Shown: piece by piece, positions 1-64,000 of the stretch | Position numbering within the stretch: the stretch's first letter is position 1 | How the letters are laid out: each line of letters begins with the position of its first letter | Source of the DNA: Dehalococcoidia bacterium | GTDB lineage: Bacteria > Chloroflexota > Dehalococcoidia > Lucifugimonadales > UBA3495 | Reading direction: 5' to 3' | NCBI GenBank assembly: GCA_965207275.1 | Contig: CBDBMH010000002.1 | Span: forward strand, 465,291-529,290 | Length of the DNA: 64,000 bases | Position numbers and translations under genes: made by a program | Notes under the pieces: model-generated | What the model saw: the letters and a program-made list of their open reading frames with translations, nothing else | The model's database searches: none | Told to the model about the DNA's origin: nothing

Positions 1-453
1 CTTGGTATCAGGCTAAGCGGAACTTAAGCCACTGTGGCCATCTCACCTTTGCCATTTTGTTTGGGCTGGCAATAACTTGGATGTGTGTACTCCACCCCCC
101 TGCCACCCTGCATAACACAGTCCTACCATAATTCCTGTGGCCCCAAACTTGTTATCAATTCACGCCCTCAAGAGCGGAGTAACAAGCCGCCCATTTGTCG
201 CCACTGCTGCCCGGGCGAGATATGGCAAATGGGTTGCCAACCGTTCATAAGGCCGCCATCAGCCCCCATCTCCAGATACAAAACGAAGGGAAATGGGTGG
301 AATTGGGCGGGTATAGGACGTTTTCCCCTTGGCCCGAATGTGAGAGGCGTGGCCCATGGGGCAGCATGGCAATAGCGAAAGCGGAGCGCATAACTGAATC
401 TATGCTAAAATACCCCCCAACTTTCCCCATTCCATCCCAACGGGAGGCGCGCT

Positions 454-1311
454 ATGGCCGGTAATCGGGTTACGGTAGGCAACGTCGAAATTACCTCCCT
501 GTCCGACGGCATTCTCGAGTTCGACCTGTGCAACTTTTTCCCCAACCACAAGTCCGATGAGGAGTGGCAGGGATACCGCCAGCACCTGGTGGACGGCCAC
601 AAGGTGCGCTTCAACCTGGCCTCCTACCTCATCCGCTCCGATGGCCGCACCATCCTGGTGGACACCGGCATGGGCGCCCGCCCCGAGGGAGAACCCGACA
701 TCCCCTGGGGCGAGTTGATGAACGACTTCCAGTCCCACGGTGTCCGCGCCGACGAGGTCGACATGGTGGTGATGACCCACCTGCACCGCGACCACGTGGG
801 CTGGAACCTGGCGCCCCCCGTCCAGGAGGGCGGCCAATACGCTCCCACCTTCCCCAATGCCCGTTACTGGTTCAGCACCAAGGACTGGGAGGCCTGCCAC
901 GACCCCGACGTCATGCCATCCCGCTTCCCCAACGCGCCCACCACCGTCTGGCCTCTGCAGGACCTGGGTCTCATCGAGTTCATGGACGGTGAGTACGTAC
1001 TCACTCCAGAGCTGACCGCCTTTCCTACCCCGGGCCACACCCCCGGCCACATGAGCATCATGGTCAACTCTCAAGGGGAAAGGGCCATCATCCTGGGCGA
1101 CGCCATCCACAACCAGGCCCAGGTCAATGAGCCTGATTGGGAGTCCCGGGCCGACATGGACCCCGAGCAGACCCGCATTACCCGCCGCAAGCTCATGGAC
1201 CGGCTTGAGACCGAGGATATCCTCGGCATAATCGGCCACTTCCCCTACCCCGGTTTCGGCAAAGTGGTCAGGGCCGACGGCCGCCGCTACTGGCAGGCCC
1301 TGTCCTTCTAA
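454..1311 (+). CDS. MBL-fold metallo-hydrolase (lactonase/beta-lactamase-like)
   Basis: 285-aa ORF with the HxHxDH zinc motif 'THLHRDHVGW', a later 'PGHTPGH' and 'GDAIH'. GGGAGG lies just upstream of the ATG. Confidence 0.85.
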   Translation: MAGNRVTVGNVEITSLSDGILEFDLCNFFPNHKSDEEWQGYRQHLVDGHKVRFNLASYLIRSDGRTILVDTGMGARPEGEPDIPWGELMNDFQSHGVRADEVDMVVMTHLHRDHVGWNLAPPVQEGGQYAPTFPNARYWFSTKDWEACHDPDVMPSRFPNAPTTVWPLQDLGLIEFMDGEYVLTPELTAFPTPGHTPGHMSIMVNSQGERAIILGDAIHNQAQVNEPDWESRADMDPEQTRITRRKLMDRLETEDILGIIGHFPYPGFGKVVRADGRRYWQALSF

Positions 1312-1360
1312 AGAAGTCCCTTCTCCCCTGGCAGGTGAGCGCCAGGACGGTGGTGAAAAA

Positions 1361-1403
1361 TCCCGTCCTTCTTGACGGGGGAGGGTTGGGATGGGGGTGA
1401 AGG
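1361..1403 (+). repeat. family-1 intergenic hairpin repeat (CCCTTCCCC-N-GGGGAAGG-yyGGGATGGGGGTGAA type)
   Basis: TCCCGTCCTTCTTGACGGGGGAGGGTTGGGATGGGGGTGAAGG. Confidence 0.8.
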
Positions 1404-1498
1404 TTCAGGTACTGTCCACTCCCACTCGCAAAAGCCTTTCTAACCCCGCTTTCGGAAACAGCTTCCGGGAGCGCTCAATCACTTACAGGTGAGAATCA

Positions 1499-2551
1499 AT
1501 GAAATTCGGCCTCTTCCATTCGGTCCAGTTGCCCGATCCCGCAAAGCAGAACCAGTACTACCGCGACGCCCTGGAGCAGGTGCTCTGGGCGGAGCAGCTG
1601 GGCTACGATTCGGTATGGATGACCGAGCATCACTTCTCCCGCCACGGTATCGTTTCCGCCTCCCTCACCGTGCTGGGCTACCTGGCCGGCCTCACCAGCT
1701 CCATCCGGCTGGCCACCGCCGTGACCGTCCTGCCCTTCCACAATCCCATCCAGCTTGCCGAGGAAGCCGCCACCGTTGACCTGCTCAGCAACGGCCGCCT
1801 GGACCTGGGGGTTGGCCGCGGCTACCAGTGGGGCGAGTTTCACAAGCTGAACATTCCCATGGACGAAGCCGACCGCCGCTTCCAGGAGTCCATGGACGTG
1901 ATGACCCGCGCCTGGACCACCGACGATCCCTTCGACCACCGGGGCGAGTTCTGGACATTCAACGAAATGACAGTCCTTCCCAAGCCGGTACAGGAACCCC
2001 ACCCGCCCCTGTGGGTTGCCGCTGCCAGCCCCGGCAGCATGGATCGCATCGCCCAGAATGGTTGGAACCTGCTGGTGGGTCAGGGCCTCACCTTCGACCA
2101 GGTGGGTGAACAGGTGGCCTATTTCGGAGGGGCAGTGGGCGAGACCGGCGAGGACTTTGACCCCTCCCGGGTCAAGGTGGCCCGGGCCATGTACACCGCT
2201 CCCACCAGGGCCCAGGCCCGTGAGGACGCGGAGGTACCCTTCATGTGGTTCAAGACCACCGGCGACGAGGTGGGCGCGCCTCCGGAACGCCGGGGTGAGT
2301 TGCTGCCGGAAAACTACCAGGCTTACCGCCGCCGCTTCGCCGCCGAGACCACCTTTGACTTCGACGACATGTCCGACAAGGTTATTCTCTTCGGAAGTCC
2401 TGATGACGTGGCCGAGCGTGTGGAGCGGATGAAGAAGTCCGGCGTCAAGAGCGTCATCTTCTTCACCAATTACGGCGGCATCGAAAGCCAGAAGGTAAAG
2501 GACTCCCTGGAACTCTTCGCCACCGAGGTAATGCCCCACTTCCAGGACTGA
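1499..2551 (+). CDS. LLM-class (luciferase-like) flavin/F420-dependent oxidoreductase
   Basis: 350-aa ORF. The N-terminus 'MKFGLF...LGYDSVWMTEHHFS' is typical of bacterial luciferase-like monooxygenases. The long antisense ORF is a GC shadow. Confidence 0.85.
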   Translation: MKFGLFHSVQLPDPAKQNQYYRDALEQVLWAEQLGYDSVWMTEHHFSRHGIVSASLTVLGYLAGLTSSIRLATAVTVLPFHNPIQLAEEAATVDLLSNGRLDLGVGRGYQWGEFHKLNIPMDEADRRFQESMDVMTRAWTTDDPFDHRGEFWTFNEMTVLPKPVQEPHPPLWVAAASPGSMDRIAQNGWNLLVGQGLTFDQVGEQVAYFGGAVGETGEDFDPSRVKVARAMYTAPTRAQAREDAEVPFMWFKTTGDEVGAPPERRGELLPENYQAYRRRFAAETTFDFDDMSDKVILFGSPDDVAERVERMKKSGVKSVIFFTNYGGIESQKVKDSLELFATEVMPHFQD

Positions 2552-2846
2552 GGCCCAGGCTTCCACGGCGGCGCACCCAAGTCAGCCTTCCACAACACCA
2601 ACGCCGCCATGCCCAGCCTCCACTTCAGCTGGACCTGCATCCTGACTTGTCTTTCGGAAAGTAAGGGGTCGTACCGATGCTTGGGCATTGGGCATTCGCT
2701 GCTGACACTGGCGGCCATCGTGGTCACGGGCAAACATTCCCTGGTGGATGCTCTGGTGGGGGTTACCTTGATTGGGGTGGCGGTTGGTTTGGTGAACACG
2801 GCAAAACGAATGGAAAACCGTTCGCCGCGTCCTGTAGGTTGATACC

Positions 2847-3287
2847 TCAGTCGTTTCTGGCCAATTCCTCATCTATCGGTGGAGGTTCATCAAACGGCAG
2901 GCCCTCCTCCTTGGCGGCCTGCATCCGGCCGTACCAAGCCTTCCACTCCTCTACCTCTTCAGTCGCTTTCCGAATCTTCTTGAGGCTTTCCTCCTTCATT
3001 CGCTGTTCCCTTTCTCTCAGCCACTGAGCCAGCATAACTCCCTCCAGAATAATGTAAGTGCTGGCCGCCATGTTAAGAATGCTGGCGGTCATGCCCTTTT
3101 GTACGTTTAATGTAATCTCTACCCCACCGATACCGCCATGCCTAGCGACCTCGTCCCATATCGTCAGTCCCAGGAAAGTGAAGTATTGCAGTACAAATAA
3201 GACAACATACCAGCGCCAAAGATGCCCGGGAACGCTCCACATCGACTGTCTGCTCCGGGAATTCGTCGCCCTGTCTTCTTGCACCAT
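2847..3287 (-). CDS. hypothetical protein: two predicted TM segments plus a charged coiled-coil C-terminus
   Basis: 146-aa ORF with hydrophobic stretches 'WYVVLFVLQYFTFLGLTIW' and 'ILNMAASTYIILEGVMLA' and a Glu/Lys-rich tail. The stretch is AT-richer than its surroundings, and a TATAAT lies upstream on the minus strand at 3316-3321. Confidence 0.5.
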   Translation of the reverse strand: MVQEDRATNSRSRQSMWSVPGHLWRWYVVLFVLQYFTFLGLTIWDEVARHGGIGGVEITLNVQKGMTASILNMAASTYIILEGVMLAQWLREREQRMKEESLKKIRKATEEVEEWKAWYGRMQAAKEEGLPFDEPPPIDEELARND

Positions 3288-3407
3288 AGCACCGCCCGTT
3301 CATGCTTGACAAGATTATAGGACCATCGGTGGGTTGTGCCGCTACTCCCTCCTGACAGTAGTTTTCCGAGGTAGTCTCAAGGAGATCGTGAAAGTTCGCG
3401 GTGCCAA

Positions 3408-4724
3408 TCAGGCCGGCGGTATCTGTCCCCAAAGGGGATGGCGGAAAGTGGGCGCCAGGGCGGGGTTCATATTCTCACGCCGGCGTGGGGGCGCCGCCAG
3501 TTCCTGGTCTTCCGTATGTGCCGCGAACCGCGACCGCCGGTAGGCGGCGGCCGGCTGCTTCCTTAGGGGCAGGCTGTTGAGGTGGCGCGCCAGGGATTCC
3601 AGGCTGTTCAGGTTGTGAACCGGCAGGAAGTCGTCCAGGTAAGGGAGCGCTGCCTGCATTCCCTGGGTCAGCGGCTGGTAATTGGGTGACCCCAGCAAAG
3701 GGTTCAACCAGATGAGTCGATGGCAACTGCGCTGCAGCCTCGACATTTCCCGGGACAGCAGTTCGGGTTCGCCCCGGTCCCAGCCGTCCGAAATAACCAG
3801 CACTACCGGTCCGTTGCCCAATGTCCGCCTTGCCCACCCGTAGTTGAAGGCCTTGACAGCCTCGCCGATGCGGGTGCCGCCGGCCCAGTCGGGCACGGCC
3901 CTGGCTACCTCGTTCACCGCCTGGTCAACGCCCCGGTGGTTCAGGTACCGGGTTATCCTTGTCAGACGGGTAGCAAACAGGAAGGCCTCAACCCGTCCCA
4001 GATCCCCGTCAATGGTGTGGATAAAGTGCAATAGCAGGCGGGTGTAACGCTCCATGGACCCGCTCACGTCGCATATCAGCACCAGGGGACGGGTCTTCTC
4101 TCTCGGCTGTCGGCGCGACAGGTCCAGCAGTTCTCCGCCGTACTTCAGGTTGTCGCGGAAGGTTCGCCGCCAGTCCAGGGCGTCACCGTCACCCACCTGG
4201 GTACGCCGCGTTCTGCGCTTCCCCAGGTCCCAGGACAGTTCCGACATCATGGAACGGGCCTGGGCAATTTCGCCGTGAGTATAGTCCGCGAAATCCTTGT
4301 GCCGCAGCACCTCCCGGGCGCTGTAGGTCTGGCTCATGTCTATGCCCGGCATTCCTTCGGGCATGTCTCCCACCGGGTCCCCACCTTCATCGTCTCCCGT
4401 GATTGGGGGGCCAACCTGGGGATTTCGGTACCGGCGCTCCTCTCCCATGCTGCGCAGGTCTCTGGTGCTGATGCCGTGGGCCGGCCGCCGCCAGAAAATC
4501 TGGAAGGCGTCGTCAAACAGGGGAAAGTCCTGCTTGCGATGGACCAGCAGGCAGCGGGCGGCGTGCCGGAAATCTTGTCTGCGCCCGATGGGAATGGTCT
4601 CGGTGGCCCGCACCAGGCCCATCATGTTGCCCGAGCCGAAGTCCAGCCCCAGCCGCCGCAGCGTCTCTCCGAAGAGCATCAGGTTATGAAGGATGTGACC
4701 TTCAGATTCCTGTTCAGCGGTCAT
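3408..4724 (-). CDS. VWA domain protein (CoxE-like partner of MoxR ATPase)
   Basis: 438-aa ORF with the MIDAS-type motif 'LICDVSGSM' and 'VISDGWDRG'. It sits 110 bp downstream of the MoxR-like ATPase on the same strand. Confidence 0.8.
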   Translation of the reverse strand: MTAEQESEGHILHNLMLFGETLRRLGLDFGSGNMMGLVRATETIPIGRRQDFRHAARCLLVHRKQDFPLFDDAFQIFWRRPAHGISTRDLRSMGEERRYRNPQVGPPITGDDEGGDPVGDMPEGMPGIDMSQTYSAREVLRHKDFADYTHGEIAQARSMMSELSWDLGKRRTRRTQVGDGDALDWRRTFRDNLKYGGELLDLSRRQPREKTRPLVLICDVSGSMERYTRLLLHFIHTIDGDLGRVEAFLFATRLTRITRYLNHRGVDQAVNEVARAVPDWAGGTRIGEAVKAFNYGWARRTLGNGPVVLVISDGWDRGEPELLSREMSRLQRSCHRLIWLNPLLGSPNYQPLTQGMQAALPYLDDFLPVHNLNSLESLARHLNSLPLRKQPAAAYRRSRFAAHTEDQELAAPPRRRENMNPALAPTFRHPLWGQIPPA

Positions 4725-4833
4725 GGCCTGGCAACTCTAGGAACGTATATATGGATAGCGGTGGGAAACCTGGGTTCGCCGCGTGAAACTAAGTAAGTCC
4801 TGTACATCCCGTGCTTCAATGCTTGAATCACTT

Positions 4834-5769
4834 CTAACCGCGCCGTCCACCCCGTCGGGGGCCCCGGTTCAGGGAGCGCTCCAGGATATTCCGCACCGGT
4901 TCGCCCCGCACCACCTCAATATCGTCCTGGTACTTCAGCATAATTCCCAGGGTATCGTCTATCACCTCGGCGTCCAGTTCCGTCTGGTTCAGGGCCAGCA
5001 GCGCTGATGTCCAGTCAATTGTCTCCGAAACGCCGGGTATTTTGTACAATTCCGTCTCCCGCAGTTCCTGTATGAAGCCCGTAACCTGCTGGGCCAATCT
5101 GCGGGGAGCGTCGGGCAGTTTGGCGCTGACTATCTGCAGTTCCTTCTGGTAGTCCGGGTAGTCTATCCAGTAGTACAGGCACCGGCGTTTCAGGGCGTCG
5201 TGTATCTCCCTTGTCCGGTTGGACGTGATGATGACGACGGGCGGGTGGGCGGCCCGGTACGTTCCCAGTTCCGGGATGGTTATCTGGAAGTCTGCCAGCA
5301 TCTCCAGCAGAAAACCCTCGAACTCCTCGTCAGCCCGGTCCAGTTCGTCGATGAGCAGCACCGGCGATTTTTCCCGGCTCTCGTCAATGGCCTGCAGCAG
5401 GGGCCGTTTGACCAGGAACCGTTCGCTGAACAGGTCGTCGGTTGCCGACTGCCGGTCAACGTCCCCTGCCGCTTCCAACAGCCGGATTTCCAGCATCTGG
5501 CGAGTATGGTTCCACTCGTAGACTGCATGGTTGACATCCAGCCCCTCGTAGCACTGCAGGCGGATTAGCTCGGTGTCCAGGCCCCTGGCCAGGGAGCGGG
5601 CGATTTCGGTCTTGCCCACCCCGGCCTCTCCTTCCAGGAACAGGGGGCGTTGCAGCGTCAATGCCAGGTAAATGGCTACGGCAAGGCCCCGGTCAGTGAC
5701 ATATTGCTGGTTGCGCAGCAGGTTCTGGACCTGATCTATGGATGTGGGCAGGGATTTAGTCGTCGTCAA
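4834..5769 (-). CDS. MoxR-like AAA+ ATPase (CoxD-like)
   Basis: 311-aa ORF with Walker A 'GEAGVGKTE' and Walker B 'VLLIDELDRA'. The start is TTG, with GGAGAG upstream. Confidence 0.85.
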   Translation of the reverse strand: MTTTKSLPTSIDQVQNLLRNQQYVTDRGLAVAIYLALTLQRPLFLEGEAGVGKTEIARSLARGLDTELIRLQCYEGLDVNHAVYEWNHTRQMLEIRLLEAAGDVDRQSATDDLFSERFLVKRPLLQAIDESREKSPVLLIDELDRADEEFEGFLLEMLADFQITIPELGTYRAAHPPVVIITSNRTREIHDALKRRCLYYWIDYPDYQKELQIVSAKLPDAPRRLAQQVTGFIQELRETELYKIPGVSETIDWTSALLALNQTELDAEVIDDTLGIMLKYQDDIEVVRGEPVRNILERSLNRGPRRGGRRG

Positions 5770-5868
5770 GGCAGGCTCTCCGGTAGGCAGGCAAGCGAAG
5801 TAGTGAAAACATCCACTTGCGGAATTTTTGATTTCGTTGACCTATTCTATCCCATCGGGTGTGCCAAT

Positions 5869-6525
5869 TCACCCAAGGATCCAGGTGGAGGGGGATGAGA
5901 ACTCTCCCGCGAAATAATCGCGGACCAGCACCCTTAACCTGGCCCAGTGGTCCCCCAAAGATTCCCTTTCCTCGTCGGAAAGCTGATTGTAGTATTTGCC
6001 CAGCATAGGAAAGCGCCACAGGGGAAACACCCAGAAACCCGGGGCATGGGGACCTGGCTCAGCCTCCCTGGCTATTTCGCCGCTGCTCCCTGTCAATTCC
6101 CAGGACTTCAGCGGCTTCCCCGAATTGGCAATAGCCAGGGCCTCTACCCAGGAGGCCTCCCGCTGTCTGCCGGTAGCATCGTCCAACAAGTGCAGCAGGC
6201 GGCGGCGGCGCTCATTGTCGTCGGCCGCCGGACCGGCAAAACGATGGGTATAGCGGCTTTCCCAGTTGGCCCCCAGGTAAGGCACCACCAGTCCGCCGTC
6301 AGTTGCAATAACCAGCATTCCCGCCAGCCGTGACCATTCCACCGCCTTTTCCATGGCGATGGCCTGGTGAGAGTCGGCGGTTTCGTCAGGGTCGGCGGTC
6401 AGGCCGAGATCAGCGGGGGTGACCGGACTCAAAGGCAACCCCTCCAGCAAAACCCGCAGAGAGCGCTGCTTGGCCGGATTGCCCGTGGCCAGCAGGATGG
6501 GAGTTGGGATGTTGGAATCGGCCAT
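5869..6525 (-). CDS. Ham1/RdgB-like non-canonical purine NTP pyrophosphatase (tentative)
   Basis: 'ILLATGNPAKQRSL' resembles the N-terminal 'ATGNxGK' signature of the Ham1 family. The start is taken at the internal 'MADSNIP', because the upstream extension is Arg/Gly-rich and not protein-like. Confidence 0.55.
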   Translation of the reverse strand: MADSNIPTPILLATGNPAKQRSLRVLLEGLPLSPVTPADLGLTADPDETADSHQAIAMEKAVEWSRLAGMLVIATDGGLVVPYLGANWESRYTHRFAGPAADDNERRRRLLHLLDDATGRQREASWVEALAIANSGKPLKSWELTGSSGEIAREAEPGPHAPGFWVFPLWRFPMLGKYYNQLSDEERESLGDHWARLRVLVRDYFAGEFSSPSTWILG

Positions 6526-6542
6526 TGGCGCGGAACGGTTGG

Positions 6543-7217
6543 CTAAAGGATGCGGGCCACAGCCCGGGCGGCTGCGCCGTCGCCGTCCTTCAGCTTGATG
6601 GGCAGCGCCCACAGTTCAAACTCACGGCCTACCAGCTGGTCCAGGTTAATCAGGTTTTCGATAAGGGGGATGCCCTGTCCCAGCAGCAGGCGGTGGACGG
6701 GAAAGTCGTGAATGGTGGATTGGGGCGTGGCCGGATGCTTGTCGATGGGGAAATCCACCGACACGGCATTGACGCCGTTGTCAGCCAGGTAGGCGGCTCC
6801 CTTAGTGCTGAGGTAAGGGCCCTGGGAATAGAACCTGAAAGCCCCGGATTCGGCGGCGGCCCACCCCGTAAACAGCACCACGATCTTGTCCTTCACCGCC
6901 TCGGGACTCCCTCCGGCATTCTGCAGGTCCTCCACCGAAATGGCTGTCAAACCCTTGGCCACCGCGCGCAGGTCCAGCAACAGCGCCGGCCCCATGTAAC
7001 GGTTCAGGGGCATATTCTCCACCGTAGTTCCGTCGGCGTGGAAGTGGTAGGGGGCGTCCACGTGGGTGCCGATGTGGGTGGCCAGGGTCAGCTTGGTATT
7101 GGACCGCGCGTGGGACTCGTGAGTATGCAGGGGCTCGGTGCAAACCCCAATCAATCCCGGCACCGGCACAACCCGGTCGCTGCCCAGGGTGAGTGTAAGG
7201 TCAATCAGCTCAGTCAA
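6543..7217 (-). CDS. cyclase-family protein (kynurenine-formamidase-like metal hydrolase)
   Basis: 224-aa ORF with 'HIGTHVDAPYHF', which matches the HxGTHxDxPxH cyclase-family motif. Confidence 0.8.
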   Translation of the reverse strand: MTELIDLTLTLGSDRVVPVPGLIGVCTEPLHTHESHARSNTKLTLATHIGTHVDAPYHFHADGTTVENMPLNRYMGPALLLDLRAVAKGLTAISVEDLQNAGGSPEAVKDKIVVLFTGWAAAESGAFRFYSQGPYLSTKGAAYLADNGVNAVSVDFPIDKHPATPQSTIHDFPVHRLLLGQGIPLIENLINLDQLVGREFELWALPIKLKDGDGAAARAVARIL

Positions 7218-7392
7218 ATCTTGTGTCCTCGTTCTTTTGGATCACTTCTTGGGTGGTGGAATTATCGGGGCCGGGGCAAAATATCTTGGACGTTCGCCCC
7301 AACTTTGTTTCCAGTTTGAAAGCTCGCAGCCACTCTTCTCCAAGCCTGCCAAAAACGGGCTTACCGATGCTCAATCAATGCGAAATTACGGA

Positions 7393-8151
7393 TTACTGGC
7401 GATGGGCCGGCGACCCGACGCACGCTTCAATGGCCGCTTCCCACTCATCCAAGTCAAAGAAGTGGGGGCCAGCCCCGCCGCGATAGGCCACCCGGCCGTC
7501 GGTTCCCATCAGGTAAAGCCGCTCCGGCGCCGCTCCGTAGGCTTCGTCAACCGCGTTGTCCATTTCCTCAATCAGGACGGGCAAACCAATGTGCAGGTCA
7601 ATACTGCAAGCCTGGGCCACGTCCTCCCGTTCCTCGTAGCTCCGGTGTTGGCGGAAAAGGACGCCTTCCTGGATATTGCTGTCCGTTTGCCATCCGTCAG
7701 TGGGGTGGGCCTCCTGGACATACACCACAAAGAACTCCACCCGGTCCTGGTACCGGTTAAAGACTTCCGTCATGCGCTCAGACTGGGCGCGGAAGGGCGG
7801 TCAAGTATAGCTCCCAAAGGCCAGGGCCACCGGCCGCTTGCCCCTGAATTCCGACAGGCGCACCCGCTCCTCAGATCCCAGTCGCTTCAGGTTAAAGTCG
7901 TCGGGAAATTCGCCAACCCTGGGCCCGGTCTCGTCCCGCGCCAAGGTGGCTTCCAGGGCCCGGCGGACTTCTTCCGGCAGTTCATCCTGCCAGCCTTCCA
8001 GGATTTGTCTGACCGTAATCCGACCCTCGGCCGCCGCAAGGTCGGGGCTGCCGCCCCTGGTTTCCTTGATGGCGCCAATTATCCGGCGCATTGTCTGCCG
8101 GTCAGCGTCGCTCAGCCCGCTGACTGCGCTGTCTCGCTGGGACTTCAGCAT
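7393..8151 (-). CDS. iodothyronine-deiodinase-like thioredoxin-fold protein, probable selenoprotein (in-frame UGA at 7801-7803)
   Basis: Track ORFs 7801..8265 and 7393..7773 are in the same frame and joined through TGA, giving '...RPVALAFGSYT-U-PPFRAQSERMTEVFNRYQDRVEFFVVYVQEAHPTDGWQ'. This matches the deiodinase active-site context FGSxT-U-PPF. A hairpin lies at 7764-7795, just 3' of the UGA. The start is placed at ATG 8151, preceded by GGGAGG. Confidence 0.7.
7764..7795 (-). promoter_or_regulatory. candidate bacterial SECIS hairpin
   Basis: mRNA reads UGA-CCGCC-[CUUCC GCGC (CCAGUCUGA) GCGC AUGAC GGAAG]. It has a 5-bp lower stem, a 5-nt 3' bulge, a 4-bp upper stem and a 9-nt loop containing GU. 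It starts 6 nt after the UGA. Confidence 0.45.
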
Positions 8152-8210
8152 AACGACCTCCCGGTATCCACTGGATCCGGTATCCACCGGATATGAAACC
8201 TCTGAACCAG

Positions 8211-8254
8211 TCCCTTCCCCTTTTGTTGGGGGAAGGTCAGGATGGGGTGAAAGC
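8211..8254 (+). repeat. family-1 repeat copy
   Basis: TCCCTTCCCCTTTTGTTGGGGGAAGGTCAGGATGGGGTGAAAGC. It lies in the non-coding 5' extension of track ORF 7801..8265. Confidence 0.8.
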
Positions 8255-8292
8255 GCGATGATCACTCTTTGCCTTGGATGGACGCTTCCGGC

Positions 8293-9399
8293 CTACTCCA
8301 CCTGCACGTCCACCGGGAACACCATGTTATTGCCATACCCCCGGCCGTCCCACTGGTTGGGGAACTCCATAGGCTGGGTCTCGCCCAGGTTGTTGGTGGC
8401 GCGGGACATCAACGTATGTCGCCCCGGTCCCTTCGGCCGCCACTGATACTGCCAACGGAACCAGGCGTAGGAGCTGGCGCGGGGCGCCAGGGTGGCCAGG
8501 TCCCAGGTCTTCCCGCCGTCGGTGCTGACCTCTACCTTCACCACCTCTTCCTCTCCCGACCAGGCGGCGCCGGCCAGGGTGTAGCCGCCCACCGGGACAG
8601 TCTCTCCGGGCGCCGGACTGGTGATGATGGACTTGACCTTCATCTTGGTATGGTAGGTGTAGTACTCCGGGCTGTCCGGGCCGTTCTGGGTCATGTACCG
8701 TTCCGACTGGTAAAAGCCGTCAAACTTCTTGTCCAGTACGTGGATGCCCACCAGCCATTTGACCGAGTTCATCCCGTACCAGCCCGGCACCACCAGCCGC
8801 AGCGGGTAGCCGTGGTTCAGGGGCAGCGGTTCGCCGTTCATCTCGTAGGCCAGCATGGTGTCGGGATGCAGAGCCTTGGCGATGGGCAGGCTGCGCTCGT
8901 AAGTAACTTCCGGGGGATCGCCCACCGTTTCGTCGGGACCGTGGTCGGCGCCCTCGAACATTACCTCCACGGCTGAGGCCTTGACGCCGGCCCGCGCCAG
9001 CAGGTCCTTCAGGGAAATGCCGGCCCACTCGGCGTTGCCCATAATGCCGTGGCCCTTGATCATTTCCATGACCGAACCCGTGCGGGTGGCCTTGGCCCAG
9101 TAGTCGGGCACCGGGCTGTTGCCGCAGCATTCAAATGTGACCTGGAAACGCTGTTGGGCCATTCCCAGGACCTCGTCGAAGGACAGGCTCAGGGGCGTTT
9201 CCACTTCGCCGTCCACCACCAGCCGGTAGGTATTGATGTCAATTTCGGGGCAGTCGGTCCAGTGGTTGCGGATATAGAACAGGTCGTTGGGAACTACTTC
9301 CTGCTGCAGGGCCTCGGGCGGCGCCGCCCAGGTGCGGTACCCGGCGTTGGTGGGAATCAGCTGGGGCTTGATCTCGGTTCGCAAGCTTCGGGTTGCCAT
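8293..9399 (-). CDS. sulfite-oxidase-family molybdopterin oxidoreductase
   Basis: 'LFYIRNHW' and 'TFECCGNSP' (Moco cysteine-ligand context), followed by a dimerisation-domain-like C-terminus. The start is taken at the second ATG (9399), which has a perfect AGGAGG 6 nt upstream. Confidence 0.8.
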   Translation of the reverse strand: MATRSLRTEIKPQLIPTNAGYRTWAAPPEALQQEVVPNDLFYIRNHWTDCPEIDINTYRLVVDGEVETPLSLSFDEVLGMAQQRFQVTFECCGNSPVPDYWAKATRTGSVMEMIKGHGIMGNAEWAGISLKDLLARAGVKASAVEVMFEGADHGPDETVGDPPEVTYERSLPIAKALHPDTMLAYEMNGEPLPLNHGYPLRLVVPGWYGMNSVKWLVGIHVLDKKFDGFYQSERYMTQNGPDSPEYYTYHTKMKVKSIITSPAPGETVPVGGYTLAGAAWSGEEEVVKVEVSTDGGKTWDLATLAPRASSYAWFRWQYQWRPKGPGRHTLMSRATNNLGETQPMEFPNQWDGRGYGNNMVFPVDVQVE

Positions 9400-9509
9400 T
9401 CTCGGCCTCCTGAAAGGGGGTTGCATGAGGTAGACCTGAACGCTGAAATCACAAACAGGCGGAGACTACTTGTGACTAATTTAACACAGAGTTAGCAGAA
9501 GTCGCAGAC

Positions 9510-9860
9510 TTATTCCAGGTACTCGGTGTCCTGATCCGTCGTGGGATACATTACCAGCAGCCGGACGGGGATCCACAGCTTGTTGACCAGCTTGTGGGGC
9601 ACGTGCGGCGGAGCGAACAGGGTACAGCCGGCCCGCACCGTTTGCAGTTCGTCCCCGATGATCAGCTGCACCGCCCCGGCCAGCACCATTATGGCCTCGT
9701 CGGTAGAGTGGGTATGCAGCCGTCCCTCCCAGCCAGGATGTAACTCGACCTCTTTAACCGTCAGGGAGACTGCGCCCTGGTCAGCAGAAACAAAGGTGCG
9801 TTCAGCCTTGTACTCCACTGGCGCCGGCATCCTGACGGTACTGTGTTCGATGATGGGCAT
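9510..9860 (-). CDS. cupin domain protein
   Basis: 116-aa ORF with 'GWEGRLHTHSTDEAIMVLAG...LFAPPHVPH', a two-motif cupin metal-site pattern. Confidence 0.75.
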   Translation of the reverse strand: MPIIEHSTVRMPAPVEYKAERTFVSADQGAVSLTVKEVELHPGWEGRLHTHSTDEAIMVLAGAVQLIIGDELQTVRAGCTLFAPPHVPHKLVNKLWIPVRLLVMYPTTDQDTEYLE

Positions 9861-10029
9861 TAGTATTCCTCAGAATCTCCAGGATGTAGTTTCTCCCTCT
9901 TCAGAAGAGCCCCGCTAAGCATCATTGCGCCTTCCACCCGGAACAGGGTAAGGCCGGAAACGGGGAGACAGTTCCTCCAAAAGCCTCCGACGGAACCGGG
10001 AAGCTCATTGAACCGGCGGTACCAGCAAA

Positions 10030-11622
10030 TCAGGCCTCAGTGTACTTCTCCCCCAGCGCCGTCTCCCACCTCAGGTAATTCATCATGTCGGCATAGTTCC
10101 GGTCCGGGCCGCTGGCCACCAGGTCGGTGGGCGGACTCATAACTCCCGAAAGCCCCGTTTCCACCGCCAGGCCGGCCGCCCTCCAGGCATTCATTCCCCC
10201 GGCCAGCACCGTAACGTCGGCATATCCCAGTCCCCGCAGAGTGGCTGCCGCAAAAACCGAGTTCTGCCCGTCGCGGCAGGTAACCGTAACCGGCGCCGCC
10301 TTGTCCGGCGCCAGGGCGCTGACCTGCAGTTCCAGCCAACCCCTGGACACCCAGCGCGCTCCAGGCACGTGACCCTGGGCAAAATCGCCGCTGGTATCCA
10401 CGAAAATAATTGCGGAATTGGTGGTAGCCGCCCGCCCCCGCTCCAGTTCCTTTAACGAAATTTCCCTGGCCTGGGCTTTGGCATCCTCCATGCCCAGGAC
10501 CGGCTCCGCCGGAGCGCCGGTTTCCACGTCCAGCCCGGCGGCGGCCCAGGCCCCTACCCCACCGGCCACGGCGTACACCTCTTCGTGGCCCAGTTGGCGG
10601 TACCACGATGCGGTAAGGGTGGCCCGCACCTTGTCATCGCACGCAAATATAATGGGCGTGTTCCTGACCACCGCCACTTCGTCGGAACGCTGCACCGCCT
10701 GTCCGCCGGGGAACCACCGGAAGCCCGGAATATGGCCCTCGGTGTACTCCGCGGTTGTGCGCACGTCCACAAAATAGACGGTCTCAGCCTTGCTTCGTTC
10801 CATCATCTCCTGCAGACCCGGAATGTCCAGGTAGCGTACGCCGTCCTCCTCTGCTAGCCGGTCGGCGTAGGCCTCGGCCTCCGCCAGGCCCTCGGCGGAG
10901 GGCTGGGGCAGCTGAACCCGGTCCGCTCCGGATTCCAGATCGTAACCGGCCAATACCCAGCCCGACGTCCCATTCTTCAGTCCAAAGACGTTCTGGCGGC
11001 CCATGCGCTGCAGGACCCGGGTGCCGATAATGCTGCGGGTGCGTCCCGCGCAGTTCACGATCACCGTGGTATCCGGGTCCAGTTCCGCAGTGATGTCGGT
11101 GATACGCAGGGCCAGTTCGCCTCCGGGAACGCTCCGTCCCCCGGGGATGCAGAACCGGCGATACTCTTCCGGTGTGCGAGTATCCAATATAACCAGCTTG
11201 TCGCCCCGCTCAATGCGTTCGTGCAGGTCGGCGGCGTCAATCTCCGGCACGTGGTGGACCACCTCCATCCTCTCGCCGAAGTCCTTGCTGGGCACGTTGA
11301 CACCCCACTCGGTAGGGTAGTCCAGGCTGGCCCAGCGGTTAATGCCCCCTTCCAGCACCGATACGTTGGAATACCCCAATCCCTTCAGCGTACCGGCGGC
11401 CAACGCCGCCCGCCGGCCGTCGTCGTCGCACAGGATGATGTGGGCTCCGAGGTGGGGCGCCGACGCAGCGATACGGAACTCCAGCTCCCTGCGGGGTATC
11501 AGGCTGGAACCCGGTATGTGGGTGCTGTTGTATTCGCCGGCCTCGCGCACGTCGATCAGGGCGAATGATTCGTTGCCCTCCAGCAGGGAGGCAACAGCCT
11601 CGGCGGAGACTTGCTGGGACAT
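10030..11622 (-). CDS. four-domain rhodanese (sulfurtransferase) protein
   Basis: 530-aa ORF with four tandem rhodanese-like modules. The active-site Cys loops are 'CDDGRRA', 'CAGRTRS', 'CDDKVRA' and 'CRDGQNS'. Confidence 0.85.
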   Translation of the reverse strand: MSQQVSAEAVASLLEGNESFALIDVREAGEYNSTHIPGSSLIPRRELEFRIAASAPHLGAHIILCDDDGRRAALAAGTLKGLGYSNVSVLEGGINRWASLDYPTEWGVNVPSKDFGERMEVVHHVPEIDAADLHERIERGDKLVILDTRTPEEYRRFCIPGGRSVPGGELALRITDITAELDPDTTVIVNCAGRTRSIIGTRVLQRMGRQNVFGLKNGTSGWVLAGYDLESGADRVQLPQPSAEGLAEAEAYADRLAEEDGVRYLDIPGLQEMMERSKAETVYFVDVRTTAEYTEGHIPGFRWFPGGQAVQRSDEVAVVRNTPIIFACDDKVRATLTASWYRQLGHEEVYAVAGGVGAWAAAGLDVETGAPAEPVLGMEDAKAQAREISLKELERGRAATTNSAIIFVDTSGDFAQGHVPGARWVSRGWLELQVSALAPDKAAPVTVTCRDGQNSVFAAATLRGLGYADVTVLAGGMNAWRAAGLAVETGLSGVMSPPTDLVASGPDRNYADMMNYLRWETALGEKYTEA

Positions 11623-11864
11623 ATTCTGTTCACCTCAACCTGTCTGATACTAAGTAGTCCCCCGTGCGCCCCTGGCGGGGATTCAGGGGGACTACGCTTG
11701 AATGCCTGAGGAAGCTCTGAACGACTCCTCTACCTTCTCGATCTTATAAGCTTCGAGGCTGTACCGAACTGGATTCGGGGATGGGGCAGGCCATCAATCA
11801 GCCGCTTCCGTCGCCCGCGCCGGCGCCGCTCTATCTCCGCTTCGAGTCTATTTCCCGACTCCGT

Positions 11865-12449
11865 CTAGCAATTGTCGTACTTCTCAGTTGCAAAGGGCGT
11901 AATCTTTCCCGTCTCCAGGTTATAGCGGCAGCGGTTCAGGCCCCGCAAGTCGTCGCCGTAAACGTGGATTTCCACGGTGGGGCGATCGGTAAAGTTGTCC
12001 ATCTGGTGAATCTCGTCCACTTCGGGAATGAGGAGCGTGATCTCGCCCGAGGTGAACTCCACGCTGCGGTCCCTTTCCAGCCTGGCGTAACCCTCCACGG
12101 ACCGGTCGTCCACCCGCCGGAATCGGGTCTCGGTCAAGTGGTCGCCCATCACCCCGATCATGCCCCACGTGCCGTGGTCATGGGGCGACGCGTGGTCGCC
12201 GGGGCCCCAAACCACCGACGTTATCAGCAGCCCGCTGTCACCCTGATAGAGGGCATAGGAGCCGTGGTTGCTGCGGGCGCCCCGTCCCACCGGCTCCAGG
12301 TACTGCTGGGGAATGGCGGCGGGATTGGCAATCAGCTTCTCCAAGTACGAAGATCCGTGGTCGAAAATGTGGTGCTGGCCGGGTTGCTCCTTCAGCAGCG
12401 CCTCCATGTCATGAATGAATTCGTCCAGCGAATACTTGACAGTAGCCAT
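11865..12449 (-). CDS. cysteine-dioxygenase-like cupin (DSBH metalloenzyme)
   Basis: 'SPHDHGTWGMIGVMGDHLTETRF' and 'IHQM' match type-I CDO-like cupins. The start is at ATG 12449, preceded by AGGAGGG. Confidence 0.65.
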   Translation of the reverse strand: MATVKYSLDEFIHDMEALLKEQPGQHHIFDHGSSYLEKLIANPAAIPQQYLEPVGRGARSNHGSYALYQGDSGLLITSVVWGPGDHASPHDHGTWGMIGVMGDHLTETRFRRVDDRSVEGYARLERDRSVEFTSGEITLLIPEVDEIHQMDNFTDRPTVEIHVYGDDLRGLNRCRYNLETGKITPFATEKYDNC

Positions 12450-12755
12450 GGACACCCTCCTGAGAAACCCTGGCAAAGAAGCTGGCAACGCCCATTTCGG
12501 TGTGGATCAGATAGCGGTTACGGGCATTATGGTATTGGCGTATATTGATGTCAAGGAAAAAGACTTGACGGCAGCCTTCGGTTCCAGGTGGCTTGCGGCG
12601 GGTAGGGGCGAGTTTCAAACTCGCCTTTGCCATGCCCCAAGCGCTCTTGCCAGCCAATGCCACCTGAAAGGGAAAGCTAACCGGCTAAAGCCCATTCTGG
12701 ACTCTCCTCACTCCCCTAACCTATAATTTCTGCAGCCTCGTCAGGAGTTACCGCT

Positions 12756-14048
12756 ATGGCCGTTTTCCGCCCCTTCCGGGGCTGCCGTTATGTGCCGCAG
12801 GTCGCGGGCAGCTTGGATGACCTGCTCTGCCCCCCCTACGACATGATTGGCCCTGCCCTCAAGGAGTCCCTCCAGGGCCTCAGTCCCTACAACGCCGTCC
12901 ACCTGGAAGGAGGGGAGCAGCCCGACCCGTTGAATCCCCAGGCCGGTTACCAGCGCGCGGCCTCCCTGTTCCGTCAATGGCTGGAAAATGGGGCGCTGCG
13001 GCAGGAAGACGTCCCCTGCTTCTACCTGATGCGGCACACCTACCAGGACCAGGGCGAAATGAAGCAGCAAAGTGGCTTGTTCGGCGGCATCCTGGTGGAA
13101 GAATACGGGCAAGGCTCGGTGCTGCCCCACGAGTTCACCCGCGAACCCGCGGTGCTGGACCGGGTGGCCCTGCTGGAAGCCTCCATGACCCAGTTCAGCC
13201 CCCTGATGACCCTATACCGGGATGCGGAAAGCGACCTGGCGCCCATCATGGATCAGATAACCGCCGCCGCTCCCGATCTGCAATCCTCGGGCAACCCCGA
13301 ATGCAACATTGGCCAGGTCGCCTTGTGGCGTATCTCCGATACCGGCTTGCAACGTCAGATCACCGCCTTCTTCCAGGAACGCCCGGTCTTCCTGGCCGAC
13401 GGCCACCATCGCTACGAGGCGGCGCTCAGGTACCGCAGGTCCCGACCCGAATCCTCATCGGACGCCGCTTCCAATTACGTTATGATGTCCCTGACGGAGT
13501 TCGACGATGCCGGCCTCCAGTTGCTCCCTTACCACAAGGTCATCGGCAGCCTTTCGCCGGAGCAGTTGGAAAGACTGGAAGTGAGCCTTCTGGAACTCTT
13601 CGATGCCCGGCCGGTCGACCTGGCCCAGTGTGGTGGCCAGGGCCTGGGACGGATGGTGATTGAAGAGGGACGGAGTCGCCATGCGGTGGGGTTGGTCGGC
13701 CCGGAACCGGACCAGGCCAGGCTACTGACCCTGCGCGACGGCATAGGCTGGAGGGAGTGGGGCGAACTGGCTGTTTCCGAGGCCTGGCTGCTGGACGAAC
13801 AGGTCATCAAGCCAACGCTGGGTGATGACGCCCTCGCCCGCCACGTCGACTACAGCCATGACGCTGAACGCACCACGGACATGGTCACCGGCGGCGCTCA
13901 ACAACTGGGCTTCCTCCTGAAGCCCTTCCCCATGGACGCCTTTGAAAGCATCGTCGGTGGCGGCCAACGGCTGCCCTCCAAGTCCACGTTCTTCTATCCC
14001 AAGCTTCCCACCGGCCTGGTGATCAACCGCCTGGATGGGACCATCTAG
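12756..14048 (+). CDS. DUF1015 family protein
   Basis: 430-aa ORF with 'PVFLADGHHRYEAAL', the conserved DGHHR core of DUF1015. Confidence 0.75.
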   Translation: MAVFRPFRGCRYVPQVAGSLDDLLCPPYDMIGPALKESLQGLSPYNAVHLEGGEQPDPLNPQAGYQRAASLFRQWLENGALRQEDVPCFYLMRHTYQDQGEMKQQSGLFGGILVEEYGQGSVLPHEFTREPAVLDRVALLEASMTQFSPLMTLYRDAESDLAPIMDQITAAAPDLQSSGNPECNIGQVALWRISDTGLQRQITAFFQERPVFLADGHHRYEAALRYRRSRPESSSDAASNYVMMSLTEFDDAGLQLLPYHKVIGSLSPEQLERLEVSLLELFDARPVDLAQCGGQGLGRMVIEEGRSRHAVGLVGPEPDQARLLTLRDGIGWREWGELAVSEAWLLDEQVIKPTLGDDALARHVDYSHDAERTTDMVTGGAQQLGFLLKPFPMDAFESIVGGGQRLPSKSTFFYPKLPTGLVINRLDGTI

Positions 14049-14082
14049 CAGTACTGATGCGTTCTGACGTGGGCCGGGGATA

Positions 14083-14113
14083 AACCGTCAGTCCGGCGCA
14101 GGCCGGAATCCGG
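14083..14113 (+). repeat. family-3 repeat (CCGGCGAAAGCCGGAATCC hairpin type)
   Basis: AACCGTCAGTCCGGCGCAGGCCGGAATCCGG. Confidence 0.7.
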
Positions 14114-14385
14114 CAGGTGGTTGAGGACGGGGTCTCTCTCCAGTTTCCTATGGATACGTGCGAAAGTAGGTATGTGGAGTTCTGGGAGGTTGGTTGCTGG
14201 AACATGGTCTACTGACTGCCAGTCAACCGACGTTAATAGATGAGGATGCCTGCCCCATCAAGGTGAAGGGCCAAAACGGGGGCTAGAAGTCCCCTCATCA
14301 CGACCCTGTCGGCGGGAGCGTTGACGGTGGAAGGTCAAGAAGGGGGCCAGGTACCTCGGCCGGGGGAATCCCTCCGGCTTGCCGG

Positions 14386-14847
14386 CTATCCCCCTTGCCG
14401 CTCCTGGTAGCGGGAGGTAATAACCTGTTCCGCCAGCCTGCTGTGTTCGGCAATGAAGTATTCCAGGCGCCGGACTTCCGCCAGCCCTTCCAGGGTTTCC
14501 CCTTCCAGCCGCATGCTGCGCTTCAGGTTGGCCAGTGATCGCTTGGCTTCGTCCACCTGCTTCACCGATTCCAGCGCGGCCAGCTCTTCCATGGCCGTCT
14601 TCTTAATGGCAAGCAGCCTGCGCTTGGTGGCTTCCGCGTCCGCCAGCCGTTCTTCAATTTCCCCCATTGATGAGAGTGAAACATCCAGGGGAGTGCGGCC
14701 GTAGATCACCTGGCGGGGCAGCCGCTGCAGTTGGGTCCGGAACTGGCTGATCAGGGCATCCAGTTGCTGTTCCTTGTTCTGCAACTCCGCCAGCGTCATC
14801 CGGAGGGTGGCCATCGTCTGCTGCAACTGGGACATGGACATAGGCAA
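14386..14847 (-). CDS. hypothetical coiled-coil protein
   Basis: 153-aa ORF, Glu/Leu/Gln/Arg-rich with heptad-like periodicity. I recognise no family motif. Confidence 0.5.
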   Translation of the reverse strand: MPMSMSQLQQTMATLRMTLAELQNKEQQLDALISQFRTQLQRLPRQVIYGRTPLDVSLSSMGEIEERLADAEATKRRLLAIKKTAMEELAALESVKQVDEAKRSLANLKRSMRLEGETLEGLAEVRRLEYFIAEHSRLAEQVITSRYQERQGG

Positions 14848-14975
14848 AACCCTGCAAGAAAGATAAAGGCGGCTGCTGGTTCCGGGACTCCACCCGGCGG
14901 GGTCCTCTCATTGGATTCACCGCGCCGCTTGGGGCAATGCCGCCCCCGAATGTTTCAGTCGCCTTTTTCGAAGTC

Positions 14976-16076
14976 CTAAAACCCCACCCGGGGCAGCACG
15001 CGGGAGAGGGCATCCAGCACTTCCTGTATGTGCTCCTCGGTAACGTAGCCCAGGTGGCCAATGCGGAAAATGTGGCCGGTAAGCTTGCCCTGGCCGCCAG
15101 CCAGCACCACGTTTTCCTCCGTCCGCATCGTCTCTATCATTTGGTCACCGTCAATGTGCGCCGGCATTTTTATGGCGGTAACCGTGTTGGAAGCCCGCGC
15201 CTCGTCGGTGCACAGCAACTCCAGGCCCAGGGCCCGCACTCCGTCCCTGGTGAACTGGCCGATGCTGGCGTGGCGGCCAAAGACCCCCTCCAGTCCCTCC
15301 GCCATGATGTTCTCCAGCGCGACTCGCAGTCCGTACATGGCCGATAGATTGGGAGTCCACGGGGTCTGTTTGCGTTCCAGGTACTTCTGGGCCTCTTCCA
15401 GGTCAAAGTAGAACCGGGGAAGGGTGGCCGATTTCTGCGCCTCCCAGGCCTGGTCGCTGAAGCTTATAAAGGCCAGTCCGGGGGGAATCATGAAGCCCTT
15501 TTGGGACCCGGTGGCTACCACGTCGCAGTTCCAGCCATCAACCGGCAGGGGCACGCAACCCAGGCTGCTCACTGCGTCCACGATAAGCAGCTTGCCGAAT
15601 TCGCCCTTCACCACGCTGGAAATGCTCTGCAGGTCGTGGGTTACGCCGGTGGACGTTTCATTATGGGTGACGATGACAGCTTTGATGTCCGGATCGTCCC
15701 GCAGGGCCCGCCGGATGGCCTCCGGGTCGATGGGGTCTCCCCACTCGAAGGTAATCCGCTGAGTATCGGCCCCATAGGCATCCAGCATGTCCGCGAAGCG
15801 GTCGCCAAAGGAACCGGCGCTGGCTGCCAGCACCCGGTCGCCCGGCGACAGGGTATTTACCACCGATGCCTCCAGCCCGCCGGTACCCGACGAGGTCAGG
15901 ATGTACAGGTCGTTCTCCGTCATGAACACCTGCTTGAGCATCTCCGTGCACTCGGTTATCAGTTCGAAGAACTCGGGCCCCCGGTGGTTGATCATGGGGT
16001 CCGACATGGCTTCGTAGATCTCTTCGGGGATGGGCGTAGGCCCCGGCGTTCGCAGATTATGGGGTTGGATCCTCAC
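14976..16076 (-). CDS. class V aminotransferase (serine-pyruvate / alanine-glyoxylate type)
   Basis: 366-aa ORF with 'TSSGTGGLE', 'VDAVSSLG' and PLP-lysine context 'ATGSQKGF'. The start is GTG, with AGGAGG 4 nt upstream. Confidence 0.85.
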   Translation of the reverse strand: MRIQPHNLRTPGPTPIPEEIYEAMSDPMINHRGPEFFELITECTEMLKQVFMTENDLYILTSSGTGGLEASVVNTLSPGDRVLAASAGSFGDRFADMLDAYGADTQRITFEWGDPIDPEAIRRALRDDPDIKAVIVTHNETSTGVTHDLQSISSVVKGEFGKLLIVDAVSSLGCVPLPVDGWNCDVVATGSQKGFMIPPGLAFISFSDQAWEAQKSATLPRFYFDLEEAQKYLERKQTPWTPNLSAMYGLRVALENIMAEGLEGVFGRHASIGQFTRDGVRALGLELLCTDEARASNTVTAIKMPAHIDGDQMIETMRTEENVVLAGGQGKLTGHIFRIGHLGYVTEEHIQEVLDALSRVLPRVGF

Positions 16077-16799
16077 TTGTCCTCCTGGTACCTCTAGGGC
16101 GGCCGGCCATTACGCCAGCCGATTTCGTTATTCTTGTGTCGATTTACACATAAAAGGCCCGCTCATCGCAGGGCTTACGGCAAAGGATTATAGCACTTGA
16201 ATGAACCGCCCGCACACGTCCCCCCTTCTGGCGCAGGGTTCCAATTTAGGTGACCAGGGTGTTTGGATGTATATTCCAAACCCCAACCCTTCACTCCAGC
16301 GAAAGCCGCAGCCCATGCAGGCTATAGAGAAATCCCCTTTCAACAGGGGAAGGATTCCTCGATATCGGCGCAGGCCGGAAAAGAGACTAGCCAGACCACT
16401 TGAAACGGAACTCTGCGTCGTCACGGGCAGGGCCATGGCATTTTGATTTGGGCAAGAAGGCGGCACTTGTTGCTCAAGGGAGAAGCGCCCCGTCTCCGGG
16501 TTCAAGTTTCCCTTCGGCGCGGGAACGACCAGCTTTCCCTGAATCACAATGCAAATGCCCTGATCGCCGGGCGCAACGTACCGGGCCGGTCGGTGTGCCT
16601 GGCTGTTTCTTAGGCCATGCCTTGTGGCTGACCTGCCCCTCATTCAAACCCATCTGATTAAGAACGCTGTCTCATCAGGGTGCGGTGATTCAGGTCAGCC
16701 CTGCTATTACCCTTGGGATGGGTTGCGAAGCGGTTCCTTCTGAGGTTCGTATTCCCTGCCTAGACCGGCCCGCGAGAACACTCGGTCCAATGGGAAGCA

Positions 16800-17459
16800 T
16801 TAGCTCGCGCAGCACACGGCCCGGCACATCCTCAACCCAAACAGGCACGGCCGGCAGGAGCAGATTTTCAGCCAGGCGTGGTAACTCTGGTCCTGGACGC
16901 CCTCCAGCCCTTCCCGTACCAGCCACGGCACCAGCAGCAGCGCCGTTACGGCGTCCAGCCACCACCAGCCCAGCAGGGCATTGGCCGCCAGCCCCACCAG
17001 CAGCGTTACCGACAGCGCAGAGCAGGCGATGGTTTCCTTGGCCTCAATGGCGACGGACTGCAGGTTGCCCTTCGCTGCAATTTGCAACTTCCAGAAGGCG
17101 ACCAGGGGCATCACCGTAACCGACAGCACCGCCAATACTATTCCCAGCAACGATTTCTCGGCTCCGGCGCCTTCCATCAGCGCCCAAACCGACTGGAATA
17201 TTATGGCCGCTGACAGGACGATGAAGGTCCAGCCAATGAACCTGACAACCCGGTGTTCAATCCTCTCCGAGTACTCCTCATCCCGTATGCCCAACCGCCA
17301 CAGGACCAGGGAAGCCGCGGCTACTTCCAGGTAACTGTCAGCCCCGAATGCCACCAGAGCGATGCTGCCGGCCACTATGCCCGACCATATCGCTATTACC
17401 CCCTCAACAAGGTTGTAGAGCATGGTTGCAATGAGGAGCAATTTCGCATACGTCAGCAA
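16800..17459 (-). CDS. cation-diffusion-facilitator-like membrane protein (TM domain only) with a Cys-rich tail
   Basis: 219-aa ORF with 'NLVEGVIAIWSGIVAGSIALVAFGADSYLE', a CDF TM1-2 style sequence. There are about 6 TM segments. The C-terminus is 'CSCRPCLFGLRMCRAVCCAS'. The start is TTG, with GGAGGAG upstream. Confidence 0.65.
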   Translation of the reverse strand: MLTYAKLLLIATMLYNLVEGVIAIWSGIVAGSIALVAFGADSYLEVAAASLVLWRLGIRDEEYSERIEHRVVRFIGWTFIVLSAAIIFQSVWALMEGAGAEKSLLGIVLAVLSVTVMPLVAFWKLQIAAKGNLQSVAIEAKETIACSALSVTLLVGLAANALLGWWWLDAVTALLLVPWLVREGLEGVQDQSYHAWLKICSCRPCLFGLRMCRAVCCAS

Positions 17460-17723
17460 CCGGAACTCCTCCCCGAATAGTGGGGTAGTTTTAGCATGAA
17501 TGGGAATTCCAGTCCAGCACGTATATAGGCCCCTAATAGCCCGTAACAGAAGGTTGAGTTGGAGTTACAGGTACCTTCCACGGGTGCGGGCAGCTGGTAC
17601 GGGGAGTTTCGCAACTGCCGCGACCCAGGTTGCGGAACGCGGCGGGAGCAGGTCCGGGGGGCTGCCGCGCCGTCTTCAGCCCGCCTTTCACCGAAACTTT
17701 ACAATACCCGTAAAGCCTTGTTG

Positions 17724-17752
17724 TTGACGCGATTGGCGCCGGGGGCTAAACT
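17724..17752 (+). promoter_or_regulatory. candidate sigma70-type promoter for the NYN-LOTUS gene
   Basis: TTGACG (17724-17729), a 17-bp spacer, then TAAACT (17747-17752). Confidence 0.35.
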
Positions 17753-17795
17753 GCTAATTTAGGCATGCTTCAGGCTTCACAGGAGATGCGAGCTT

Positions 17796-20282
17796 ATCAT
17801 TAACGCAAACGGTTACCCCATTTCAGGAGATGACGTAGCCCTTTTCATCGACTGGGAAAACTTCAAGATCAGCCTGGCCGCGGGCAGCAGGACGCCAAAC
17901 GTCAGCGCCCTTAAAGAGGAGGTTTCCAACCACGGGAGGGTGGTGGTGGCCAAGGCCTACGCTGACTGGGTTACCAGGTCTCCCGAACTAAAAGGCGCCA
18001 GCCAATTTATCATTGACCCTCCTGCCCTTTACGCCGCCGGTATCGAACCGGTGTACGTGCCCACCCGCCTTCCGCTGGGAAGTCCCTCCGCCATGAACAC
18101 CAGGACCACGCGGGTCAAGAACAGCGTGGACGTGAAGATGACGGCGGACTGCATCGAGTGCGCCCATACCTATCCCAACATCGGCACTTATGTGCTGGTT
18201 TCCGGCGATTCCGACTTCATCCACGTCATCAATTCCCTGCGGGCCATCGGCAAGCGCGTCATCATCATCGGCGTATCGTGGAGCACATCCCGCCGCCTGG
18301 CCGACCAGGTGGACGGGCTGATTCTCTACGATATCGACGTTGATCCCGAGCACCTGCCCGAACCGGAGCCCACGCCTGCTTCCACCGAACGCTCGTCCAG
18401 GTCCAACGGTGGCAATCGCCAGCAGCTGTCCGAGGTGATGCGTCAGATCGAGGAAATCGTCCGCTCCGAACGGCAGGCCGGACGCACCCCACTGTTGACT
18501 TCCCTCAAGCAGCGCATTATGCGCCGCGTGCCCGGGTTCGACGAGAAAAAGCTGGGATTTTCCGGGTTCAAGAAGCTGATGCTCCGCACTGCCGAGGAAG
18601 GCACCATCAAGCTGGTAACGGTGGGTCTGGTGGACTGGGTGATCATGGCCGACGAGCCCGACCCGGTAGAGGCCCACTCCGAACCCGGCTCCGACCGGGG
18701 ATCGGTGGAAACGGTGGCCGCGGACGAGGAAGTAGTTCTCGATGACCAGTCCCGGTCTGAACCCACCGCAGTCGTCGAAACTGCCGCCGAGTCCGACAGT
18801 GCGGTGTCGGATGTGGAGACAACCTCCACCGAAGCCGCCGGGCAGCCGGCCGAAGCTGGCGAAACGGATATAACGCCGGAGACCCTTGTCGCAGCAGAAA
18901 CCTCGTCCGAATCCGATTCCCTAACTGTGGAACTCCCGACTGAAACGGAAGCCTCAAGCGATGCCGGGGAATCGGAAGCTATGGATGAGGTTGCTCCTCC
19001 TGCCCTGTCTCCGGAACTGGCCACGGCGCTGGAGGAAACCCTGGCGCACCTGGAATTGCCCCGGGGACCGGGCGATGGTCAGGACGGACGGCGCATCAAT
19101 GACCTGGTCATCATGGCCGATATGCTGGAGCACCAGGCGGGCATTACCCACGTGGCCTTCAACTTCCTGCTGGCCCAAATCTGCGAAGCTCTCCACCAGG
19201 GCCTGGAAGCGGAGCACCCGGAAATAACCGGACGCTGGGGCGGGCGCACCTACTCCCGCACCTACGTAACCCGCCTCCTCCGTGAGCTGGGCGACAAGGA
19301 AATTTTCCTCCGGGACTGGCATCAGGAGCGGAACGAGGAAACCGGTCGCACCAGTCGCTTCCGTACCTTCAACCTCAACCGTACTCATCCCCTGGTCCGG
19401 GAAGCGCTGATCAGCCAGTGGGGGCCTGACACCAACACCGGGGCCCACGAGCCGGAGGTTGCGGTGGAAGAGGCGCCGGAAGCGCCCCCGGAAATGGAGA
19501 CGTCGGACCAACTGACAGCGCCCACCGGCGAAGTTGCGATGGAGGAGACGGTGGAGGAGGAAACTCCTGCGCCACCTGCCCGAACCGCTCGCCGGCGGGG
19601 AGGTCGGCGTCAATCCGTCAGCGAAGCCACAGAAACATCTGACCAGGCTGTTTCTGAAGCCGAGGCGCCGGAGTCCGTGGCGGACGAGGCTGTGGCCGCG
19701 CCGCCCGCGCGACCGTCCCGGCGTCGTGGCCGTCAACTCCAAACCGCCGAAGACGTCCCGCAAACCTCGGAGCAGGCTCCGGAGCAACCCGGCGCCGAAG
19801 AAGCCGAGCCGGGAGAGTCCGAAGTGGTGGAGGCTGCGCCCGCGCGCCCGTCTCGTCGCCGTGGCCGCCAACGCCAGACCGCCGAAGAGGTCCCGCAAAC
19901 CCCGGAACAGGCTTCGGAGCAACCAAGCGCCGAGGAAGCCGGGTCGGGAGAGTCCGAGGTAGTGGAAGGTGCGCCCGCACGACCATCCCGGCGCCGTGGC
20001 CGTCAACGCCAGACCGCCGAAGATGTCCCGCAAACCCCGGAACAGGTTTCTGACCCGTCCGAGGCAGGGGCATCAGATCTGGGAGGATCCGAAGTGGTGG
20101 AGACACCGCCCGCGCGCCCGTCTCGCCGCCGTGGTCGTCAGCGCCAAACCGCCGAGGAGGTTTCGCCATCCTCGGAACAGGTCGCTGGCCCGTCCGAGGC
20201 AGGGGCATCAGAGTCGGCCATTGCGGCCGTGGTGGAAGACCCAGTCCCGGATGCCGAACCGGCCCCGGCCGCGGTGGATTAG
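17796..20282 (+). CDS. NYN (PIN-like RNase) domain plus OST-HTH/LOTUS domain protein with a repetitive acidic/basic C-terminus
   Basis: The frame is open from 17763. 'DDVALFIDWENFKISL...AKAYADW...LVSGDSDFIHVINSLR' is the NYN/LabA pattern. 'LKQRIMRRVPGFDEKKLGFSGFKKLMLRTAEEGTIKL' is LOTUS-like. The conserved NYN N-terminus lies upstream of the first ATG/GTG/TTG (17940), so the real start is probably non-canonical (ATC 17796 or ATT 17799, after AGGAG 17781-17785). The start coordinate is uncertain. Confidence 0.75.
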   Translation: MINANGYPISGDDVALFIDWENFKISLAAGSRTPNVSALKEEVSNHGRVVVAKAYADWVTRSPELKGASQFIIDPPALYAAGIEPVYVPTRLPLGSPSAMNTRTTRVKNSVDVKMTADCIECAHTYPNIGTYVLVSGDSDFIHVINSLRAIGKRVIIIGVSWSTSRRLADQVDGLILYDIDVDPEHLPEPEPTPASTERSSRSNGGNRQQLSEVMRQIEEIVRSERQAGRTPLLTSLKQRIMRRVPGFDEKKLGFSGFKKLMLRTAEEGTIKLVTVGLVDWVIMADEPDPVEAHSEPGSDRGSVETVAADEEVVLDDQSRSEPTAVVETAAESDSAVSDVETTSTEAAGQPAEAGETDITPETLVAAETSSESDSLTVELPTETEASSDAGESEAMDEVAPPALSPELATALEETLAHLELPRGPGDGQDGRRINDLVIMADMLEHQAGITHVAFNFLLAQICEALHQGLEAEHPEITGRWGGRTYSRTYVTRLLRELGDKEIFLRDWHQERNEETGRTSRFRTFNLNRTHPLVREALISQWGPDTNTGAHEPEVAVEEAPEAPPEMETSDQLTAPTGEVAMEETVEEETPAPPARTARRRGGRRQSVSEATETSDQAVSEAEAPESVADEAVAAPPARPSRRRGRQLQTAEDVPQTSEQAPEQPGAEEAEPGESEVVEAAPARPSRRRGRQRQTAEEVPQTPEQASEQPSAEEAGSGESEVVEGAPARPSRRRGRQRQTAEDVPQTPEQVSDPSEAGASDLGGSEVVETPPARPSRRRGRQRQTAEEVSPSSEQVAGPSEAGASESAIAAVVEDPVPDAEPAPAAVD
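19566..20240 (+). repeat. five tandem 135-bp coding repeats (45-aa units 'PARPSRRRGRQRQTAEEVPQTPEQ...SEVVE')
   Basis: Unit starts are at 19566, 19701, 19836, 19971 and 20106, an exact 135-bp period. The inner copies are nearly identical at DNA level. Confidence 0.9.
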
Positions 20283-20309
20283 CGCGCCGGTTACTGTCAA
20301 CCTGAAGAA

Positions 20310-20346
20310 CAAGGGGCGGGAAAATCTCCCGCCCCTTGTTTGGTTT
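20310..20346. terminator. rho-independent terminator between convergent genes
   Basis: CAAGGGGCGGGA-aaatc-TCCCGCCCCTTG forms a 12-bp perfect stem and is followed by TTTGGTTT. Confidence 0.8.
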
Positions 20347-20478
20347 CATGTGGGGTGCGCTTCCGGTCTCTTTAGCTGATTCCGTCCTCTAGTAAGGTTC
20401 CGGTTGTGGTGCGCTCTCGTATCCCGGCGCGCTTTCGTGTCCAACGGGTGGATTCTCCCCGCAGTTACGGCTATGAGC

Positions 20479-21708
20479 CTATAAATCCAGGGCCAGCGTC
20501 GTCCACCCGAAGTTTCTGGCCCCCAATCCCTCCGCGGTGTAGGGGTCGTAATACTCTCGGAACCCAGACAGTTCAATTGCCTCGTGGGTCTTGGCGACGA
20601 TGGTATCGGCCAGTTCCGCGTACCCGTGCCCTCTCAGTGAGTGGGAAAGGAACCAGTTGGTATTCACCCACGTTGGCCCCCGCCAGATAAACCCCCTGGG
20701 GTTTCCCGGCATGAACTTGGGGTCGGAGGCGGGCACCGAGGGCAACGGGTAGGGCAGCCAGAAGTGCTCCGGATTTGACACCCAGTCGGTAACCAACCGT
20801 TCCACTATGTTGCGCGGCAGGTCGGCCAGGACCAGGGGCATCAACGAACTGATGGTTACCACCTCCACCTGCTTCTCGGCCACCCCGGACAGGTCAAAGA
20901 AGGCCCCAGCCCCCTCGTTCCAGCACTTTTCCACTAGGGCGTCCCGGGTCTTGTCTGCCTCCCGCCGGAACTCCTCCGCCTCGTCCGATTCCCCCAGCAT
21001 CCGCGCCAGCGAACGCAGGCCAAAGGCGTAGATGGAATTGACCAGCACGTCTTCAAAGTGGAAGATGTCTGCCTCCAGGATTCGCCGGTCATCCCCCCGC
21101 ATGGGCTCGTAGGCCGCATAGACCTTTCGCAGGGCGGCGATAAAGCCCTGGTTGCTCAGCTCTTCCAGCCCCAGGGCCTCATCGTATTTCGGAGAACAAT
21201 CGGTGCCTGCCTCTTCCGGCTGAATAACCGCAATCAGCCCGTCCCCGTCCGGGTCTCGGTGGTAACGTAACCAGCGGTAGTAGGCGGTCAGCGCCGGCAG
21301 GGCCGCGTTCAGAAAGTCCGCATCACCGCTGGCCCGGTACACCCGCTCCACCGCATATGCCACTATGGGGGGCTGGATGGTCGCGCTGAAGTAGGGCGAC
21401 GTCATCCCCACGATGTTGCGGCTCAGAAAGTCCGGCTGTTTTTCCATTTCCCAGAAAATGATGTGCGGGATGAACCCGTCCGGCTGGGCCCCGCTCAGCA
21501 GCGTCTTAAGCTCTGCCTTGGCCTGTTCCAGGTCCAGGTGGGTGAGGGCGATGGCGTGAAAGCACGAGTCCCAGAACCACTGAAAGGGATAGCCCGTCAG
21601 CGAAGGGACCACGAAACTGAACTCCTTGCCATTCCAGTCGGCCACCCCCTTCCGCAGGTTGGTCAGTAGAATTTGCCTTGCTTGTGCTTCCAGTTCTGCC
21701 CGCTCCAC
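20479..21708 (-). CDS. (alpha/alpha)6-barrel glycoside hydrolase, GH63/GH37-like (possibly glucosyl/mannosyl-glycerate hydrolase type)
   Basis: 409-aa ORF with 'YPFQWFWDSCFHAIAL' and 'WRGPTWVNTNWF'. The GTG start is preceded by AGGAGG embedded in the end of the upstream GT4 gene, which suggests translational coupling. Confidence 0.6.
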   Translation of the reverse strand: MERAELEAQARQILLTNLRKGVADWNGKEFSFVVPSLTGYPFQWFWDSCFHAIALTHLDLEQAKAELKTLLSGAQPDGFIPHIIFWEMEKQPDFLSRNIVGMTSPYFSATIQPPIVAYAVERVYRASGDADFLNAALPALTAYYRWLRYHRDPDGDGLIAVIQPEEAGTDCSPKYDEALGLEELSNQGFIAALRKVYAAYEPMRGDDRRILEADIFHFEDVLVNSIYAFGLRSLARMLGESDEAEEFRREADKTRDALVEKCWNEGAGAFFDLSGVAEKQVEVVTISSLMPLVLADLPRNIVERLVTDWVSNPEHFWLPYPLPSVPASDPKFMPGNPRGFIWRGPTWVNTNWFLSHSLRGHGYAELADTIVAKTHEAIELSGFREYYDPYTAEGLGARNFGWTTLALDL

Positions 21709-21710
21709 CC

Positions 21711-22892
21711 TTAGCCTCCTGTGTCTTGGCCCCGGTACAGGGCCAGGTATTTGTCCGCCACTGCCTCCCAGGTAAACTCCCGGGACGCGTACGCCCTTCC
21801 TTCCTCTCCCAGCCGGCGACGATGCTCGGCCTCGTTCACCAGCCGCGCCATTTGGGCGGCGGCTTCTTCCAAGTCAAACTGGGGGACCACCGCGGCCCCG
21901 TGCGTCAGCAGTTCCCGGTTGGCCCCCACTTCGTGGGTGAGCACGGGCAGCCCGCAAAGCATGGCTTCAAAATAGACCAGTCCAAAGGCCTCGTAATGAG
22001 AGAAGAGAGTAAAAATGTCCGATCTTCCGTACCAACTGCCCAGGTCTTCGTCGTCCAGTTCCCCGGTTAACACTACCTCGTCCTCCAGGTTGGCCGCCCT
22101 CACCTCGGACCGCAGCTCAGCCTCTGCGTCCTCTTCTCGTCCCACCAGTACCAGGCGGGTCGGATGCAGGAAACTCTCCCGCGCCCGCCGGTAGGCATCC
22201 AGGAGCCATGCCTGCCCCTTGTGACGGCTAAGCCGACCCACGCAGAGGATAGTCACCCGGTCGTCGGCATCCTCTTCCGGCGTCCCGGTTTTCCCGCCAG
22301 CTTCTCCCATGGCCGAGGCCCCCCAGCCTATAACCGCCAGCTTCCCCTCGGGAACGCTGTAGTCCCGTCCGACCTGCGCCGCTTCCTGCCTGGTCAGCGC
22401 GACCACCTTGTCCACTCCCCGGCACAGCAGCCGGTTCACGGGCTTCAGCCAGGCCCGCGACAGGGGGAGAGTGTGGTACGAGGGAGTAAAAACGAACCTG
22501 GCCCTGCCCTTTTGCCAGATACGGGCCCAGAAGTGTCCCCAGAACCACCCATCTCCCACGAAATGGATGATGTGCGGATTAAACTCGTCCAGGTACTGGC
22601 GAATCTGGCCAGGTGAAAACCACACCAGGGGAACCGAATAAAGCGGAATCGACTTATGTGGAATACCGGTGACCCTGAAGATGGAAAGGCCCTCCGGCGT
22701 CCGTTCCCGGTCCGGCCATTCCGGGTGAGGTGTGGGCGGAAAAGAGTACTTGGTGGTCAGCACTCCTACGGCTTCCACTCCCGGCGACTCCAGCAGTTGG
22801 AAGGAAAGCCGCTCAATGGCCCGCTCTATCCCGCCCAGGTAGGGCCGGAAATAGGGGCTCAGGAACAACACCCGCAGGGGCCTACTGTCCAT
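21711..22892 (-). CDS. GT4-family glycosyltransferase
   Basis: 393-aa ORF with 'RLSRHKGQ' and the 'YEAFGLVYFEAMLCGLPVL' E-x7-E region typical of GT-B retaining glycosyltransferases. Confidence 0.85.
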   Translation of the reverse strand: MDSRPLRVLFLSPYFRPYLGGIERAIERLSFQLLESPGVEAVGVLTTKYSFPPTPHPEWPDRERTPEGLSIFRVTGIPHKSIPLYSVPLVWFSPGQIRQYLDEFNPHIIHFVGDGWFWGHFWARIWQKGRARFVFTPSYHTLPLSRAWLKPVNRLLCRGVDKVVALTRQEAAQVGRDYSVPEGKLAVIGWGASAMGEAGGKTGTPEEDADDRVTILCVGRLSRHKGQAWLLDAYRRARESFLHPTRLVLVGREEDAEAELRSEVRAANLEDEVVLTGELDDEDLGSWYGRSDIFTLFSHYEAFGLVYFEAMLCGLPVLTHEVGANRELLTHGAAVVPQFDLEEAAAQMARLVNEAEHRRRLGEEGRAYASREFTWEAVADKYLALYRGQDTGG

Positions 22893-23170
22893 CTCTTTAC
22901 CGCCATTGCTCTGGCAATTGCCGCCCTGGATATTCTTGCAAAACCGTCACACCGCGAATACCCGGGCCCGCCTGGGTTCGGGGCACAAATGATGCAGGCT
23001 TCAACGGCCGGAAAGCGCCATTGAGCGCCAGGTAATCCGCGGGACCCTTGACCGTTGATCGCCGACCATTGCGGGTCTCCGCAATTCTAGGCCCGCCCAT
23101 CGTGGAACGTCAATGTAACACCCGTTTATCATTAAAATTTCAGGCGGTGTCGTCAAAATGGCGAGATCTC

Positions 23171-23266
23171 GTCAATCCGGCGAAAGCCGGAACCAAGCGC
23201 CCTCATCTGATGCCGGAACGTTCGCCACGACACGCCTGGATTCCGGCTCGCGGGCCGGGGTGACGG
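23171..23266. repeat. family-3 repeats, one direct and one inverted copy
   Basis: GTCAATCCGGCGAAAGCCGGAACC at 23171-23194 and CCTGGATTCCGGCTCGCGGGCCGGGGTGACGG at 23235-23266. Confidence 0.7.
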
Positions 23267-23354
23267 AATAAGTTGACGACAGGCCCTGGGTCGGCCCTTA
23301 AATTTATCGTTCCTGTGTTATATTAGGGGCGAAACCAAGGGGAGGCGCAGGACC

Positions 23355-24014
23355 ATGCTGGCATTCCTGGGAGGCACCGGACCGGAAGGGAAGGGTCTGG
23401 CCCTTCGCCTGGCCATGGCCGGAAAAGACGTGGTAATCGGTTCCCGGGACGCCCAGCGCGCCGGGGCCGCCGCTGAAGAACTTGCCGCCGCAATCCAGGC
23501 TGTCGGCGGGTCCGGCCGCGTCGAAGGCGCCGATAACGCCGAGGCCGCCCATCGCTCCGACGCTGCCTTCCTGACCGTACCCTATGAGGCCCAGCGGCCC
23601 ATGTTGGAGCAGTTAGCCGGTCACCTGGCTGGCAAGGTGGTGGTCAACGTCATCGCCCCCATGCGCTTCGAACGGGGCAAGGGCGCCATCGCCGTCCCGG
23701 TAGAAGCCGGGTCCGCCTCTGAGGAAGCCCAGTCCCTGCTGCCGGATTCCCACGTAGTGGCCGCTTTCCAGAACATCAGCGCCGAGGAGCTTCAGGAACC
23801 CTGCAATAATATGGTAGGCGACGTGGTGGTCTGCGCCGACAACGCCGCCGCCAAGTCACTGGTAATGGCCCTGACCGAAAAGATCCCCGACCTTCGCCCC
23901 GTGGACGGCGGCGGCCTGCTGAATGCCAAATACGTGGAACAGATAACCCCCCTTTTGGTCAACATAAACCGTATTTACAAGGTACACTCCGGAATCAGAA
24001 TAACGGGTGTATAA
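23355..24014 (+). CDS. npdG: NADPH-dependent F420 reductase
   Basis: 219-aa ORF. 'MLAFLGGTGPEGKGLALRLAMAGKDVVIGSRD' matches the Rossmann N-terminus of F420:NADP oxidoreductases. GGGGAGG lies upstream. Confidence 0.75.
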   Translation: MLAFLGGTGPEGKGLALRLAMAGKDVVIGSRDAQRAGAAAEELAAAIQAVGGSGRVEGADNAEAAHRSDAAFLTVPYEAQRPMLEQLAGHLAGKVVVNVIAPMRFERGKGAIAVPVEAGSASEEAQSLLPDSHVVAAFQNISAEELQEPCNNMVGDVVVCADNAAAKSLVMALTEKIPDLRPVDGGGLLNAKYVEQITPLLVNINRIYKVHSGIRITGV

Positions 24015-24029
24015 AGGTCTTGATAACAG

Positions 24030-24073
24030 CCCCTCGCCCTTTGGTGAGGGAAGGCTGGGAAGAGGGTGGAAGG
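24030..24073 (+). repeat. family-1 repeat copy
   Basis: CCCCTCGCCCTTTGGTGAGGGAAGGCTGGGAAGAGGGTGGAAGG. Confidence 0.75.
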
Positions 24074-24221
24074 CTCCTGGCGCTGCCCACTTTGGGCGCC
24101 TCAATCCAGTATCGCTATCTTTTGGTCACGGCAGGGGCAGGCACGCCCGTCTGTCCCTGCACCTGAGTATTTCAACCCGGACGGTAACAACCCCTGACTC
24201 TCAACTACGGAGGAACAATCA

Positions 24222-24746
24222 ATGCCTAGAGGAACACTCAATCTCCAGGACCCGGCCGACCTGCAGGCAGTCAGCGGCGTGTGGCGCTGGGCACCCGGCC
24301 TGGTGCCGGGCGAGCCCAACGAGGGCCTCGTTTCCCAACTGGAAGGAAGCCCCGCCCGTTTGCCGGACTATGATGACTCGGGATGGGAAGCCTGTGAAGA
24401 CCTTACCGAGTGGCGCTCCCGGGGCGTCACCTTTGCCTGGTACCGCATCAACATAACCCTGCCCGAACAGGTTGAGGGCCGCGACATCGCCGGCGCCCGC
24501 TGCATTTTCGAGACCTGTATCGACGATTATGGCGAACTCTGGATCGACGGCGACTGCAACCGCGACCGCGGCGCGGTCCAGGGTTTCAACGTTCCCCAGC
24601 GGGTCGTAGTCGATATCGAGCCCAAGCCCGGCGACCAGCACACCATCGCTCTCCTCGCCATGAACGGGCCCATCGGCGCCCCCGGCGGCGCGGTGTTTGT
24701 CCGCTACGCCACCCTTGCCTTCGAGTGGCGTACCCCGGGTTATTAG
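24222..24746 (+). CDS. hypothetical protein, galactose-binding-domain-like (GH2 N-terminal-like jelly roll), tentative
   Basis: 174-aa ORF with 'DSGWEACEDL...FAWYRINITLPEQVEGRD...DDYGELWIDG', which resembles sugar-binding jelly-roll domains. GGAGGA lies before the ATG. Confidence 0.5.
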   Translation: MPRGTLNLQDPADLQAVSGVWRWAPGLVPGEPNEGLVSQLEGSPARLPDYDDSGWEACEDLTEWRSRGVTFAWYRINITLPEQVEGRDIAGARCIFETCIDDYGELWIDGDCNRDRGAVQGFNVPQRVVVDIEPKPGDQHTIALLAMNGPIGAPGGAVFVRYATLAFEWRTPGY

Positions 24747-24786
24747 AGTTCCATCAAGAAAGAGCTTTAACTTAGGAGGTACCAAA

Positions 24787-25422
24787 GTGGCTCTCTCCAG
24801 GGAAAAATTCGAACAGGGAATGACCACCCAGGAGTACATCGAGTACATCAAGGTCAACAAGCAGCCCTTCATCGATATCTATAACGGCGTGGAGATACCC
24901 GAGGAAACCAGGGCCTTCTTCGAGGGGCTGGAAGAACCCCTGAACCTGGCCGTCTTCACCTCCGACTGGTGCGGAGACGCCATGAGCACTACCCCGGCAA
25001 TCCTGAGGCTGGCCGACGCCACCGACAAGCTGAATCTCCAGGTATTCAGCCGCGATGACGAACTGGAAATCACCAACAGCTTCCTGCCCGAAAACCGGGC
25101 TGGCACCGTGCCCGTCTTCGTTACCTTTGACGCTGAAATGGGCGAAATATCCCGTTTCATCGAGACTGCCCGCTCCCTGGTACCCCAGATTGACGCCATG
25201 GACGATGCCATAGCCCAGGAAGTGGCATCAGAAGGCGCCTCCGGCGATGAAGTCCGCGCCGCCACCCGTGGCAAGCGCACCTCCTTCCGAGTTGGAAAGG
25301 CCAGGGATTGGGGCGACGTTATACTCCGGGAATTCCAGCAGGTGGTGTCGGATGGCCTCCGGATGGCCCCCGGGCAGCGCCCATCGGAAGGTGGCACCCA
25401 GTGGCCCCCGCCCGAAGAATAA
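24787..25422 (+). CDS. thioredoxin-fold family protein
   Basis: 'LAVFTSDWCGDAMSTTP' sits in a thioredoxin-like context. The start is taken at GTG 24787, directly after AGGAGG. The longer track ORF overlaps the upstream gene. Confidence 0.65.
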   Translation: MALSREKFEQGMTTQEYIEYIKVNKQPFIDIYNGVEIPEETRAFFEGLEEPLNLAVFTSDWCGDAMSTTPAILRLADATDKLNLQVFSRDDELEITNSFLPENRAGTVPVFVTFDAEMGEISRFIETARSLVPQIDAMDDAIAQEVASEGASGDEVRAATRGKRTSFRVGKARDWGDVILREFQQVVSDGLRMAPGQRPSEGGTQWPPPEE

Positions 25423-25633
25423 GAAGCTGGGATGTGGACTAGGCGCCGGTCCTGGGACAAGAAATTCTCTCAAGATTTCCTTGCCCCTGGCCGAGCAGAG
25501 TTTCGTTGGCGGTGCAAGGAGGCTCATGGTTGCTGTCTCTCACCTCGCCAATGCCGATGAGCATGTATGAGGTAATCTCCGCGAAGCTAAACGGAAATGA
25601 CCGCGGTTACTCCCCGGTCAGGGATGTGGGAAA

Positions 25634-25990
25634 GTGGGAATTCTTAACCTGACAGTCCAGGTGGGAAACCCCGGTGGTACTGTCTTCGAGGACCTGGAAG
25701 TCACCGTGGATACGGGTTCAAGCTACACGGCAGTGCCCAGAACCATGCTGGAGCGGCTGGGCGTTGCCGTGGACGAATCCGCCCCCTCAATTTTAGCCGA
25801 CGGTAGGCAAGTTCCCGTGGACGTAGGTGAAACTGTCATCAGGCTGGAAGGCAGGCAGTTCCACACCCCGGTCATCTTCGCCGGCGAAGATGAGCCAGCA
25901 CTGTTGGGGGTAGTGACCCTGGAACAAGCCAGGCTCGCTGTGGACCCATTGGGACAGAAGCTGGTTCCATCTCCACTGCTCCGCTATTAG
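25634..25990 (+). CDS. retropepsin-like (clan AA) aspartic protease
   Basis: 118-aa ORF with the catalytic 'VTVDTGSSYTAVP' (D-T/S-G) and a C-terminal 'ALLGVVTLE' flap/dimer-like motif. Confidence 0.7.
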   Translation: MGILNLTVQVGNPGGTVFEDLEVTVDTGSSYTAVPRTMLERLGVAVDESAPSILADGRQVPVDVGETVIRLEGRQFHTPVIFAGEDEPALLGVVTLEQARLAVDPLGQKLVPSPLLRY

Positions 25991-26031
25991 CACAAAGGAG
26001 GAGAGCATCCTGCTATTCTCTCAGTCCAACT

Positions 26032-26063
26032 AAATGGGGCCGGGAATCTTCCCAGCCCCATTT
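26032..26063 (+). terminator. stem-loop downstream of the protease gene (no U-tract)
   Basis: AAATGGGGCCGGGA-atct-TCCCAGCCCCATTT forms 13 pairs with 1 mismatch. Confidence 0.35.
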
Positions 26064-26286
26064 CCTGTCCATTGAGCGCTCCATCCCCGAATCTAAACCC
26101 TTGATTCCTTACTATTCTTCACCCCAACCGCCACCATTGAAAATCAGGTGATTCGATCCGGTTACCCTGCTCCGGTTATTGTTATTCTGCCCCCAACGTT
26201 CATTATTATAGGGTAGCCCTTGTGGCTGCCCTGGTTTCCCGCAAGAACCCGCCTGAAATGCGTACTCGCTCCCCTTTACCCTTGTG

Positions 26287-26315
26287 TTGGCTTGCCAATG
26301 GTCAGGCAGTATAAT
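26287..26315 (+). promoter_or_regulatory. candidate sigma70-type promoter
   Basis: TTGGCT, a 17-bp spacer, then TATAAT (26310-26315), about 50 nt upstream of ATG 26366. Confidence 0.4.
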
Positions 26316-26365
26316 TGGCCCCGGACACCTCACCGGAACCGGGACGGAGATTACTGTTGGCACAT

Positions 26366-26827
26366 ATGAACTTCAGTTGGGTTTTGGAGGGCTATCTGGC
26401 CGGCGCCATGGGCCCCACCAGTCGTCGCGACCTGATCTACTTTCAGCGCCAGGACATCGGGGCTGTTCTCAGGATGGAAGAAAGTACCATCTCCGCAGAA
26501 CTCTGGAATCTTTATGATATGTTCGAGCCGGTGGCCGATTTCTCCGCTCCTACCCTTGAACAGATCGACCGAATGTGCCGCTGGATCGAGGAGCAGATCG
26601 AAAACTGGGAGCGTCCCGTAGTGGTAACCTGCCATGCCGGCATCGGCCGTACTGGCACCGTCCTGGCCGCCTACATGGTCTACATGGGCTACGAGCCCCA
26701 GACGGCCATCGACCTTATTCGCGAACTTCGCCCCGGCTCCATCCAGACTCCCGACCAGGAAAGGTCGGTGCACGCCTACGCCGAGCATCGGAAGGATACG
26801 GGCGGGGCGCGGGTGAGGCCCGGGTAG
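26366..26827 (+). CDS. dual-specificity / tyrosine protein phosphatase (CX5R)
   Basis: 'VVVTCHAGIGRTGTVLAAY' is the HCX5R(S/T) P-loop. The start is taken at 'MNFSWVLEGYLAG'. Confidence 0.8.
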   Translation: MNFSWVLEGYLAGAMGPTSRRDLIYFQRQDIGAVLRMEESTISAELWNLYDMFEPVADFSAPTLEQIDRMCRWIEEQIENWERPVVVTCHAGIGRTGTVLAAYMVYMGYEPQTAIDLIRELRPGSIQTPDQERSVHAYAEHRKDTGGARVRPG

Positions 26828-26931
26828 CAGCCGACCGGCCATGCACGCAGCCGGCCGGCTTTTGCCATCAAGCTCATTCCGAGGGTTTGCGCTGTGTGCG
26901 GCGGAGATTGCAGGCGTACCGGAGGAAACCA

Positions 26932-27108
26932 TCAGGCCGCCAGCTTCCTTTCGGCAGCTTCCGTCAACGGCTCCAGCGTGGGACCCAGGTCAATAATGCG
27001 GCCACACTGCAAACACTTGCGGAAATACCCGTCAAAGTCCCGGTCCTGGACCATATCGCCCCCGCACCGGGCGCAAGATTTGAAGAAGAACCTGGCATTG
27101 TTTTTCAT
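26932..27108 (-). CDS. small zinc-ribbon protein (58 aa), absent from the ORF track
   Basis: My translation is MKNNARFFFKSCARCGGDMVQDRDFDGYFRKCLQCGRIIDLGPTLEPLTEAAERKLAA*. It carries two CxxC pairs. GGAAAGGA lies upstream, and the gene is divergent from the JAMM gene across an AT-rich spacer. Confidence 0.5.
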   Translation of the reverse strand: MKNNARFFFKSCARCGGDMVQDRDFDGYFRKCLQCGRIIDLGPTLEPLTEAAERKLAA

Positions 27109-27357
27109 AACCGCAGCTTTCCTTTCCCTACTATAGGGTTTGCGTGATTCTCACCGTCGATTGTTACGTCCAAATCCCTTTCCAAGATTCATTCTGGTAG
27201 CTTATTTGGAGTCACGCGACGATTATGATTCCTAATTATATTAACGCCAGCATTGGTTTGCCAGAGTTTATAAACAAATTTTCATAAAGTTTAGTCCCTT
27301 GCCCGTCAGTCCCAACTCAAGACGCCGGCGCAGGTGTCTGTCTTTATCGGAGGAACC

Positions 27358-27864
27358 ATGCCCCCAGCGCCCGAGAGCCAGCCTTCCATTCAGCCGGTAT
27401 TCATAGACCGGTCCCTGCTGGATGCCATCTACCGGCAGGCCCGCGCCAGCTTCCCCAACGAATGCTGTGGCTGGCTGGCCGGTCCCCGGACGGCTAACGC
27501 CGCCACCGACATCCACCCCTGCGTCAACGACCAGGATTCCGGCAACCATCCCACCGTCGCGGATCGCACCGCTGAACGTGCCTACGTCTTCAGCGCCACC
27601 GACCTGCTGGAGCTCAACCGCACCCTGGACGGCGACTACCCTCCCCGGGTCATCTACCACTCCCACCCCAACGGCCAGGCCTACTTCTCCCCTACCGATC
27701 GCCAGGTAGCCGCCAGCCCCTGGGGCGACGGTCCCGCCTATCCCGTACAGCAACTGGTGGTCGGCATCGACGAACACAGGGTGGTGGAAGCGGCCCTTTT
27801 CGCCTGGTCCGACGATGAGGACGGCTTCGTGGAACTGCTCCGCTACGAGGGAGCTGCGCTGTAG
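27358..27864 (+). CDS. JAMM/MPN+ (Mov34) metalloprotease
   Basis: 'ECCGWLAG' (catalytic Glu context) and 'HSHPNGQAYFSPTD' (HxHx7Sx2D JAMM motif). ATG 27358 is preceded by GGAGGA. Confidence 0.8.
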   Translation: MPPAPESQPSIQPVFIDRSLLDAIYRQARASFPNECCGWLAGPRTANAATDIHPCVNDQDSGNHPTVADRTAERAYVFSATDLLELNRTLDGDYPPRVIYHSHPNGQAYFSPTDRQVAASPWGDGPAYPVQQLVVGIDEHRVVEAALFAWSDDEDGFVELLRYEGAAL

Positions 27865-28157
27865 CACCTTCTCAGCTCTTCAAAGTCCTTGCGCAGAAGA
27901 CGTGGGGCAACCCCTACTGACGGTGGCTTCGTGATGGCGTTCGGGTCATCGATGGAGGCGTGGGGCCGAACCGTCGTTCTCCCGAAGGCTGGTACCTCCA
28001 ACCTGGGGCAAACGGGTTCCCGCCTCCGCTGAAAGATTAAGCTGATGCGTTCCACCATATCCAATTAACCGGGAACAGCCGCCCCGACCATTTAAGGCCG
28101 GGGTGTTTTGCTATAGAATCCCCACTGAAATTTCAAGCTGGTGAACGGAGGGTGCTT

Positions 28158-29168
28158 ATGACCGCATATCAGCCCCAGCGCATCGACTCCCATGCGCATA
28201 TCGTCCCGCCAGAACTGATCGACGAAGCCCGGAGGTCCGGCGCCACCCTGGGCGTTACCGTTGAGGACACGGACCGGGGACCGGCCCTGCAGTTTGAAGG
28301 CCTGGTCCACCTACGCCCCATCGGCGGCCTGGCCCATTTGGAACCCCGCCTGGAATGGATGGACCAACAGGGGCTGACCCTTCAGATTCTCGGCTCCTGG
28401 CTAGACATCCAGGGCTATACCCTCTCCCCCGGCAATGCCGCTACCTGGGCCCGGCTCTTCAACGAACACCTGGCCGAATTGGTGGGGACCCACCCGGGCC
28501 GCTTTGCCGCTCTGGCTACCGTGCCCGTGCAGGACGGCGCCCTGGCCGCCCGGGAGCTGGAGTACGCCGTCGACGAACTGGGCATGCTGGGGGTAACGCT
28601 GGCCGCCGACCCTGCGGAACAGGACCTGGCCAGGGACAGTTTCGAACCCCTGTGGGACGCCGCCGAAGCCCTGGACGTCCCCATAGTTATGCACCCGCCT
28701 ACCCACGGCTTTGGCGCCAGCATCCGCCCGTCCTACCTGGCCTTTTCCCTGGGCCGCACCCTGGACACCACCATCACCACCGCCAAGCTCATCCTTGGAG
28801 GCCTGTTTGACCGCCACCCGGATCTCAAAATGATGCTGGTCCACGGGGGCGGGTATCTCCCTTACCAGGCAGCCCGCATTGACGACGGTTACCTGGGCGG
28901 AAACGGCCGTCCGGTGGAATTGCGGCGCGACCGGCCCTCTGACTACCTGCCCCTGCTTTACTACGATAACGTGGCCGTGTCTGCCCCGGCCCTGCGCCTG
29001 ATGCGCGACATAGCCGGCGCTGACCACCTGCTGCTGGGCTCCGACTACGTTTTCGCCGGTTCGAGATCGCCCATTGCCGCCAATATCGAGAATGCGGGTT
29101 TTGCTGCCGAGCACGTGGACCTGATCTGTTGCGGCAACGCCCAACGATTGTTCCTGAACGAAGAATAG
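28158..29168 (+). CDS. amidohydrolase-2 family enzyme (ACMSD/LigW-type decarboxylase/hydratase)
   Basis: 'RIDSHAHIVP' (HxH metal site), 'PIVMHP' and 'LLLGSDY' fit the amidohydrolase_2 pattern. Confidence 0.8.
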   Translation: MTAYQPQRIDSHAHIVPPELIDEARRSGATLGVTVEDTDRGPALQFEGLVHLRPIGGLAHLEPRLEWMDQQGLTLQILGSWLDIQGYTLSPGNAATWARLFNEHLAELVGTHPGRFAALATVPVQDGALAARELEYAVDELGMLGVTLAADPAEQDLARDSFEPLWDAAEALDVPIVMHPPTHGFGASIRPSYLAFSLGRTLDTTITTAKLILGGLFDRHPDLKMMLVHGGGYLPYQAARIDDGYLGGNGRPVELRRDRPSDYLPLLYYDNVAVSAPALRLMRDIAGADHLLLGSDYVFAGSRSPIAANIENAGFAAEHVDLICCGNAQRLFLNEE

Positions 29169-29207
29169 CCCAAAACCATATCTCGCAAGTCGCGGAGGAC
29201 AAGTCCC

Positions 29208-30020
29208 ATGATGATAATCGACACTCACAGCCACGCCGGGGTCAACTGGTTTGAGCCGGTGGAGACCACCCTCCACCAGATGAACGTGAACGGCGTTCAG
29301 AAGACCGCGCTAATCCAGCACGCGGGCAACTACCACAACGACTATTTGTTGGAGTGTGTCAAGCGTTTCCCGGGCCGCTTTGGCGCCGTGGTCTGGGTGG
29401 ACGTGACCGACCCCAACGCCCCGGATACCTTGGAGAGTTTGGCCCAGCATGAAGAGGTTATCGCGGTGCGGTTGCACCCTTACGAACGCTCTCCTGGACC
29501 CGACCCCCTGGCCATCTGGCGCAAGGCCTCCGACCTCCGGCTACCCGTGAGTTGTTACGCTCGCAGCGCGGCCCAGGCGGCTGAACCGGGGTTCCAGGCC
29601 ATCGTGGAGCAGTTCCCCAACCTGACCGTCATCCTCGAGCACTTGGCCGGAGCGTACCGGCCCCAGAGTCCGGAGTCCGTCACGCCGCCATACGAACACT
29701 ACCGGGCGGCGCTTACCCTGGCTCGTTTCCCCAACACTTTCATCAAATTCGGCGGCCTGGGTGAGTTCTGCGTCCGTCCCCGTCCCCTGGCAGCCCACTT
29801 TATGTTTGATGAGGTACCCCCTCTGGTGGACATGGCCTACGAGGCCTTTGGCCCGGAGCGGATGATGTGGGGCAGCGACTTCCCCCCGGTAGGTGGCCGG
29901 GAAGGCTACCGTAACTCCCTGGAAGCCCTGAAAGAGTATCCCTGTTTCAAGAACCAGGATGAAAGGGAGTGGGTATTCGGCAAATCCGCCCGGGCCGCCT
30001 TCCGCTGGCCGCAGCCGTAA
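29208..30020 (+). CDS. amidohydrolase-2 family enzyme
   Basis: 'MMIIDTHSHAG', 'ILEHLAG' and 'MMWGSDFP'. GGAGGA lies upstream. Confidence 0.8.
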   Translation: MMIIDTHSHAGVNWFEPVETTLHQMNVNGVQKTALIQHAGNYHNDYLLECVKRFPGRFGAVVWVDVTDPNAPDTLESLAQHEEVIAVRLHPYERSPGPDPLAIWRKASDLRLPVSCYARSAAQAAEPGFQAIVEQFPNLTVILEHLAGAYRPQSPESVTPPYEHYRAALTLARFPNTFIKFGGLGEFCVRPRPLAAHFMFDEVPPLVDMAYEAFGPERMMWGSDFPPVGGREGYRNSLEALKEYPCFKNQDEREWVFGKSARAAFRWPQP

Positions 30021-30269
30021 CGCCGCAGCAGAATGGAATGTTTGTCGAGTCTGTCGTTAAAAGGAATGCGAGAGTCTCCCTGCGCTCCTGTTCGTCGTTC
30101 CCTTCCCACGCGGCAGAGCGAGAACCCCGCTACCTTTTTTGTCCGGTTGCTGGCAAGGCTACCGTCCGGGAACACGCGCTGCATTGACCGAAATTCACTA
30201 TGGAAAAACATGCTGAGGAACGTTTTTCATTATCGAAAAAAGGAATACAAAATCGGATACCCCATAGTA

Positions 30270-30298
30270 TTGACAAATAAAAACGCAACCTTTATCGT
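30270..30298 (+). promoter_or_regulatory. candidate sigma70-type promoter for the RdhA-like gene
   Basis: TTGACA (30270-30275), a 17-bp spacer, then TATCGT (30293-30298), in an AT-rich spacer. A 7-bp inverted repeat GAAAAAC/GTTTTTC lies about 45 bp upstream. Confidence 0.4.
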
Positions 30299-30349
30299 TA
30301 GCCCCAAGACTTGACCGTAGGTTCAAGACAATCAAAGGGAGGAGTAGCT

Positions 30350-31621
30350 ATGCTCAAAATCGGACATGAGGTTGTTCGACCCGGCAAGAACGTGGGCGAC
30401 GCCCCCGTAACTATCCCCGTACCCGAAGAACTGGAAACCGTTCCTGGTATTCCCAAGGTTCAGCGTGAAGTCGACTGGTACGCACGGGAATATCCAGTGG
30501 AGACCATGAATATCACCGAGCGCGCTTCCCGCGACTGGGCCAACGCCATTCGCGACCAGCACGTCGAAATGCGTGAGATCCGCAAGGAGCATGACAAGCT
30601 CAACCGCTCCCTGATCATGGGCGCCCGCCTCACCGGCGATCTCGAGCCCAGCGCTGAGCCCACCGGCGAAGATGTCAGCGAACTGATCAAGGCCAAGGCC
30701 CGTGAACTGGGTTACGTCGAAGTCGGAATCACCGCTTACGACCCCCATTACACGTACCAGAGCAAGAAGGACTGGGTGAAATTCCCCCACGTCGTCTGCC
30801 TGGCCTACGAGCAGGACTTCGAGCCCACCCAGACCATCCCCAGCGTTGACGCCGAGATCGTGCACTCCAGCACCTATCGGACCGAAGGCGCTGCCGGCCT
30901 GGAGCTCGGCAACTATATCCGCAGCCTTGGCTACCGCGCCCAGGTTCACAGTCCCAACGACAACACCGGCCCTTACATTCCCATGTTCGTGTCTGCCGGT
31001 ACCGGCCAGTTGGGCGCTTGCGGCTACCTGCTGACCCCCCACGTCGGCTCCCGCTGCCGCATCATGATGATCACCACCGACGCCAACGTCACTTATGATC
31101 AGCCGGTGGACTACGGCATCCACGCCTTCTGCCAGGTGTGCCAGGTCTGCGTGAACCGCTGCCCGGGCCGCGCCCTGATGCGCGACAAGATCTGGTGGCG
31201 GGGAATTGAGAAGAACAAGCTCTACTTCAAGCGCTGCCGCCCCGTCATGGCCCGCTACCTGGGCTGCGGCATCTGCATGAAGGTTTGCCCCATCCAGAAG
31301 TACGGCCTCCAGAACGTCATGGAGCACTATGCCGAGACCGGTCAGGTACTGGGCAAGGGCACCCACGACCTCGAAGGTTACACCCTGGAAGGCAAGGGCT
31401 ACTTCGGCCCCGGCGAAATGCCGGTCTTCGATGCCGGTTTCTTCGAAATGCCTCAGGGCGACACCGAAGAGTGGGCTTTCACCGAGTTCAAGAAGGAAGC
31501 CATGGCCAACGGCGGAACCATCACCGACGACATGATCGAGAAGTTCCGCACCGAGGTCGCCCGTGGTCTGTCCCAGAGCCGGGACAACATGGGCATGATG
31601 GAGGAAGAGGACTACATCTAG
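30350..31621 (+). CDS. reductive dehalogenase / epoxyqueuosine-reductase superfamily Fe-S protein (cytoplasmic RdhA-like)
   Basis: Two Fe-S motifs in RdhA arrangement: 'CQVCQVCVNRCP' (CxxCxxCxxxCP) and 'CGICMKVCP' (CxxCxxxCP). They are preceded by 'GQLGACGYLLTPHVGSRCRIMMITTD'. I see no twin-arginine signal and no adjacent rdhB-like anchor. ATG 30350 follows GGGAGGAG. Confidence 0.7.
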   Translation: MLKIGHEVVRPGKNVGDAPVTIPVPEELETVPGIPKVQREVDWYAREYPVETMNITERASRDWANAIRDQHVEMREIRKEHDKLNRSLIMGARLTGDLEPSAEPTGEDVSELIKAKARELGYVEVGITAYDPHYTYQSKKDWVKFPHVVCLAYEQDFEPTQTIPSVDAEIVHSSTYRTEGAAGLELGNYIRSLGYRAQVHSPNDNTGPYIPMFVSAGTGQLGACGYLLTPHVGSRCRIMMITTDANVTYDQPVDYGIHAFCQVCQVCVNRCPGRALMRDKIWWRGIEKNKLYFKRCRPVMARYLGCGICMKVCPIQKYGLQNVMEHYAETGQVLGKGTHDLEGYTLEGKGYFGPGEMPVFDAGFFEMPQGDTEEWAFTEFKKEAMANGGTITDDMIEKFRTEVARGLSQSRDNMGMMEEEDYI

Positions 31622-31650
31622 TCCCCATACTTCACTCAACCAAGGCAATC

Positions 31651-31684
31651 AGGGCCGGTGGATTCTTCCACCGGCCCTTTTCTT
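31651..31684 (+). terminator. rho-independent terminator
   Basis: AGGGCCGGTGGA-ttct-TCCACCGGCCCT forms a 12-bp perfect stem and is followed by TTTCTT. Confidence 0.8.
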
Positions 31685-31755
31685 AGTGCCTTCAACTTCC
31701 TTCTTCGCTCAGGGCAACCACCTCCTTGCTTCCGCTGCACACCCAATCGAGGAGT

Positions 31756-31796
31756 CATGCCGCCCTGAGCCTGCCGAGGGGCCTCAAGTCCTTCCC
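31756..31796 (+). repeat. family-2 repeat (CATGyCGCCCTGAGyC...GAAGGGCCTGAArTCyTGCCC type)
   Basis: CATGCCGCCCTGAGCCTGCCGAGGGGCCTCAAGTCCTTCCC. Confidence 0.75.
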
Positions 31797-32096
31797 TTCA
31801 ACCCGATATGGGCGCCAGTCAGAGAACCAGGAACATGTCCAACTTCAGCCCCAAGAGTATAAAGATATCACCACGTCTCCCGTCTTCTCTCGTTCCTTGC
31901 AGGGCAATCGTGCTTTAATAGGGAATTACATACTTCACTTGACGAATCAAGCTGACTGCTGATAGAATCAGCCCATCTAAACGCAACACCCGCTGCGCTA
32001 ACAGCGGGCGAGCGCGGAACCGTAACGCAACTATGGAGGCGGTTCCTCTGTCCAGGACGGGTTGATGGTATCAGCCTGTCTCGGCCATTGGCAATA

Positions 32097-32130
32097 CCTC
32101 CGGCGACGGTTTCGCGCCGGAGGATTTTTG
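32097..32130 (+). promoter_or_regulatory. hairpin with U-tract that also sequesters the SD of the small ORF
   Basis: CCTCCGGCG-(9 nt)-CGCCGGAGG followed by ATTTTTG, then ATG at 32131. The 3' arm contains GGAGG 7 nt from the ATG. Confidence 0.5.
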
Positions 32131-32277
32131 ATGGCAAGGACACGAAGCCGCAACCGGATTAAACAGGCATACACGGCAGCAAAGAGGACGGGCAATCTCC
32201 CAGGCCGCAAGGGTTGGGGCCAAGTGAAGGCCGCCTACCGGAAGTTGGCAGGGGATTCGCCACGCCGGGGCAGGTAA
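32131..32277 (+). CDS. small Arg/Lys-rich protein (48 aa), hypothetical
   Basis: MARTRSRNRIKQAYTAAKRTGNLPGRKGWGQVKAAYRKLAGDSPRRGR*. Its stop lies 3 nt before the MTase ATG. I recognise no family. Confidence 0.3.
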   Translation: MARTRSRNRIKQAYTAAKRTGNLPGRKGWGQVKAAYRKLAGDSPRRGR

Positions 32278-32280
32278 CAC

Positions 32281-34098
32281 ATGAGCAGGTTGAACGTATC
32301 GAACCGCACGTTGGCGATTATGGACAACCTGGCCTTCCTACGGTCCTTGAACAACGAGTGCATCGACCTGATTGCCATAGACCCGCCTTTCGCGGCAAAT
32401 GAGACCTTTACCAGCAGGCCCCGTCCGCCCATCAGCAGGAAGGAACTTGCCGAGGAAAAGGCCCTGGCCAAGTCTCACAAGGCGGCCCACAACGAAGGCA
32501 TAGGGGAATCCAGGGTCAAGGACTACTGGAACTGGGATGATGACGTTCACCCGGACTGGAAGGCCCGCATAGAAGATGATTACCCCAGAGTCTTTGCGGT
32601 GGTTCAGGCGGTCGAGGCTTGCGCCACGGAGAACGAGGCCGCCTACATCTGCTTCATGGCTACCCGGCTGATTGAGTGCCGGCGGGTCTTGAAGACTACG
32701 GGCAGCATCTACGTTCACTGCGATCATCACGCCAATAGCTACCTTCGGATGCTGCTGGATGCCATCTTCGGGGCGGAGAACTTCCGCAGCGCCATCACCT
32801 GGCGGCGGGCCACATCCCACAATGACGCGAAGGGTTACGGAAACATTACCGATACGCTGCTTTACTACTCGGTGTCCTCGGAATACGCCTGGAACGGGCA
32901 GGAAATCACCCAGCCCAAGACCGAGGAACAGTTGAAATCTGCCTATCCGCAAAAAGACGAAAACGGACCGGTCAGGTTCTCCGACCTGACCGGTGCCGGT
33001 GCCACCGACGGAGAGTCCGGGCAACCGTGGAAGGGCTATGACGTGGCTGCCAGGGGGCGTCATTGGGCGCCGCCAAAATCATCCGCCTATGCCTACTGGA
33101 TAGAGGAGCGATTCATCCCCGGTTACACCAGCTTGAGCAGCGTCCACGAGCGCCTTGACGCACTGGATGATGCTGGCCTGATTACCCACCCCAAGAAGGG
33201 CGTTTGGCCGGGGCTGAAACGATATGCTGCTGCCGACAAGGGGAATCCGCCGCAGAACCTGATCCTGGACCCTACCGGATTCACCAACTACAGCACCGGC
33301 GGCGGGGAGTTCGTCGGCTACTCTACCCAGAAGCCCCTGGCCCTCTATGAGCGGCTGATAAAGGCCAGCAGCAACCCCGGGGACGTGGTACTGGACATCT
33401 TCGCCGGTTGCGCCACCACTGCGGTTGCCGCTGAGAGCCTGAAGCGCAAGTGGATAGCTTGCGACATGGCCTATCGCTCCTGGACTATGCTCAAGCGACG
33501 GTTCTACCTGAATGGCTTTGCGCTGTCTGATATGACCGACTCCACGCGGGCGGTGCTGGGAGAGCATCAGACCAAGATGCAGCAGGCCCGGTCAAAGACC
33601 ATTGGCCCCAATGCCTTGCCCAAGCGCACCGACAAAGACCCTGCCCCTTTTCACCCTCTGGAGCAAGGACGGCGGGGAAGGCGCACTACCCAATCAGCCA
33701 GTTGGTCAGGGAGAATCCCAAAAGAGGAAGCTAAGAAGCTGCTGATTGAGCGGTTCGGCCCGGTCTGCTGGGGTTGCGGCTACGAACCGCGCCGGCCAAA
33801 TGGGAGCCTGGACGATACCCTGCTGGAAGTGGACCATATCCGCGCCCGGCGGTCCACCGAGGGAGCACAGGGGAACGATGAACTGTACAATTTGGCCCTG
33901 CTTCACCGGACCTGTAACGGAATCAAGCGGAACAAGCTGACCCTGGAAGAGTTGCGGAACGACAACGCGCTGAACGGGCGGCTGTACGTGGGTGGTTTGA
34001 CCGACTTGGTGGACCTGTACCTTGCACAGCAGTTTGCCCAGGAACAGATAGCGGCCCACGTCTTGAGACATGGGGTGCAACAGCCGATGGCGGTCTAA
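32281..34098 (+). CDS. N4/N6 DNA methyltransferase fused to a C-terminal HNH nuclease domain
   Basis: Motif IV 'LIAIDPPFAANETF' precedes motif I 'VLDIFAGCATTAVAAE', the beta-class order of the N6_N4_Mtase type. The C-terminal ~110 aa read 'CWGCGYEP...LEVDHIRARR...NLALLHRTCNGIKRNK', which is an HNH pattern. Confidence 0.85.
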   Translation: MSRLNVSNRTLAIMDNLAFLRSLNNECIDLIAIDPPFAANETFTSRPRPPISRKELAEEKALAKSHKAAHNEGIGESRVKDYWNWDDDVHPDWKARIEDDYPRVFAVVQAVEACATENEAAYICFMATRLIECRRVLKTTGSIYVHCDHHANSYLRMLLDAIFGAENFRSAITWRRATSHNDAKGYGNITDTLLYYSVSSEYAWNGQEITQPKTEEQLKSAYPQKDENGPVRFSDLTGAGATDGESGQPWKGYDVAARGRHWAPPKSSAYAYWIEERFIPGYTSLSSVHERLDALDDAGLITHPKKGVWPGLKRYAAADKGNPPQNLILDPTGFTNYSTGGGEFVGYSTQKPLALYERLIKASSNPGDVVLDIFAGCATTAVAAESLKRKWIACDMAYRSWTMLKRRFYLNGFALSDMTDSTRAVLGEHQTKMQQARSKTIGPNALPKRTDKDPAPFHPLEQGRRGRRTTQSASWSGRIPKEEAKKLLIERFGPVCWGCGYEPRRPNGSLDDTLLEVDHIRARRSTEGAQGNDELYNLALLHRTCNGIKRNKLTLEELRNDNALNGRLYVGGLTDLVDLYLAQQFAQEQIAAHVLRHGVQQPMAV

Positions 34099-35042
34099 CC
34101 TGCGTGGATGGCGAACACAGGGGCGGTCAGGTCCGCGTACCGGAGCCGCTTGCCGATGCAACCGCGCATCAGGGCCGCCATTTGGCTGAGAGTGTCGGCG
34201 GGCCGGTTGTTGTGGCGGCCCTCGAACTCATTGACGTAGCGCCCCAAGTGCTTGCCGCTCATCCAGTGGTAAATCCCGATGTAGCCGCGCTTGAGCATGG
34301 ACCAGAAGGATTCCATCCCGTTGGTATGGGCCATGTCCCTGACATACTCCCCAACGCTGTGCTTGACTGTTTCGTGGCGGCGGGGAAGGCCGGTGTACGC
34401 CGTGGCTTCGTCGGTGTAGACGATGGCCGTCGGTTCGGTCTTGCGCTGGACGATACCCTGGAGTGTGGATTTGTCGGTCTTTTCGACAACCTCGGCGTCA
34501 ACCTGGTTAGTCTCCCGGTCTTTGACACCGGCGACGGCGGTCTTCCCGACAGTACCACGCCCCGCCTTGAGTTTCTTGGATTCGTGCTTGTTCTTTTCCA
34601 GCCCGCCGATATAGGTCTCATCGGCTTCCACCGGCCCACTGAACACCGGATCGCCGCCGTCCATCGCTTCGCGGATCCGGTGGGCCAGGAACCAGGCGGA
34701 CTTTTGAGTAATACCCAAATCCCGGTGAAGTTTCATGGAGCTTACGCCCTTGAGATTGGTCAAAATCTGGTAGAAGGCAATGGCCCACTTGCGGAGGGGA
34801 ATATGGGAGGATTCCATGACCGTGCCGAGCTTCACCGAGAAGTAGGCGCGGCAATCGGAACACCAGTACGGCATTGGCTTGGCGTTGGGTACTTCGCTGG
34901 TGCGCTCACCGCCACAGCGGGCGCAAGTCCGGCCTTCCGGCCAGCGGATGGACTCGAACCAGTCGAGGGCGGTATCCTCGTCGGGGAACAGCTCCAGCAG
35001 TTCGATTATCCCGATTCCCTTGCGAAAACTCTTACCCGCCAT
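34095..35042 (-). CDS. IS1595-family transposase
   Basis: N-terminal zinc ribbon 'CARCGG...CSDCRAYFS', then a DDE region 'ETYIGG...VYTDEATAY...NGMESFWSMLKRG..H', the typical ISXO2-like layout. Confidence 0.9.
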   Translation of the reverse strand: MAGKSFRKGIGIIELLELFPDEDTALDWFESIRWPEGRTCARCGGERTSEVPNAKPMPYWCSDCRAYFSVKLGTVMESSHIPLRKWAIAFYQILTNLKGVSSMKLHRDLGITQKSAWFLAHRIREAMDGGDPVFSGPVEADETYIGGLEKNKHESKKLKAGRGTVGKTAVAGVKDRETNQVDAEVVEKTDKSTLQGIVQRKTEPTAIVYTDEATAYTGLPRRHETVKHSVGEYVRDMAHTNGMESFWSMLKRGYIGIYHWMSGKHLGRYVNEFEGRHNNRPADTLSQMAALMRGCIGKRLRYADLTAPVFAIHAG

Positions 35043-35203
35043 TGGTGCTCACCATCCCTGATTGATGGGATGATGATAGCTTATTCAGGCCGGTTTGTCA
35101 AGTGAAGTATGTAATTCCCCTTTAATAGAGGGTCATTCTGAGCGAAGCCGAAGAATCTAAACTCTAACCCACTAGCCGGGTTTTGGGCCCGCAACTGGGC
35201 TTA

Positions 35204-35246
35204 GGGGCAGGATTTCAGGCCCTTCGGCTTCGCTCAGGGCGACATG
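35204..35246 (-). repeat. family-2 repeat copy (inverted orientation)
   Basis: The plus strand reads GGGGCAGGATTTCAGGCCCTTCGGCTTCGCTCAGGGCGACATG. Confidence 0.75.
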
Positions 35247-35529
35247 ACCCTTGCCTACCGAATACTTCCCGGCTACAGCCCGAATCTATAAACAGATTGC
35301 CCTGCTGTACCTTGCTAGACAATGGTAAACCCTGTTGTTAAGATTGTTCTACTCGCTCTCAATCGGTTGCCATAACAGGTCGCCGGTATCCTGGCTCTCG
35401 CCTTCAGCATCCTCGGCATGGCGGTGGATGGGCAGCCTTTCGTCGGTAGGTAGCGCCCTCACACTCCACACTCCGTGGACCTGCCTGTCGGGACACAGCC
35501 ATATTTCCGCGCCTTTGGGGGGATTTCCG

Positions 35530-37656
35530 ATGCCACAGCTCACCCGTTGGATAACTGTACTAGCCCTGGTCACATTGCTCACCCTCCTCCTTGCCTGCAC
35601 CAGGCAGGTGGAGGTGGTCAAGGAAGTTCCTGTAGAGGTTGAAAGACAGGTTACCGTCGAGGTGGAGCGAGAGGTACCGGTAGAGGTGGAGAGGCAGGTA
35701 ATGGTGCAGGTCGTGGCTACTCCCACTCCTGGCCCGGCTCCACAGGTTGAACTGCCCCGCCAGCCCCAGGCCCAGCCCGTTGCCGGTAGCGAGCCAGCGC
35801 AAGCGGCCCCGACCCAGGTTCCGCCTCCCCCGCCGCAGCCAACAATCGCGGCAATGGTTGACGACGTAGAGCGAATCTACAAGATCGGCATTTCCGAAGA
35901 CCTGACTACCACCAACTACTGGGCCTATCTGGGTCCGGACGGCACCATCTGGAACCTGTACGTACTGAGCGGCAGCAAGCCTTCCCTCTATTCCTACACC
36001 AGCCAGACTTTCGATTGGGTCCCATCCCTGGCCTCCGACTTTCCCACCGCGTTGCTCGAAGAGACCGTGGACGGAGAGACCCTTTGGACCACGGAAGTGC
36101 CTCTCAAGCAGGGCGTAATGTGGAGCGACGGCACGGAGGTAACTGCCGAGGACTTCGCCTTCACCGCCAATACCGCCAATGAACTGATGCTCACCGGCAA
36201 CTGGCCCGGCATAGTGGACCCCGAATACTATCATCACTCCGAAGCCCTTGACCCCTACCGCCTGAAGATTTACTTCCAGAAGAAACCCGGCCTGGCCCGC
36301 TGGCAGTTCGGCCTCGCCTTCATGCCCATCTTCCCCAAGTCCTATTGGGAACCGGTGGTCGCCGAGGCAAAACAGGCCGGTGAACTGCCGGAACAGCATA
36401 AAGTCCTCTTTGCCCACGTTCCCGAGGGAGAACCCACCGGCGGCCCCTTCGGCTTCGATAAGTGGGAAAGGGGCGCCTTCGCCGAAAAGACCCGCAATGA
36501 CGACTACTATTTCCGGGGGGCCACGTCTACCCAGTACGACAATGGCGCTTATGTTGAGACCAAGCCCGGGGTCTACGAATTCGCCGCCTTCGGTGAACCT
36601 GCCGGCGAAGTCGCTCTCCAGACTATCCAGGGCCCCAACGCCAGCAGTTCCATCTATTCCGTTTACGGCAGCCAGGATGCCACGGTCCTGGCCCTCAGGA
36701 AGGGCGACATCGATTTCATGCTCAATCCCCTCGGCCTTTCCAAGGGCCTACAGGAGCAACTGGAAGGCGCCGAAGGTCTCACCACCATCTCCAACTCTTC
36801 CGATGGCGTCCGCTACCTGGGCTTCAACTTCCGTCGCGAACCCATGAACGACAAGGCATTCCGTCAGGCCGTGGCCACCCTCATTGACAAGGAATTCCTC
36901 ACCCAGACCGTCCTCCAGGGCGTCGCTATCCCCGTCTATGCCATGGTCCCCAACGGCAATGCCGCCTGGTACAACCCCGACGTGCCCCAGGTTGGCAAGG
37001 GCCTTACCCGGGCCGAGCGCGTGGCCCATGCCGTCCAAATGCTCAAGGAGGCCGGCTTTACCTGGGAAGTGGAACCCCGCGTCAGCGAAGACGGCCGGTT
37101 CGTCGAACAGCAGGGCGAGGGACTCAGGATGCCCAACGGCGAACCCATCCCGGAGATGACGGTCCTGGCGCCCAGCCCGGGCTATGACCCTCTCCGTTCG
37201 ACCTTCGCTATATGGATTGAACGCTGGCTGACCGAAGTCGGGATCCCCCTTCGAGCCGACCTCACGGGCTTTAACCTCATCGTTGATAAGGTGTTCAACC
37301 AGCAGGACTTCGATATGTGGATCCTGGGTTGGGGCCTGAGCCTCTACCCCGACTATCTTGAGGTTTTCTTCCACAGCCGGTACTCCGACCTGGAAGGATA
37401 CAATGCGGGAGGATACAACAACCCCGAATTTGACCAATTGGCCGACGACCTGGTGGCGGAAACCGACCTGCAAAGCGCCCGGGACCAGGTCTTCCGCATG
37501 CAGGCCTTCCTGGCCGATGACCTGCCCTACGTTACCCTGTTCACCACCCCCATAGTGGAAACCTACCGCAGCGACAAGATTGAGTTTCCCTACACCGATA
37601 ATCTGGGCGGCCTTCAAAACGTAGCCGGCATGCCATCCCTGGTCAGCTTCAAGTAA
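35530..37656 (+). CDS. ABC transporter substrate-binding lipoprotein, family 5 (peptide/nickel type)
   Basis: Start is at ATG 35530. The signal and lipobox are 'LALVTLLTLLLAC', followed by a repetitive linker and a large SBP_bac_5-like body. Two permeases and two ATPases follow. Confidence 0.85.
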   Translation: MPQLTRWITVLALVTLLTLLLACTRQVEVVKEVPVEVERQVTVEVEREVPVEVERQVMVQVVATPTPGPAPQVELPRQPQAQPVAGSEPAQAAPTQVPPPPPQPTIAAMVDDVERIYKIGISEDLTTTNYWAYLGPDGTIWNLYVLSGSKPSLYSYTSQTFDWVPSLASDFPTALLEETVDGETLWTTEVPLKQGVMWSDGTEVTAEDFAFTANTANELMLTGNWPGIVDPEYYHHSEALDPYRLKIYFQKKPGLARWQFGLAFMPIFPKSYWEPVVAEAKQAGELPEQHKVLFAHVPEGEPTGGPFGFDKWERGAFAEKTRNDDYYFRGATSTQYDNGAYVETKPGVYEFAAFGEPAGEVALQTIQGPNASSSIYSVYGSQDATVLALRKGDIDFMLNPLGLSKGLQEQLEGAEGLTTISNSSDGVRYLGFNFRREPMNDKAFRQAVATLIDKEFLTQTVLQGVAIPVYAMVPNGNAAWYNPDVPQVGKGLTRAERVAHAVQMLKEAGFTWEVEPRVSEDGRFVEQQGEGLRMPNGEPIPEMTVLAPSPGYDPLRSTFAIWIERWLTEVGIPLRADLTGFNLIVDKVFNQQDFDMWILGWGLSLYPDYLEVFFHSRYSDLEGYNAGGYNNPEFDQLADDLVAETDLQSARDQVFRMQAFLADDLPYVTLFTTPIVETYRSDKIEFPYTDNLGGLQNVAGMPSLVSFK

Positions 37657-37695
37657 TCTGTTTAAAGAGATGCTCGGCGTCAGGCTGACCCGTTA

Positions 37696-37736
37696 CCCCT
37701 TCCCCCTTGATGGGGGAAGGCTGGGATGGGGGCGAA
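37696..37736 (+). repeat. family-1 repeat copy
   Basis: CCCCTTCCCCCTTGATGGGGGAAGGCTGGGATGGGGGCGAA. Confidence 0.8.
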
Positions 37737-37788
37737 TACCCGGCCATTTTGGTGCCCCATAAGTGACAGGAGTCTTTGCAAGAGGTAG

Positions 37789-37838
37789 TGTCGCCCTGAG
37801 TCCGCCGCGGCGGACCGAAGGGCCTGAAAACTTGCCCG
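37789..37838 (+). repeat. family-2 repeat copy
   Basis: TGTCGCCCTGAGTCCGCCGCGGCGGACCGAAGGGCCTGAAAACTTGCCC. Confidence 0.8.
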
Positions 37839-37901
37839 GATATTCCCCACGGGCCCGCGAGAACAATTGGAAGGCCACGATAAAGAGAACGTGTGAATAA
37901 G

Positions 37902-37942
37902 TCCCTTCCCCCGTCGAGCGGGGAAGGTTCGGATAGATGTGA
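37902..37942 (+). repeat. family-1 repeat copy
   Basis: TCCCTTCCCCCGTCGAGCGGGGAAGGTTCGGATAGATGTGA. Confidence 0.75.
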
Positions 37943-37981
37943 CCGCCACACCCACCCATTCGTCAGGAGTTAGCCCCCAAC

Positions 37982-39133
37982 ATGACCGGTTACCTGGTCC
38001 GCCGCGCGGGACAAATGGTCCTCACCCTCTTCCTGATAATTACCTTCGCCTTCTTCCTGGTGCAGGCCCAGCCCGGCGACTACGCCACCTTCTACGCCCT
38101 GGACCCCGATATGCCTCCGGAAGTCAGGCAACAACTGCGCGCCTCCTTCGGCCTCGACCAACCATTGTGGCAACAGTACCTGATCCACCTCAAAAACACC
38201 GTCACCGGTAACTTTGGCGTTTCATTCGGCCATTTTCCCAGGCCGGTGATGGAAGTGTTGATCGAGCGGGTACCGCGTACGGCGGTCCTCTTCCTCACCG
38301 CCACCGTCATGTCCTTTTACGTCGGGTTCCTGCTGGGGAAGGCCATCGCCTGGCGCCGTGGGGGCGTCCTGGAGTACACCGCCACCATCTCCGGCGCAAC
38401 TCTCTTCACCGTATTCACCCCCGCCTTCGGTCTGATGATGATCTGGATCTTCGCCTTCCGCCTGGGCTGGCTGCCCGTGGGCAAGTTCCTGGATCCCCTG
38501 GTATGGCGCCATGCGGAAGTGACCGCCAACTTTGTTTTCAGCCAGATGCTGCTGACCGCCTTCCTCATTACCGTTTTCGCCTTCCTGACCATCTTCCTGC
38601 TGAGAAAAACCGGCCGCATCGGCCTGGCAAAGTGGGCGGGCCCCCTGATCGGGGCCGGCCTGGTCGTCGCCCTGCTGGTCTGGACCTTTTCCGGCATTGG
38701 TGGGCTGGCCCTGGACATCCTGCGGCACATGGTCCTGCCTATCGTTACCCTCACTCTGATCTCCTTCGCCGGTACCATGCTCCTCACCCGCAACAGCATG
38801 CTGGAGACGGTGCGCGAGGACTACGTGATGGCCGCCCGGGCCAAGGGTCTGCCGGAGAAACTGGTGCGCGATCGCCATGCTGCCCGTAATGCCCTGCTCC
38901 CCGTGGTTACCAGCCTGGTCTACAGCCTCATCTTCGCCATCGACGGCAGCGTCATCATCGAGGGAGTCTTTTCCTGGCCCGGCACCGGCCTCACCCTGCT
39001 GCAGGCCGTCCGCTCCGAAGACCTGCCCCTGGTCATGGGAGCCATGGTCTTCATCGGTCTCTTCTCCCTGCTGGCCCACGTCATAGTTGACGTTCTCTAC
39101 GTCTATCTGGACCCCAGGATACGCTACCAGTGA
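37982..39133 (+). CDS. ABC transporter permease (DppB/OppB-like)
   Basis: 383-aa ORF, multi-TM, with the EAA-type loop 'EDYVMAARAKGLPEKLVRDRHAARNAL'. Confidence 0.85.
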   Translation: MTGYLVRRAGQMVLTLFLIITFAFFLVQAQPGDYATFYALDPDMPPEVRQQLRASFGLDQPLWQQYLIHLKNTVTGNFGVSFGHFPRPVMEVLIERVPRTAVLFLTATVMSFYVGFLLGKAIAWRRGGVLEYTATISGATLFTVFTPAFGLMMIWIFAFRLGWLPVGKFLDPLVWRHAEVTANFVFSQMLLTAFLITVFAFLTIFLLRKTGRIGLAKWAGPLIGAGLVVALLVWTFSGIGGLALDILRHMVLPIVTLTLISFAGTMLLTRNSMLETVREDYVMAARAKGLPEKLVRDRHAARNALLPVVTSLVYSLIFAIDGSVIIEGVFSWPGTGLTLLQAVRSEDLPLVMGAMVFIGLFSLLAHVIVDVLYVYLDPRIRYQ

Positions 39134-40131
39134 TTACGCCGACCGATAATCCGCTCCTCTCGGGGCCCTCTTCGGAACCGCCGGTAATGGAGGTGGGCCA
39201 CAGCCGCCTTCGACTACTGCTGGCCAGGACCCGCCTGGCCTGGCACTCCTTCCGCATCGGCTGGTCTATATTCATGGAAAGCCGTATCGGCGTCCTTTCC
39301 CTGGTGATCATCTCCCTGTTTGCGCTGATGGCCGTGGCCCATCCCATTCTGATGTTCACCGTCTGGGACTCCGAGACCTACGACCCCGTAACGGGTTACG
39401 CCTTTGACCGGCTCGAGCAGCCGGCGCCGCCTTCCTGGAAACATCTCCTGGGCACAGATCCCCTGGGCCGTGACGTCCTGAGCCAGTTGCTCTGGAGCAC
39501 TCGTTCCGAATTCGTCCTGGGCATCACGGCGGCCCTGGTTACCGTCGCCATTGCGACCACCGTGGGCGCCGTTTCCGCCTACTATGGCGGTCTGGTGGAC
39601 GTCTTCTTCATGCGCCTGGCCGATCTGATAATCGCCCTGCCCGGCATCTCCCTGCTCATCGTGCTCAGCGCCCTCTTCAAGCTCAACCTCTTCTACCTGG
39701 CCCTGGTCATCGGCATCCTGGGCGGCTTCGGGGGCACCGCCATCATCCTCAAGTCCCAGGCCCTCAGCATCAAGGTCAAGCCCTACATCGAGGCGGCCCG
39801 GGTGGCCGGCGGCGGCCATTTTCACATTATCTTTGTTCACATAATCCCCAACCTGCTGCCCCTTTCCCTGCTCTACATGATGTTCACCGTTACCAGCGCC
39901 ATCTTCGCCGAGGCGGTCCTTTCCTTCCTTGGCCTCCTCGACCTCCGAATGAGCTGGGGCATTATGATTCACACGGCCAACACCGGCGGCTACCTGATGG
40001 GCGGCACCCGCTACTGGTGGTTGGTTATTCCGGCGGGCGCCTCCATCACCCTGCTTTGCAGCGCCTTCTACCTGGGCGGCCGCGCCCTGGACGAAGTGGT
40101 CAACCCGCGCCTGCGGCGTCGGCACGATTAG
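39130..40131 (+). CDS. ABC transporter permease (DppC/OppC-like)
   Basis: 333-aa ORF. Its GTG start overlaps the preceding stop. It carries the loop 'PYIEAARVAGGGHFHIIFVHIIPN'. Confidence 0.85.
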   Translation: MITPTDNPLLSGPSSEPPVMEVGHSRLRLLLARTRLAWHSFRIGWSIFMESRIGVLSLVIISLFALMAVAHPILMFTVWDSETYDPVTGYAFDRLEQPAPPSWKHLLGTDPLGRDVLSQLLWSTRSEFVLGITAALVTVAIATTVGAVSAYYGGLVDVFFMRLADLIIALPGISLLIVLSALFKLNLFYLALVIGILGGFGGTAIILKSQALSIKVKPYIEAARVAGGGHFHIIFVHIIPNLLPLSLLYMMFTVTSAIFAEAVLSFLGLLDLRMSWGIMIHTANTGGYLMGGTRYWWLVIPAGASITLLCSAFYLGGRALDEVVNPRLRRRHD

Positions 40132-40146
40132 GCCGGAAAGAAGACC

Positions 40147-41157
40147 ATGCAAGACACAACAACCGAACCGGTCCTCAAAGTCGCCGATCTCTCTCTCCGC
40201 TACCTCACCCGGGCTGGCGAGGTCAAGGCTGTTCAGGATGTCAGCTTCCAACTTGCCCAGGGTCAGGCCATGGGCCTGGTGGGTGAATCCGGGTGCGGCA
40301 AGACCTCCGTCGCCAACTGCCTGATGCGCCTGCTGCCCGACAACGCCCTACTGCTCGGGGGCCAGGTCATCCTGGGCGGCCAGGACATCGCCGCGCTGTC
40401 CGAGGAGGAGATACGGGAATACCGCTGGAGCCGCATTGCCATGGTCTTCCAGGCGGCCATGAACTCCCTTGACCCGGTCTACCGTGTCGGCCAACAGGTG
40501 GTGGAGGCTATTGAGGCCCACGGGGTTGAATCTACCCTTTCCGATGCCAGGGATCGGGTGGCCCGCCTGTTTCGCATGGTTGGCCTGGACCCCGCCCTGA
40601 TGGACCGCTATCCCCACGAGTTCAGCGGCGGAATGCGTCAGCGCGCCGTCATCGCCATGGCCCTCTCCTGCGACCCCTCCGTCATCATCGCCGATGAACC
40701 CACCACCGCTCTCGACGTTATCGTCCAGGACCGCATCCTGCGGGAGCTGAAGGCCATCCAGCAGCAACTCAATATGGCTATCATTTATATCAGCCACGAC
40801 ATCGCCGTTGTCGCCGAGGTCACCGACCGACTCGGCGTGATGTACGCCGGCCGCCTGGTGGAGTACGGCGAAACCGCCGACGTTTTCCGCGCTCCCCTGC
40901 ATCCCTATACCTCGGCCCTCATGGGTTCCTTCCCCAGCATTACCGGCGAAAAACGGCCCCTGGCTAACCTCTCCGGCGAGCCGCCCAACCTCATCGACCC
41001 GCCGCCCGGCTGTCCCTTCCATCCCCGCTGCCTTCATGCCACCGACCAGTGCCGGACCGAGTTCCCTCCCCGGGTTTGGCGCGGCACCCAGTGGGCCGAC
41101 TGCTGGCACCCCCTGGACGAGGGCGAATCCACGCTGGCGCAGGAAGGAGTTGTTTAG
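40147..41157 (+). CDS. ABC transporter ATP-binding protein (DppD/OppD-like)
   Basis: Walker A 'GESGCGKTS', signature 'FSGGMRQR', Walker B 'VIIADEPTTALD', and an oligopeptide-type C-terminal extension. Confidence 0.9.
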   Translation: MQDTTTEPVLKVADLSLRYLTRAGEVKAVQDVSFQLAQGQAMGLVGESGCGKTSVANCLMRLLPDNALLLGGQVILGGQDIAALSEEEIREYRWSRIAMVFQAAMNSLDPVYRVGQQVVEAIEAHGVESTLSDARDRVARLFRMVGLDPALMDRYPHEFSGGMRQRAVIAMALSCDPSVIIADEPTTALDVIVQDRILRELKAIQQQLNMAIIYISHDIAVVAEVTDRLGVMYAGRLVEYGETADVFRAPLHPYTSALMGSFPSITGEKRPLANLSGEPPNLIDPPPGCPFHPRCLHATDQCRTEFPPRVWRGTQWADCWHPLDEGESTLAQEGVV

Positions 41158-42204
41158 GTGCAACCCGCCCAGTCCTCAACCCGGATACTGGGGCCCGAAA
41201 CGCTGGTTTCCGCTTCCGGCCTGACCAGGCTATTCCCGGTGGGCCGCGGCTTCTTTCGCCGTACCACCAGCTTTATTCATGCCGTGGATGACGTTTCCTT
41301 CGATCTGGACCGGGGCGACAGTCTGGGCCTGGTGGGCGAGTCCGGTTGCGGCAAGACCACCGTGGGCAAGCTGCTGGTCAAACTGCTGGATCCAACCTCC
41401 GGCGAGATCCTGTTCCGCCTGCCTGGTCTGGAGACTGCCGGCGGCGATCCCACCGACCCGGTTGAAGCCTCCGCGATTGCCTCCGGTCAAATGCGGTCCT
41501 TCCGTAGACAGGCCCAGATGATCTTTCAGGACCCCTACGAGTCCATGAATCCCCGTCGCACGATCTACGACACCATCGCCGAACCCCTGGCCGTCCAGGG
41601 CATCGGCACCGTCATGGACCGGGTGGACATCGTTTCCGAAATCCTCATGCTGGTGGGCCTCACCCCGCCAGCCACCTTCCTCTTCCGGCACCCCCACGAG
41701 CTTTCCGGCGGCCAACGCCAGCGGGTCGCCATTGCCCGCGCCCTGGTGGTGGAACCCACCTTCGTGGTGGCCGACGAACCAACCTCCATGCTGGACGTTT
41801 CCAGCCGCACCGGCATCATGAACCTGATGCAGCAACTGGCCCACGGCCTGGGCATCGCCTACCTGTACGTCACTCACGACCTGGCGGTGGCCCGCTACAT
41901 GTGCCACCGCATCGCCGTAATGTACCTGGGCAAGATCGTGGAAATCGGCGAGACCGAGGAACTGTTGCGCAACCCCCTTCATCCCTACACCCGCGCCCTG
42001 CTGTCCGCCGTTCCCGTGCCCGATCCCCAACACCGGCGCGAACCTCCCCACATTCTCGGCGACCTCACCGCGCCCATCGACCCGCCCGACCGGTGCCGAT
42101 TCTACGATCGCTGTCCCCTGGCCACCGACCACTGCCGCGACAACCCGCACCCGCCAACCGAGGAGAAGGGCCCCGACCACTGGGCAGCCTGCTACCAGGT
42201 CTAG
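41158..42204 (+). CDS. ABC transporter ATP-binding protein (DppF/OppF-like)
   Basis: Walker A 'GESGCGKTT', signature 'LSGGQRQR', Walker B '[12 protein letters not shown]'. Confidence 0.9.
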
Positions 42205-42259
42205 ATTGAGCTCACCCACCTGGGACCCTTGTCCGTCGCACGCTACCCAACCCAGGACT

Positions 42260-42315
42260 CATGCCGCCCCGCTAAGGGTCCGCCGCAGCGGACCGAAGGG
42301 CCTGAAATCCTGCCC
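42260..42315 (+). repeat. family-2 repeat copy
   Basis: CATGCCGCCCCGCTAAGGGTCCGCCGCAGCGGACCGAAGGGCCTGAAATCCTGCCC. Confidence 0.75.
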
Positions 42316-42450
42316 ACAATAGCCGTTCGGCGCTTTAGAATTACGGCTTGTTCAGCCCGATTGGATTGGCTGGCCTAGATCAAGGGGGAGAAACCTGGTG
42401 TCAACAGGCCTTGGTGGAGCAACAACTTTGAAGCGATGGGTTGGGGCTTA

Positions 42451-42520
42451 ACCGTCATACCGGCGAAAGCCGGAATCCAGAAGGTCCCGAAAGTGGACAC
42501 CGGCGAAAGCCGGAATGATG
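42451..42520 (+). repeat. family-3 repeats, two tandem copies
   Basis: ACCGTCATACCGGCGAAAGCCGGAATCCAG ... GGACACCGGCGAAAGCCGGAATGATG. Confidence 0.8.
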
Positions 42521-42823
42521 ATATATATCCACCGCCCATCACTTCAAGGCGGTTGGTCCACTGGACTCCTTGGGAGTATCTTATCCTGAGCTTGGCCCAA
42601 GGGCTCAGAATTACGGTGACCACAATGCGAATGCGATGCCCTTACCTTCGGCCTTGACTGCAACTCCTGCAGATAACGTTCCATCCTGGCGCTCCCCCAG
42701 AGGTGAGGGGCGCGCCAAACCCGACCCTGCCGCCGCTTCCCGCCAACCCTTCCCTTGGAGTACCACCCCAATAGTTGCGCTGACCAGCACGCTATTGACT
42801 CGTGGCGCGCCCCGCGCAGACAA

Positions 42824-42853
42824 CGAAATAGGGGCTGCCATCATGGCAGCCCC
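42824..42853 (-). terminator. rho-independent terminator downstream of the ZnuA-like gene
   Basis: GGGGCTGCC-atcat-GGCAGCCCC forms a 9-bp perfect stem and is followed on the minus strand by TATTTCGTT. Confidence 0.6.
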
Positions 42854-42909
42854 TCAGTTGGCTTGCGTCCGTCCTGAGCGGGACAATCCCGCCCGAACAT
42901 TGGTCGAAA

Positions 42910-45396
42910 CTAGTGCAGCGCCTCCACGATGGTGCTCACGTTGTAGCGCATGAAGTCCAGGTAATTTCCTGCTTCACCGCCTTCTTCGCCCAGCGAACCG
43001 GTGTAGAGCGTGCCCACCAACTCCGCCCCCGTCTCATCAGCAATCTGGCGGGCCAGCCGGTCAGATGCTTGCTTCTCTGCAAAGACGGCCTTCGTGCCCG
43101 AGTGCTCAATGGCTTCCACCAACTCGGCCAGATCCCGGGCCGAAGCCTCTACCTCGGTGGTTATGGACGGGATTATGGCCCCCACAACTTCGAAATCGTA
43201 GCGCTGGGCAAAGTACTGGTACGCGTCGTGGTTGGTTACAATCAAGCGCTGGTCGTGGGGGAGGACGGCTACCTCGCCCTCGATCCAGCTGTGAAGCTCG
43301 TCCAGCTGCGCGCTGTACGCCGCCGCATTGTCCCGGTAGAAGGTCTGCCCCTCCGGGTCCAGGCCCGAAAGGTAGGCGGCAATGCTATTCACTGCCACTT
43401 TCACCCTGATGGGGTCAAACCAGAAGTGGGGGTCATGCTCGCCGTGGTGGTGGTCGTGGTGTCCGCCCTCTTCCATATGCCCGGCCTCACCATGCCCGGC
43501 CTCCTCGTGGTCGTGGCCCTCCTCTTCGTGCCCCGCCTCCTGGTGGCCTTCCGTTTCACCATGGATGCCTACAAAGGCTATCTTGGTCGGATTGCCGGCT
43601 ATGTCCCAGTGGTCAACCTCTTCCAGGTCATGATCATCCAGTTGCAGGACATGCCCGCCCACCGAGTCGGTCACGAAGATGGCTCCCGGCGCCATGGCGA
43701 TGTGCGGCCGACCCCAGAACCCGGTTTCCACCGGCGTGGTCAGAGCGTCGCTGTTGGTGGCAATTATGTCCCCGTCGTGCAGGTCATAAAGTCGAATTTC
43801 TCCGCTGCTCATTACAACGACCGCTTGTTCCCCGTCCCGGGAAAGGGCTGCCTGAATGGGTGAATTGCCCTCTACGGCGTCGATCAACTGCTCCATTTCA
43901 CCCTCTTCCGGTTCCACTAGGTACAGGCCCACCGCCGAACCCAGGGCAAGGAAGTGGTCTGATCCTGAGGCGGCCCAGACCGTGGTCAGCCGGAAGTCTT
44001 CCGGTTCCCCTTCGGGCGCCGAAATGAAAGAGTGGTGGAAATGGCCGTGGTCAGCCTCCACCGCCAGCACGCCGCCAGCACAGCCGAATACGGCAATGTG
44101 GCCATTGCCGGCGTCCCCGTGCAGGCTGGGGCAGTCTCCGGCGGAGTAGAGGATGTTTCCGGCGAGGTCGCGTATGTCAACGGTGATGGGCAGCCGGTAC
44201 TGTTCCGGGTTCGACGCATAGTCGGGATGCTGCGGCGTGATGGCAAACAGGTCGTGTGCCAGGGGTACTGCCGCCCCATGCTGCGGTCCCGCGTTTTGAA
44301 TTACCGGCTGATAACTGGCGCCCTCTTCTTCCAGTTCGTGCTCGTTAATGAGCGCCACGTCTCCCGAACCGTCGTAGTAAATGGCCGCCCACTCGTCCCC
44401 TACGTACAGGTGGACGGGCCGGTCGCCCGACAAGTCCAGCCCTATCGGTTCGGCTTCCCCGTTCACCAGGTCAAAATGCCCTTCGTGGGGTTCCAGGTAG
44501 GTGCCCCCGTCAATGATGTGCACCATGTTGGCGTCGGAGGCCACCGCGATGGCGAAGCGGCCGCTCTTGGTGGCGTAAATGCGCCCGGCCCGGCTCCCCA
44601 TGTCAAAGGCGTTTTGCTCCACGTGGCCGTGGTCCAGTTCGATGATGGACATGTCGCCGGTCTCGCCGTCGCCGATCAGCAGTTTGCCCAGCAGTGTGGT
44701 CATTTCCTCGTGGCCGTGCTCGTCATGGCCGTGCTCCTCGTGACCATGTTCGTCGGCGTGCTCATCGCCGTGGTCGTCATGGTGGTCCTCAAATAGCTCC
44801 ACGAAGTCGATGGGGTCAACTTCTTCCCCAATTTCCACTATCGCGTGGGGATCCCTGGCTGCATTTTCCACCAGGTCCGTCAGCCACCCCGCCTCCAGCG
44901 ACAGTCCGATGCTCAACACCAGGTCAGCGTCAGCTACCTGGGCTATGTCCTGAGCGCCCGGCTGGAATGTGTGCGGATCGGCATTGGCCGGCAGCAAGGA
45001 AAATACCTCCACCCGGTCCTGCCCTACGGCACGCACCCAGTCGCCCATAATGTTGCTGGTGGTAACCACCCTGACTTTTTCCACTGCCGCTACCGGCTGG
45101 GCGGCCGGCGTCGTATTGGTGGCCTGGGCCGGCGCCGTTACCTGGGGTTGCGCCGCCGCTGCCGGCTGGGATGCGGGCGAGGCGCTCGCCGCCGGCTGAC
45201 TCGCTGGTTGCGCCGCTGCCTGGCTCGCTGGTTGCGCCGCCGCCTGGCTTGCTGGCTGGGCGGCCGGTTGCGCTGCGGCCTGACCTGCCGGCTGGGCCGC
45301 CGGCTGCGAAGCCGGTTCCTCACTGCTGCACGCCACGACCATCAACAGGGTGGCGGCCAGCATTGGAATCAGAATTTTGAGTAACTTTCCTGGCAT
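42910..45396 (-). CDS. ZnuA/TroA-type metal-binding lipoprotein with a ~400-aa domain inserted at the His-rich loop
   Basis: The lipobox is 'LLMVVAC', followed by an 'AAQPASQ' repeat linker. The ZnuA N-lobe reads 'VVTTSNIMGDWVRAV...ANADPHTFQP'. Next comes a His/Asp/Glu tract 'HHDDHGDEHADEHGHEEHGHDEHGHEE', an insert of about 400 aa, then a second tract 'GHQEAGHEEEGHDHEEAGHGEAGHMEEGGHHDHHHGEHDPH'. The ZnuA C-lobe reads 'FWFDP...VTNHDAYQYFAQRY'. Confidence 0.8.
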   Translation of the reverse strand: MPGKLLKILIPMLAATLLMVVACSSEEPASQPAAQPAGQAAAQPAAQPASQAAAQPASQAAAQPASQPAASASPASQPAAAAQPQVTAPAQATNTTPAAQPVAAVEKVRVVTTSNIMGDWVRAVGQDRVEVFSLLPANADPHTFQPGAQDIAQVADADLVLSIGLSLEAGWLTDLVENAARDPHAIVEIGEEVDPIDFVELFEDHHDDHGDEHADEHGHEEHGHDEHGHEEMTTLLGKLLIGDGETGDMSIIELDHGHVEQNAFDMGSRAGRIYATKSGRFAIAVASDANMVHIIDGGTYLEPHEGHFDLVNGEAEPIGLDLSGDRPVHLYVGDEWAAIYYDGSGDVALINEHELEEEGASYQPVIQNAGPQHGAAVPLAHDLFAITPQHPDYASNPEQYRLPITVDIRDLAGNILYSAGDCPSLHGDAGNGHIAVFGCAGGVLAVEADHGHFHHSFISAPEGEPEDFRLTTVWAASGSDHFLALGSAVGLYLVEPEEGEMEQLIDAVEGNSPIQAALSRDGEQAVVVMSSGEIRLYDLHDGDIIATNSDALTTPVETGFWGRPHIAMAPGAIFVTDSVGGHVLQLDDHDLEEVDHWDIAGNPTKIAFVGIHGETEGHQEAGHEEEGHDHEEAGHGEAGHMEEGGHHDHHHGEHDPHFWFDPIRVKVAVNSIAAYLSGLDPEGQTFYRDNAAAYSAQLDELHSWIEGEVAVLPHDQRLIVTNHDAYQYFAQRYDFEVVGAIIPSITTEVEASARDLAELVEAIEHSGTKAVFAEKQASDRLARQIADETGAELVGTLYTGSLGEEGGEAGNYLDFMRYNVSTIVEALH

Positions 45397-45706
45397 CTGG
45401 TTTTCCTCCCACTAGAGTGTTTGTTCCTGGTCCATATTGAGAATCAATCTCTTTTCAAGTCGCTTAACTCTGACCGGCGCTGATGCAGCAAATTTTGAAA
45501 CTTACAATCACTTGTCTTTTGCCTCTGGTAAGCAAGAGCATGCCTATCCTCGCCAACTATTTATACTAAATCTCAATAATAATGCGGAAAGAACTTTATA
45601 TCAATTGATAATGCCTTTGTCAATACTTGATCGCAGTTGGGCAGCGTCCCCTATTGGGTGGTTGGGAGGCCGCATTCGCATAGGGCTGCCCCATTCGGAC
45701 CTGTCC

Positions 45707-45746
45707 GCCCTGGTCCCACCCACGAAACCACCTGAATCGAAACGCT
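45707..45746 (+). repeat. family-4 repeat (GCCCTGGTCyCACCCACGAAACCACCT...GAACGCT)
   Basis: GCCCTGGTCCCACCCACGAAACCACCTGAATCGAAACGCT. The second copy is at 51347-51386. Confidence 0.7.
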
Positions 45747-45765
45747 GCCTGGCCGTTCCAGACCT

Positions 45766-45795
45766 TTGCAAACACGCGTCGCCTTCCGCTATAAT
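45766..45795 (+). promoter_or_regulatory. strong sigma70-type promoter with no adjacent gene
   Basis: TTGCAA (45766-45771), an 18-bp spacer, then TATAAT (45790-45795). The next credible plus-strand CDS starts about 490 nt downstream. Confidence 0.4.
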
Positions 45796-46292
45796 GCGCC
45801 CCGCTCTGTACTGGGCTCCGGCATGTACCCGACCACTGCCAGCTATTCCCCCATGCGAAGGACGGGATTTGCCGGGTATCCAGGCAGTTCCCGACCGGGG
45901 TCCGGCGACCTGCACAGGACCCTTCACACCTCGGCTGACTTTCGGGAGTGCGGCTGCCATGATTCATCCCTCCTGCCTCGTCATCGCCACCGCGGTTTCG
46001 GTTCCGTCACTGGCGTCTGTCGTCCGTGGCGCCGAGGCCGGTGATGGCCGCCCGTCGCCCACCTGCCTTCCTGGCTTCAGGGAATCGGTCAGCAGCGTCA
46101 GCGGGCCAGGCCTGCCAGCCCCCGTCGACTCCGTGACTCTCGGCAATTCCCCAAACTGGAATCGGGAGATCGAGGAGTATCGTTCCCCCTCCGGAGCCGC
46201 GCCCAGTTTCAAGAACCCCCCGTTTAGCTTGAGAGGCGCGATCCCGACCCAGGCTTGCTGGCCTGGCCCGTTGCCGAAATGGGACTTTGCTG

Positions 46293-46793
46293 ATGCGTGA
46301 AGAGAGAATTGCGGCGACGGCGTGGCGGTTGCGGGCCGCCCTGCTATGGCTGGTCTTTATCGGGATAGTGGGATTGGCCGTCATATTGGCCTTTGAGCGG
46401 CACTGGGACGGCTACTGGCAGTTGGTGCCCTGGGCGGTCCTGGGCCTGATATTTTTCTCCTTTATGGCCCTGGTGCTTATCCCGTCCTCTGCCACCAGGA
46501 ACCTGGCCCATCTGGTCGCCGCCGCCGCCATAATTTCCTCCTGCCTGGGCCTGTGGCAGCACTTTGACTCGAACTACGAGGCGGCATCCCGCGCCTCCAA
46601 TTACGCCCAGCGCTGGGACGATATGGGCCTTGTTGACCGGGTATGGGAAGTTGCCTCTGGGTCGGTGGGCGACGTTCCCATCTACGCGGCTGCAGCCCTC
46701 ATCCCCATTGCCCTCGCCTTGTCCATGTGCACCATCGGCATCGGTCACCGCGATAGTCCCGACGAATACGTGGACCCTCGCCAGCGCCGCTAA
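46293..46793 (+). CDS. hypothetical membrane protein (about 4 TM)
   Basis: Hydrophobic segments include 'LLWLVFIGIVGLAVILAF', 'VPWAVLGLIFFSFMALVLI', 'LVAAAAIISSCLGLW' and 'IYAAAALIPIALALSMCTI'. The start is ATG 46293 or TTG 46287. Confidence 0.6.
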   Translation: MREERIAATAWRLRAALLWLVFIGIVGLAVILAFERHWDGYWQLVPWAVLGLIFFSFMALVLIPSSATRNLAHLVAAAAIISSCLGLWQHFDSNYEAASRASNYAQRWDDMGLVDRVWEVASGSVGDVPIYAAAALIPIALALSMCTIGIGHRDSPDEYVDPRQRR

Positions 46794-47104
46794 AAAGATC
46801 ATCCCCGGGCCGCTTGCCTCGAGCCTGTCGCGGAATCCTTTGCCTCAGGATGCGCCTTCGGTGAATGGCTGACGGTATTTGAAATAGTCCGCCAGAGTCG
46901 ATCCCCAAACCTGGCGCCGATGCTGAACTGGACGACGGCGGGGGATTCATTGCTCTTGCTGCATTACCCCAACCCTTGCCGCAAAACCCTGGTTGTTATA
47001 CCCTTGCCGCGATACCATGTCTCTTGCCGCGGTAATCCTGCGGCAATTTATAGCAGCGAGCCAAGGGCCCGGAATTCCGGGCCGCGTTTAAAGGAGGCAA
47101 TTAA

Positions 47105-48070
47105 ATGGCTACCTGGAAAGTCGCTTATTTCAGCGGCGTTGGTGGACGCCCTTCCACCATGCTTGAAAACGCCCCGGACAACATCGAGGTTACGGTGGTG
47201 GACCCGGCTCTGCCCGAGTCGGAGAAAATCGATCTTTGCCGCGACGCCGACGCCCTCATCACCAGCGACGTCAGCACCAACGTGCTGCAAGAGTGCCCCC
47301 GCGTAAAACTGGTCCAGACCCTGAGCGCGGGCTACGACCGGCTGGACCTGGAGGCCATCCTTGAAATGGGCATACCCGTGGCCAACAACGGCGGCGCCAA
47401 CGCCATTTCGGTGTCGGAGCAGACCATTGCCCTGATGATCGGCATCAACCGGAACCTGATGGCCCAATGGGACAGCACCACCCGACGGCGCGAGTGGCGA
47501 AGCGACCTCTACCAGACCGACCTCTCGGAAGTTACCGACAAGACGGTCGGCATCGTGGGGTTGGGACGCATCGGCCGCCAGGTGGCCAAACGGCTGACCG
47601 GATTCGATACCCGGACCATCTTTTACGACGTGGAGGATATTCCGGAGGATGTTCAACGCGAGGTCAAGGCGTCGCCCGTGCCCTTTGACGAATTGCTGGA
47701 GACCTCCGACATCGTCAGCCTCCATGTTCCCCTCACCAGGCGGACTCGGGGCATGATGTCGGACCGGGAATTTGGGATGATGAAGGACACCGCCTTCCTG
47801 ATCAACCTCTGCCGGGGGCCGGTGGTCGACGAGGCGGCGCTGTATCGCGCCTTGACCGGGGGGAAGATTGCCGGCGCCGGACTGGACGTTCTGGAAATGG
47901 AGCCCACGCCCGCCGACAATCCCCTGTTCGATCTGGACAACGTGATCATTACCCCGCACATGGCCGGTCAGAGCCAGGAAACCGCCCTGCGGGCAGCCCA
48001 CTTCGCCTACGGAAATATCCTCCGCGTGTTGTCGGGGCAGGAGGCCGAGTCCCTGGTAACCCCGGAGTAG
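47105..48070 (+). CDS. D-isomer-specific 2-hydroxyacid dehydrogenase family protein
   Basis: NAD-binding site 'VGIVGLGRIGRQVAKRL', 'NLCRGPVVDE' and 'ITPHMAG'. AGGAGG lies upstream. Confidence 0.85.
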   Translation: MATWKVAYFSGVGGRPSTMLENAPDNIEVTVVDPALPESEKIDLCRDADALITSDVSTNVLQECPRVKLVQTLSAGYDRLDLEAILEMGIPVANNGGANAISVSEQTIALMIGINRNLMAQWDSTTRRREWRSDLYQTDLSEVTDKTVGIVGLGRIGRQVAKRLTGFDTRTIFYDVEDIPEDVQREVKASPVPFDELLETSDIVSLHVPLTRRTRGMMSDREFGMMKDTAFLINLCRGPVVDEAALYRALTGGKIAGAGLDVLEMEPTPADNPLFDLDNVIITPHMAGQSQETALRAAHFAYGNILRVLSGQEAESLVTPE

Positions 48071-48258
48071 CCCTCAACAGTCCGGTCGTCCGGTGGCAAC
48101 CCCAGGCCAGTCGCTAGTTGGCTTGCACGTTGGCTGGGAGGACAATCCGTCGTTCCCGTCCGCCGCGGCGGGCGGGAACCTCGTTGTCGAGAAGTGCGCG
48201 GAGCCGGTTGGTATATTCCAGGTCGTTGGCCCAACTTTCCGGATAGGAGCGGTACAGC

Positions 48259-49068
48259 ATGAGCGCCATTGAAGCCTGGGGCGAAATGGTGCGCGTTGAG
48301 CACGCGCAGTCGGACAGGATGCGTGGGGCCCGCCCCGCCGATACCTGGCGCCAGCATGCGTCCCGGTTCCGGGCCGATCCCCACCGTACCGGCGATTCCC
48401 AGGTGGAGGCCATCCGCTCCCACCTGCGTCCCGACGACACGCTGCTCGACGTTGGCGCCGGCGGCGGCCGGTTGGCCCTCCCCCTGGCCCTGTCCTGCCG
48501 TCACGTCACCGCCGTCGAGCCTTCCCCCAGCATGGGTTCCGTGCTGCGAGAAACCGCCCGGGATTACGGCATCGAAAACGTTTCCCTGGTCGAGTCGGGT
48601 TGGCTGGATGCCCGGGTCGACCCCGCGGATGTGGTCCTCTGTTGCAACGTGGTTTACGTAATCCAGGACATCGGGGATTTTGTCCGCAAGTTGCACCGGC
48701 ACGCTGAACGCGCCGTGCTGATGGTCATTTTCCAGACATCTCCGTTGGCCCAGGTTCGCGACCTGTGGGAGCAGGTCCACGGCGAGCCCCGGCATCTCTT
48801 GCCTTCCCTGCCCCAGTTCCTTCCTGTGCTGGACGAGCTGGGCATTTCATGCAATACCACCGAGTTGGAACCGCAGCCGTTACGGGTGTATCCCAGCCCG
48901 GCGGAAGCGCGGGATGACATCGCCAGCCGGTTGTTTATCCCCGAGGGCGCCGAGGCTATGGAACGCCTGGAGCGAGCCCTGGAAACTTCGCTCCTGGAAC
49001 GGGATGGACAGTGGCATGTCGCGGGAACGGAGCCCGCCCGCCCCTTCCTGGTCTCCTGGGAGACCTAG
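48259..49068 (+). CDS. class I SAM-dependent methyltransferase
   Basis: Motif I 'TLLDVGAGGGRLALPLA' and post-I 'VTAVEPS'. Confidence 0.75.
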   Translation: MSAIEAWGEMVRVEHAQSDRMRGARPADTWRQHASRFRADPHRTGDSQVEAIRSHLRPDDTLLDVGAGGGRLALPLALSCRHVTAVEPSPSMGSVLRETARDYGIENVSLVESGWLDARVDPADVVLCCNVVYVIQDIGDFVRKLHRHAERAVLMVIFQTSPLAQVRDLWEQVHGEPRHLLPSLPQFLPVLDELGISCNTTELEPQPLRVYPSPAEARDDIASRLFIPEGAEAMERLERALETSLLERDGQWHVAGTEPARPFLVSWET

Positions 49069-49210
49069 GGGAGCCTGCCTGGAAAATTCCGTAAGGACAG
49101 ACCTGTGTGTCCGCCCGGTCTCAGCCACGGAACGACCCCACACGGAACCCTTACCCTCCGCAGCGTCTCCCCTTTCCTTCAGGCAGCGGGACCACGTTTA
49201 CGGAAGGCCC

Positions 49211-50128
49211 CTAACCGTCCACCCTCGGCATCACGTCCTCCACCAGCGCATCCATCGAGTCCAACAACTGTTGCAGGCTGCCGCACCCGTTGAAGTTAAT
49301 CTGGAATTGCTCCAGCCCCGCCTCCTGCCGGTAACGCGTAATATCCGAAGCCACCTCCTCCGGCTTCCCCTGGCCTGTGGGACGCTCCCCGCTTCCGCTG
49401 GAACTCCCCGTAATGTGACTGAAATTCACCCGGAAGCTCATCCGGGTGGGCGGCGCCTCCTCCCGCTCAATTTCGGCGCAGTAGTCCCTCAGGTAACCCT
49501 GGTTTTTCACCAGCGTGTCCAGCGCCGTCGGAGTGGGCTGCCACACCTGCCCGAAGTGCGCCGCCCGCCGCAGCGACGCCTCGCTCGAGCCACCGATCCA
49601 CACCGGTGGATGCGGCTGCTGCAGCGGCTTGGGATATACGTACATTTTCTCAAAGGAAAAGAACCGCCCCTGGAATGTCGTCGCCCCCGGCTCCCAGCAC
49701 GCTTGCCAGATCCGCAGGTACTCGTCCGTCCGCGCCCCCCGCTGCCGGAAAGGAACCCCCAGCGCCCTGTATTCAGCCTCGTTCCAACCGGAACCCACGC
49801 CGATTATCGCCCTGCCCTGCGACATCTGGTCCAGCGTGGCAATCATCTTGGCCGTAACCACCGGGTTCCGGTAGGGCATTATCAGCACCGATGTACCCAG
49901 CATCACCCTGTTCGTCCGCGCCGCCACGTAGGCCAACGTCATCAGCGGGTCATAAACATTCCGCCACGCCTCGCTCCGCGCCGAGTCGTCCACAATGACG
50001 TGGTCATTGACGAACAGCGCGTCAAACCCCAGTTCCTCTGCCTTCACGGCGGTCTGGACTATAGCCTCCGTTGTGGCCGGAAATCCCAGGTAGTCGGCGT
50101 TGGGCAACCGAAACGAGTACTGGACCAT
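49211..50128 (-). CDS. LLM-class F420/flavin-dependent oxidoreductase
   Basis: 305-aa ORF with 'LGFDALFVNDHV', 'LDQMSQGRAIIGVGSGW' and 'HPPVWIGG'. GGAGGAG lies before the ATG. Confidence 0.85.
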   Translation of the reverse strand: MVQYSFRLPNADYLGFPATTEAIVQTAVKAEELGFDALFVNDHVIVDDSARSEAWRNVYDPLMTLAYVAARTNRVMLGTSVLIMPYRNPVVTAKMIATLDQMSQGRAIIGVGSGWNEAEYRALGVPFRQRGARTDEYLRIWQACWEPGATTFQGRFFSFEKMYVYPKPLQQPHPPVWIGGSSEASLRRAAHFGQVWQPTPTALDTLVKNQGYLRDYCAEIEREEAPPTRMSFRVNFSHITGSSSGSGERPTGQGKPEEVASDITRYRQEAGLEQFQINFNGCGSLQQLLDSMDALVEDVMPRVDG

Positions 50129-50265
50129 GGCTCCTCCCCTTGGCGGAATGACGGGTGGACAGATTGCCCGCTATCTTACCGGCAACCCTCGCTCGAAACA
50201 ACCAAACTCTGCGGAGCAACAGGGCAAACGCGCCTCAAGTGCAGGCTGATACTCTGAACCGCGGT

Positions 50266-50311
50266 CATGTTGCCCTGAGTCCGCCCTTGGCGGGGGCCCA
50301 AAATCCTGCCC
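50266..50311 (+). repeat. family-2 repeat copy
   Basis: CATGTTGCCCTGAGTCCGCCCTTGGCGGGGGCCCAAAATCCTGCCC. Confidence 0.75.
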
Positions 50312-50451
50312 ACCAGTCCGGTTCCAGGTCCGAAAGCACGTTTGTAGAACAGATTCTAGACCCTTCGGCGGGGTTCGGCCTGAGCCGGGCCGAAGGGCTC
50401 AGAGTAACAGGTCGATAAGACGGGATTGCCCTGTAATTTAGGGTACATTCA

Positions 50452-50480
50452 CTGACGCCATCGCCGTCCACTGGTATAAT
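50452..50480 (+). promoter_or_regulatory. candidate promoter with an extended -10
   Basis: CTGACG, a 17-bp spacer, then TGgTATAAT (TATAAT at 50475-50480). Next come GGGAGG and ATG 50513. Confidence 0.45.
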
Positions 50481-50512
50481 GCCGGCCAATCCCAACATTC
50501 GGGAGGCTTCGC

Positions 50513-51025
50513 ATGACTCCTCCATCCGAGCATACGAACAGGCGAAGCTCGCCACATCAGGCCTGGGGCCGACCATGGCCCATTCTGGTCCTGCTGTTTG
50601 GCTTGACGGCGCTAACCCTGGCTCTGACCGCCTGCGGCGGTTCTTCCAATACCGGTTCTCCTGATGCCACTGGCTCCACGGAGACGAATGAATGGGACGA
50701 GACGGTCACCTTCTCCGTGGGATGGCTGGATACCCAGCTCATATAAATCCCGGTTGAGAAGTGTGAGATGGTGGTATTCCATCTGGTTGCCTCAGAGAAC
50801 ATAGATGTAAGATACCGTTCTGTTAGCGACTGGTCAGACCGCCCCGATTATTGGCTATCTTCCGGCCATTGGGGAGGGCACGACGACCTGCGCACAAACG
50901 TAATGGCAGAAGAGACGGGCATCTGGACCCTGTTAGTCCACGGGGGTGATTGGTTGGGAGACAGGACGGTCGACGTCACTGTCTCGTACCGCGTGAACCC
51001 GCCCCGAAGCGGGACCACATGTTAA
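50513..51025 (+). pseudogene. small secreted lipoprotein gene interrupted by an in-frame TAA (or two short genes)
   Basis: The signal and lipobox are 'ILVLLFGLTALTLALTAC'. ORFs 50513..50746 and 50768..51025 share a frame, separated by TAA (50744-50746) plus 7 sense codons. Confidence 0.4.
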
Positions 51026-51105
51026 CTGCCTAACGACCCACCACATGTACCGCGCCACCCGGCGCCGCGCTTGCTTTTACTGACACTACCCACAACGACA
51101 CGGGA

Positions 51106-51139
51106 GAGCCGGATGCGGTGAAAGCCGCACGTCCCGTTC
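51106..51139 (+). ncRNA. group II intron domain V-like hairpin (probable intron remnant)
   Basis: GAGCCGGAUGCGGUGAAAGCCGCACGUCCCGUUC has the AGC triad with a G.U pair, a GAAA tetraloop, an AC bulge and the 3' ...CGUUC, in the canonical 34-nt layout. It has one C.C mismatch and one compensatory pair relative to the textbook consensus GAGCCGUAU...ACGUACGGUUC. Confidence 0.4.
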
Positions 51140-51346
51140 GGAAGCAGGCCGACGGAAAAGCGCTCCGCTAATGCGGGGTAACTCGCCGGTGGTCTACCTT
51201 ACTCGTGGTAAGTCGGATTAAGCGCCCGGCCGCGCAGAGGTATCCGCAGGCGGGACCTCCGCCCTCGGCAGGCGGGAACCTCGAACCTGGCAGCCGGCTT
51301 TGTATCCCTCGCCGAATTTGTAGGGGTCCGCCTCCGGCGGATGGCT

Positions 51347-51386
51347 GCCCTGGTCTCACCCACGAAACCACCTTAATAGGAACGCT
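51347..51386 (+). repeat. family-4 repeat copy
   Basis: GCCCTGGTCTCACCCACGAAACCACCTTAATAGGAACGCT. Confidence 0.7.
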
Positions 51387-51609
51387 AACCCAAATAATCT
51401 TTTATTCCCATGCTTGCCCTAGTATAATTAGCCACAGGCATCATTCATCCTTCCCATCATTCATAAAGCTATGATTTCGTTCAGGCTTGCCCCTTGAAAA
51501 TCATCCTTCCACGCTTCTTCGGTAACTATGTAACTGCCAGGTTCCAGGCGCCGCCCCACCGCCGGTGATCGCCCGCCAGCCTGGAACCGCAAACCGGGAG
51601 ACAGGTCCC

Positions 51610-52686
51610 ATGCTCGCCTCGCGACGGCAACCGGCCATTGATCAGCTGCCTTCCCCCTTTCCCGAAGGGTGGTACTTCGTCGCCACCCGCGCCGACATCC
51701 GGCGGAAAGGTCTTCTCAGCAAGGTCTGGATGGGAGAGGACATCATCGTTTGGCGCGACGACCTTGGCGAAATCTGCGTAGCCGAGTCCCATTGTCCCCA
51801 CCTGGGAGCCCACCTGGGCCCCGAGGCCGGTGGCCGGGTCTCCGAAGGTCGCCTGGTATGCCCCTTTCACGGCTACCAGTTCGACATCGGCGGCCGGTGC
51901 GTCGCCACCCCTTATGCCGATCCGCCCCGCAACGCTCTCTTACAGGTCTTCGACACCCGGGAAATCAACGGCCTCATCTTCGCCTGGTACGGAATTGACG
52001 GCCGCCCGCCCCAGTGGGAACTCCACCCCGACCGTCCCCAGGCTGAAGGCTGGTCCCGCCCCGCCGTCCGCACCATCCGCTTCCCCGGCCATCCCCAGGA
52101 AACCACCGAAAACTCGGTGGACCTCGCCCACTTCCGCTACGTCCACGGTTACGACAGCTTCGACCGGGTTGGCCGCATCTCGGTGGACGGCGCCCGGCTG
52201 GAAAGCTGCTTCAACTTCAGGTCCGTTCGGAAGCTGGCCGGTTTCAACCTTTTCTCCCTGGACCTTTCCGCCGTCACCCATATCTTTGGTCTCGGCTACT
52301 CCTTCGTGGAAATTCGCGAGCATTCCATTGGCGTAGACTTGCGGCTGTGGGTCCTGGCCACCCCGGTTGACGGTACCCTTGTAGATGTGACCCTCGTCTC
52401 CCAGGTGAGGGAGATCCGCAGCCCCCGGCGCCGACTTATCGGCCTCGGCTTCCTGCCCGTCGGCTGGCGGGCCCCCATGTTCAACAGGTTTATGGCCGCC
52501 CAGCAGACGGGCGACGTTTTGCAGGACGTCGCTATCTGGAGCCGCAAGCGGTACCGTGTCCGTCCCCGCCTCTGTCGTTCCGATGGCGAGATAATGCCCT
52601 TCCGCGCCTATTGTGCCCAGTTCTATCCCGGACCTCAGGCCCAGTCCAGCATCCCTTCCGAAAGCTCGGACCGGGCCCTGCTATGA
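51610..52686 (+). CDS. Rieske [2Fe-2S] non-heme iron oxygenase (PaO/KshA-like)
   Basis: The Rieske motif is 'CPHLGAHL...CPFHGYQF'. 'EGWYFVA' lies near the N-terminus, and the C-terminal catalytic region includes 'ENSVDLAHFRYVH'. ATG 51610 follows GGGAGA. Confidence 0.8.
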   Translation: MLASRRQPAIDQLPSPFPEGWYFVATRADIRRKGLLSKVWMGEDIIVWRDDLGEICVAESHCPHLGAHLGPEAGGRVSEGRLVCPFHGYQFDIGGRCVATPYADPPRNALLQVFDTREINGLIFAWYGIDGRPPQWELHPDRPQAEGWSRPAVRTIRFPGHPQETTENSVDLAHFRYVHGYDSFDRVGRISVDGARLESCFNFRSVRKLAGFNLFSLDLSAVTHIFGLGYSFVEIREHSIGVDLRLWVLATPVDGTLVDVTLVSQVREIRSPRRRLIGLGFLPVGWRAPMFNRFMAAQQTGDVLQDVAIWSRKRYRVRPRLCRSDGEIMPFRAYCAQFYPGPQAQSSIPSESSDRALL

Positions 52687-52774
52687 CGGGTCCCCATAAA
52701 TCCGCTGACAACTCCCTTCCTATTGGCTGGCGAAGGTTTGGACGGAAGTGACGGGGTCAGGTTCCTGACTACAC

Positions 52775-54664
52775 CCCAAATCCACCACCTAATGGGAGAA
52801 AAATGGTTTTGGGGCTCCTTGATTGGGCCGGTTGGGGCATCGGCTGACGGCTGACAGGTTGGCAGTGGGTTGGCGTGGCAGGAGTAGGCGCTGGAAGGGG
52901 ATATTGGGGCGTTGGCCGGCGACGCCAGGGCGAGGTCTATGCCAACCGGTCCTGGAGAAGGGCGCAGTGTCCCTACGGCGGGAGTCCCCGTCGCTTGAAT
53001 GCCCGTCGGTAGTGGCGCAGACCGTCCCAGGTCAGGGTGGGCCGTGGGCCAGCGCCGCTATTCTCCGGTGCGCTCCCGCCAGCAGCGGGAAGGATGGATG
53101 GCCCCGGGCCAGCCGGATCAGCAGCTTCCTGGCGTGGCAGACCACCCGTCCGGCCAGATTGATCAGAGCAAAGCGCACCGCCTTGAGCCGCTTGTTCACC
53201 CACTGACCGCCCAGGGCCAACTGCTTGACCGCCGAGTTCAGGTTGAACGCCAGCGCCGCTATCGCCCACCAGGCCGCGTTGGCCCCGAACTGTCCCGACG
53301 GCAGCCTCCCGCCAGCCAAGTCCTCCTTCAGCACACCATGCACCTCCTCGCCCTTCCCGCATCTCTCCCGGTACCACCGCACCACCTCATCTCCCGGTAG
53401 CTCCCGGTTAGTCACTATCCCCCGGATCTTGTACCAGCCCCGGTCCGGCATCTCCATCGCCGGAACCGACAACTCCAGGTCATCCTCCATGCCCGGCAGC
53501 GGCGGCCGCCTCAGCGGCTCCCGGACCGCTATGAAACGGTAGTCGGGATCATTCTTGGAATAAGCCAATCTATCGGGCACGAAGTCCACCTCGGCCCACT
53601 CCTGTTCCGTCTCCACCGCCAACTCCCCCACCATCCGGGGCAACCGGCGCCACTGGCTCTCCTCCACTTCGGCTGCCGCACGCTTGAACCCCTCCGTGAC
53701 GTCCGCCCCCACCGCGAATTCGATCACTCCGAACCGCTCATCCCTCCCCTCGGCGCAGTACCGCAACAACTCAACTTGGTACCCCGCCGTGTCCGACCGC
53801 AGCATCACCTTCACCACGCCCTCCGGCAGATGGGCCAGCGACTCCCGCAACACCCGCAGTTGCTCGAACCCCGCTGGCACGTTGCCGTCCCGGAACTCCG
53901 AATGGACCACCAGGTCCGCCTCGGCCCAGTAGGTGACCATCGGCTGGTAGGCCTTGTAGCCCTGGTAGCAGTACAGCGCCTCCTGCTTGTAGGTCTCGAT
54001 CAGCGTCGCGTCCATGTCCAGCGTCGCCTGCTCCTGCTCCAGGTGGTCCCGGACGAAGCTCATCATCTCGGCGTTGACCTTCCCCAGCCCGCGCAGCGCG
54101 CCGCTGGGCGCGGGTATGTACGCCGTATGGGGCTGCCTGGCCTCCTCCTGAACCGGGTCGTGGAACCGGCCCAGGTACCGGAACACCGCCGACGGAGACG
54201 GGACGCTGCGGCGCCGCCCGCCCCGCCACCGGCTGCCCTCCTCCCGGCGCTCACAAGCCCGCTGCCGGTGCGTCTCCACCCGGCCCAACATCCGGCCCAG
54301 ACCCTCGTCCCCTTCCAGCACCCGGAGGTCGTCCACTCCTTCTCCACCGGCCAGATTCAGCAGCACCAGCGCGGTGACCATCTGCCGGTCCGTCCATCCC
54401 TGTCCGCCCTCCTTGACCTTCACGTAGCGCCGGATCGACTCGCCCAGCCCCATCGCATCGGCCATTTCCAGATAGACCGCCAACCCCGACAGCCCCGTCA
54501 TGCCCCCCGCGCGATGCTCCGTCCCATACTGGAATGGCAGGACTCCCTGTTGCATAATGACTGCACCTCGTTGGTGATGGTTGTGTTTGTCCCGTAACCA
54601 TCATAGCCAGCTTTGCCGCTGGCTCCAACGAGGTCTTTTCCTCCCATTAGGTGGTGGATTTGGG
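52775..54664 (-). mobile_element. IS1380-family insertion sequence (1890 bp)
   Basis: 24-bp perfect terminal IRs: CCCAAATCCACCACCTAATGGGAG at 52775-52798 and its reverse complement at 54641-54664. It is flanked by the 5-bp direct repeat TACAC (52770-52774 and 54665-54669). It has a single transposase ORF. Confidence 0.9.
53032..54555 (-). CDS. IS1380-family DDE transposase
   Basis: 507-aa ORF with N-terminus 'MQQGVLPFQYGTEHRAGGMTGLSGLAVYLE' and 'LDMDATLIETYKQEALYCYQGYKAYQP', typical of IS1380 transposases. Confidence 0.85.
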   Translation of the reverse strand: MQQGVLPFQYGTEHRAGGMTGLSGLAVYLEMADAMGLGESIRRYVKVKEGGQGWTDRQMVTALVLLNLAGGEGVDDLRVLEGDEGLGRMLGRVETHRQRACERREEGSRWRGGRRRSVPSPSAVFRYLGRFHDPVQEEARQPHTAYIPAPSGALRGLGKVNAEMMSFVRDHLEQEQATLDMDATLIETYKQEALYCYQGYKAYQPMVTYWAEADLVVHSEFRDGNVPAGFEQLRVLRESLAHLPEGVVKVMLRSDTAGYQVELLRYCAEGRDERFGVIEFAVGADVTEGFKRAAAEVEESQWRRLPRMVGELAVETEQEWAEVDFVPDRLAYSKNDPDYRFIAVREPLRRPPLPGMEDDLELSVPAMEMPDRGWYKIRGIVTNRELPGDEVVRWYRERCGKGEEVHGVLKEDLAGGRLPSGQFGANAAWWAIAALAFNLNSAVKQLALGGQWVNKRLKAVRFALINLAGRVVCHARKLLIRLARGHPSFPLLAGAHRRIAALAHGPP

Positions 54665-54832
54665 TACACCCTTTTGCCTTGTATCCTGAATGGGGATTGT
54701 TGTATAGTCCCGAATTACTCGTTCAGAGGTTCCCAGGATGAAGTGGGCGTTTTGGCGAAGATCAACTGACCCATGTATCCTTCAACTAACATTCCATCAA
54801 CTCTCAGTTGACCTAAAGGGGGACTCTTCACT

Positions 54833-57310
54833 TTGGACCGAACACTCACTTTCCTCGCCCGGCTGGTTACGGCCCGCCCCTGGCTGACCCTTCTGGCCCT
54901 CCTGGTCGTTACCGTCGCACTGGGCTATGGCGCCGTTCACCGCGCTCCCCCGCCGGAAACCAGGGCCACCCTGCCCCAGGGCAGCGCCGTCGCCGAGGCG
55001 TTGCACGATATAGAAGATCTATTTACTGAAACCGGCGAAGCCAGCGTCGTAACCCTTCTCTTCCGGGGCAACGCCCTCACCCCCGCCGGCCTTGCCCAGA
55101 TGGACTCCCTGGTCGCCGAAATCGCCGCCGAACCCAGCGTGGCCGAACTGTTGGCGCCGGGCGACCCGGTCATAGCCCCTTCCCATCTGGTCATGGCCCT
55201 GCTCCAGGTCCCCAACTTTGATTCCGTCTCCCAGGCCGACATAGACAACCTCCAGGGTCCCCCGGAAATCCTGGGCGCCATCGACGCCATGACCGGTGAA
55301 GATTCCGACGGCACGCCCGTCGCCATCGCCACCATCCGTGTCCTTAATACGGGCGACGACCGCGTCAAGATCGCCGAGCGTCGCATCCTCGCCCTCGCCC
55401 AGGCCGACCAGGGGCCGCTCGAGGTGAGCAGCGTTTCCCGCATCGTAATCGAGGACGAGTACGTTAGGGCCACCGAGGAGGGAATGGCTCCCCTGGTTGG
55501 GCTGGCCTTCCTGCTCATCGCCGCCCTCATCCTCCTCTTCATGCGCACCATCTCCGACCTGCTCCTGACCATCTTCGGTCTGCTCATGTCCATCATCTGG
55601 ATAGTCGGGGCGGAGGGTTGGCTTGGTCCCAACGCCCTCGGCCTCACCGGCCCGCCCAACTCCCTCACTACCATGGTGCCCATCATCATCATTGGCCTGA
55701 CCGTGGACTACGCCATCCAGATAGTCTCCCACTACCGGGAGCAGCGCAACGCCGGCGAGAACGTTCTGTCCGCCGTCCGCGCCGGTTTCCGCAATGTAGC
55801 CGTTCCCCTGGTGTTGGCCGCCATCACTACCATCGTCAGCCTGCTGGCCAGCCTCTTTTCCCCCATCGAAATCGTAGGCGACTTTGGCATCATCGCCGGC
55901 CTGGGCGTGGGAATGAGCCTCATCGTCATGCTGACTTTGGTGCCGGCCGGCCGCACCATCATCGACCGCCGCCGCGAGGCCCGGGGCCGGCTGAACCCGC
56001 CCCGTCCCATTGCCAACGCCCTGCCCGGCGTCAGCGGCCTGGCCGGCCTGCTGGGTCGCAGCATTACCCGCGCTCCGGGACCCTACCTCATTGGGGTGCT
56101 GGTAGTTACCGCCGCCCTGGGATACGCCGCCACCGACCTTGAATCCGAGTTCAGTATCCGCGACATCCTGCCCCGGGGCGGCGACCTGCTGGCCGATATG
56201 AACACCCTCGATGTGTCCGTCGGCGGTTCCACCGAGATGGCCACCGTGCTGCTGAGGGCGGAGGTAACCGAGGCCCGAACCCTCCTGAATATTCAGGACC
56301 TTACCGACGCATTCCTGGACGAACGCCGCCGTCCGGCCGCTGCGGCCGGCCCCATCCAAGCCTCCTTTGACCTCGTGCTGCGGGACTGGGTGGATGACAG
56401 CGGCGCCCCCGGCGACAATTTTGACCCCGACCTGGCGGCCCTCTTCGGGCAGGCCACCGCCGGGGTGCAGGTCGATCCGGTGCTGATGCAGGAATTCATC
56501 GACCGGCTGGAAGCCAGCGACCCCTCGGTAAGGCGCCTGTTGATCAACGACCCCCAGGGCATCGACGTCATGCTGGTCCAGTTCCCCACCTACTCCGGCG
56601 ACCCCGCCCTCACCAAGCTTATCCAGTCCGATATTGAGGGTCTCTGGTTTGGGGATGACGATGCCATCACCGCCACCTCCGAAAGCATCATTTCCGTGAC
56701 CGTTACCGACTCCATCACCGAGCGGCAGACCGAGGCCATCACCACCACCATCCTGGCCGCTCTTACCGTCCTGGCCGTCTTCTTCTGGGTCACCGTGCGC
56801 CAGCCGGCCCTGGCCGTAATCGCCGTGGGCCCCATCGTGCTGGTGTTGATCTCCGTCCTGGGCACCATGGCCCTCCTGGGCATTCCCTATACCATCATCA
56901 CCTCCATCATCACCGCCCTTTCCATCGGCATCGGCGTTGACTACACTATCCACATGATCCACCGCTACCGGGAGGAGTATTCCGTCGAGCGCGACCCGGA
57001 GCAGGCCGCCGTCCGTACCCTGGCCACCACCGGCTCCGCCCTGCTGGGGTCCGCCCTGACCACCGCCCTGGGTCTTGGCGTGCTGGTGGCCTCCCCCCTG
57101 GCCGCGTCCCAGCAGTTCGGCTTTACCGCGGCCATCACCATCGCCTACTCCCTCATAGTCTCCATTCTGGTCGTCCCGGCCGCCATGACCTTCTGGGGCG
57201 CCTACCAGAACATGAAGCTGCGTTCCAACGTCCGGCGTTGGGCCGAGGAACTGGACATGGAGATTGAAGCCGTCCACCGTCGCCACGAGCTTGACTCGGA
57301 AGCAACGTAA
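54833..57310 (+). CDS. MMPL/RND-superfamily lipid exporter (HpnN-like architecture)
   Basis: 825-aa ORF with two blocks of about 6 TM segments, each preceded by a large extracytoplasmic loop. The duplicated motifs are 'GLTVDYAIQIVSHYREQ' and 'GIGVDYTIHMIHRYREE'. The start is TTG. Confidence 0.8.
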   Translation: MDRTLTFLARLVTARPWLTLLALLVVTVALGYGAVHRAPPPETRATLPQGSAVAEALHDIEDLFTETGEASVVTLLFRGNALTPAGLAQMDSLVAEIAAEPSVAELLAPGDPVIAPSHLVMALLQVPNFDSVSQADIDNLQGPPEILGAIDAMTGEDSDGTPVAIATIRVLNTGDDRVKIAERRILALAQADQGPLEVSSVSRIVIEDEYVRATEEGMAPLVGLAFLLIAALILLFMRTISDLLLTIFGLLMSIIWIVGAEGWLGPNALGLTGPPNSLTTMVPIIIIGLTVDYAIQIVSHYREQRNAGENVLSAVRAGFRNVAVPLVLAAITTIVSLLASLFSPIEIVGDFGIIAGLGVGMSLIVMLTLVPAGRTIIDRRREARGRLNPPRPIANALPGVSGLAGLLGRSITRAPGPYLIGVLVVTAALGYAATDLESEFSIRDILPRGGDLLADMNTLDVSVGGSTEMATVLLRAEVTEARTLLNIQDLTDAFLDERRRPAAAAGPIQASFDLVLRDWVDDSGAPGDNFDPDLAALFGQATAGVQVDPVLMQEFIDRLEASDPSVRRLLINDPQGIDVMLVQFPTYSGDPALTKLIQSDIEGLWFGDDDAITATSESIISVTVTDSITERQTEAITTTILAALTVLAVFFWVTVRQPALAVIAVGPIVLVLISVLGTMALLGIPYTIITSIITALSIGIGVDYTIHMIHRYREEYSVERDPEQAAVRTLATTGSALLGSALTTALGLGVLVASPLAASQQFGFTAAITIAYSLIVSILVVPAAMTFWGAYQNMKLRSNVRRWAEELDMEIEAVHRRHELDSEAT

Positions 57311-57322
57311 AAAAGAAACGTT

Positions 57323-58360
57323 ATGCGACTACGTAAACTATCCAGAGGGCTGAAGGACGCGTACCGGGGTTCGGACGCTCGCCCTCGCGTGAAGCGCTTT
57401 GACGGATGGGAGGAAAGGGCGGCGGAGGATAATCCCGACCCGGCCGCCTACGATCATGCCGATACCGTCAAGGAATACTACGACCTCTGCACCGAGTTCA
57501 TGGAGTTTGGTTGGGGCGAAAGCTTGCACTTCGCCCCCCTGTCGCCCGGGGAGAGCCTGGAGGACGCCAAGGTCCGGCACCAGCGGCTGATGATTGCCAG
57601 GCTGGAGTTGCGACCGGGCATGAAGGTGATCGATGTTGGTTGCGGAGTCGGTGGCCCCATGCGTCGCGTCGTTCGGGAGTCCGGCGCCAGCGTCCTGGGG
57701 GTCAATAGCAGCCAGGTCCAGTTGGAGAAGGCTAAATCGCTGAATAATGCCGCCGGGATTGGCCGCCTGGTTGACTATCTCTCCTGCAGCTTCATGGACA
57801 TGGGCGCCATACCGGACAACACCTTCGACCGGGGTTACGCCATCGAGTCCACCTGCCATGCGCCCGACAAGGCCGGAGCATTCGCCGAGATTTATCGTGT
57901 GCTGAAACCCGGGGCCCTGTTCTGGGGCCAGGAAATGTGCCTGACCGATAAGTTCAACCCCAGCGACCGCCGCCACTGCGCCATTAGACGGGACCTGATG
58001 CATGGCATCGCCCTCCAGGACATCGCCACCGGGGACGAGGTGGACCGGACCCTCGAAAGGGTTGGATTTCAAGTCATTGAAGGGAAGGACTTGGCCGCCT
58101 TGGACGGGGAACGGACCACGCCATGGTTTCAGCCCATGGCGACCCGGCGCGGAACGCTGGGCAACGCCATTTACCGCACTCCCCTGGGCCGCAAGCTGCT
58201 GCTGGGGACAGTCAGGCTGTCAGAGGTGCTGGGAATGTTCCCGAAAGGCTCCACAGATGTTGCTGGACTGCTGGACAATACCGCCGAGGCATACGTCGCC
58301 GCTGGCCGGGCCGGCATCTTTACGCCCCTCTACTGTTTCCTGGCCCGCAAACCGGAGTAA
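57323..58360 (+). CDS. sterol 24-C-methyltransferase-like (ERG6/SMT family) SAM-dependent methyltransferase
   Basis: 'VKEYYDLCTEFMEFGWGESLHFAP' (compare SMT region 'YYDLxTDxYEYGWGxSFHF'), SAM motif 'KVIDVGCGVGGPMR', 'AIESTCHAPD', 'IYRVLKPGA', and a C-terminal extension of the kind seen in sterol MTs. Confidence 0.65.
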   Translation: MRLRKLSRGLKDAYRGSDARPRVKRFDGWEERAAEDNPDPAAYDHADTVKEYYDLCTEFMEFGWGESLHFAPLSPGESLEDAKVRHQRLMIARLELRPGMKVIDVGCGVGGPMRRVVRESGASVLGVNSSQVQLEKAKSLNNAAGIGRLVDYLSCSFMDMGAIPDNTFDRGYAIESTCHAPDKAGAFAEIYRVLKPGALFWGQEMCLTDKFNPSDRRHCAIRRDLMHGIALQDIATGDEVDRTLERVGFQVIEGKDLAALDGERTTPWFQPMATRRGTLGNAIYRTPLGRKLLLGTVRLSEVLGMFPKGSTDVAGLLDNTAEAYVAAGRAGIFTPLYCFLARKPE

Positions 58361-58428
58361 CCGGCCCCTGCAGGGCAATCGCATTACGGACTTGAGATAC
58401 AGCCGGCATATGTTCCCAGGCCGGATGT

Positions 58429-58468
58429 CATGTCGCCCTGAGCCTGCCGAAGGGCCTGAAGTCTTGCC
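58429..58468 (+). repeat. family-2 repeat copy
   Basis: CATGTCGCCCTGAGCCTGCCGAAGGGCCTGAAGTCTTGCC. Confidence 0.8.
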
Positions 58469-58778
58469 ACTCAGCACCCTTACGGGTCCGAATGCTTGAC
58501 TGTGTGATGGAGTTTACCCGCCGCCGCAGGTTCGGTCCGCCGCGGCGGACTCTGCAAGACATTTTCTTATAATGCGATTGCCCTGGCGGCCTCTGAAATC
58601 TACCGGTAGCAATCCAAATTTGGTATTACAGTTCTGCGACACCGTAGTAGCGGGTAGCGGTAACATCCAGGTGGTTGAAGCTGGCAACGGCGGGACTCAA
58701 TCCCACCCCTCGGTTCGTTCCCTGGCGCCCTTTGTCTTTCGGCCTCGGCAGATCAGAACTTGGAAACTATCTCATAAG

Positions 58779-58808
58779 CCCCTTCCCTCTTGATCGGGGA
58801 AGGCCGCC
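58779..58808 (+). repeat. family-1 repeat, 5' part only
   Basis: CCCCTTCCCTCTTGATCGGGGAAGGCCGCC. The matching 3' part GGGAAGGCCAGGATGGGGGTGAAAACC is at 59576-59602, on the other side of the AT-richer gene. Confidence 0.6.
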
Positions 58809-58865
58809 TTTGCATTGAATCGCTTTGATTAGGCCGACTTATGAGCCGGAATGAGGGATTATGAT

Positions 58866-59522
58866 TCAGCCCTGTTTCTTGAACAGGTACATTGCTGCTG
58901 AGTCGGTAGGTTGAAACCTTGCCCGACTGGGGGATTTGCATAAGTCGGACTCCACCATTGCCAGCGTTAACGATACTCCCCGTGCCGTTTTGAAGTATGA
59001 GGACAATTCAGATTCAGAAGTCGTCATATCGAGGCTTTCGACCTTGAATGCACCCACAAGAAGGAAGTCTGAGTCAACATAGGCGCGGCGAGCGTCATTA
59101 TGGCCGTCATTCACAAGCAGGTTTCCGCCGGAGACAAGGAAACGTTTGCAAGCTTGGGAAATAAGCCCCGCGTTTAAGGATATGAGCAAATCAAAGGATT
59201 CCTCTGGCTCTGCATTAAAGGCGTGATAGTCCTGCTGATAACAGGAAATGTCAGAAGATTCCGGGTATATTTTGTGTCTGGCTACGTACTCCCGTAAGTC
59301 GGTGTCTGCCACCATTTCGGCAATACCGGAGAGGGCATCCACGTAAATGACGTGGGGAAAGAAAATAGAAGGTGTAATATGAACGTAGCTACCGGGATAA
59401 AGAACCTTTCTAACAGCGAATTCCTGGCTTATCTGTGACAGTACAGGATAAAGGTCAACACTGTTGGCAGGATTCGTCCGGTAAGTGGACATATAAATGT
59501 CCAGCGGCCTGATTGACGACAT
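58866..59522 (-). CDS. hypothetical protein (possibly a Rossmann/methyltransferase-like fold)
   Basis: 218-aa ORF in a visibly AT-richer segment. 'KVLYPGSYVH', 'FDLLISLNAG' and 'GGNLLVND' loosely resemble class I MTase motifs I, II and IV. Confidence 0.5.
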   Translation of the reverse strand: MSSIRPLDIYMSTYRTNPANSVDLYPVLSQISQEFAVRKVLYPGSYVHITPSIFFPHVIYVDALSGIAEMVADTDLREYVARHKIYPESSDISCYQQDYHAFNAEPEESFDLLISLNAGLISQACKRFLVSGGNLLVNDGHNDARRAYVDSDFLLVGAFKVESLDMTTSESELSSYFKTARGVSLTLAMVESDLCKSPSRARFQPTDSAAMYLFKKQG

Positions 59523-59575
59523 TAAGAATTGACCTGCGCTGCCTACAATTCAGGAGGCCTTTTTGTGCAAAGCCT

Positions 59576-59602
59576 GGGAAGGCCAGGATGGGGGTGAAAA
59601 CC
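59576..59602 (+). repeat. family-1 repeat, 3' part only
   Basis: GGGAAGGCCAGGATGGGGGTGAAAACC. Confidence 0.6.
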
Positions 59603-59640
59603 TACCCAACAATGACCTCGTACATAACTGCCCCATCCAT

Positions 59641-59682
59641 CGGCCGTCTTGAGTCGGCCGTCTTGAGTCGGCCGTCTTGAGA
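59641..59682. repeat. 3 x 14-bp direct tandem repeat (CGGCCGTCTTGAGT)
   Basis: CGGCCGTCTTGAGT CGGCCGTCTTGAGT CGGCCGTCTTGAGA, about 120 bp upstream of the minus-strand start at 59522. Confidence 0.85.
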
Positions 59683-59768
59683 TAGTTCCTTAACCCCTCG
59701 ATTTCATAATCGGCTCTGGGGAGAATGCCTGACCGTAGCTCCTGGGAGGGCAAACTCCGACCAATCCA

Positions 59769-61799
59769 TCACCCGACCAGCTTACGCCGCTTCTCCACCA
59801 CCTGGAACCGCAGTTTCTTGTTCGGCTTCATCGACGGCAGCGGGGCGAACCCCAGCTTGTAGTCCCGGGGATACACGTCGATATTGAAGTAGTGCGCCAC
59901 CATCAACACGTTCACCGCCAGTTGCAGCTCCATCCACCGTGAACCCAGGCACCTGTGCGGCCCCAGCCCGTAGGGAGCGTAACCGGGACTGAAATGCTCG
60001 TTCCTCGGCGGCAAGTACCGGTCAATATCAAACTTGAACGGTTCCGGAAAGGCCTCGCTCATGTAGTGGGACGCCGACTGCGCAATAAACACCCTCGTCC
60101 CCACCGTAAGCTGGTAGTCCTCCACCACGCAGGAATTCATCACGTCCCGTATCGACATGGGGACTATCGGGTACATCCGCAGGCATTCCATCAGGAACCG
60201 GTGCGTCACGTCTATTGCCTCCGGGGTGAAGTCCGCCGGGTCCGGGTCCCCGTTGGCGAACAGCGCATCCGCCTCCTCTTGGATCCGCCGATACAGCTCC
60301 GGCTGCGAAGCCATGGCGTATAGCGCGAACGAATAGGCGTCACCCAGGTAAACGCTGGCAATCAGCGCCGCCGACAGGGCAAAACGAAGGTTTGCCTCGG
60401 GCACCAGCTGTGGGTCGCTGGCGTGCAGGCTTAGAATGTCATCCGCCAGGTCCCGCGGCGCCCCGGCCCGCTGTGCCGGCGTATGCACACCCTGGATCCG
60501 CTCCATGAGTTCATCAATGACCTTGGCACGCGCCTTCATCGCCGGTGTGCTGAGCATGAACTTCGGCAGCACCCTCACGATGTGGGTGTTCAGCGCCCGC
60601 TCCTTGAACTTGATCAGGTCTCCGATGATGTCCTGGGAGTCAACACTCACAAAAATGGGCGAAAGCTGCGCGTTGATCATGTATCGGCACAGCTCCGTCG
60701 CCGGAAAAATCCTCCCCTCCCGCCAGTCCGACATGAAACCCCTTGCCTGCTGGTAGACCTGGTCAATCTGCCCCATCAGCCTGCCCCGGGAATAAGCCGA
60801 CGCCAGCGATTTCCGCAGCCGGAAGTGTTCCCCGCCGTCCAACGAAGGCAACACTCCCGAAGCCCCGTACACCTTCTCGAAATCGCTAAAGTAGTTCCGC
60901 GCCCTCAGGTACATCCGCCCGTTGCGGTTGGCCCAGTGGTTGGTCTCCGGCCCCGCCAGAAACACCATCGGCTTGCTGAAGGGAGGCTTTACTTCAAACA
61001 CCGGCCCGTACTTCTCCGCCAGGTCCGCGAAAACGGCCGGCAGGTTGCCATTCCGAATATTCCGATTTAACGCCAGGTCCCGCAGCGATACCCTGGGTAT
61101 CTGTTTCGTGAACGCCGAATGGCGCATCATCGGCCCCGCCATGTTCACGGACACCGCCTCGGCAATCGACCGTCCGATCAGGTCCATTTGGCAGATGAAG
61201 TTGATCCTCTCCTCGGCGGCGTCATCCAGCTGGAACATAAACCGGAAAACGTCGCAGGTATTGATCAGGCAGATGATGATCACATCCCGCGGATCGGGGA
61301 TCTCGTTATTGAAAATCACCCGGCTCAACCGCGTCTTCACGAACTCCGTGGCGCTGCCTTCCCGCGAGGTTCCACTCCAACCTGCGCTCATGGCATTGGG
61401 TGTCAGCGTCCAGAAATCCCCGTCGTGGTGCTCCAGGATATTCAGCTCCACCAGCCGGTCCAGTGTAAGGTCAATTATCTCCTCGGCCCGGGGCGCCAGC
61501 CGCTCAATCCAGTACTGGGCAGTCCTCTGACCCGCGTCCCCTACTATCTCCGCCAGGATCGGGTCCAGGGCGGGATTCCCCGTGTCCATGGCGTCCACCA
61601 GGTACAGTGAGCGCGTGTCCGTGTCGATACGGTGCTGCAGGGAAAGCTCCGCCAGCGCCGATCCAATAATCGCGCAATTCAGGTCCCACCCGGGCACCTG
61701 GTGAAAGTACCCACTCTCCTCGTTCAGCAGCGCGAGAATTAGCTCCTCGGGCAAATTCAGCTGTTGGCCCACCAGAAATTCGGTATAGGAAGTAGTCAT
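59769..61799 (-). CDS. GPP34 (GOLPH3-like) domain fused to a cytochrome P450
   Basis: The N-terminal ~230 aa read 'LPEELILALLNEESGYFHQVPGWDLNCAIIGSALAELSL', which is GPP34-like. The C-terminal P450 has ExxR 'ECLRMYP', 'PEPFKFDIDRY' and heme loop 'YGLGPHRCLGSRW'. The start is taken at ATG 61799, because the upstream extension is Arg-rich. Confidence 0.75.
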   Translation of the reverse strand: MTTSYTEFLVGQQLNLPEELILALLNEESGYFHQVPGWDLNCAIIGSALAELSLQHRIDTDTRSLYLVDAMDTGNPALDPILAEIVGDAGQRTAQYWIERLAPRAEEIIDLTLDRLVELNILEHHDGDFWTLTPNAMSAGWSGTSREGSATEFVKTRLSRVIFNNEIPDPRDVIIICLINTCDVFRFMFQLDDAAEERINFICQMDLIGRSIAEAVSVNMAGPMMRHSAFTKQIPRVSLRDLALNRNIRNGNLPAVFADLAEKYGPVFEVKPPFSKPMVFLAGPETNHWANRNGRMYLRARNYFSDFEKVYGASGVLPSLDGGEHFRLRKSLASAYSRGRLMGQIDQVYQQARGFMSDWREGRIFPATELCRYMINAQLSPIFVSVDSQDIIGDLIKFKERALNTHIVRVLPKFMLSTPAMKARAKVIDELMERIQGVHTPAQRAGAPRDLADDILSLHASDPQLVPEANLRFALSAALIASVYLGDAYSFALYAMASQPELYRRIQEEADALFANGDPDPADFTPEAIDVTHRFLMECLRMYPIVPMSIRDVMNSCVVEDYQLTVGTRVFIAQSASHYMSEAFPEPFKFDIDRYLPPRNEHFSPGYAPYGLGPHRCLGSRWMELQLAVNVLMVAHYFNIDVYPRDYKLGFAPLPSMKPNKKLRFQVVEKRRKLVG

Positions 61800-62194
61800 G
61801 CCCGGTCTCCCAGCGTCCTCCGGACGCTTCCAATCAACTGTGGTACGCCCCCTCCGGAATGTTCGCCCGTCCCTCACGACGATAGCGGAAGTTCGAGCGC
61901 GTCTGTCAGTAACGCGCCCTTCCTGTCCCACATACCATTTGTGCTTACAATGCTAACCCATGCCAAATCATATTGCAAAGCTATATTCTGTGAAGGAATT
62001 CGCAATCTGGGCCGGATATCTGGGTTCTATTCCGCCGTTGTTCCTCCTACCATGGCCACGCCAATTGCCATCAAGGTGGCCACGGACACTGCCCTCCTTG
62101 ACAACCCGTTCCCCCTCTCTGACAATCACCTCGACCATCCCAACCAAACAGCAAAACAGCCGCCGGGAACATCCGGCGGCCGCAAGGAGTTTTC

Positions 62195-62992
62195 ATGACC
62201 ACCAGTTCCATAACCTGGACTCAAGAAATGGTAGAAGTGGCTGGTACCCGCATCAACCTGGTCAAGGGCGGGTCCGGCGACCCCCTGCTCGTCCTCCACG
62301 ACGAGATGGGCCACCCCGGCTGGCTCCGCTGGCACGAAGCCCTGGCCCAGGACCACACCCTCTACATCCCCTGGCACCCCGGCTTCGGCGAGTCCGAGCC
62401 CCTGGACTGGGTGATGAATCTCCACGACCTGGCCGTCTGGTACCTGGGCGCCCTGGACGACCTGGGGCTGGAGGGTGTGGACGTCATGGGCTTTTCCCTG
62501 GGTGGCTGGCTGGCCGCCGAAATGGCGGTGATGGACCCCCAGCAGTTCAAGCGTCTGGCCCTGGTGGGCGCCGCCGGTGTCCGCCCCCCGGAGGGCGAAA
62601 TCTACGACATTTTCCAGGTGGTGGCCAAGGTCTTCATCACCCACAGCCTCCACAACCCCGAAGCCGTCCCCGAGTACCAGGCCATCTGCCCCGACGAACC
62701 CACCGAGGAGCAGGCCTTCAACTGGGAGACCTCCCTGGAGGGCGCCTGCCGTCTGGCCTGGCGACCCTACATGCACTACCCGGCCCTGCCCAACCTGCTC
62801 CCTCGCCTCAAGCGCCTCCCCACCCTCATCGTCACCGGCGACCAGGACCCCATAGTCCCCCCCAGCGCCGCCCAACTCTACCACCAAAGCATCCCCAACT
62901 CCCGCCTGGAAATTGTTGAGAACTGCGGCCATAGGCCCGAGGTGGAACAGACGGAAAGGTTCGTGGAGGTGGTGCGGGGGTGGTTTGGGTAG
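62195..62992 (+). CDS. alpha/beta-fold hydrolase (BphD/MhpC-like)
   Basis: 'LLVLHDEMGHPGW', nucleophile elbow 'GFSLGGWLA', and C-terminal 'NCGHRPEVE' (catalytic His). AAGGAG lies upstream. Confidence 0.85.
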   Translation: MTTSSITWTQEMVEVAGTRINLVKGGSGDPLLVLHDEMGHPGWLRWHEALAQDHTLYIPWHPGFGESEPLDWVMNLHDLAVWYLGALDDLGLEGVDVMGFSLGGWLAAEMAVMDPQQFKRLALVGAAGVRPPEGEIYDIFQVVAKVFITHSLHNPEAVPEYQAICPDEPTEEQAFNWETSLEGACRLAWRPYMHYPALPNLLPRLKRLPTLIVTGDQDPIVPPSAAQLYHQSIPNSRLEIVENCGHRPEVEQTERFVEVVRGWFG

Positions 62993-63109
62993 GGGGACGT
63001 TAATAAACCTTTGGGCAAAGCACAACGACACTATTAACTATGAGCGTATGGGGATACTAAATGGCAAGTCTCAACTTCTATCCCCCTGAAACTGGTGAGG
63101 CAACGCAGT

Positions 63110-64000
63110 ATGAGCTCTGACTTCTTTTCCAAGCTAAGTGTTCCAGACGAACCGTCCAAGGCGATACATCCCATTGATATTTTTCAAGGGGCTAGAATTA
63201 GAGACACAAATATTAACGACCTTTGGTTAGCGCAAGGTGATGCACTACGTGAGTGGCATTCCCTAAGGGAGCAAGGCGACCTAGCTATTGTTCTTAACAC
63301 CGGTGCTGGCAAGACGTTGGTAGGGTTGCTCATTGCACAGTCATTGGTAAATGAAACTCAACGTCAGGTGGTCTACGCGTGCAGCTCAATTCAATTAGTG
63401 CAGCAAACGGCAGACAAAGCTGAAGGTTACGGCCTCCCGGTTACCACCTATTACCAACAGCAGTTCTCTACAGACAATCTCTATCAACGGTCGGAAGCAC
63501 CGTGCATCACCACCTATCAAGCCTTGTTTAACGGCAGATCAAGGTTTCGGAGAGACGATATTGCGGCTGTAGTTTTCGATGACGCTCATACTGTGGACAA
63601 CATACTAAGAGAGCAGTTTTCCTTGCATATAGTTAGGACAGAAATGCCTGAGTTATACAATCAACTGGTTGACTTGTACAGGCAGTATCATCATGCCATA
63701 GACCGAGCTACGAGCTACGATGACGTGTGTAAGGGAGTATCTGATAGAGAATTTTTCGTCCCCCCTTTCGAAGTATTGAACAGTGTAAGTGAGTTGCGAC
63801 GGTTGCTCAGAGAAGGCAATCTCAGAGACCAGAGTCGCACTAGATTCTCTTGGGAGCATTTGCAGGACCATGAAGACCTATGTTGTGTTCTAATTTCAAG
63901 AGAGTCAGTAACTCTGACTCCAGCAGTTGTCCCCACGTTCACCTTGCCTTACTTCGGAGAGAACGTACGACGCATTTATTTGTCGGCAACTCTGACAGCG
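63110..64000 (+). CDS. SF2 DEAH-type helicase, N-terminal part (runs off the window)
   Basis: The frame is open from ATG 63110 to the window end and is absent from the ORF track. Motif I is 'LNTGAGKTLVG', Ia 'VVYACSSIQLVQQ', Ib 'TTYQAL', II 'VFDDAH' and III 'LSATLT'. It lies in an AT-richer segment that begins right after 62992. Confidence 0.8.
   Translation, partial: MSSDFFSKLSVPDEPSKAIHPIDIFQGARIRDTNINDLWLAQGDALREWHSLREQGDLAIVLNTGAGKTLVGLLIAQSLVNETQRQVVYACSSIQLVQQTADKAEGYGLPVTTYYQQQFSTDNLYQRSEAPCITTYQALFNGRSRFRRDDIAAVVFDDAHTVDNILREQFSLHIVRTEMPELYNQLVDLYRQYHHAIDRATSYDDVCKGVSDREFFVPPFEVLNSVSELRRLLREGNLRDQSRTRFSWEHLQDHEDLCCVLISRESVTLTPAVVPTFTLPYFGENVRRIYLSATLTA

Follow-up and report, generated by a model that had tools for sequence, protein, structure and literature searches.

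The closest solved relatives of both parts of the protein described here are AztC and AztD of the AztABCD system (Paracoccus denitrificans, PDB 5w56/5w57 and 6ck1; Citrobacter koseri AztD, PDB 6cmk), which are known as two separate proteins. The zinc hand-over from AztD to AztC is known only through mutagenesis and a docking model; in Paracoccus it is bimolecular, and the complex then dissociates. A flexible loop of AztC is needed for zinc transfer from AztD and was modelled entering the AztD pore, which places site 2 of AztD about 10 Å from the AztC site (PMC6689063, PMC7463823). Asp279 of AztC was proposed to complete the transfer and to trigger release (PMC6689063, from which the AztD and AztC ligand roles used below are also taken). 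A related arrangement is AdcA of Streptococcus (PDB 7jj9), in which a cluster A-I zinc substrate-binding protein (SBP) is covalently fused to the zinc-recruiting domain ZinT in a Gram-positive-type lipoprotein; PMC7858048 and PMC6689063 present this SBP-ZinT fusion with the logic of a zinc hand-off in cis.

Within the window, i.e., the whole 64-kb stretch of DNA that was analysed, one gene encodes an 828-aa protein that is predicted to be an AztC-type cluster A-I SBP carrying an AztD propeller inside its flexible His-rich loop. This fusion is unannotated in hundreds of Chloroflexota genomes. No earlier description of an AztD-SBP fusion was found in the literature searched, which covered papers available without subscription.

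Domain architecture of the fused protein

The gene and the parts of its product were delimited as follows.

42910..45396, minus strand: complete gene for the fused 828-aa predicted lipoprotein, stop codon included (ORF list; Pfam and NCBIfam matches)
45328..45396, minus strand: signal peptide with lipobox, aa 1-23, MPGKLLKILIPMLAATLLMVVAC (A22 and C23 invariant in 116 homologues)
45085..45327, minus strand: low-complexity Ala/Gln/Pro/Ser linker, aa 24-104 (composition A33, Q15, P14, S9 of 81 residues)
44788..45084, minus strand: SBP N-lobe, aa 105-203, including His142 (= AztC His61; alignment to AztC 5w56)
44704..44787, minus strand: His/Asp/Glu tract 1, DHHDDHGDEHADEHGHEEHGHDEHGHEE, aa 204-231 (10 His in 28 residues)
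43543..44703, minus strand: AztD-family eight-bladed beta-propeller, aa 232-618 (NCBIfam AztD; phmmer; Foldseek; ligand conservation)
43438..43542, minus strand: His/Glu/Gly tract 2, QEAGHEEEGHDHEEAGHGEAGHMEEGGHHDHHHGE, aa 619-653 (10 His in 35 residues)
42913..43437, minus strand: SBP backbone helix and C-lobe, aa 654-828 (alignments to AztC)

The reading frame begins with ATG, and a GGAGG ribosome-binding site lies 8 nt upstream. The earlier note had described an 828-aa ZnuA-type protein with an insert between two His/Asp/Glu-rich tracts; this was borne out by the ORF and by a Pfam ZnuA match (PF01297; 277.8 bits, cut-off 29) that falls into two stretches with the insert between them. Both tracts and the internal motifs LDHGHVEQ, EPHEGHFDL and ADHGHFHH are present as quoted there. 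The insert, put by the note at about 400 aa of beta-rich sequence, comprises 387 aa and is all-beta in an AF2 model of the protein (pLDDT 82.6, pTM only 0.57). The best NCBIfam matches of the protein were AztC (NF040870; E 3e-83, 279.5 bits, two stretches) and AztD (NF038015; E 9.2e-29, 100.3 bits, aa 247-609 against profile positions 7-354 of 356). Both scores are below the NCBIfam equivalog cut-offs (350 and 400 bits, respectively), yet AztC is the best-scoring family; the identity in Foldseek alignments is about 40% to AztC (C-lobe) and about 25% to AztD (propeller). With E-values between 1e-24 and 1e-83 in comparisons with curated models and solved structures, the fused architecture is far above chance level.

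At the N-terminus, Cys23 is the predicted lipidation site, an inference from the pattern [LVI][ASTVI][GAS]C. The adjoining linker is encoded by 12-, 24- and 36-nt tandem repeats, differs in length between homologues and tethers the predicted lipoprotein to the membrane. Unlike the periplasmic AztC and AztD, the fused protein would be lipid-anchored via a long low-complexity linker, as a monoderm-type surface protein.

The SBP portion is AztC-like in sequence and in predicted fold. A PDB sequence search with the flanks of the insert returned AztC (5w56/5kzj). When the insert was removed in silico, the SBP aligned without a break over AztC residues 4-283 of 286 (E 4.7e-47), and AztC was the top PDB match. 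The AF2 model shows the two alpha/beta lobes and long backbone helix of cluster A-I SBPs, with long helices at model residues 562-610 (aa 662-710) and a pLDDT mostly of 70-97 in the N-lobe; the C-lobe superposes on AztC, PsaA and YfeA at an rmsd of 2-3 Å. The three His ligands of AztC, His61, His138 and His204, correspond to H142, H657 and H723 (the C-lobe residues were mapped by counting), so that both lobes contribute ligands at the inter-lobe cleft, and all three are conserved in 116/116 homologues. A Z-loop-like segment, SITTEVE, lies in the C-lobe part and may correspond to the Z-loop with which AztC closes over its zinc site. Unlike in AztC, where Asp279 completes a four-ligand zinc site, only the three His are kept: Asp279 is replaced by Gly800, without exception among the 116 closest homologues, and among 77 wider family members the position holds Gly in 58 and Asp in 6 and is deleted in 13.

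The insert was specifically AztD-like, and the refuting outcome named in the earlier note, a lack of structural similarity to metal-binding propellers, did not occur. A phmmer search with it returned the AztD chains 6ck1 and 6cmk only, and the nine best PDB fold matches of the AF2 model in Foldseek were all AztD (target-normalised TM 0.83-0.86), superposing at an rmsd of about 3 Å over about 383 columns with the eight-bladed propeller fold of 6ck1 and 6cmk. A generic WD40/PQQ propeller was rejected, because unrelated propellers reached a TM of 0.6 or less and the Pfam WD40_CDC20 match was sub-threshold (15.8 bits versus 200). Both zinc sites of AztD are present. Of 116 homologues, 115, 114 and 111 have kept the site 1 ligands H329, H373 and H426 (AztD H124, H167 and H218), respectively. 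The site 2 ligands H304, H307 and D309 (AztD H99, H102 and D104) are conserved in all 116, and H618, in a GETEGH motif at the propeller end, occupies the position of the AztD C-terminal ligand His408 and is at least 90% conserved. C422 and C439, found in 116/116 homologues, correspond to the AztD disulfide Cys214/Cys231 and form a predicted conserved disulfide of the propeller. Unlike its standalone relatives, the insert lacks a separate signal peptide; the closest standalone AztD (P0121) ends in ...KGH. Profile, phmmer, fold, ligands and disulfide thus all agree with the proposal of the earlier note that the insert is an AztD-equivalent, metallochaperone-like propeller. The further suggestion of a fusion in cis to an AztC-like SBP stood as far as the flanks are concerned, which are most like AztC, and was refined in its geometry: the propeller is inserted in the AztC transfer loop rather than joined end to end.

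The insertion point is the flexible loop (D-loop) of AztC, which engages AztD in Paracoccus. Whereas AztC and AztD are two proteins, here a single polypeptide carries the propeller within this loop, and the short AztC D-loop (residues 117-133, three His) is replaced by the tracts plus the propeller. Tract 1 (pLDDT below 50) is encoded by 15- and 30-nt tandem repeats and measures 10-40 aa over the family; it forms the disordered N-terminal tether of the insert and one half, the first, of the AztC loop that has been split; the N-terminal His-rich motif of AztD is its analogue. Tract 2 (pLDDT also below 50) is the disordered C-terminal tether and the second half of the loop, analogous to the C-terminal His-rich tail of CkAztD, to which it aligns. 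It terminates in an invariant H649-x-H651-G motif (H649, H651, G652) just ahead of the ligand His657.

Other SBPs with additional parts are less similar. ZnuA proteins that have a His-rich loop (E. coli, Salmonella, Synechocystis; 2osv, 2xqv, 1pq4) share the three-His site without Asp, a disordered His/Asp/Glu-rich loop in the same position and a motif of the H-x-H-G-E-x-x-x-H-x-W type that leads up to the second ligand, but their loops span tens of residues and hold no folded domain, and the similarity is far below that to AztC (NCBIfam, 102.8 versus 279.5 bits). AdcA differs in that ZinT, which has a lipocalin-like fold, is appended C-terminally, whereas the AztD propeller lies inside the loop here; the NCBIfam AdcA model (NF033605) matched only the SBP part (profile positions 136-322 of 517, 120 bits versus a cut-off of 700), and no ZinT domain match was found for the 828-aa protein in Pfam or PDB searches. 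The anchored-repeat ABC transporter SBP (TIGR03772) is another ZnuA-family SBP with extra domains, but its extra domain is N-terminal and unrelated to AztD, and the model matched only the SBP portion (155 bits versus a cut-off of 350). Some AztD propellers (P0123, P0133, P0146) are fused to repeat domains resembling the TIGR03772 system.

Distribution and genomic context of the family

The search for orthologues suggested by the earlier note returned the uninterrupted fused architecture for at least 120 protein clusters, with lengths of 739-849 aa and an identity of 58-90%. At least 580 genomic stretches from Dehalococcoidia, SAR202 and Caldilineaceae carry it, many of them on complete long-read chromosomes of 2-5 Mb. 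Family members are plentiful in Dehalococcoidia, SAR202 and Chloroflexota associated with sponges, organisms that often live in seawater poor in zinc. At present such proteins carry no more specific annotation than "metal ABC transporter substrate-binding protein", "ZnuA" or "hypothetical protein", and the propeller is missed because no Pfam model covers it. If the fusion were recognised, hundreds of genomes could be annotated better, and so could their capacity to acquire zinc.

In a neighbor-joining tree of propeller domains, constructed without support values, the fused proteins fell into two distinct groups, interspersed with standalone forms; the fusion may have arisen once or several times. 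An unfused ancestral operon was sought near the closest standalone AztDs (P0121 and P0124), and no SBP was found within 5 kb.

A Fur-family gene lies directly upstream of the fused gene in 52 of 80 loci examined. An ABC-3 permease gene follows downstream in 40 of the 80, together with an ATPase gene in 35 of these 40, and in a further 26 loci only a Fur-family gene adjoins the fused gene. The relatives thus resemble AztABCD, with an ATPase and an AztB-like permease after the fused gene and a Fur-family gene before it. The window locus differs: no ZnuB/ABC-3 permease, ZnuC-type ATPase or Fur-family gene was found within the 64 kb, and of the aztA, aztB and aztD genes that accompany aztC under Zur none is present. 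The absence of adjacent znuB and znuC genes remarked on in the earlier note consequently applies to the window copy but not to the many relatives that lie in operons. Operon linkage has been lost in a subclade formed by the window locus and loci L001, L002 and L005, and the window copy is a derived orphan paralogue that has kept an operator-like site in its promoter. Besides a window-type orphan, the L002 genome contains a copy in an operon that also encodes an AztB-like permease and an ATPase.

Proposed zinc hand-off and competing readings

Overall, the locus is probably best explained by a single-chain AztC-AztD zinc hand-off protein, with steps of transfer, transport and regulation. The propeller and the two disordered His/Asp/Glu tethers would capture scarce extracellular Zn(II). 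Site 2 (H304, H307, D309, H618), at the propeller base where the N- and C-terminal strands join the SBP, would be the transfer-competent donor, and about 30-40 disordered residues on each side would hold the propeller next to the SBP cleft. We propose that, because of this tethering, zinc passes intramolecularly, by ligand exchange from site 2 to the three-His acceptor H142, H657 and H723. The loaded SBP would then dock on an ABC-3 permease resembling AztB, with an AztA-like ATPase supplying the power, both presumably encoded outside the window; a bulky propeller beside the cleft could hinder this docking unless it swings away. Unlike their Paracoccus counterparts, the fused partners cannot dissociate. 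The fusion sets the donor propeller in the transfer loop of the acceptor, with the donor site at the junction. As a natural fusion, it provides independent evolutionary support for the functional relationship between AztD and AztC, and, as a single-chain 1:1 construct, it could be used to trap a transfer intermediate and solve its structure.

Because this lineage invariably lacks Asp279, the end-point of the transfer must differ from that of the Paracoccus model. With Gly in its place, zinc could come to rest in a composite inter-domain site, made up of the three SBP His and one ligand from the propeller base or from H649/H651 of tract 2. The propeller would then be an obligatory part of the metal site, and its displacement on the permease would act as a gate, letting zinc pass into the transporter. 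We consider this variant rather unlikely; if true, it would mean that an ABC-importer binding protein is gated in a new way, and the protein would be a transfer intermediate trapped by nature.

The hand-off reading takes zinc as the substrate. That the same architecture serves manganese (or Fe, Ni or Co), with an MntABC-type importer and a Fur/Mur-type regulator, appears very improbable. Deinococcus MntC was the second-best NCBIfam match of the SBP (E 1.3e-74, 251 bits), and TroA-type sites of three His and one Asp can bind Mn besides Zn; against this, the third SBP ligand, H723, is an invariant His of the zinc type, whereas Mn-specific PsaA and MntC sites have Glu, and the Asp required by Mn sites is missing (G800), leaving a ZnuA-like three-His site. 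The ATPase of the sister operon at locus L003 scored best with Deinococcus MntA (242 bits versus 189 for AztA), but its partner permease was closest to AztB. For the Fur-family neighbor, Fur and PerR models outscored E. coli Zur, with all NCBIfam matches far below the cut-off. The intact state of both AztD zinc sites, the Fur-family and ABC-3 permease genes next to many related fused genes and a CobW/COG0523 gene beside one distant fused member argue for zinc, as do the long His/Asp/Glu loops, which mark zinc specificity in A-I SBPs (PMC7463823).

We likewise give little credence to the possibility that the orphan copy has no role in transport and buffers, stores or scavenges zinc at the cell surface, or is a spare SBP without a cognate permease, in which case the propeller and His tracts would matter for capacity and not for directed transfer. 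The tracts carry about 20 His in addition to the three defined sites, and knock-outs of PdAztD pointed to periplasmic zinc accumulation rather than essential import (PMC6689063). The lost operon linkage of the subclade, the 64 kb around the window copy without transporter or Fur-family genes and the 26 loci with a Fur-family gene as the sole neighbor fit such a role. However, within the orphan subclade there is no variation in the three SBP ligands, the Z-loop-like segment or the overall SBP fold, a constancy that would be needless for a mere buffer, and an orphan SBP could share the transporter of an operon copy such as that in the L002 genome. AdcA and AdcAII offer a parallel, since they share AdcCB.

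Finally, a long ORF created by mis-assembly or sequencing errors from an SBP N-half, aztD and an SBP C-half, which the earlier note had named as a possible refutation, is practically negligible despite the unusual length and the error-prone short tandem repeats encoding the His tracts: the same uninterrupted ORF recurs throughout the family, long-read chromosomes included, half an SBP lobe would be unable to fold alone, the insert lacks the signal peptide of its standalone relatives, and the GC content is even across both insert junctions.

Promoter region and operator-like site

Upstream of the gene, the following elements were located.

45560..45623, minus strand: promoter/operator region (promoter scan; motif enrichment; footprinting)
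45618-45623, minus strand: TTGACA, within the promoter region
45599-45610, minus strand: palindrome TATCAATTGATA, within the promoter region
45604-45576, minus strand: promoter match TTGATA-17-TATTAT (promoter scan, 10/12)
45560-45576, minus strand: operator-like 7-3-7 site TTGAGATTTAGTATAAA (11/14 motif match)

The region is conserved as a footprint among the window locus, L001 and L002. An unbiased 8-mer enrichment yielded the motif TTGATAC-N3-GTATCAA, and this 7-3-7 motif occurs upstream of 54 of 81 fused genes, compared to 37 of 2175 background chunks. The site of the window gene is the sole match of at least 11/14 in the 64 kb; the window copy scores only 11/14, and its closest orthologues score 10/14. 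A Fur-family repressor, presumably Zur, probably acts on this type of operator over the promoter, and a candidate Fur-family operator motif is thereby gained for these uncultured bacteria. The perfect palindrome TATCAATTGATA, which overlaps the -35/-10 region and is kept in the closest orthologues only, was considered as the operator and rejected: exact and relaxed searches (ATCAnnTGAT) gave matches upstream of only 4 of 81 loci, and a spacing analysis of ATCA..TGAT gave nothing. Neither the 5′ nor the 3′ untranslated region gave a riboswitch or sRNA match in Rfam at E up to 1.

One further element was found downstream of the gene.

42830..42854, minus strand: intrinsic-terminator-like hairpin with an 11-bp stem, 8 GC pairs and a T-rich tail (terminator scan)

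This hairpin lies 56-80 nt past the stop codon and is a consensus match only, such matches occurring in the region at the frequency expected from shuffled sequence; its position after the stop codon hints at a monocistronic unit.

Domain layout and the propeller insert

The open reading frame (ORF) at 42910-45396 (minus strand) starts with ATG just downstream of a GGAGG and encodes 828 aa, in which the lobes of a substrate-binding protein (SBP) flank a long insert.

Layout of the fused protein (aa positions)
1-23: predicted signal peptide, lipobox MVVAC at its end
24-104: low-complexity linker of Ala/Gln/Pro/Ser
105-203: SBP N-lobe, ZnuA family
204-231: tract 1, His/Asp/Glu (10 His in 28 residues)
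232-618: insert, all-beta, 387 aa
619-653: tract 2 (10 His in 35 residues)
654-828: backbone helix and C-lobe

Checking the ORF sequence placed every feature quoted in the earlier note where it had been read. Residues A22 and C23 were identical throughout 116 homologues, and the Pfam ZnuA match (277.8 bits) was broken into two pieces. Among homologues, tract 1 spans 10-40 aa and tract 2 spans 19-66 aa; this wide variation, shared by the linker, fits the short tandem DNA repeats (periods of 15/30 and 12/24/36 nt) that encode the two tracts and the Ala/Gln/Pro linker (43438-43552, 44704-44787, and 45187-45315), and the length changes probably arise by slippage.

The earlier note had proposed that the insert is a propeller equivalent to AztD, the metallochaperone that serves the zinc SBP AztC in Paracoccus, and profile, sequence and structure matches bore this out. 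The NCBIfam AztD model aligned aa 247-609 of the fused protein with profile positions 7-354 of 356 (E 9.2e-29), and phmmer with the insert against all PDB sequences recovered only the AztDs 6ck1 (E 9e-25) and 6cmk (E 8e-24). AF2 modeling of aa 101-828 from a family alignment of 116 sequences gave a mean pLDDT of 82.6 and a pTM of 0.57, with pLDDT mostly above 90 in the propeller and below 50 in both His tracts. In a Foldseek search of the PDB, the nine top matches were all AztD chains (target-normalized TM, 0.83-0.86; rmsd, ~3 Å; ~383 columns; E 1e-24 to 4e-27), and unrelated propellers reached a TM of at most 0.6.

The ligand roles in AztD and AztC have been defined previously (PMC6689063). 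We mapped the ligands via the 6ck1 alignment and counted conservation over the family alignment of 116 homologues. Site 2 of AztD (H99/H102/D104), the sole site competent for transfer to AztC (PMC6689063), corresponds to H304/H307/D309, kept in 116/116 sequences. The site 1 residues H124/H167/H218 correspond to H329/H373/H426 (kept in 115/116, 114/116, and 111/116), and the disulfide C214-C231 corresponds to C422-C439 (116/116). The fourth ligand of site 2 in PdAztD is the C-terminal His408 (PMC6689063); its equivalent, H618, lies within a near-invariant GETEGH that closes the propeller. The closest standalone AztD, cluster P0121, is 60% identical to the Chloroflexota insert, has its own signal peptide, and ends in ...GKTKGH.

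AztC-like flanks and the insertion point

The flanks matched AztC best, both among NCBIfam families (279.5 bits) and among PDB sequences (P. denitrificans AztC 5w56, 5w57, and 5kzj). As a test of continuity, the insert was removed in silico and the flanks were joined through a short loop. The joined flanks formed one unbroken domain against AztC residues 4-283 of 286 (E 4.7e-47) and scored AztC above PsaA, MntC, TroA, YfeA, and ZnuA. By residue counts in the alignments (native AztC numbering), H142, H657, and H723 are the equivalents of AztC H61, H138, and H204 and were identical across the 116 homologues. AztC Asp279 corresponds to Gly800, unchanged in the 116 closest homologues; among 77 wider family members, 58 have Gly here, 6 have Asp, and 13 have a deletion, and the distant fused clusters have kept Asp or Glu. 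In the published AztC model, Asp279 binds last, displacing the remaining AztD ligands, and its binding triggers the closure that frees AztC from AztD (PMC6689063). Therefore, its loss constitutes the one tested metal-site departure from AztC.

The propeller stands in place of the flexible loop of AztC (D-loop, residues 117-133). The D-loop and its three His are needed for transfer, and a docking model places it inside the AztD pore, with site 2 ~10 Å from the AztC site (PMC6689063, PMC7463823). Since AztD site 2 is made of the N- and C-terminal strands and a hairpin (PMC6689063), the donor site falls exactly at both junctions in the fusion, and ~30-40 disordered His-rich residues per side tether it to the acceptor cleft. 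The tracts resemble a split D-loop and also the His-rich motifs that standalone AztDs have at their N and C termini.

That the protein combines an AztC-like SBP with an AztD propeller, placed within the transfer loop, is essentially certain. It belongs to the cluster A-I SBP family and carries an AztD-family domain but falls outside the AztC and AztD equivalogs in the strict sense, as it scores under their cut-offs; unlike AztC, it lacks Asp279 and has its D-loop replaced.

Distribution, gene neighborhoods, and proposed metal transfer

A word-indexed protein search returned 749 proteins at E <=1e-10. The best 120 of these were 638-849 aa long and 58-90% identical, mostly with 87-100% query coverage; PF01297 was their sole recorded domain, and no annotation went beyond "metal ABC transporter substrate-binding protein," "ZnuA," or "hypothetical protein." Scanning a single genome for each species confirmed at least 580 genomic stretches. 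The 80 that were retrieved came from Dehalococcoidia, SAR202-cluster, sponge-associated Chloroflexota, and Caldilineaceae metagenome-assembled genomes (MAGs), with two copies in some, and many lay on complete 2-5 Mb chromosomes, which rules out an assembly artefact joining separate genes.

An exhaustive search with the insert alone against 1.84 billion representatives yielded 551 AztD-superfamily clusters. Among the best 150, 126 were standalone (~400-470 aa, mostly 24-32% identical) and 11 had the N-lobe-AztD-C-lobe architecture. In P0125 (1216 aa), the SBP contains a tandem pair of propellers as its insert, and P0153 (2432 aa) carries four tandem AztD propellers. P0122 has a closely related propeller with SBP lobes that diverged differently, and the fused P0134 has lost all propeller metal ligands and kept the disulfide. 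In P0123, P0133, and P0146, the propeller is preceded by repeat domains that look like those of the actinobacterial anchored-repeat system. In a neighbor-joining tree of propeller domains, calculated without support values, the fused proteins fell into two groups among standalone ones. The standalone P0121 occurs in Deltaproteobacteria MAGs with no SBP nearby (locus L084), a hint that the propeller module may have been transferred horizontally or excised.

We found no description of an AztD-SBP fusion in the literature covered, which took in the main AztD papers and few subscription papers; the main papers mention only ZinT-ZnuA fusions and gene neighborhood association (PMC6689063, PMC7463823). 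The fusion bears on metal-transport biology and on the annotation of marine Chloroflexota.

For a context census, neighboring ORFs of the 80 loci were clustered into families, followed by tblastn refinement.

Same-strand neighbors of the fused gene at 80 loci
Fur-family gene alone (upstream): 26/80
Fur-family gene, ATPase, and ABC-3 permease: 21/80
ATPase and ABC-3 permease without Fur-family gene: 14/80
Fur-family gene and ABC-3 permease without ATPase: 5/80
None of the three: 14/80

In total, a Fur-family gene lay 100-500 nt upstream at 52/80 loci and an ABC-3 permease gene downstream at 40/80, accompanied in 35 of the 40 by an ATPase gene, which, where present, mostly begins 3-15 nt past the SBP gene. 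At locus L003, the permease was closest to AztB (204 bits, under the cut-off of 280), the ATPase was closest to Deinococcus MntA and AztA, and the regulator was a Fur-family protein to which NCBIfam gives no finer assignment. One distant fused member immediately follows a CobW/COG0523 gene.

Unlike the AztC/AztD pair, the fused gene of the window is not part of an operon, and neither an ABC-3 permease nor a ZnuC-type ATPase nor a Fur gene was found within the 64 kb.

Surroundings of the fused gene
35335-42204 (+): Opp/Dpp-type peptide ABC operon, convergent with the fused gene; encodes two permeases, two ATPases that have oligo_HPY domains, and a 773-aa SBP_bac_5 protein extended at length on its N-terminal side; syntenic in L081
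42205-42909: spacer on the 3' side, between the fused gene and the Opp ATPase gene; 705 nt versus ~118 nt in the syntenic orthologue L081; lower GC (~0.59); no match in an Rfam search
46287-46793 (+): predicted 168-aa protein without Pfam family, divergent upstream; syntenic in L081 (166 aa), with a similar-sized ORF family in 8 loci
51104-51202 (+): Rfam group II catalytic intron RNA (RF00029) at 45.8 bits (gathering score, 40), suggestive of an intron of group II, or what remains of one, ~6 kb from the fused gene

By sequence prediction, the gene is monocistronic, with a match to a promoter (TTGATA-17-TATTAT, 10/12) and, 56-80 nt past the stop codon, a hairpin that resembles a terminator. 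The synteny is the same around an orthologue of 73% identity, which lies on a 3.6-Mb chromosome. In the fused-protein tree, the window gene formed an orphan subclade with L001, L002, and L005, nested among operon-linked genes with L003/L004 as its sister; L003 and L002 share one chromosome. Thus, the window gene is best read as a relocated paralogue, and it probably shares a transporter encoded elsewhere. AdcAII similarly uses AdcCB in common with AdcA.

The third ligand His, the absent Asp, the His-rich loops, and the intact AztD zinc sites, together with the AztB-like permease and neighbors of the CobW and Fur families, argue for Zn(II) as the substrate; manganese, to which secondary matches to MntC and MntA point, is a minority alternative. 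Overall, we infer with good confidence that Zn(II) is the substrate and would be captured by the propeller and the tracts, passed within the molecule from site 2 to the 3-His site, and then delivered to an AztAB-like importer. The fused protein would work like AztD and AztC together, and it has a conceptual likeness to AdcA (SBP plus ZinT).

Candidate operator and leader

An unbiased search for 8-mers enriched upstream of the fused genes converged on a 7-3-7 inverted repeat, TTGATAC-N3-GTATCAA, which commonly occurs as 2-5 copies between the Fur-family and SBP genes. It was noted at 45560-45576 in the window and upstream in L003-L074.

Occurrence of the inverted repeat
Sites >=11/14: 54/81 upstream regions, 37/2175 background chunks of 600 nt
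Sites >=12/14: 32/81 upstream regions, 6/2175 background chunks of 600 nt

We regard the repeat as a candidate Fur-family (possibly Zur) operator of Dehalococcoidia. The site at 45560-45576 (TTGAGATTTAGTATAAA) was the only one in the window with at least 11/14 and lies at the -10/transcription start edge of the fused-gene promoter. This site, a TTGACA box, and a TTGATATAAAGT element are kept in the window, L001, and L002, with diverging flanks; their conservation suggests that the orphan gene may still belong to the same regulon. The ~165-nt 5' leader, for which Rfam gave no family match, contains weak operator-like sites (10/14) at 45431-45447 and 45495-45511, ~64-65 nt from one another and from the main site. 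At about -50 lies a further conserved element, ATTGAyTCTCAAT, which L001 shares and L002 retains in part.

Follow-up and report, generated by a model that had tools for sequence, protein, structure and literature searches.

The 64-kb stretch of DNA analysed here (the window), from a Chloroflexota genome that is probably sponge-associated, contains neighboring genes for a membrane exporter, a sterol methyltransferase (SMT)-like methyltransferase (MT), a cytochrome P450 fused to a GPP34 domain and an alpha/beta hydrolase, which raises the question of whether they work together and on what kind of lipid. A preliminary description had proposed these four genes as a candidate lipid- or sterol-modification locus, and their open reading frames (ORFs) and domains were all confirmed; the description missed, however, a conserved Rieske oxygenase gene and an IS1380 insertion. 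Among 80 MT-centred loci, 65 have an MMPL transporter gene, 65 a gene for the GPP34-P450 fusion and 62 the Rieske gene no farther than 10 kb from the MT gene, while the full four-gene set is found in 51, in two recurrent orders and with protein identities of 60-75% across loci. Lone MT homologues account for 15 of the 80 loci, and the MT or MMPL gene is missing from some P450-centred loci. Even where the MT of this type is most divergent (43% identity), a GPP34-P450 gene adjoins it. The arrangement is far from chance because the gaps are tight: in 60 related loci, the median distance is 11 nt from MMPL to MT and 39 nt from the MT stop to the P450 stop. A KshA-like Rieske oxygenase, an MMPL/SSD-type RND transporter, an SMT-type MT of a distinct subfamily and the GPP34-P450 fusion thus constitute a cassette whose genes travel together, the Rieske oxygenase being the fourth conserved member and lying beyond the region previously described. 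In the window the MT gene starts 12 nt past the exporter stop codon, as reported, and at this spacing the suggested co-transcription of the two genes is plausible. The hydrolase gene (62195-62992, plus strand) is present, but it is kept in only one of the 80 loci and does not belong to the conserved set.

Two insertions interrupt the cassette in the window, although all four of its ORFs are intact. An intact IS1380-family element (52775-54664, minus strand; transposase ORF at 53032-54555; NCBIfam transpos_IS1380, 230 bits against a cutoff of 180) with 29-nt terminal inverted repeats and a 5-bp target duplication, TACAC, at 52770-52774 and 54665-54669, separates the Rieske gene from the MMPL gene; it is missing from the syntenic nearest relative (L003) and is an interruption outside the cassette. 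The AT-richer stretch noted earlier between the MT and P450 genes is real (GC 0.47-0.54) and represents a 1.4-kb insertion at 58369-59784, which is absent from the 172-bp MT-P450 gap of L003. It holds a tandem repeat of 3 x 14 nt (59640-59681) and a 218-aa orphan ORF (58866-59522, minus strand) that matches no Pfam or NCBIfam model and lacks homologues in the other fetched loci. This insertion is specific to the source genome and lies outside the cassette.

Carriers of the cassette are MAGs labelled as several different phyla, and nearly all of the 80 related loci come from sponge-associated MAGs. One Rhodospirillaceae-labelled MAG has the complete four-gene set, with LpxB and LpxI among the neighbors, and variants were found on Latescibacteria-labelled and other contigs. 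Many genome loci carry names that we take to be those of sponge MAGs, and some of the contig series with metagenome loci are presumably Aplysina assemblies. All 62 metagenome loci belong either to contig series (LXNJ, LXNI, JGIcombinedJ30088, Ga0209021) listed as Petrosia, Sarcotragus and Aplysina metagenomes by Brown et al. 2023 (PMC10070321) or to these presumed Aplysina series. The apparent restriction to sponges refers to the surveyed loci, those of relatives of the MT and the fusion. Relatives of the MT were found at 534 loci among GTDB species representatives, and the rarity that had been ascribed to bacterial SMT homologues does not hold in the sponge-symbiont niche.

The exporter gene (54833-57310, plus strand) encodes an 825-aa RND lipid transporter of the MMPL/HAE3 type whose TM bundles are sterol-sensing-like. 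Its protein matches Pfam MMPL (152 bits), Sterol-sensing (E 9e-15) and Patched SSD models, and hydropathy indicates 12 TM segments and two large extracytoplasmic loops; by these domain and topology features it can be assigned to the MMPL/HAE3 branch of the RND superfamily, with HAE3 (TIGR00921) as the best NCBIfam model (214 bits, below the subfamily cutoff of 351.9). It had been described as an HpnN/MMPL-type exporter, of which the MMPL part stands; a label as HpnN or BstA is not supported. Although HpnN and BstA are RND lipid transporters as well, likewise having 12 TM segments, two large loops and genes of lipid-modifying enzymes as neighbors, the window protein falls far short of the equivalog cutoffs for HpnN (TIGR03480, 116 versus 751.85 bits; NF052374, 73 versus 1100) and BstA (NF045600, 29 versus 1400), and in a PDB comparison MmpL4/5, Patched and HpnN all stand at roughly the same distance from it. 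Neither hopanoid genes nor BstB/BstC partners were found alongside it, and Pfam scans of the larger ORFs detected no shc or hpn gene in the 64-kb window.

The MT gene (57323-58360, plus strand) encodes a 345-aa SMT-family (ERG6-like) SAM-dependent C-methyltransferase with Methyltransf_11 and Sterol_MT_C domains, the latter (PF08498) scoring 59.5 bits against a cutoff of 21.7 at residues 285-345; identity to ERG6 is 35% over the full length. It shares Sterol_MT_C, Regions II and III, D125, and H90 and E195, which serve catalysis and sterol binding, with ERG6/SMT1 and bacterial SMTs (PMC10070321). The tested SMTs were mostly described in OSC-SdmAB clusters, whereas the window MT has MMPL, GPP34-P450 and Rieske genes as its conserved partners. 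In Region II (DxGxGxxGP) of the class I SAM-binding fold, all 81 clade members share D125, G127, G129, G132 and P133, and the sequence of Region III is YAIESTCHAP (family pattern, YAIExTCHAP). The nearest named relatives outside its own subfamily are bacterial proteins of the 'sterol 24-C-methyltransferase family' and a rice cycloartenol-C-24-methyltransferase-like protein (both 41% identity; E-values of 1e-74 to 1e-79). In the NJ tree, the subfamily is monophyletic in 40/40 bootstraps and nests inside the SMT family, among bacterial and plant sterol MTs and not with tocopherol, mycolate or phospholipid MTs, so that the ERG6/SMT-like label was borne out. The two results named beforehand as counting against the proposed locus, clustering of the MT with non-sterol enzymes and a gene set lacking conserved linkage, were thus both contradicted by the data. 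Region I differs: it reads GWGESLHF and departs from the family pattern GWGxxFHF. Known SMTs have Y/F81, F89 and D/N/G249, whereas the cassette-type MT has M81 (80 of 81 orthologues), L89 (81 of 81) and I249 (nearly invariant among the 81). By these features the MT belongs to the ERG6/SMT family, within which it represents a separate subfamily whose sterol-binding Region I is altered. A 2025 preprint (bioRxiv 10.64898/2025.12.19.695621) reports that every functional SMT has F89, so that for an MT with L89 it cannot be taken for granted that desmosterol-type substrates are methylated canonically at C-24; the rule predicts inactivity on desmosterol and 24-methylenecholesterol. The cassette-type MT may act on unusual sterols, or on no sterol.

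This prediction and the replaced sterol side-chain contacts, which are invariant or nearly so across the subfamily, favor a possible though unlikely alternative, namely that the cassette serves to modify and export one of the symbiont's own lipids that is not a sterol, such as squalene, some other isoprenoid (acyclic or cyclic), or a fatty-acyl chain with a double bond. The SMT-like enzyme would then have taken on a new olefin as its substrate, and in the fatty-acyl case methyl-branched or hydroxylated lipids would be formed. SMT-like enzymes methylating squalene or botryococcene exist, and 10-methyl fatty acids are made by an FAD-oxidoreductase/methyltransferase pair, to which a flavin amine-oxidase-like oxidoreductase, accompanying the cassette in about half of the related loci and often beside the MT gene, may be compared. 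The match of the MT to the CMAS model (58.9 bits), the export of many lipid classes by MMPL pumps, and an MFS gene paired with an LprG-like lipoprotein gene close by in 17-19 of the 80 loci point in the same direction. Against such a lipid, the MT keeps Sterol_MT_C and almost all SMT-specific catalytic residues, its subfamily nests among sterol MTs, and the apparent restriction to host-associated bacteria is more in keeping with a substrate supplied by the host than with a bulk lipid of the symbiont's own making.

The Rieske gene (51565-52686, plus strand; 373-aa ORF), located upstream of MMPL or divergent from P450 in related loci, encodes a KshA-like non-haem-iron oxygenase with Pfam Rieske and KshA_C domains (KshA_C, 77 bits) and with both expected motifs, CPHLG...CPFHG (CPHxG...CPFHG) and DLAHFRYVH (DxxHxxxxH). 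An SdmA identity was rejected (NF052579, 35.8 bits against a cutoff of 600, in the Rieske domain only). The best PDB match is KshA (E 3e-23), which has the same domain architecture; however, the phmmer alignment covers residues 24-200 only, so that just the N-terminal half aligns, no KshB-type reductase is conserved nearby, and the gene neighborhood is biosynthetic rather than catabolic. This match is one argument for steroid catabolism or detoxification, in which the P450 would carry out CYP125-like terminal side-chain oxidation, the Rieske protein would open the ring as a KshA-type 9-alpha-hydroxylase, and the pump would remove toxic intermediates. We consider such a role very unlikely. The adjacent hydrolase, which would suit it, is only weakly HsaD-like (58 bits against a cutoff of 400) and, as noted above, is hardly ever retained. 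Known steroid degradation has no role for a C-methyltransferase; KstD, KshB, Hsa, beta-oxidation and Mce genes are neither present in the window nor conserved in related loci, and in other lineages the cassette adjoins genes of sterol synthesis.

The GPP34-P450 gene (59769-61799, minus strand; ORF to 61931) is convergent with the MT gene, as described, and encodes 676 aa from its likely start; position 61799 is probably the true start because the database gene model has 676 aa. Pfam GPP34 (E 1e-25) and p450 (E 1e-36) match ORF residues 60-260 and 294-691, an architecture found in all 120 listed homologues, and more than 100 proteins of this kind, from sponge metagenomes and MAGs, share 69-91% identity with the window protein. 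The P450 keeps the haem-Cys motif YGLGPHRCLG and an ExxR motif, but in place of the I-helix acid/alcohol pair it has ASVYLGD, which is nearly invariant and contains no Thr, and since the I-helix lacks the oxygen-activation pair, the P450 may not be an ordinary hydroxylase. A CYP51 identity was rejected (best E ~4e-17, ~18-20% identity, non-canonical I-helix), no close characterised relative was found, and the cassette encodes no reductase or ferredoxin partner for the P450. Its AlphaFold model was poor (pLDDT 58). The best structural match of the P450 is CYP184A1, crystallised with oleic acid, and a fatty-acid-bound match would favor the non-sterol lipid considered above. No alignable GOLPH3 or Vps74 sequence was detected by phmmer of the GPP34 domain against solved structures.

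The fusion corresponds in domain architecture and length (~675 aa) to GPP34_L, a published sponge-symbiont marker (PMC11706023; Microbiome 2025), a status that the preliminary description had overlooked. GPP34_L was reported there as exclusive to sponge symbionts of many phyla and expressed in Aplysina aerophoba and, considering that eukaryotic GPP34/GOLPH3 binds PI4P, was proposed to be secreted as an effector, binding host PI4P and keeping phagosomes from maturing, in which case the neighboring genes would be functionally unrelated. We give this explanation a slim chance. Neither a signal peptide nor an N-terminal TM segment was found in the fusion, a P450 requires haem and normally cytoplasmic redox partners, and the gene, which is packed against the MT gene as described above, is kept with two more lipid-related genes in phyla of differing cell envelopes, all of which speak against a secreted effector; here the fusion belongs to a conserved set of lipid-tailoring genes. 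Moreover, the rare GPP34-Rieske fusions and the P450 genes adjoining short GPP34 genes in the same study, together with the lack of a signal peptide, suggest that GPP34 is a shared module serving oxygenases and not a stand-alone effector. The two ideas are compatible, because a sterol that is modified and exported might have its own effect on the host. The words sterol, methyltransferase and MMPL are absent from the main text of PMC11706023, and we found no paper that joins the GPP34-P450 fusion to sterol genes.

Evidence for the kind of substrate also comes from other lineages, in which the recurrent neighbors are sterol-specific and speak against a non-sterol lipid. In L092/L129, a GPP34-P450 gene, a cassette-type MT, a canonical SMT, a CYP51-like P450, an ERG4/ERG24 gene and a fused squalene epoxidase-oxidosqualene cyclase (SE-OSC) lie within 11 kb; in L133, SE-OSC, CYP51-like P450 and ERG24 genes are found 3-9 kb from GPP34-P450. 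ERG4/ERG24-family reductase genes also occur near the cassette or the fusion in L035, L043, L045, L066, L076, L078, L115, L143 and L147. The steroid gene clusters of Kelly et al. 2022 (ERG24-CYP51-LSS with a flanking SMT; PMC9531527) share with the cassette the sponge-symbiont habitat and an SMT-family gene, and physically adjoin cassette genes in L092/L129; unlike them, the window lacks a cyclase, CYP51 and ERG24. A cluster for de novo sterol biosynthesis in the window was therefore rejected: SE-OSC, CYP51-like and ERG24 queries gave no tblastn match in the 64 kb, and Pfam scans of the larger ORFs revealed no cyclase or epoxidase, in agreement with the earlier observation on cyclases. In PMC9531527 (Table S1), four cassette-bearing Ircinia MAGs (89-93% complete) were scored 'CSG present: No', a case against de novo sterols that comprises four incomplete MAGs and one published cluster definition (OSC-CYP51-ERG24). 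Although the missing OSC cluster would also be expected for a non-sterol lipid, it fits the import of a sterol, as had been suggested for the substrate.

We consider it somewhat probable (about 55%) that the locus is a copy of a sponge-symbiont cassette modifying and exporting a membrane sterol or sterol-like triterpenoid, a reading under which two published "sponge symbiosis" gene signatures would be joined. A sterol-linked role is suggested because independent families point to it (Sterol_MT_C and the SMT placement of the MT, KshA_C, and the Sterol-sensing/Patched matches of the exporter) and because the cassette is physically adjacent to sterol synthesis genes in L092/L129 and L133. Such a sterol would probably be host-derived, because the window has no cyclase or epoxidase and the four carrier MAGs have no OSC cluster. 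A sterol in the cytoplasmic membrane of the symbiont, in the source genome probably from the sponge host, would be reached by the soluble P450 anchored at the membrane through its N-terminal GPP34 lipid-headgroup-binding domain; the P450 and the Rieske oxygenase would oxidise the ring system or side chain, and the MT would add a methyl group to a side-chain double bond, the altered Region I suggesting that the substrate or the position differs from the canonical delta-24 of desmosterol. From the cytoplasmic membrane, the RND pump would then deliver the product to the cell surface or to the host; since RND pumps export, this model includes no entry route for host sterol.

There is also a small chance that the cassette-type MT is the missing enzyme for the unconventional side-chain alkylations of sponge sterols, acting on host sterols prepared by the oxygenases, with the pump returning the product. 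Candidate reactions could include methylation at C-26 or C-27, methylation of delta-25 sterols (precursors of aplysterol-type sterols and 26-methylstigmastane) and cyclopropane formation. If this is true, symbionts would co-produce 'sponge' sterane biomarkers without making sterols, and GPP34-P450 would be a lipid enzyme, not an anti-phagocytosis effector.

Reading of the open reading frames and their domains bore out the four genes of the preliminary description, including the close spacing of exporter and methyltransferase: an MMPL-type RND transporter of 825 aa (54833-57310, + strand) is followed 12 nt later by a methyltransferase of 345 aa (57323-58360, + strand), and a GPP34-P450 fusion (59769-61931, - strand) lies convergent with the methyltransferase and before an alpha/beta hydrolase (62195-62992, + strand). 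A Rieske oxygenase with a KshA_C domain (51565-52686, + strand) precedes the transporter. The nearest relative among the fetched loci, L003, shares synteny with the window between ~44.8 kb and 63.0 kb (~70-86% DNA identity), and relative to it the window carries two insertions. The first, in the intergenic space between the Rieske and MMPL genes, is an intact IS1380 element (52775-54664, - strand; 52770-54669 including the target duplication) that has inverted repeats of 29 nt and a target duplication of 5 bp, TACAC, and it may uncouple the MMPL and methyltransferase genes from upstream transcription. The second is a 1.4-kb low-GC stretch (58369-59784) between the methyltransferase and the P450, in which a 14-nt unit is repeated perfectly three times in tandem (59640-59681) and a 16-nt inverted repeat, also perfect, occupies 58371-58386 and 58570-58585. 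Its orphan ORF of 218 aa (58866-59522, - strand) has no family match and was rejected as a pathway gene because a homologue is absent from all other fetched loci. A scan for promoters and terminators gave signals no better than those in shuffled sequence.

Directly after the hydrolase, GC falls to ~0.465 and only short ORFs are present (63000-64000); because synteny with L003 stops there, this segment is perhaps another foreign or intergenic block. Upstream of the cassette, genes for a 2-hydroxyacid dehydrogenase, a small methyltransferase and an F420-dependent LLM oxidoreductase (47105-50128) are syntenic with L003 only and fall outside the conserved set. Elsewhere in the window, the larger ORFs code for, among others, ABC peptide transport, ZnuA, F420-dependent oxidoreductases and glycosyl enzymes. 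Among the features of the remaining sequence are a fusion of a DNA methylase and an HNH nuclease (605 aa) abutting an IS1595-family transposase (32281-35042), and a protein of 828 aa, roughly double the normal size, that has two metal-binding stretches of ZnuA type (42910-45396).

Relatives of the methyltransferase are encoded at 534 loci in GTDB species representatives, and the best 80 of these come nearly all from MAGs that bear the label Chloroflexota, Dehalococcoidia or SAR202; sponge-MAG names are recognisable for many of them. By tblastn of the window proteins against these 80 loci, the MMPL transporter and the GPP34-P450 fusion were each found within 10 kb of the methyltransferase at 65 loci and the Rieske oxygenase at 62. 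The alpha/beta hydrolase, which had been counted as part of the locus, was present at 1 of the 80 and is thus excluded from the cassette. Two gene orders dominate, namely Rieske, MMPL and methyltransferase on the same strand with a convergent P450 (27 loci), and MMPL and methyltransferase on the same strand with a convergent P450 followed by the Rieske gene (24 loci); the median gap is 11 nt from MMPL to methyltransferase and 39 nt between the methyltransferase and P450 stop codons. Unbiased clustering of all ORFs in the 80 loci returned the same four families, and a search begun from the P450 gave the same picture. We reject chance adjacency of the cassette genes; the gene set is real and of greater interest than such adjacency. 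Clustering also brought out a 463-aa flavin amine-oxidase-like oxidoreductase at ~40 loci, which is absent from the window, and an MFS and LprG-like lipoprotein pair at 17-19 loci.

Beyond these loci, all four cassette genes occur in a Rhodospirillaceae-labelled MAG (with LpxB and LpxI among the neighbours), a 7.9-Mb contig carries the fusion with MMPL and Rieske genes, and a Latescibacteria-labelled contig combines an AcrB-type tripartite pump with the fusion, an amine oxidase and a Rieske gene. Among 62 P450-centred loci from sponge metagenomes, many of them short, at least 28 carry a Rieske gene, and an SMT-family methyltransferase likewise occurs in at least 28. The cassette is modular, and its occurrence in MAGs labelled as several phyla at ~70% protein identity suggests that it has been passed horizontally among sponge symbionts. 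At two loci (L012 and L016) an intact methyltransferase stands beside mere fragments of the MMPL and P450 genes, so that decay of the cassette appears to be under way in some genomes.

The methyltransferase has a Sterol_MT_C domain, and its full-length identity to yeast ERG6 is 35%. According to a 2025 preprint, every functional SMT conserves a set of 25 residues (bioRxiv 10.64898/2025.12.19.695621); the ERG6 sequence used here for numbering agreed with all 25+ residues numbered there. Cassette-type methyltransferases keep almost all of the listed residues, including H90, D125, G129, P133 and E195, and deviate at F89, which is Leu in all 81 sequences, at T78, which varies, and at L341, where either Met or Leu occurs. 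Two further specificity positions are also altered: 80 of the 81 have Met for Y81, and Ile stands at position 249. A search of 1.84 billion library representatives gave 273 clusters that match the protein at E < 1e-30, and among them the M81/L89/(I or L)249 signature is confined to a handful of clusters nearest the query. The group with this signature was monophyletic in 40 of 40 neighbour-joining bootstraps and has canonical SMTs from sponge symbionts as its neighbours in the tree. Outside the group, the closest proteins that bear a name are bacterial members of the "sterol 24-C-methyltransferase family" and a cycloartenol-C-24-methyltransferase-like protein of rice, at 41% identity each. Judged from sequence, the protein belongs genuinely to the SMT family, yet to a separate subfamily, and because it deviates from the residue rule of the preprint it may lack activity on desmosterol and 24-methylenecholesterol. 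One branch of cassette-type methyltransferases (54% identity; L110, L111 and L112) has Gln in place of H90, the residue on which deprotonation in ERG6 is reported to depend.

For the transporter, 12 TM segments with two large loops are predicted, and it matches the Sterol-sensing and Patched SSD models. Its identification as HpnN or BstA could not be upheld, as the scores are far under the equivalog cutoffs; among solved structures, MmpL4/5, Patched and HpnN all lie at roughly the same distance from it. The architecture of the fusion has been published as GPP34_L, which is reported to occur in sponge symbionts only, to be monophyletic and to be expressed in situ, and for which a role as a secreted PI4P-binding effector has been proposed (PMC11706023). 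Neither a signal peptide nor an N-terminal TM segment was found in the fusion here. The words sterol, methyltransferase and MMPL do not occur in the main text of that paper, and a full-text literature search found no paper tying sponge-symbiont GPP34 to sterol. The haem-binding and ExxR motifs are intact, and the I-helix reads ASVYLGD (residues ~481-487 of the 676-aa form) instead of the acid/alcohol pair of the usual (A/G)Gx(D/E)T, a feature nearly invariant across 120 homologues of the gene (59769-61799). Such an I-helix is unusual for an oxygen-activating P450 and hints that the enzyme may perform chemistry other than ordinary hydroxylation. An AlphaFold2 model of the fusion (mean pLDDT 58) was poor in the P450 domain, and the Foldseek ranking obtained from it (CYP184A1, CYP51, BM3, CYP3A4) assigns no substrate. 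The GPP34 domain had no match in the PDB by phmmer. Rare GPP34-Rieske fusions, and P450 genes adjoining short GPP34 genes, have been reported (PMC11706023); together with the Rieske neighbour here, they fit GPP34 as a module shared by P450 and Rieske oxygenases, for which membrane targeting would be the simplest role.

Three cassette families (SMT, KshA_C and SSD-type RND) have steroid precedents, and the main alternative is that the cassette acts on a non-sterol lipid. Physical association with sterol genes is stronger evidence for a sterol substrate than these family precedents. In L092/L129, from Aplysina aerophoba, six genes lie inside 11 kb: a GPP34-P450, a cassette-type methyltransferase, a canonical SMT, a fused squalene epoxidase-oxidosqualene cyclase, a CYP51-like P450 and an ERG4/ERG24 reductase. 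ATP-citrate lyase genes and an aconitase adjoin this cluster (4235-7309), which suggests a host with a reductive TCA cycle (Nitrospirota-like). The association of fusion and sterol genes recurs in another locus, L133, with a fusion only 48% identical, and six Chloroflexota loci have ERG4/ERG24-family genes near the cassette. In L115 (8980-13388), two tandem GPP34-P450 genes adjoin an ERG4/ERG24 gene, an amine oxidase and a third SMT type, whose Region I is EFCEQGWGQSIHFA and which also occurs in Dadabacteria-labelled MAGs. On contig LXNJ01000389, whose SMT was assayed by Brown et al. (PMC10070321), a canonical-type SMT lies ~4 kb from a GPP34-P450/MMPL/Rieske set.

As to the source of a sterol substrate, the absence of a cyclase from the window was confirmed, and epoxidase, CYP51 and ERG24 genes were likewise not found there. 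Four Ircinia MAGs (Chloroflexota_B UBA11872, 89-93% complete) listed without an OSC-CYP51-ERG24 cluster (Kelly et al., PMC9531527, Table S1) bear the cassette, and this small sample of four MAGs favours host-derived sterol as the substrate in this Chloroflexota lineage.

Each part of the cassette is already known; the conserved four-gene combination, the distinct methyltransferase subfamily and the lipid-enzyme role implied here for the GPP34-P450 appear to be undescribed in the literature searched. SMT homologues and the fusion have each been reported separately as enriched in sponge symbionts, the former read as sterol side-chain alkylation and the latter as phagocytosis evasion. Our results place both signatures side by side in a single conserved cassette, along with a Rieske oxygenase of steroid type and an exporter of sterol-sensing type, and in some lineages genes of the cassette directly adjoin oxidosqualene cyclase. 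We infer the function of the cassette from gene association, and this context offers a specific biochemical role for the fusion that is open to test. A further outcome is an SMT subfamily whose sterol-binding region is altered; existing assays would probably call its members inactive, and they are candidates for assay with unusual sterol substrates. These findings bear on the reading of steranes, 24-isopropylcholestane and 26-methylstigmastane among them, as fossils of animals, and on whether the sterols of the host are remodelled by symbionts without a cyclase.

Follow-up and report, generated by a model that had tools for sequence, protein, structure and literature searches.

The window analysed here, the whole stretch of 64,000 nucleotides, holds all four genes of a conserved cassette, the same set of which occurs in most of 74 genome loci: a KshA-like Rieske oxygenase, an MMPL/SSD-type RND transporter, an SMT and a GPP34-P450 fusion. 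The SMT gene (57323–58360, forward strand; 345 aa from an ATG start) encodes a type-A (cassette-type; 'type A' is a working name) member of the Erg6/SMT family of SAM-dependent C-methyltransferases. Directly ahead of it on the same strand lies the gene for an MMPL/HAE3-type RND transporter with similarity to sterol-sensing domains (54833–57310, 825 aa; Pfam MMPL, Sterol-sensing and Patched), which is HAE3/HpnN-like by NCBIfam and matches MmpL4/5, Patched and HpnN in the PDB. As the RND stop codon is 12 nt ahead of the SMT start, the two genes are probably read as a single transcript, and an RND gene lies ≤4.5 kb from the SMT gene in 58/74 genome loci.

The Rieske non-haem-iron oxygenase (51565–52686, forward strand; 373 aa; Pfam Rieske and KshA_C) has 3-ketosteroid 9alpha-hydroxylases as its top PDB matches (2.8e-23, over the N-terminal 170 residues only), and its gene is found near the SMT gene in 55 of the 74 loci. 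An assignment of this protein as the C-4 demethylase SdmA was rejected, the NCBIfam SdmA model giving 35.8 bits against a cut-off of 600 and covering the Rieske domain only. Convergent with the SMT gene is the fusion of a GPP34 (GOLPH3-like) domain with a cytochrome P450 (59769–61931, reverse strand; up to 720 aa; Pfam GPP34 and p450), which lies ≤4.5 kb from the SMT gene in 63/74 loci. Its P450 part has an uncharacterised P450 as top match in the PDB, with CYP51 structures among many at ∼1e-17; these matches do not mark it out as a CYP51. The 'long form' of GPP34-P450 has been reported to be exclusive to sponge symbionts (PMC11706023).

Two insertions split the cassette in this genome. Between the Rieske and RND genes sits an IS1380-family insertion sequence (52775–54664, reverse strand; transposase at 53032–54555, Pfam DDE_Tnp_1_4) with 29-nt inverted repeats; the genome carries 37 near-identical copies, this one included. 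The element is missing from the Rieske-RND gap of the relatives examined (in locus L005, for example, the gap is 317 bp), lies 170 bp upstream of the RND gene and may have cut the RND-SMT pair from its promoter. The other is a one-gene insert between SMT and P450, outside the conserved cassette, consisting of a 218-aa ORF (58866–59522, reverse strand) that has no Pfam or NCBIfam match, is single-copy in the genome and was matched in no fetched locus except the window's own; its GC content is 0.55, compared with 0.64 in the flanking regions.

The SMT protein and its likeness to Erg6

The SMT ORF matches Pfam Methyltransf_11 (E 1.7e-17) and Sterol_MT_C (E 3.4e-16; 59.5 bits, with a gathering cut-off of 21.7). 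The latter domain (PF08498; 58175–58357, forward strand; residues 285–345; 62.8 bits in the whole-genome scan) bears out the suggestion of an earlier note on this DNA that the protein carries a C-terminal extension of the sterol methyltransferase type, and a profile scan of the 4.3-Mb genome found Sterol_MT_C in two places only. Alignment to Erg6 locates the four SMT regions, all on the forward strand: Region I, YYDLCTEFMEFGWGESLHFAP (57476–57538, residues 52–72); Region II, the SAM-binding loop VIDVGCGVGGP (57626–57658, residues 102–112); Region III, YAIESTCHAPD (57836–57868), in which E175 corresponds to yeast E195 and A196 is replaced by S; and Region IV, IYRVLKPGALFWGQEM (57890–57937), which keeps G217 and has the clade-specific L219, W221, G222, Q223 and M225. 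In Region II, D104, G106, G108, G111 and P112 equal yeast D125, G127, G129, G132 and P133; the DxGxGxxGP loop and, by the Methyltransf_11 match, the class I SAM methyltransferase domain are present; C-terminally, G333, L341, G352, F357 and P359 (yeast numbering) are all found. The segments that the earlier note had quoted (a Region I stretch, VIDVGCGVGGP, ESTCHAPD at residues 175–182 and IYRVLKPG at residues 190–197) indeed occur in the ORF in the order claimed. The co-occurrence of four SMT motifs and the Pfam domains in one ORF is far beyond chance.

The close parallel that had been drawn between Region I and that of SMTs holds in part. G84, W85, G86, H90 and F91 (yeast numbering) are kept, while M81, F83 and L89 differ; the segment reads MEFGWGESLHF and is, on account of M81 and L89, not fully canonical. 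Functional SMTs have (Y/F)E(Y/F)GWGxxFHF in this place (Brown & Welander 2025), and the combination of GWGxxFHF with aromatic residues at both 81 and 83 is absent from the window SMT.

For comparison with yeast Erg6 we used a query sequence of which 31 numbered positions were checked against Brown & Welander 2025. The window SMT is 36% identical to it over 337 aligned positions. When Erg6 was run against the genome by tblastn, a paralogue scored 230 bits and the window SMT 194 bits, the next match reaching 66 bits; a tree united Erg6, the window SMT and the paralogue, with 100/100 support, to the exclusion of two other methyltransferases of the genome. The earlier note had called the gene a bacterial ERG6/SMT homologue, and these data agree: of the two outcomes it had set as refuting this, neither the lack of a Sterol_MT_C match nor best reciprocal matches to non-sterol methyltransferases was observed. 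The paralogue, a second SMT of the genome (type B, at C2:1281952-1282989), has the canonical YEYGWGRSFHF and G249, and the stems of the two types in the tree measure 1.39 (type A) versus 0.62 (type B) substitutions per site. Both the window SMT and its paralogue are small, soluble-type proteins. Judged by sequence, the window gene is a real relative of Erg6, from a subclade that has diverged and whose sterol pocket is remodelled.

An AF2 model of the SMT (pLDDT 82.4, pTM 0.83) has among its closest solved folds the olefin C-methyltransferases TleD, GPP C-methyltransferase, BezA and CFA synthase. A sequence search of the PDB found no solved SMT structure; 6f5z, annotated as '24-sterol C-methyltransferase', was a weak match (1.8e-5).

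The type-A clade: pocket, constraint and distribution

Tree and alignment place the window SMT in a long-stemmed clade, type A, rather than among canonical SMTs. Its near-invariant pocket changes are Y81M, F89L, T219L, Y223Q, W225M and I at 249; M81 is present in 119/120 and L89 in 120/120 cluster representatives, and M81, L89, L219, W221, Q223, M225 and I249 are all invariant or nearly so, as are, in 120 of 120 representatives, the SAM-binding and catalytic positions. Both type-A signature motifs (GW[GS]xSLHF and KPGALFWGQEM) occur in most of 141 locus-derived sequences, the second in 128 of them and down to 54% identity. The median dN/dS is 0.22 (2300 pairs), and type-A SMTs are under purifying selection.

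The SMTs that act on desmosterol or 24-methylenecholesterol have 25 residues in common, of which the window SMT shows 24, the exception being F89, which is Leu. F89 is kept in all functional SMTs, and departures from the conserved residues have been read as a sign of non-function (Brown & Welander 2025). A published docking model puts the sterol side chain between residues 81 and 249, and in published mutagenesis a bulky residue at 249, or Leu in place of the Region I aromatics, blocked further methylations; by that precedent Y81M, F89L, Y223Q, W225M and Ile249 would allow at most one methylation. The type-A changes probably alter substrate or regiochemistry as well. We found no assay of any type-A enzyme. 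The contigs of Supplementary Table 4 of Brown 2023 are not among our 65 type-A metagenome loci, and the JGI-derived homologues P0011, P0002, P0196 and P0124 are on contigs other than these.

Relatives occur in 534 species genomes, mostly of Dehalococcoidia/SAR202. The 65 metagenome matches all carry LXNJ, LXNI, MKWU, JGIcombinedJ30088, JGI24796 or Ga0209xxx accessions, of which LXNJ, LXNI, JGIcombinedJ30088 and Ga0209021 are sponge metagenomes in Brown 2023 (PMC10070321) and MKWU appears in two papers on sponge metagenomes; we infer that the remaining series are sponge-derived too. With the accession series thus partly traced in papers and partly assigned, type A appears to be restricted to sponge-associated bacteria.

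The window's genome (97% complete, 2 contigs) gave no match for oxidosqualene cyclase (OSC), squalene-hopene cyclase or squalene epoxidase (PF13243, PF13249, PF08491, TIGR03463), and it has HpnC, HpnD and HpnE above the NCBIfam equivalog cut-offs. Outside the window's cassette it also encodes an ERG4_ERG24 homologue (124.9 bits; PDB match to a delta14-sterol reductase, 1.3e-35). Such a reductase directly adjoins the cassette in three other genomes (G013, G070 and G106), and 59 of its 61 carriers are SMT-positive (odds ratio 179, without phylogenetic correction). A true OSC, with the VTDCTAE motif, was found in 4/301 genomes of the order, all four of them SMT-positive, and we rejected ERG4/24 as a member of a de novo cluster in the order for this rarity. 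OSC is absent from 89 of the 93 SMT-positive genomes. Squalene-hopene cyclase is present in 61/93, and the other 32, including the window's genome and its genus, have no cyclase at all; dependence of the SMT on hopanoid synthesis was rejected on this ground, and hopanoids are not a general endogenous substrate. Where genomes of the order have no cyclase, 26/32 SMT-positive ones carry HpnE versus 35/109 SMT-negative ones, a suggestive comparison for which only 5 candidates per genome were scored and which genome size confounds.

A proposed role and its alternatives

The reading we favour, with somewhat better than even confidence, is that the SMT is an active SAM-dependent olefin C-methyltransferase that adds one carbon to the side chain of an exogenous sterol as part of a tailoring cassette. 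Given the lack of de novo sterol genes and the nature of the cassette partners, the most likely role is to tailor sterols supplied by the sponge host or by what it feeds on, the enzyme most likely methylating sterols or sterol-like lipids from outside the cell. With neither cyclase nor epoxidase in the genome, C-24 regiochemistry and a sterol substrate are both presumed, and we likewise infer the external origin of the substrate, the order of steps, the single methylation and the export. In the scheme we propose, SAM would sit in the DVGCGVGGP loop, and an isoprenoid tail bearing a C=C bond would enter a pocket that Regions I, III and IV build together with the C-terminal helices; a methyl group would be added to the double bond, and the resulting carbocation quenched by deprotonation, putatively through H69 and E175 (yeast H90 and E195). 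The Rieske oxygenase and the P450 might make the substrate ready or modify it further, the SMT would add its single carbon, the ERG4/ERG24-type reductase could saturate the new olefin and the RND protein would then extract the lipid from the cytoplasmic membrane. Several points count against this reading: (i) the known bacterial RND/MMPL proteins export lipids and do not import them, which leaves host-sterol uptake unaccounted for; (ii) HpnC, HpnD and HpnE make an endogenous acyclic triterpene available as an alternative substrate, and 61 of the 93 SMT-positive relatives have a squalene-hopene cyclase; (iii) L89 departs from a residue found in every SMT proven to work on desmosterol or 24-methylenecholesterol; (iv) the IS element may have separated the RND-SMT pair from its promoter.

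The second point leads to an unlikely alternative, in which the SMT methylates a non-sterol triterpenoid (the cell's own HpnCDE-derived squalene, or a hopene such as diploptene at its isopropenyl group) and the HpnN-like RND protein exports the product. The presence of the three Hpn enzymes although the genome has no cyclase, the higher frequency of HpnE in SMT-positive cyclase-less genomes (subject to the effect of genome size), the resemblance of the RND protein to HpnN and the replacement in type A of the pocket aromatics that stabilize the sterol cation would all fit, and SMT-like squalene methyltransferases are reported to exist (Niehaus et al. 2012). What weighs against it is that HpnE was not seen in 6 of the 32 cyclase-less SMT-positive genomes, that the partners (KshA_C, ERG4/ERG24 and the sterol-sensing domain) are known from steroid chemistry, and that a substrate which any SAR202 can make leaves the sponge restriction unaccounted for. 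That SAR202 bacteria are known to oxidize recalcitrant organic matter, and that the nearest solved relatives of the Rieske protein are 3-ketosteroid 9alpha-hydroxylases, could be taken to indicate a cassette for steroid uptake and degradation, with KshA-like ring hydroxylation, side-chain oxidation by the P450 and an accessory or detoxifying SMT. We consider this very unlikely, as the KshA similarity is limited to the N-terminal stretch noted above, the cassette shows no gene for KstD, Hsa or beta-oxidation at any of ∼140 loci, methylation and ERG4/24-type reduction are biosynthetic decorations, and RND/MMPL proteins are exporters.

The loss of F89, a residue common to all functional SMTs, and the disruption of the cassette in the window's genome by an IS element and a foreign gene would fit a catalytically dead or decaying relic; an intact reading frame with dN/dS of about 0.22, SAM-binding, catalytic and clade-specific residues that are (near-)invariant in 120 representatives, signature motifs in most of the locus-derived sequences and synteny kept across hundreds of species genomes make that highly improbable. 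Finally, an ordinary C-24 SMT in a de novo bacterial sterol pathway, akin to the clusters of Brown et al. 2023 and Kelly et al. 2022, is barely credible here: some sponge Dehalococcoidia do have clusters of this kind (PMC9531527) and the four OSC genomes of the order are all SMT-positive, but the window's nearly complete genome, having no OSC, squalene-hopene cyclase or squalene epoxidase, contradicts this, nearly all SMT-positive genomes are equally without OSC, and the pocket is unlike that of every SMT proven functional.

If the favoured reading is right and the enzyme acts on host sterols, symbionts with no sterol synthesis of their own would nevertheless have a hand in the sponge sterol pool, surveys of 'SMT' presence in metagenomes would over- or mis-count the capacity for C-24 alkylation, and the GPP34-P450 proteins would have to be reinterpreted in metabolic terms. 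Whatever its substrate, type A is a large and strongly conserved branch of the SMT family, found mostly in genomes without a sterol cyclase, and it usually adjoins a P450 fusion, one regarded in the literature as an unrelated 'symbiosis factor'. A bolder extension, which we hold to be quite unlikely, is that type-A SMTs alkylate a position or olefin left untouched by canonical SMTs, symbionts without sterol synthesis re-tailoring host sterols through the P450-GPP34, Rieske, ERG4-like and RND proteins and handing them back. The methyl group might, for example, go to C-26/C-27 of a delta25(27) sterol, with (epi)codisterol giving aplysterol- or 26-methyl-type side chains, or the enzyme might close a cyclopropane ring like that of petrosterol-type sterols. 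Side-chain-alkylated steranes (24-isopropylcholestane, 26-methylstigmastane) serve as the earliest chemical evidence of animals, and the makers of their precursors in sponges are disputed; were this unconventional alkylation true, symbionts would account for part of the 'demosponge' sterane signal (26-methylstigmastane and related compounds).

Comparison with known systems

Akin to Erg6 and plant SMT1/SMT2, the window SMT combines Methyltransf_11 with Sterol_MT_C in a protein of the same length class and the same Region I–IV order, and it has the Erg6 residues H90, D125, G127, G129, P133, E195 and G217. It departs from them at side-chain-lining positions (M81, F83, L89, S196, L219, W221, G222, Q223, M225 and I249), is shorter by ∼40 N-terminal residues and, unlike them, is encoded in a genome without sterol synthesis. 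For SMTs from uncultured bacteria and sponge symbionts, methylation, ethylation or propylation of desmosterol and 24-methylenecholesterol has been demonstrated (PMC10070321; Brown & Welander 2025 preprint), and these enzymes share with the window SMT the family, the bacterial origin and the habitat (Aplysina, Petrosia and Sarcotragus metagenomes). The functional ones resemble the type-B SMT of our genome, with canonical Region I and G249, whereas type A has L89 throughout; 13 of Brown's 24 SMTs are linked to an OSC, which the window's genome does not have, and the Brown papers describe sdmA and sdmB in their clusters and name no GPP34, RND, MMPL or Rieske gene.

The RND protein of the window partially matches the hopanoid transporter HpnN and the sterol transporter BstA, reaching 116 of 752 bits and 29 of 1400 bits of the respective equivalog cut-offs, and no BstB or BstC partners were seen. 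In Botryococcus braunii, the SMT-like TMT-1/2/3 act on squalene and botryococcene. They offer a likeness, by description and not by sequence, in their non-sterol isoprenoid olefin substrate, the window's genome being able to make squalene; unlike the window SMT, they are not known to be part of an oxygenase or RND cassette. Coxiella burnetii reportedly has a delta24 sterol reductase (Gilk et al. 2010), a sterol-modifying enzyme in a bacterium that makes no sterols. Like the bacterium studied here, with its own such reductase, Coxiella is a host-associated, cyclase-less organism with ERG4/ERG24-family enzymes, there acting on host sterols; it is not known to have an SMT, P450-GPP34 or RND cassette and lives intracellularly in vertebrate cells as opposed to extracellularly in the sponge mesohyl. 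Lastly, the long form of GPP34-P450 described in PMC11706023 has the exact architecture of the window gene at 59769–61931. Interference with the host phagosome is proposed there, with no mention of sterols or methyltransferases, whereas the fusion appears here as a putative member of a lipid-tailoring cassette.

An intact SMT-family gene and its paralogue

The open reading frame at 57323-58360 on the forward strand is intact and encodes 345 residues, and its translation contains, in SMT order, all four of the sequence strings on which the earlier note had based its proposal of an ERG6/SMT homologue. Pfam searches identified a class I SAM methyltransferase domain (Methyltransf_11, residues 103-200, E = 1.7e-17) followed by the family-specific Sterol_MT_C domain (residues 285-345, E = 3.4e-16, 59.5 bits compared to a cut-off of 21.7), and no NCBIfam model reached its own cut-off. 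When the whole genome was searched with yeast Erg6 by tblastn, one gene scored 230 bits and the window SMT 194 bits, compared to 66 bits for the next methyltransferase; neither a missing Sterol_MT_C match nor a closer affinity to non-sterol methyltransferases, which the earlier note had named as grounds for abandoning the homology, was therefore found, and membership of the Erg6/SMT family is secure. The Erg6 sequence used as yardstick agrees in letter at 31 of the 31 residues numbered by Brown and Welander (2025 preprint); the window SMT shares 36% identity with it over 337 aligned positions. The top PDB sequence matches were RebM and MitM-type methyltransferases, with no solved SMT structure among them, SMTs being without any solved structure (Brown and Welander). 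An alignment of 85 sequences gave a confident AlphaFold2 model (pLDDT 82.4, pTM 0.83), and the solved folds nearest to it were small-molecule methyltransferases, including the olefin C-methyltransferases TleD, GPP C-methyltransferase, BezA, C6-FPP methyltransferase and CFA synthase. These fold neighbours fit the cation mechanism and are uninformative on the substrate.

The genome (4.30 Mb, two contigs, 97% complete) encodes exactly two Sterol_MT_C proteins, the window SMT (type A) and a 345-residue paralogue (type B, locus L001; C2:1281952-1282989, reverse strand) with which it shares 40% identity. Database relatives number more than 2,700 for each, the best 120 being 67-84% identical to the query, and several long contigs bear both types together. 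Maximum-likelihood analysis united Erg6 with types A and B at full support (100/100), separate from two other methyltransferases that the genome encodes, and placed the two types on stems of 1.39 (type A) and 0.62 (type B) substitutions per site. The type-B protein has the Region I sequence YEYGWGRSFHF and a glycine at position 249 (yeast Erg6 numbering here and below), the published features of a ‘propylation candidate’, and carries a serine in place of the essential P133. Encoded away from the cassette described below, next to a Phosphodiest/sulfatase-like and an amine-oxidase-like gene, it is canonical-looking as judged from its residues.

The side-chain pocket of type-A SMTs

Residues were counted in 120 cluster representatives of each type. 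In type A all SAM-binding and catalytic residues are retained (H90, D125, G127, G129, P133, E195, G217 and the C-terminal G333, G352, F357 and P359), and near-invariant substitutions are found at positions that line the sterol side chain: Y81M (119/120), Y83F, F89L (120/120), A196S, T219L, A221W, V222G, Y223Q and W225M, with isoleucine at position 249 in all 120. Type B retains the canonical residues F or Y at 81, F89 and Y223, and 118 of 120 representatives have Gly249. Most of 141 locus-derived type-A sequences, down to 54% identity, contain the motifs GW[GS]xSLHF and KPGALFWGQEM. According to Brown and Welander, 25 residues, F89 included, are common to all SMTs active on desmosterol or 24-methylenecholesterol, their docking model places the sterol side chain between residues 81 and 249, a bulky residue at 249 restricts the enzyme to one methylation, and substituting leucine for aromatics of Region I leaves soybean SMT1 unable to perform the second methylation. 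Type A thus has 24 of the 25 residues conserved in functional SMTs, and the changes in its pocket fall on the very positions that decide substrate and product.

A conserved cassette and its distribution

Upstream of the SMT, with 12 nt between its stop codon and the SMT start, lies the gene for an 825-residue MMPL/HAE3-type RND transporter with similarity to sterol-sensing-domain proteins, Patched and HpnN, itself preceded by a KshA-like Rieske oxygenase whose top solved relatives are 3-ketosteroid 9alpha-hydroxylases (2.8e-23). Identity of the Rieske protein with SdmA was ruled out (35.8 bits, cut-off 600). Downstream, and convergent with the SMT, a GPP34-cytochrome P450 fusion is encoded at 59769-61931 on the reverse strand. 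Its P450 part has no close characterised relative: the top PDB match is an uncharacterised P450 (1.7e-21), with CYP51 entries no better than about 1e-17 amid CYP102, CYP3A and taxadiene hydroxylase matches. In its I-helix region (…IASVYLGDAYSFALY…) the usual acid-alcohol pair is absent, as judged by eye from the translation. A stand-alone short-form GPP34 gene lies at C2:979865-980455 (reverse strand, 158.6 bits).

Two insertions interrupt the cassette, both missing from the closest relative (L005, 80-94% protein identity). An IS1380-family element of 1,890 bp with 29-nt inverted repeats (52775-54664) separates the Rieske and RND genes, and a 218-residue reading frame (58866-59522, reverse strand) occupies a stretch of lower GC (0.55 compared to 0.64) between the SMT and P450 genes; this reading frame drew no match in Pfam or NCBIfam, occurs once in the genome and, among the fetched loci, was matched solely in the window's own. 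The IS1380-family element is present in the 4.3-Mb genome in 37 full-length copies of 99.9-100% identity, several as tandem pairs or triplets, which is a recent expansion and may account both for a genome about 1 Mb larger than those of genus relatives and for the scattering of its sterol-type genes.

The set of four genes is conserved. A scan with one genome per species recovered relatives in 534 genomes, the best 80 being MAGs of Dehalococcoidia, SAR202 or Chloroflexota almost throughout, with a few labelled Acidimicrobiia or Alphaproteobacteria. Among the 74 loci with sufficient flank, the P450 fusion (63/74), the RND transporter (58/74) and the Rieske oxygenase (55/74) lay within 4.5 kb of the SMT. 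Type-A SMTs of 69-71% identity also occur in MAGs labelled Alphaproteobacteria, Candidatus Poriferisocius (Acidimicrobiia) and Acidimicrobiales (L033, L046, L062), which suggests inter-phylum transfer among sponge symbionts, or binning errors. All 65 loci of a metagenome scan fell on LXNJ, LXNI, MKWU, JGIcombinedJ30088, JGI24796 or Ga0209xxx records, and habitat labels of some MAGs and metagenome records were inferred from isolate names and accession series. LXNJ is Petrosia ficiformis, LXNI Sarcotragus foetidus, and JGIcombinedJ30088 and Ga0209021 are Aplysina aerophoba (Brown 2023, PMC10070321); MKWU is cited by two papers on Mediterranean sponge metagenomes, and we infer that the other Ga0209xxx and the JGI24796 records belong to the same kind of project.

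Substrate supply and interpretation

Models for both domains of the SQHop/oxidosqualene cyclase, for squalene epoxidase and for OSC gave no match in the 97%-complete genome. Of the 301 genomes surveyed in this order, 93 are SMT-positive and the C-domain model of the cyclases finds 165 (E <= 0.001), of which 160 were counted in the cross-tabulation (five weak matches were left out). The SHC-type DxDDTA motif is present in three of the four cyclase loci that were fetched; true OSCs (700-730 bits, VTDCTAE motif) occur in only four genomes of the order, all SMT-positive, and 89 of the 93 SMT-positive genomes are therefore without OSC, 32 of the 93 having no cyclase at all. HpnC, HpnD and HpnE (C1:730645-734073) all exceed NCBIfam equivalog cut-offs, so squalene is probably synthesised in this genome; among cyclase-less genomes of the order, HpnE was found in 26 of 32 SMT-positive compared to 35 of 109 SMT-negative ones. 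The genome also encodes a 384-residue homologue of ERG4/ERG24-family sterol reductases (C1:349198-350352, 124.9 bits), with a match at 1.3e-35 to the solved delta14-sterol reductase 4quv. Of the 61 genomes of the order with such a reductase, 59 are SMT-positive (odds ratio 179, Fisher p 1e-35, shared ancestry ignored here as in the HpnE comparison). The reductase directly adjoins the cassette in three of them (G013, G070, G106; order Rieske, RND, SMT, P450-GPP34, reductase), lies 3 kb from it in G286, and sits between the type-B SMT and the RND gene in G194 and G256; in the window's genome cassette and reductase have become separated, and another copy of the IS1380-family element is found 1.9 kb from the reductase.

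The most economical reading is that sponge-associated SAR202 bacteria are unable to synthesise sterols themselves, yet carry a tailoring set for acquired ones; C-24 methylation of a sterol by the window SMT is putative. The two oxygenases (Rieske and P450) would prepare or decorate the acquired sterol, the type-A SMT would add one carbon at a side-chain olefin, the ERG4-like reductase would saturate the methylated product, and the SSD-type RND protein would remove the lipid from the cytoplasmic membrane. The main rival is that the substrate is an endogenous squalene-derived compound or an exogenous hopanoid. HpnCDE, the HpnN-like pump and the missing aromatics of the type-A pocket all agree with this reading, which we consider rather improbable. 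A de novo sterol pathway is unlikely in a genome with no cyclase or epoxidase match, as is a use of the cassette, with its KshA-like oxygenase, in steroid catabolism. A dead SMT is unlikely too: dN/dS among type-A genes is low (median 0.22, 5-95% range 0.15-0.33, 2,300 pairs), and type A is not in decay.

Bacterial SMTs as such are already known. The GPP34-P450 ‘long form’ has been reported as confined to sponge symbionts, with interference with phagocytosis as the proposed role, in a paper that mentions neither sterols nor methyltransferases (PMC11706023); the SMT papers (Brown 2023, PMC10070321; Brown and Welander) mention neither GPP34 nor RND/MMPL transporters. In Ircinia MAGs, some Dehalococcoidia among them, Kelly et al. 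(2022, PMC9531527) reported ERG6 and ERG24 enrichment as well as OSC-containing clusters. The combination of a remodelled SMT clade, a fixed partnership with GPP34-P450, Rieske and RND (in part also ERG4/24) and OSC-less genomes was not found in the searchable literature. New here are the order-wide cross-tabulations of OSC, SHC and ERG4/24, the physical linkage of the reductase to the cassette, HpnCDE without a cyclase, and the IS expansion that may have scattered the set in the window's genome.
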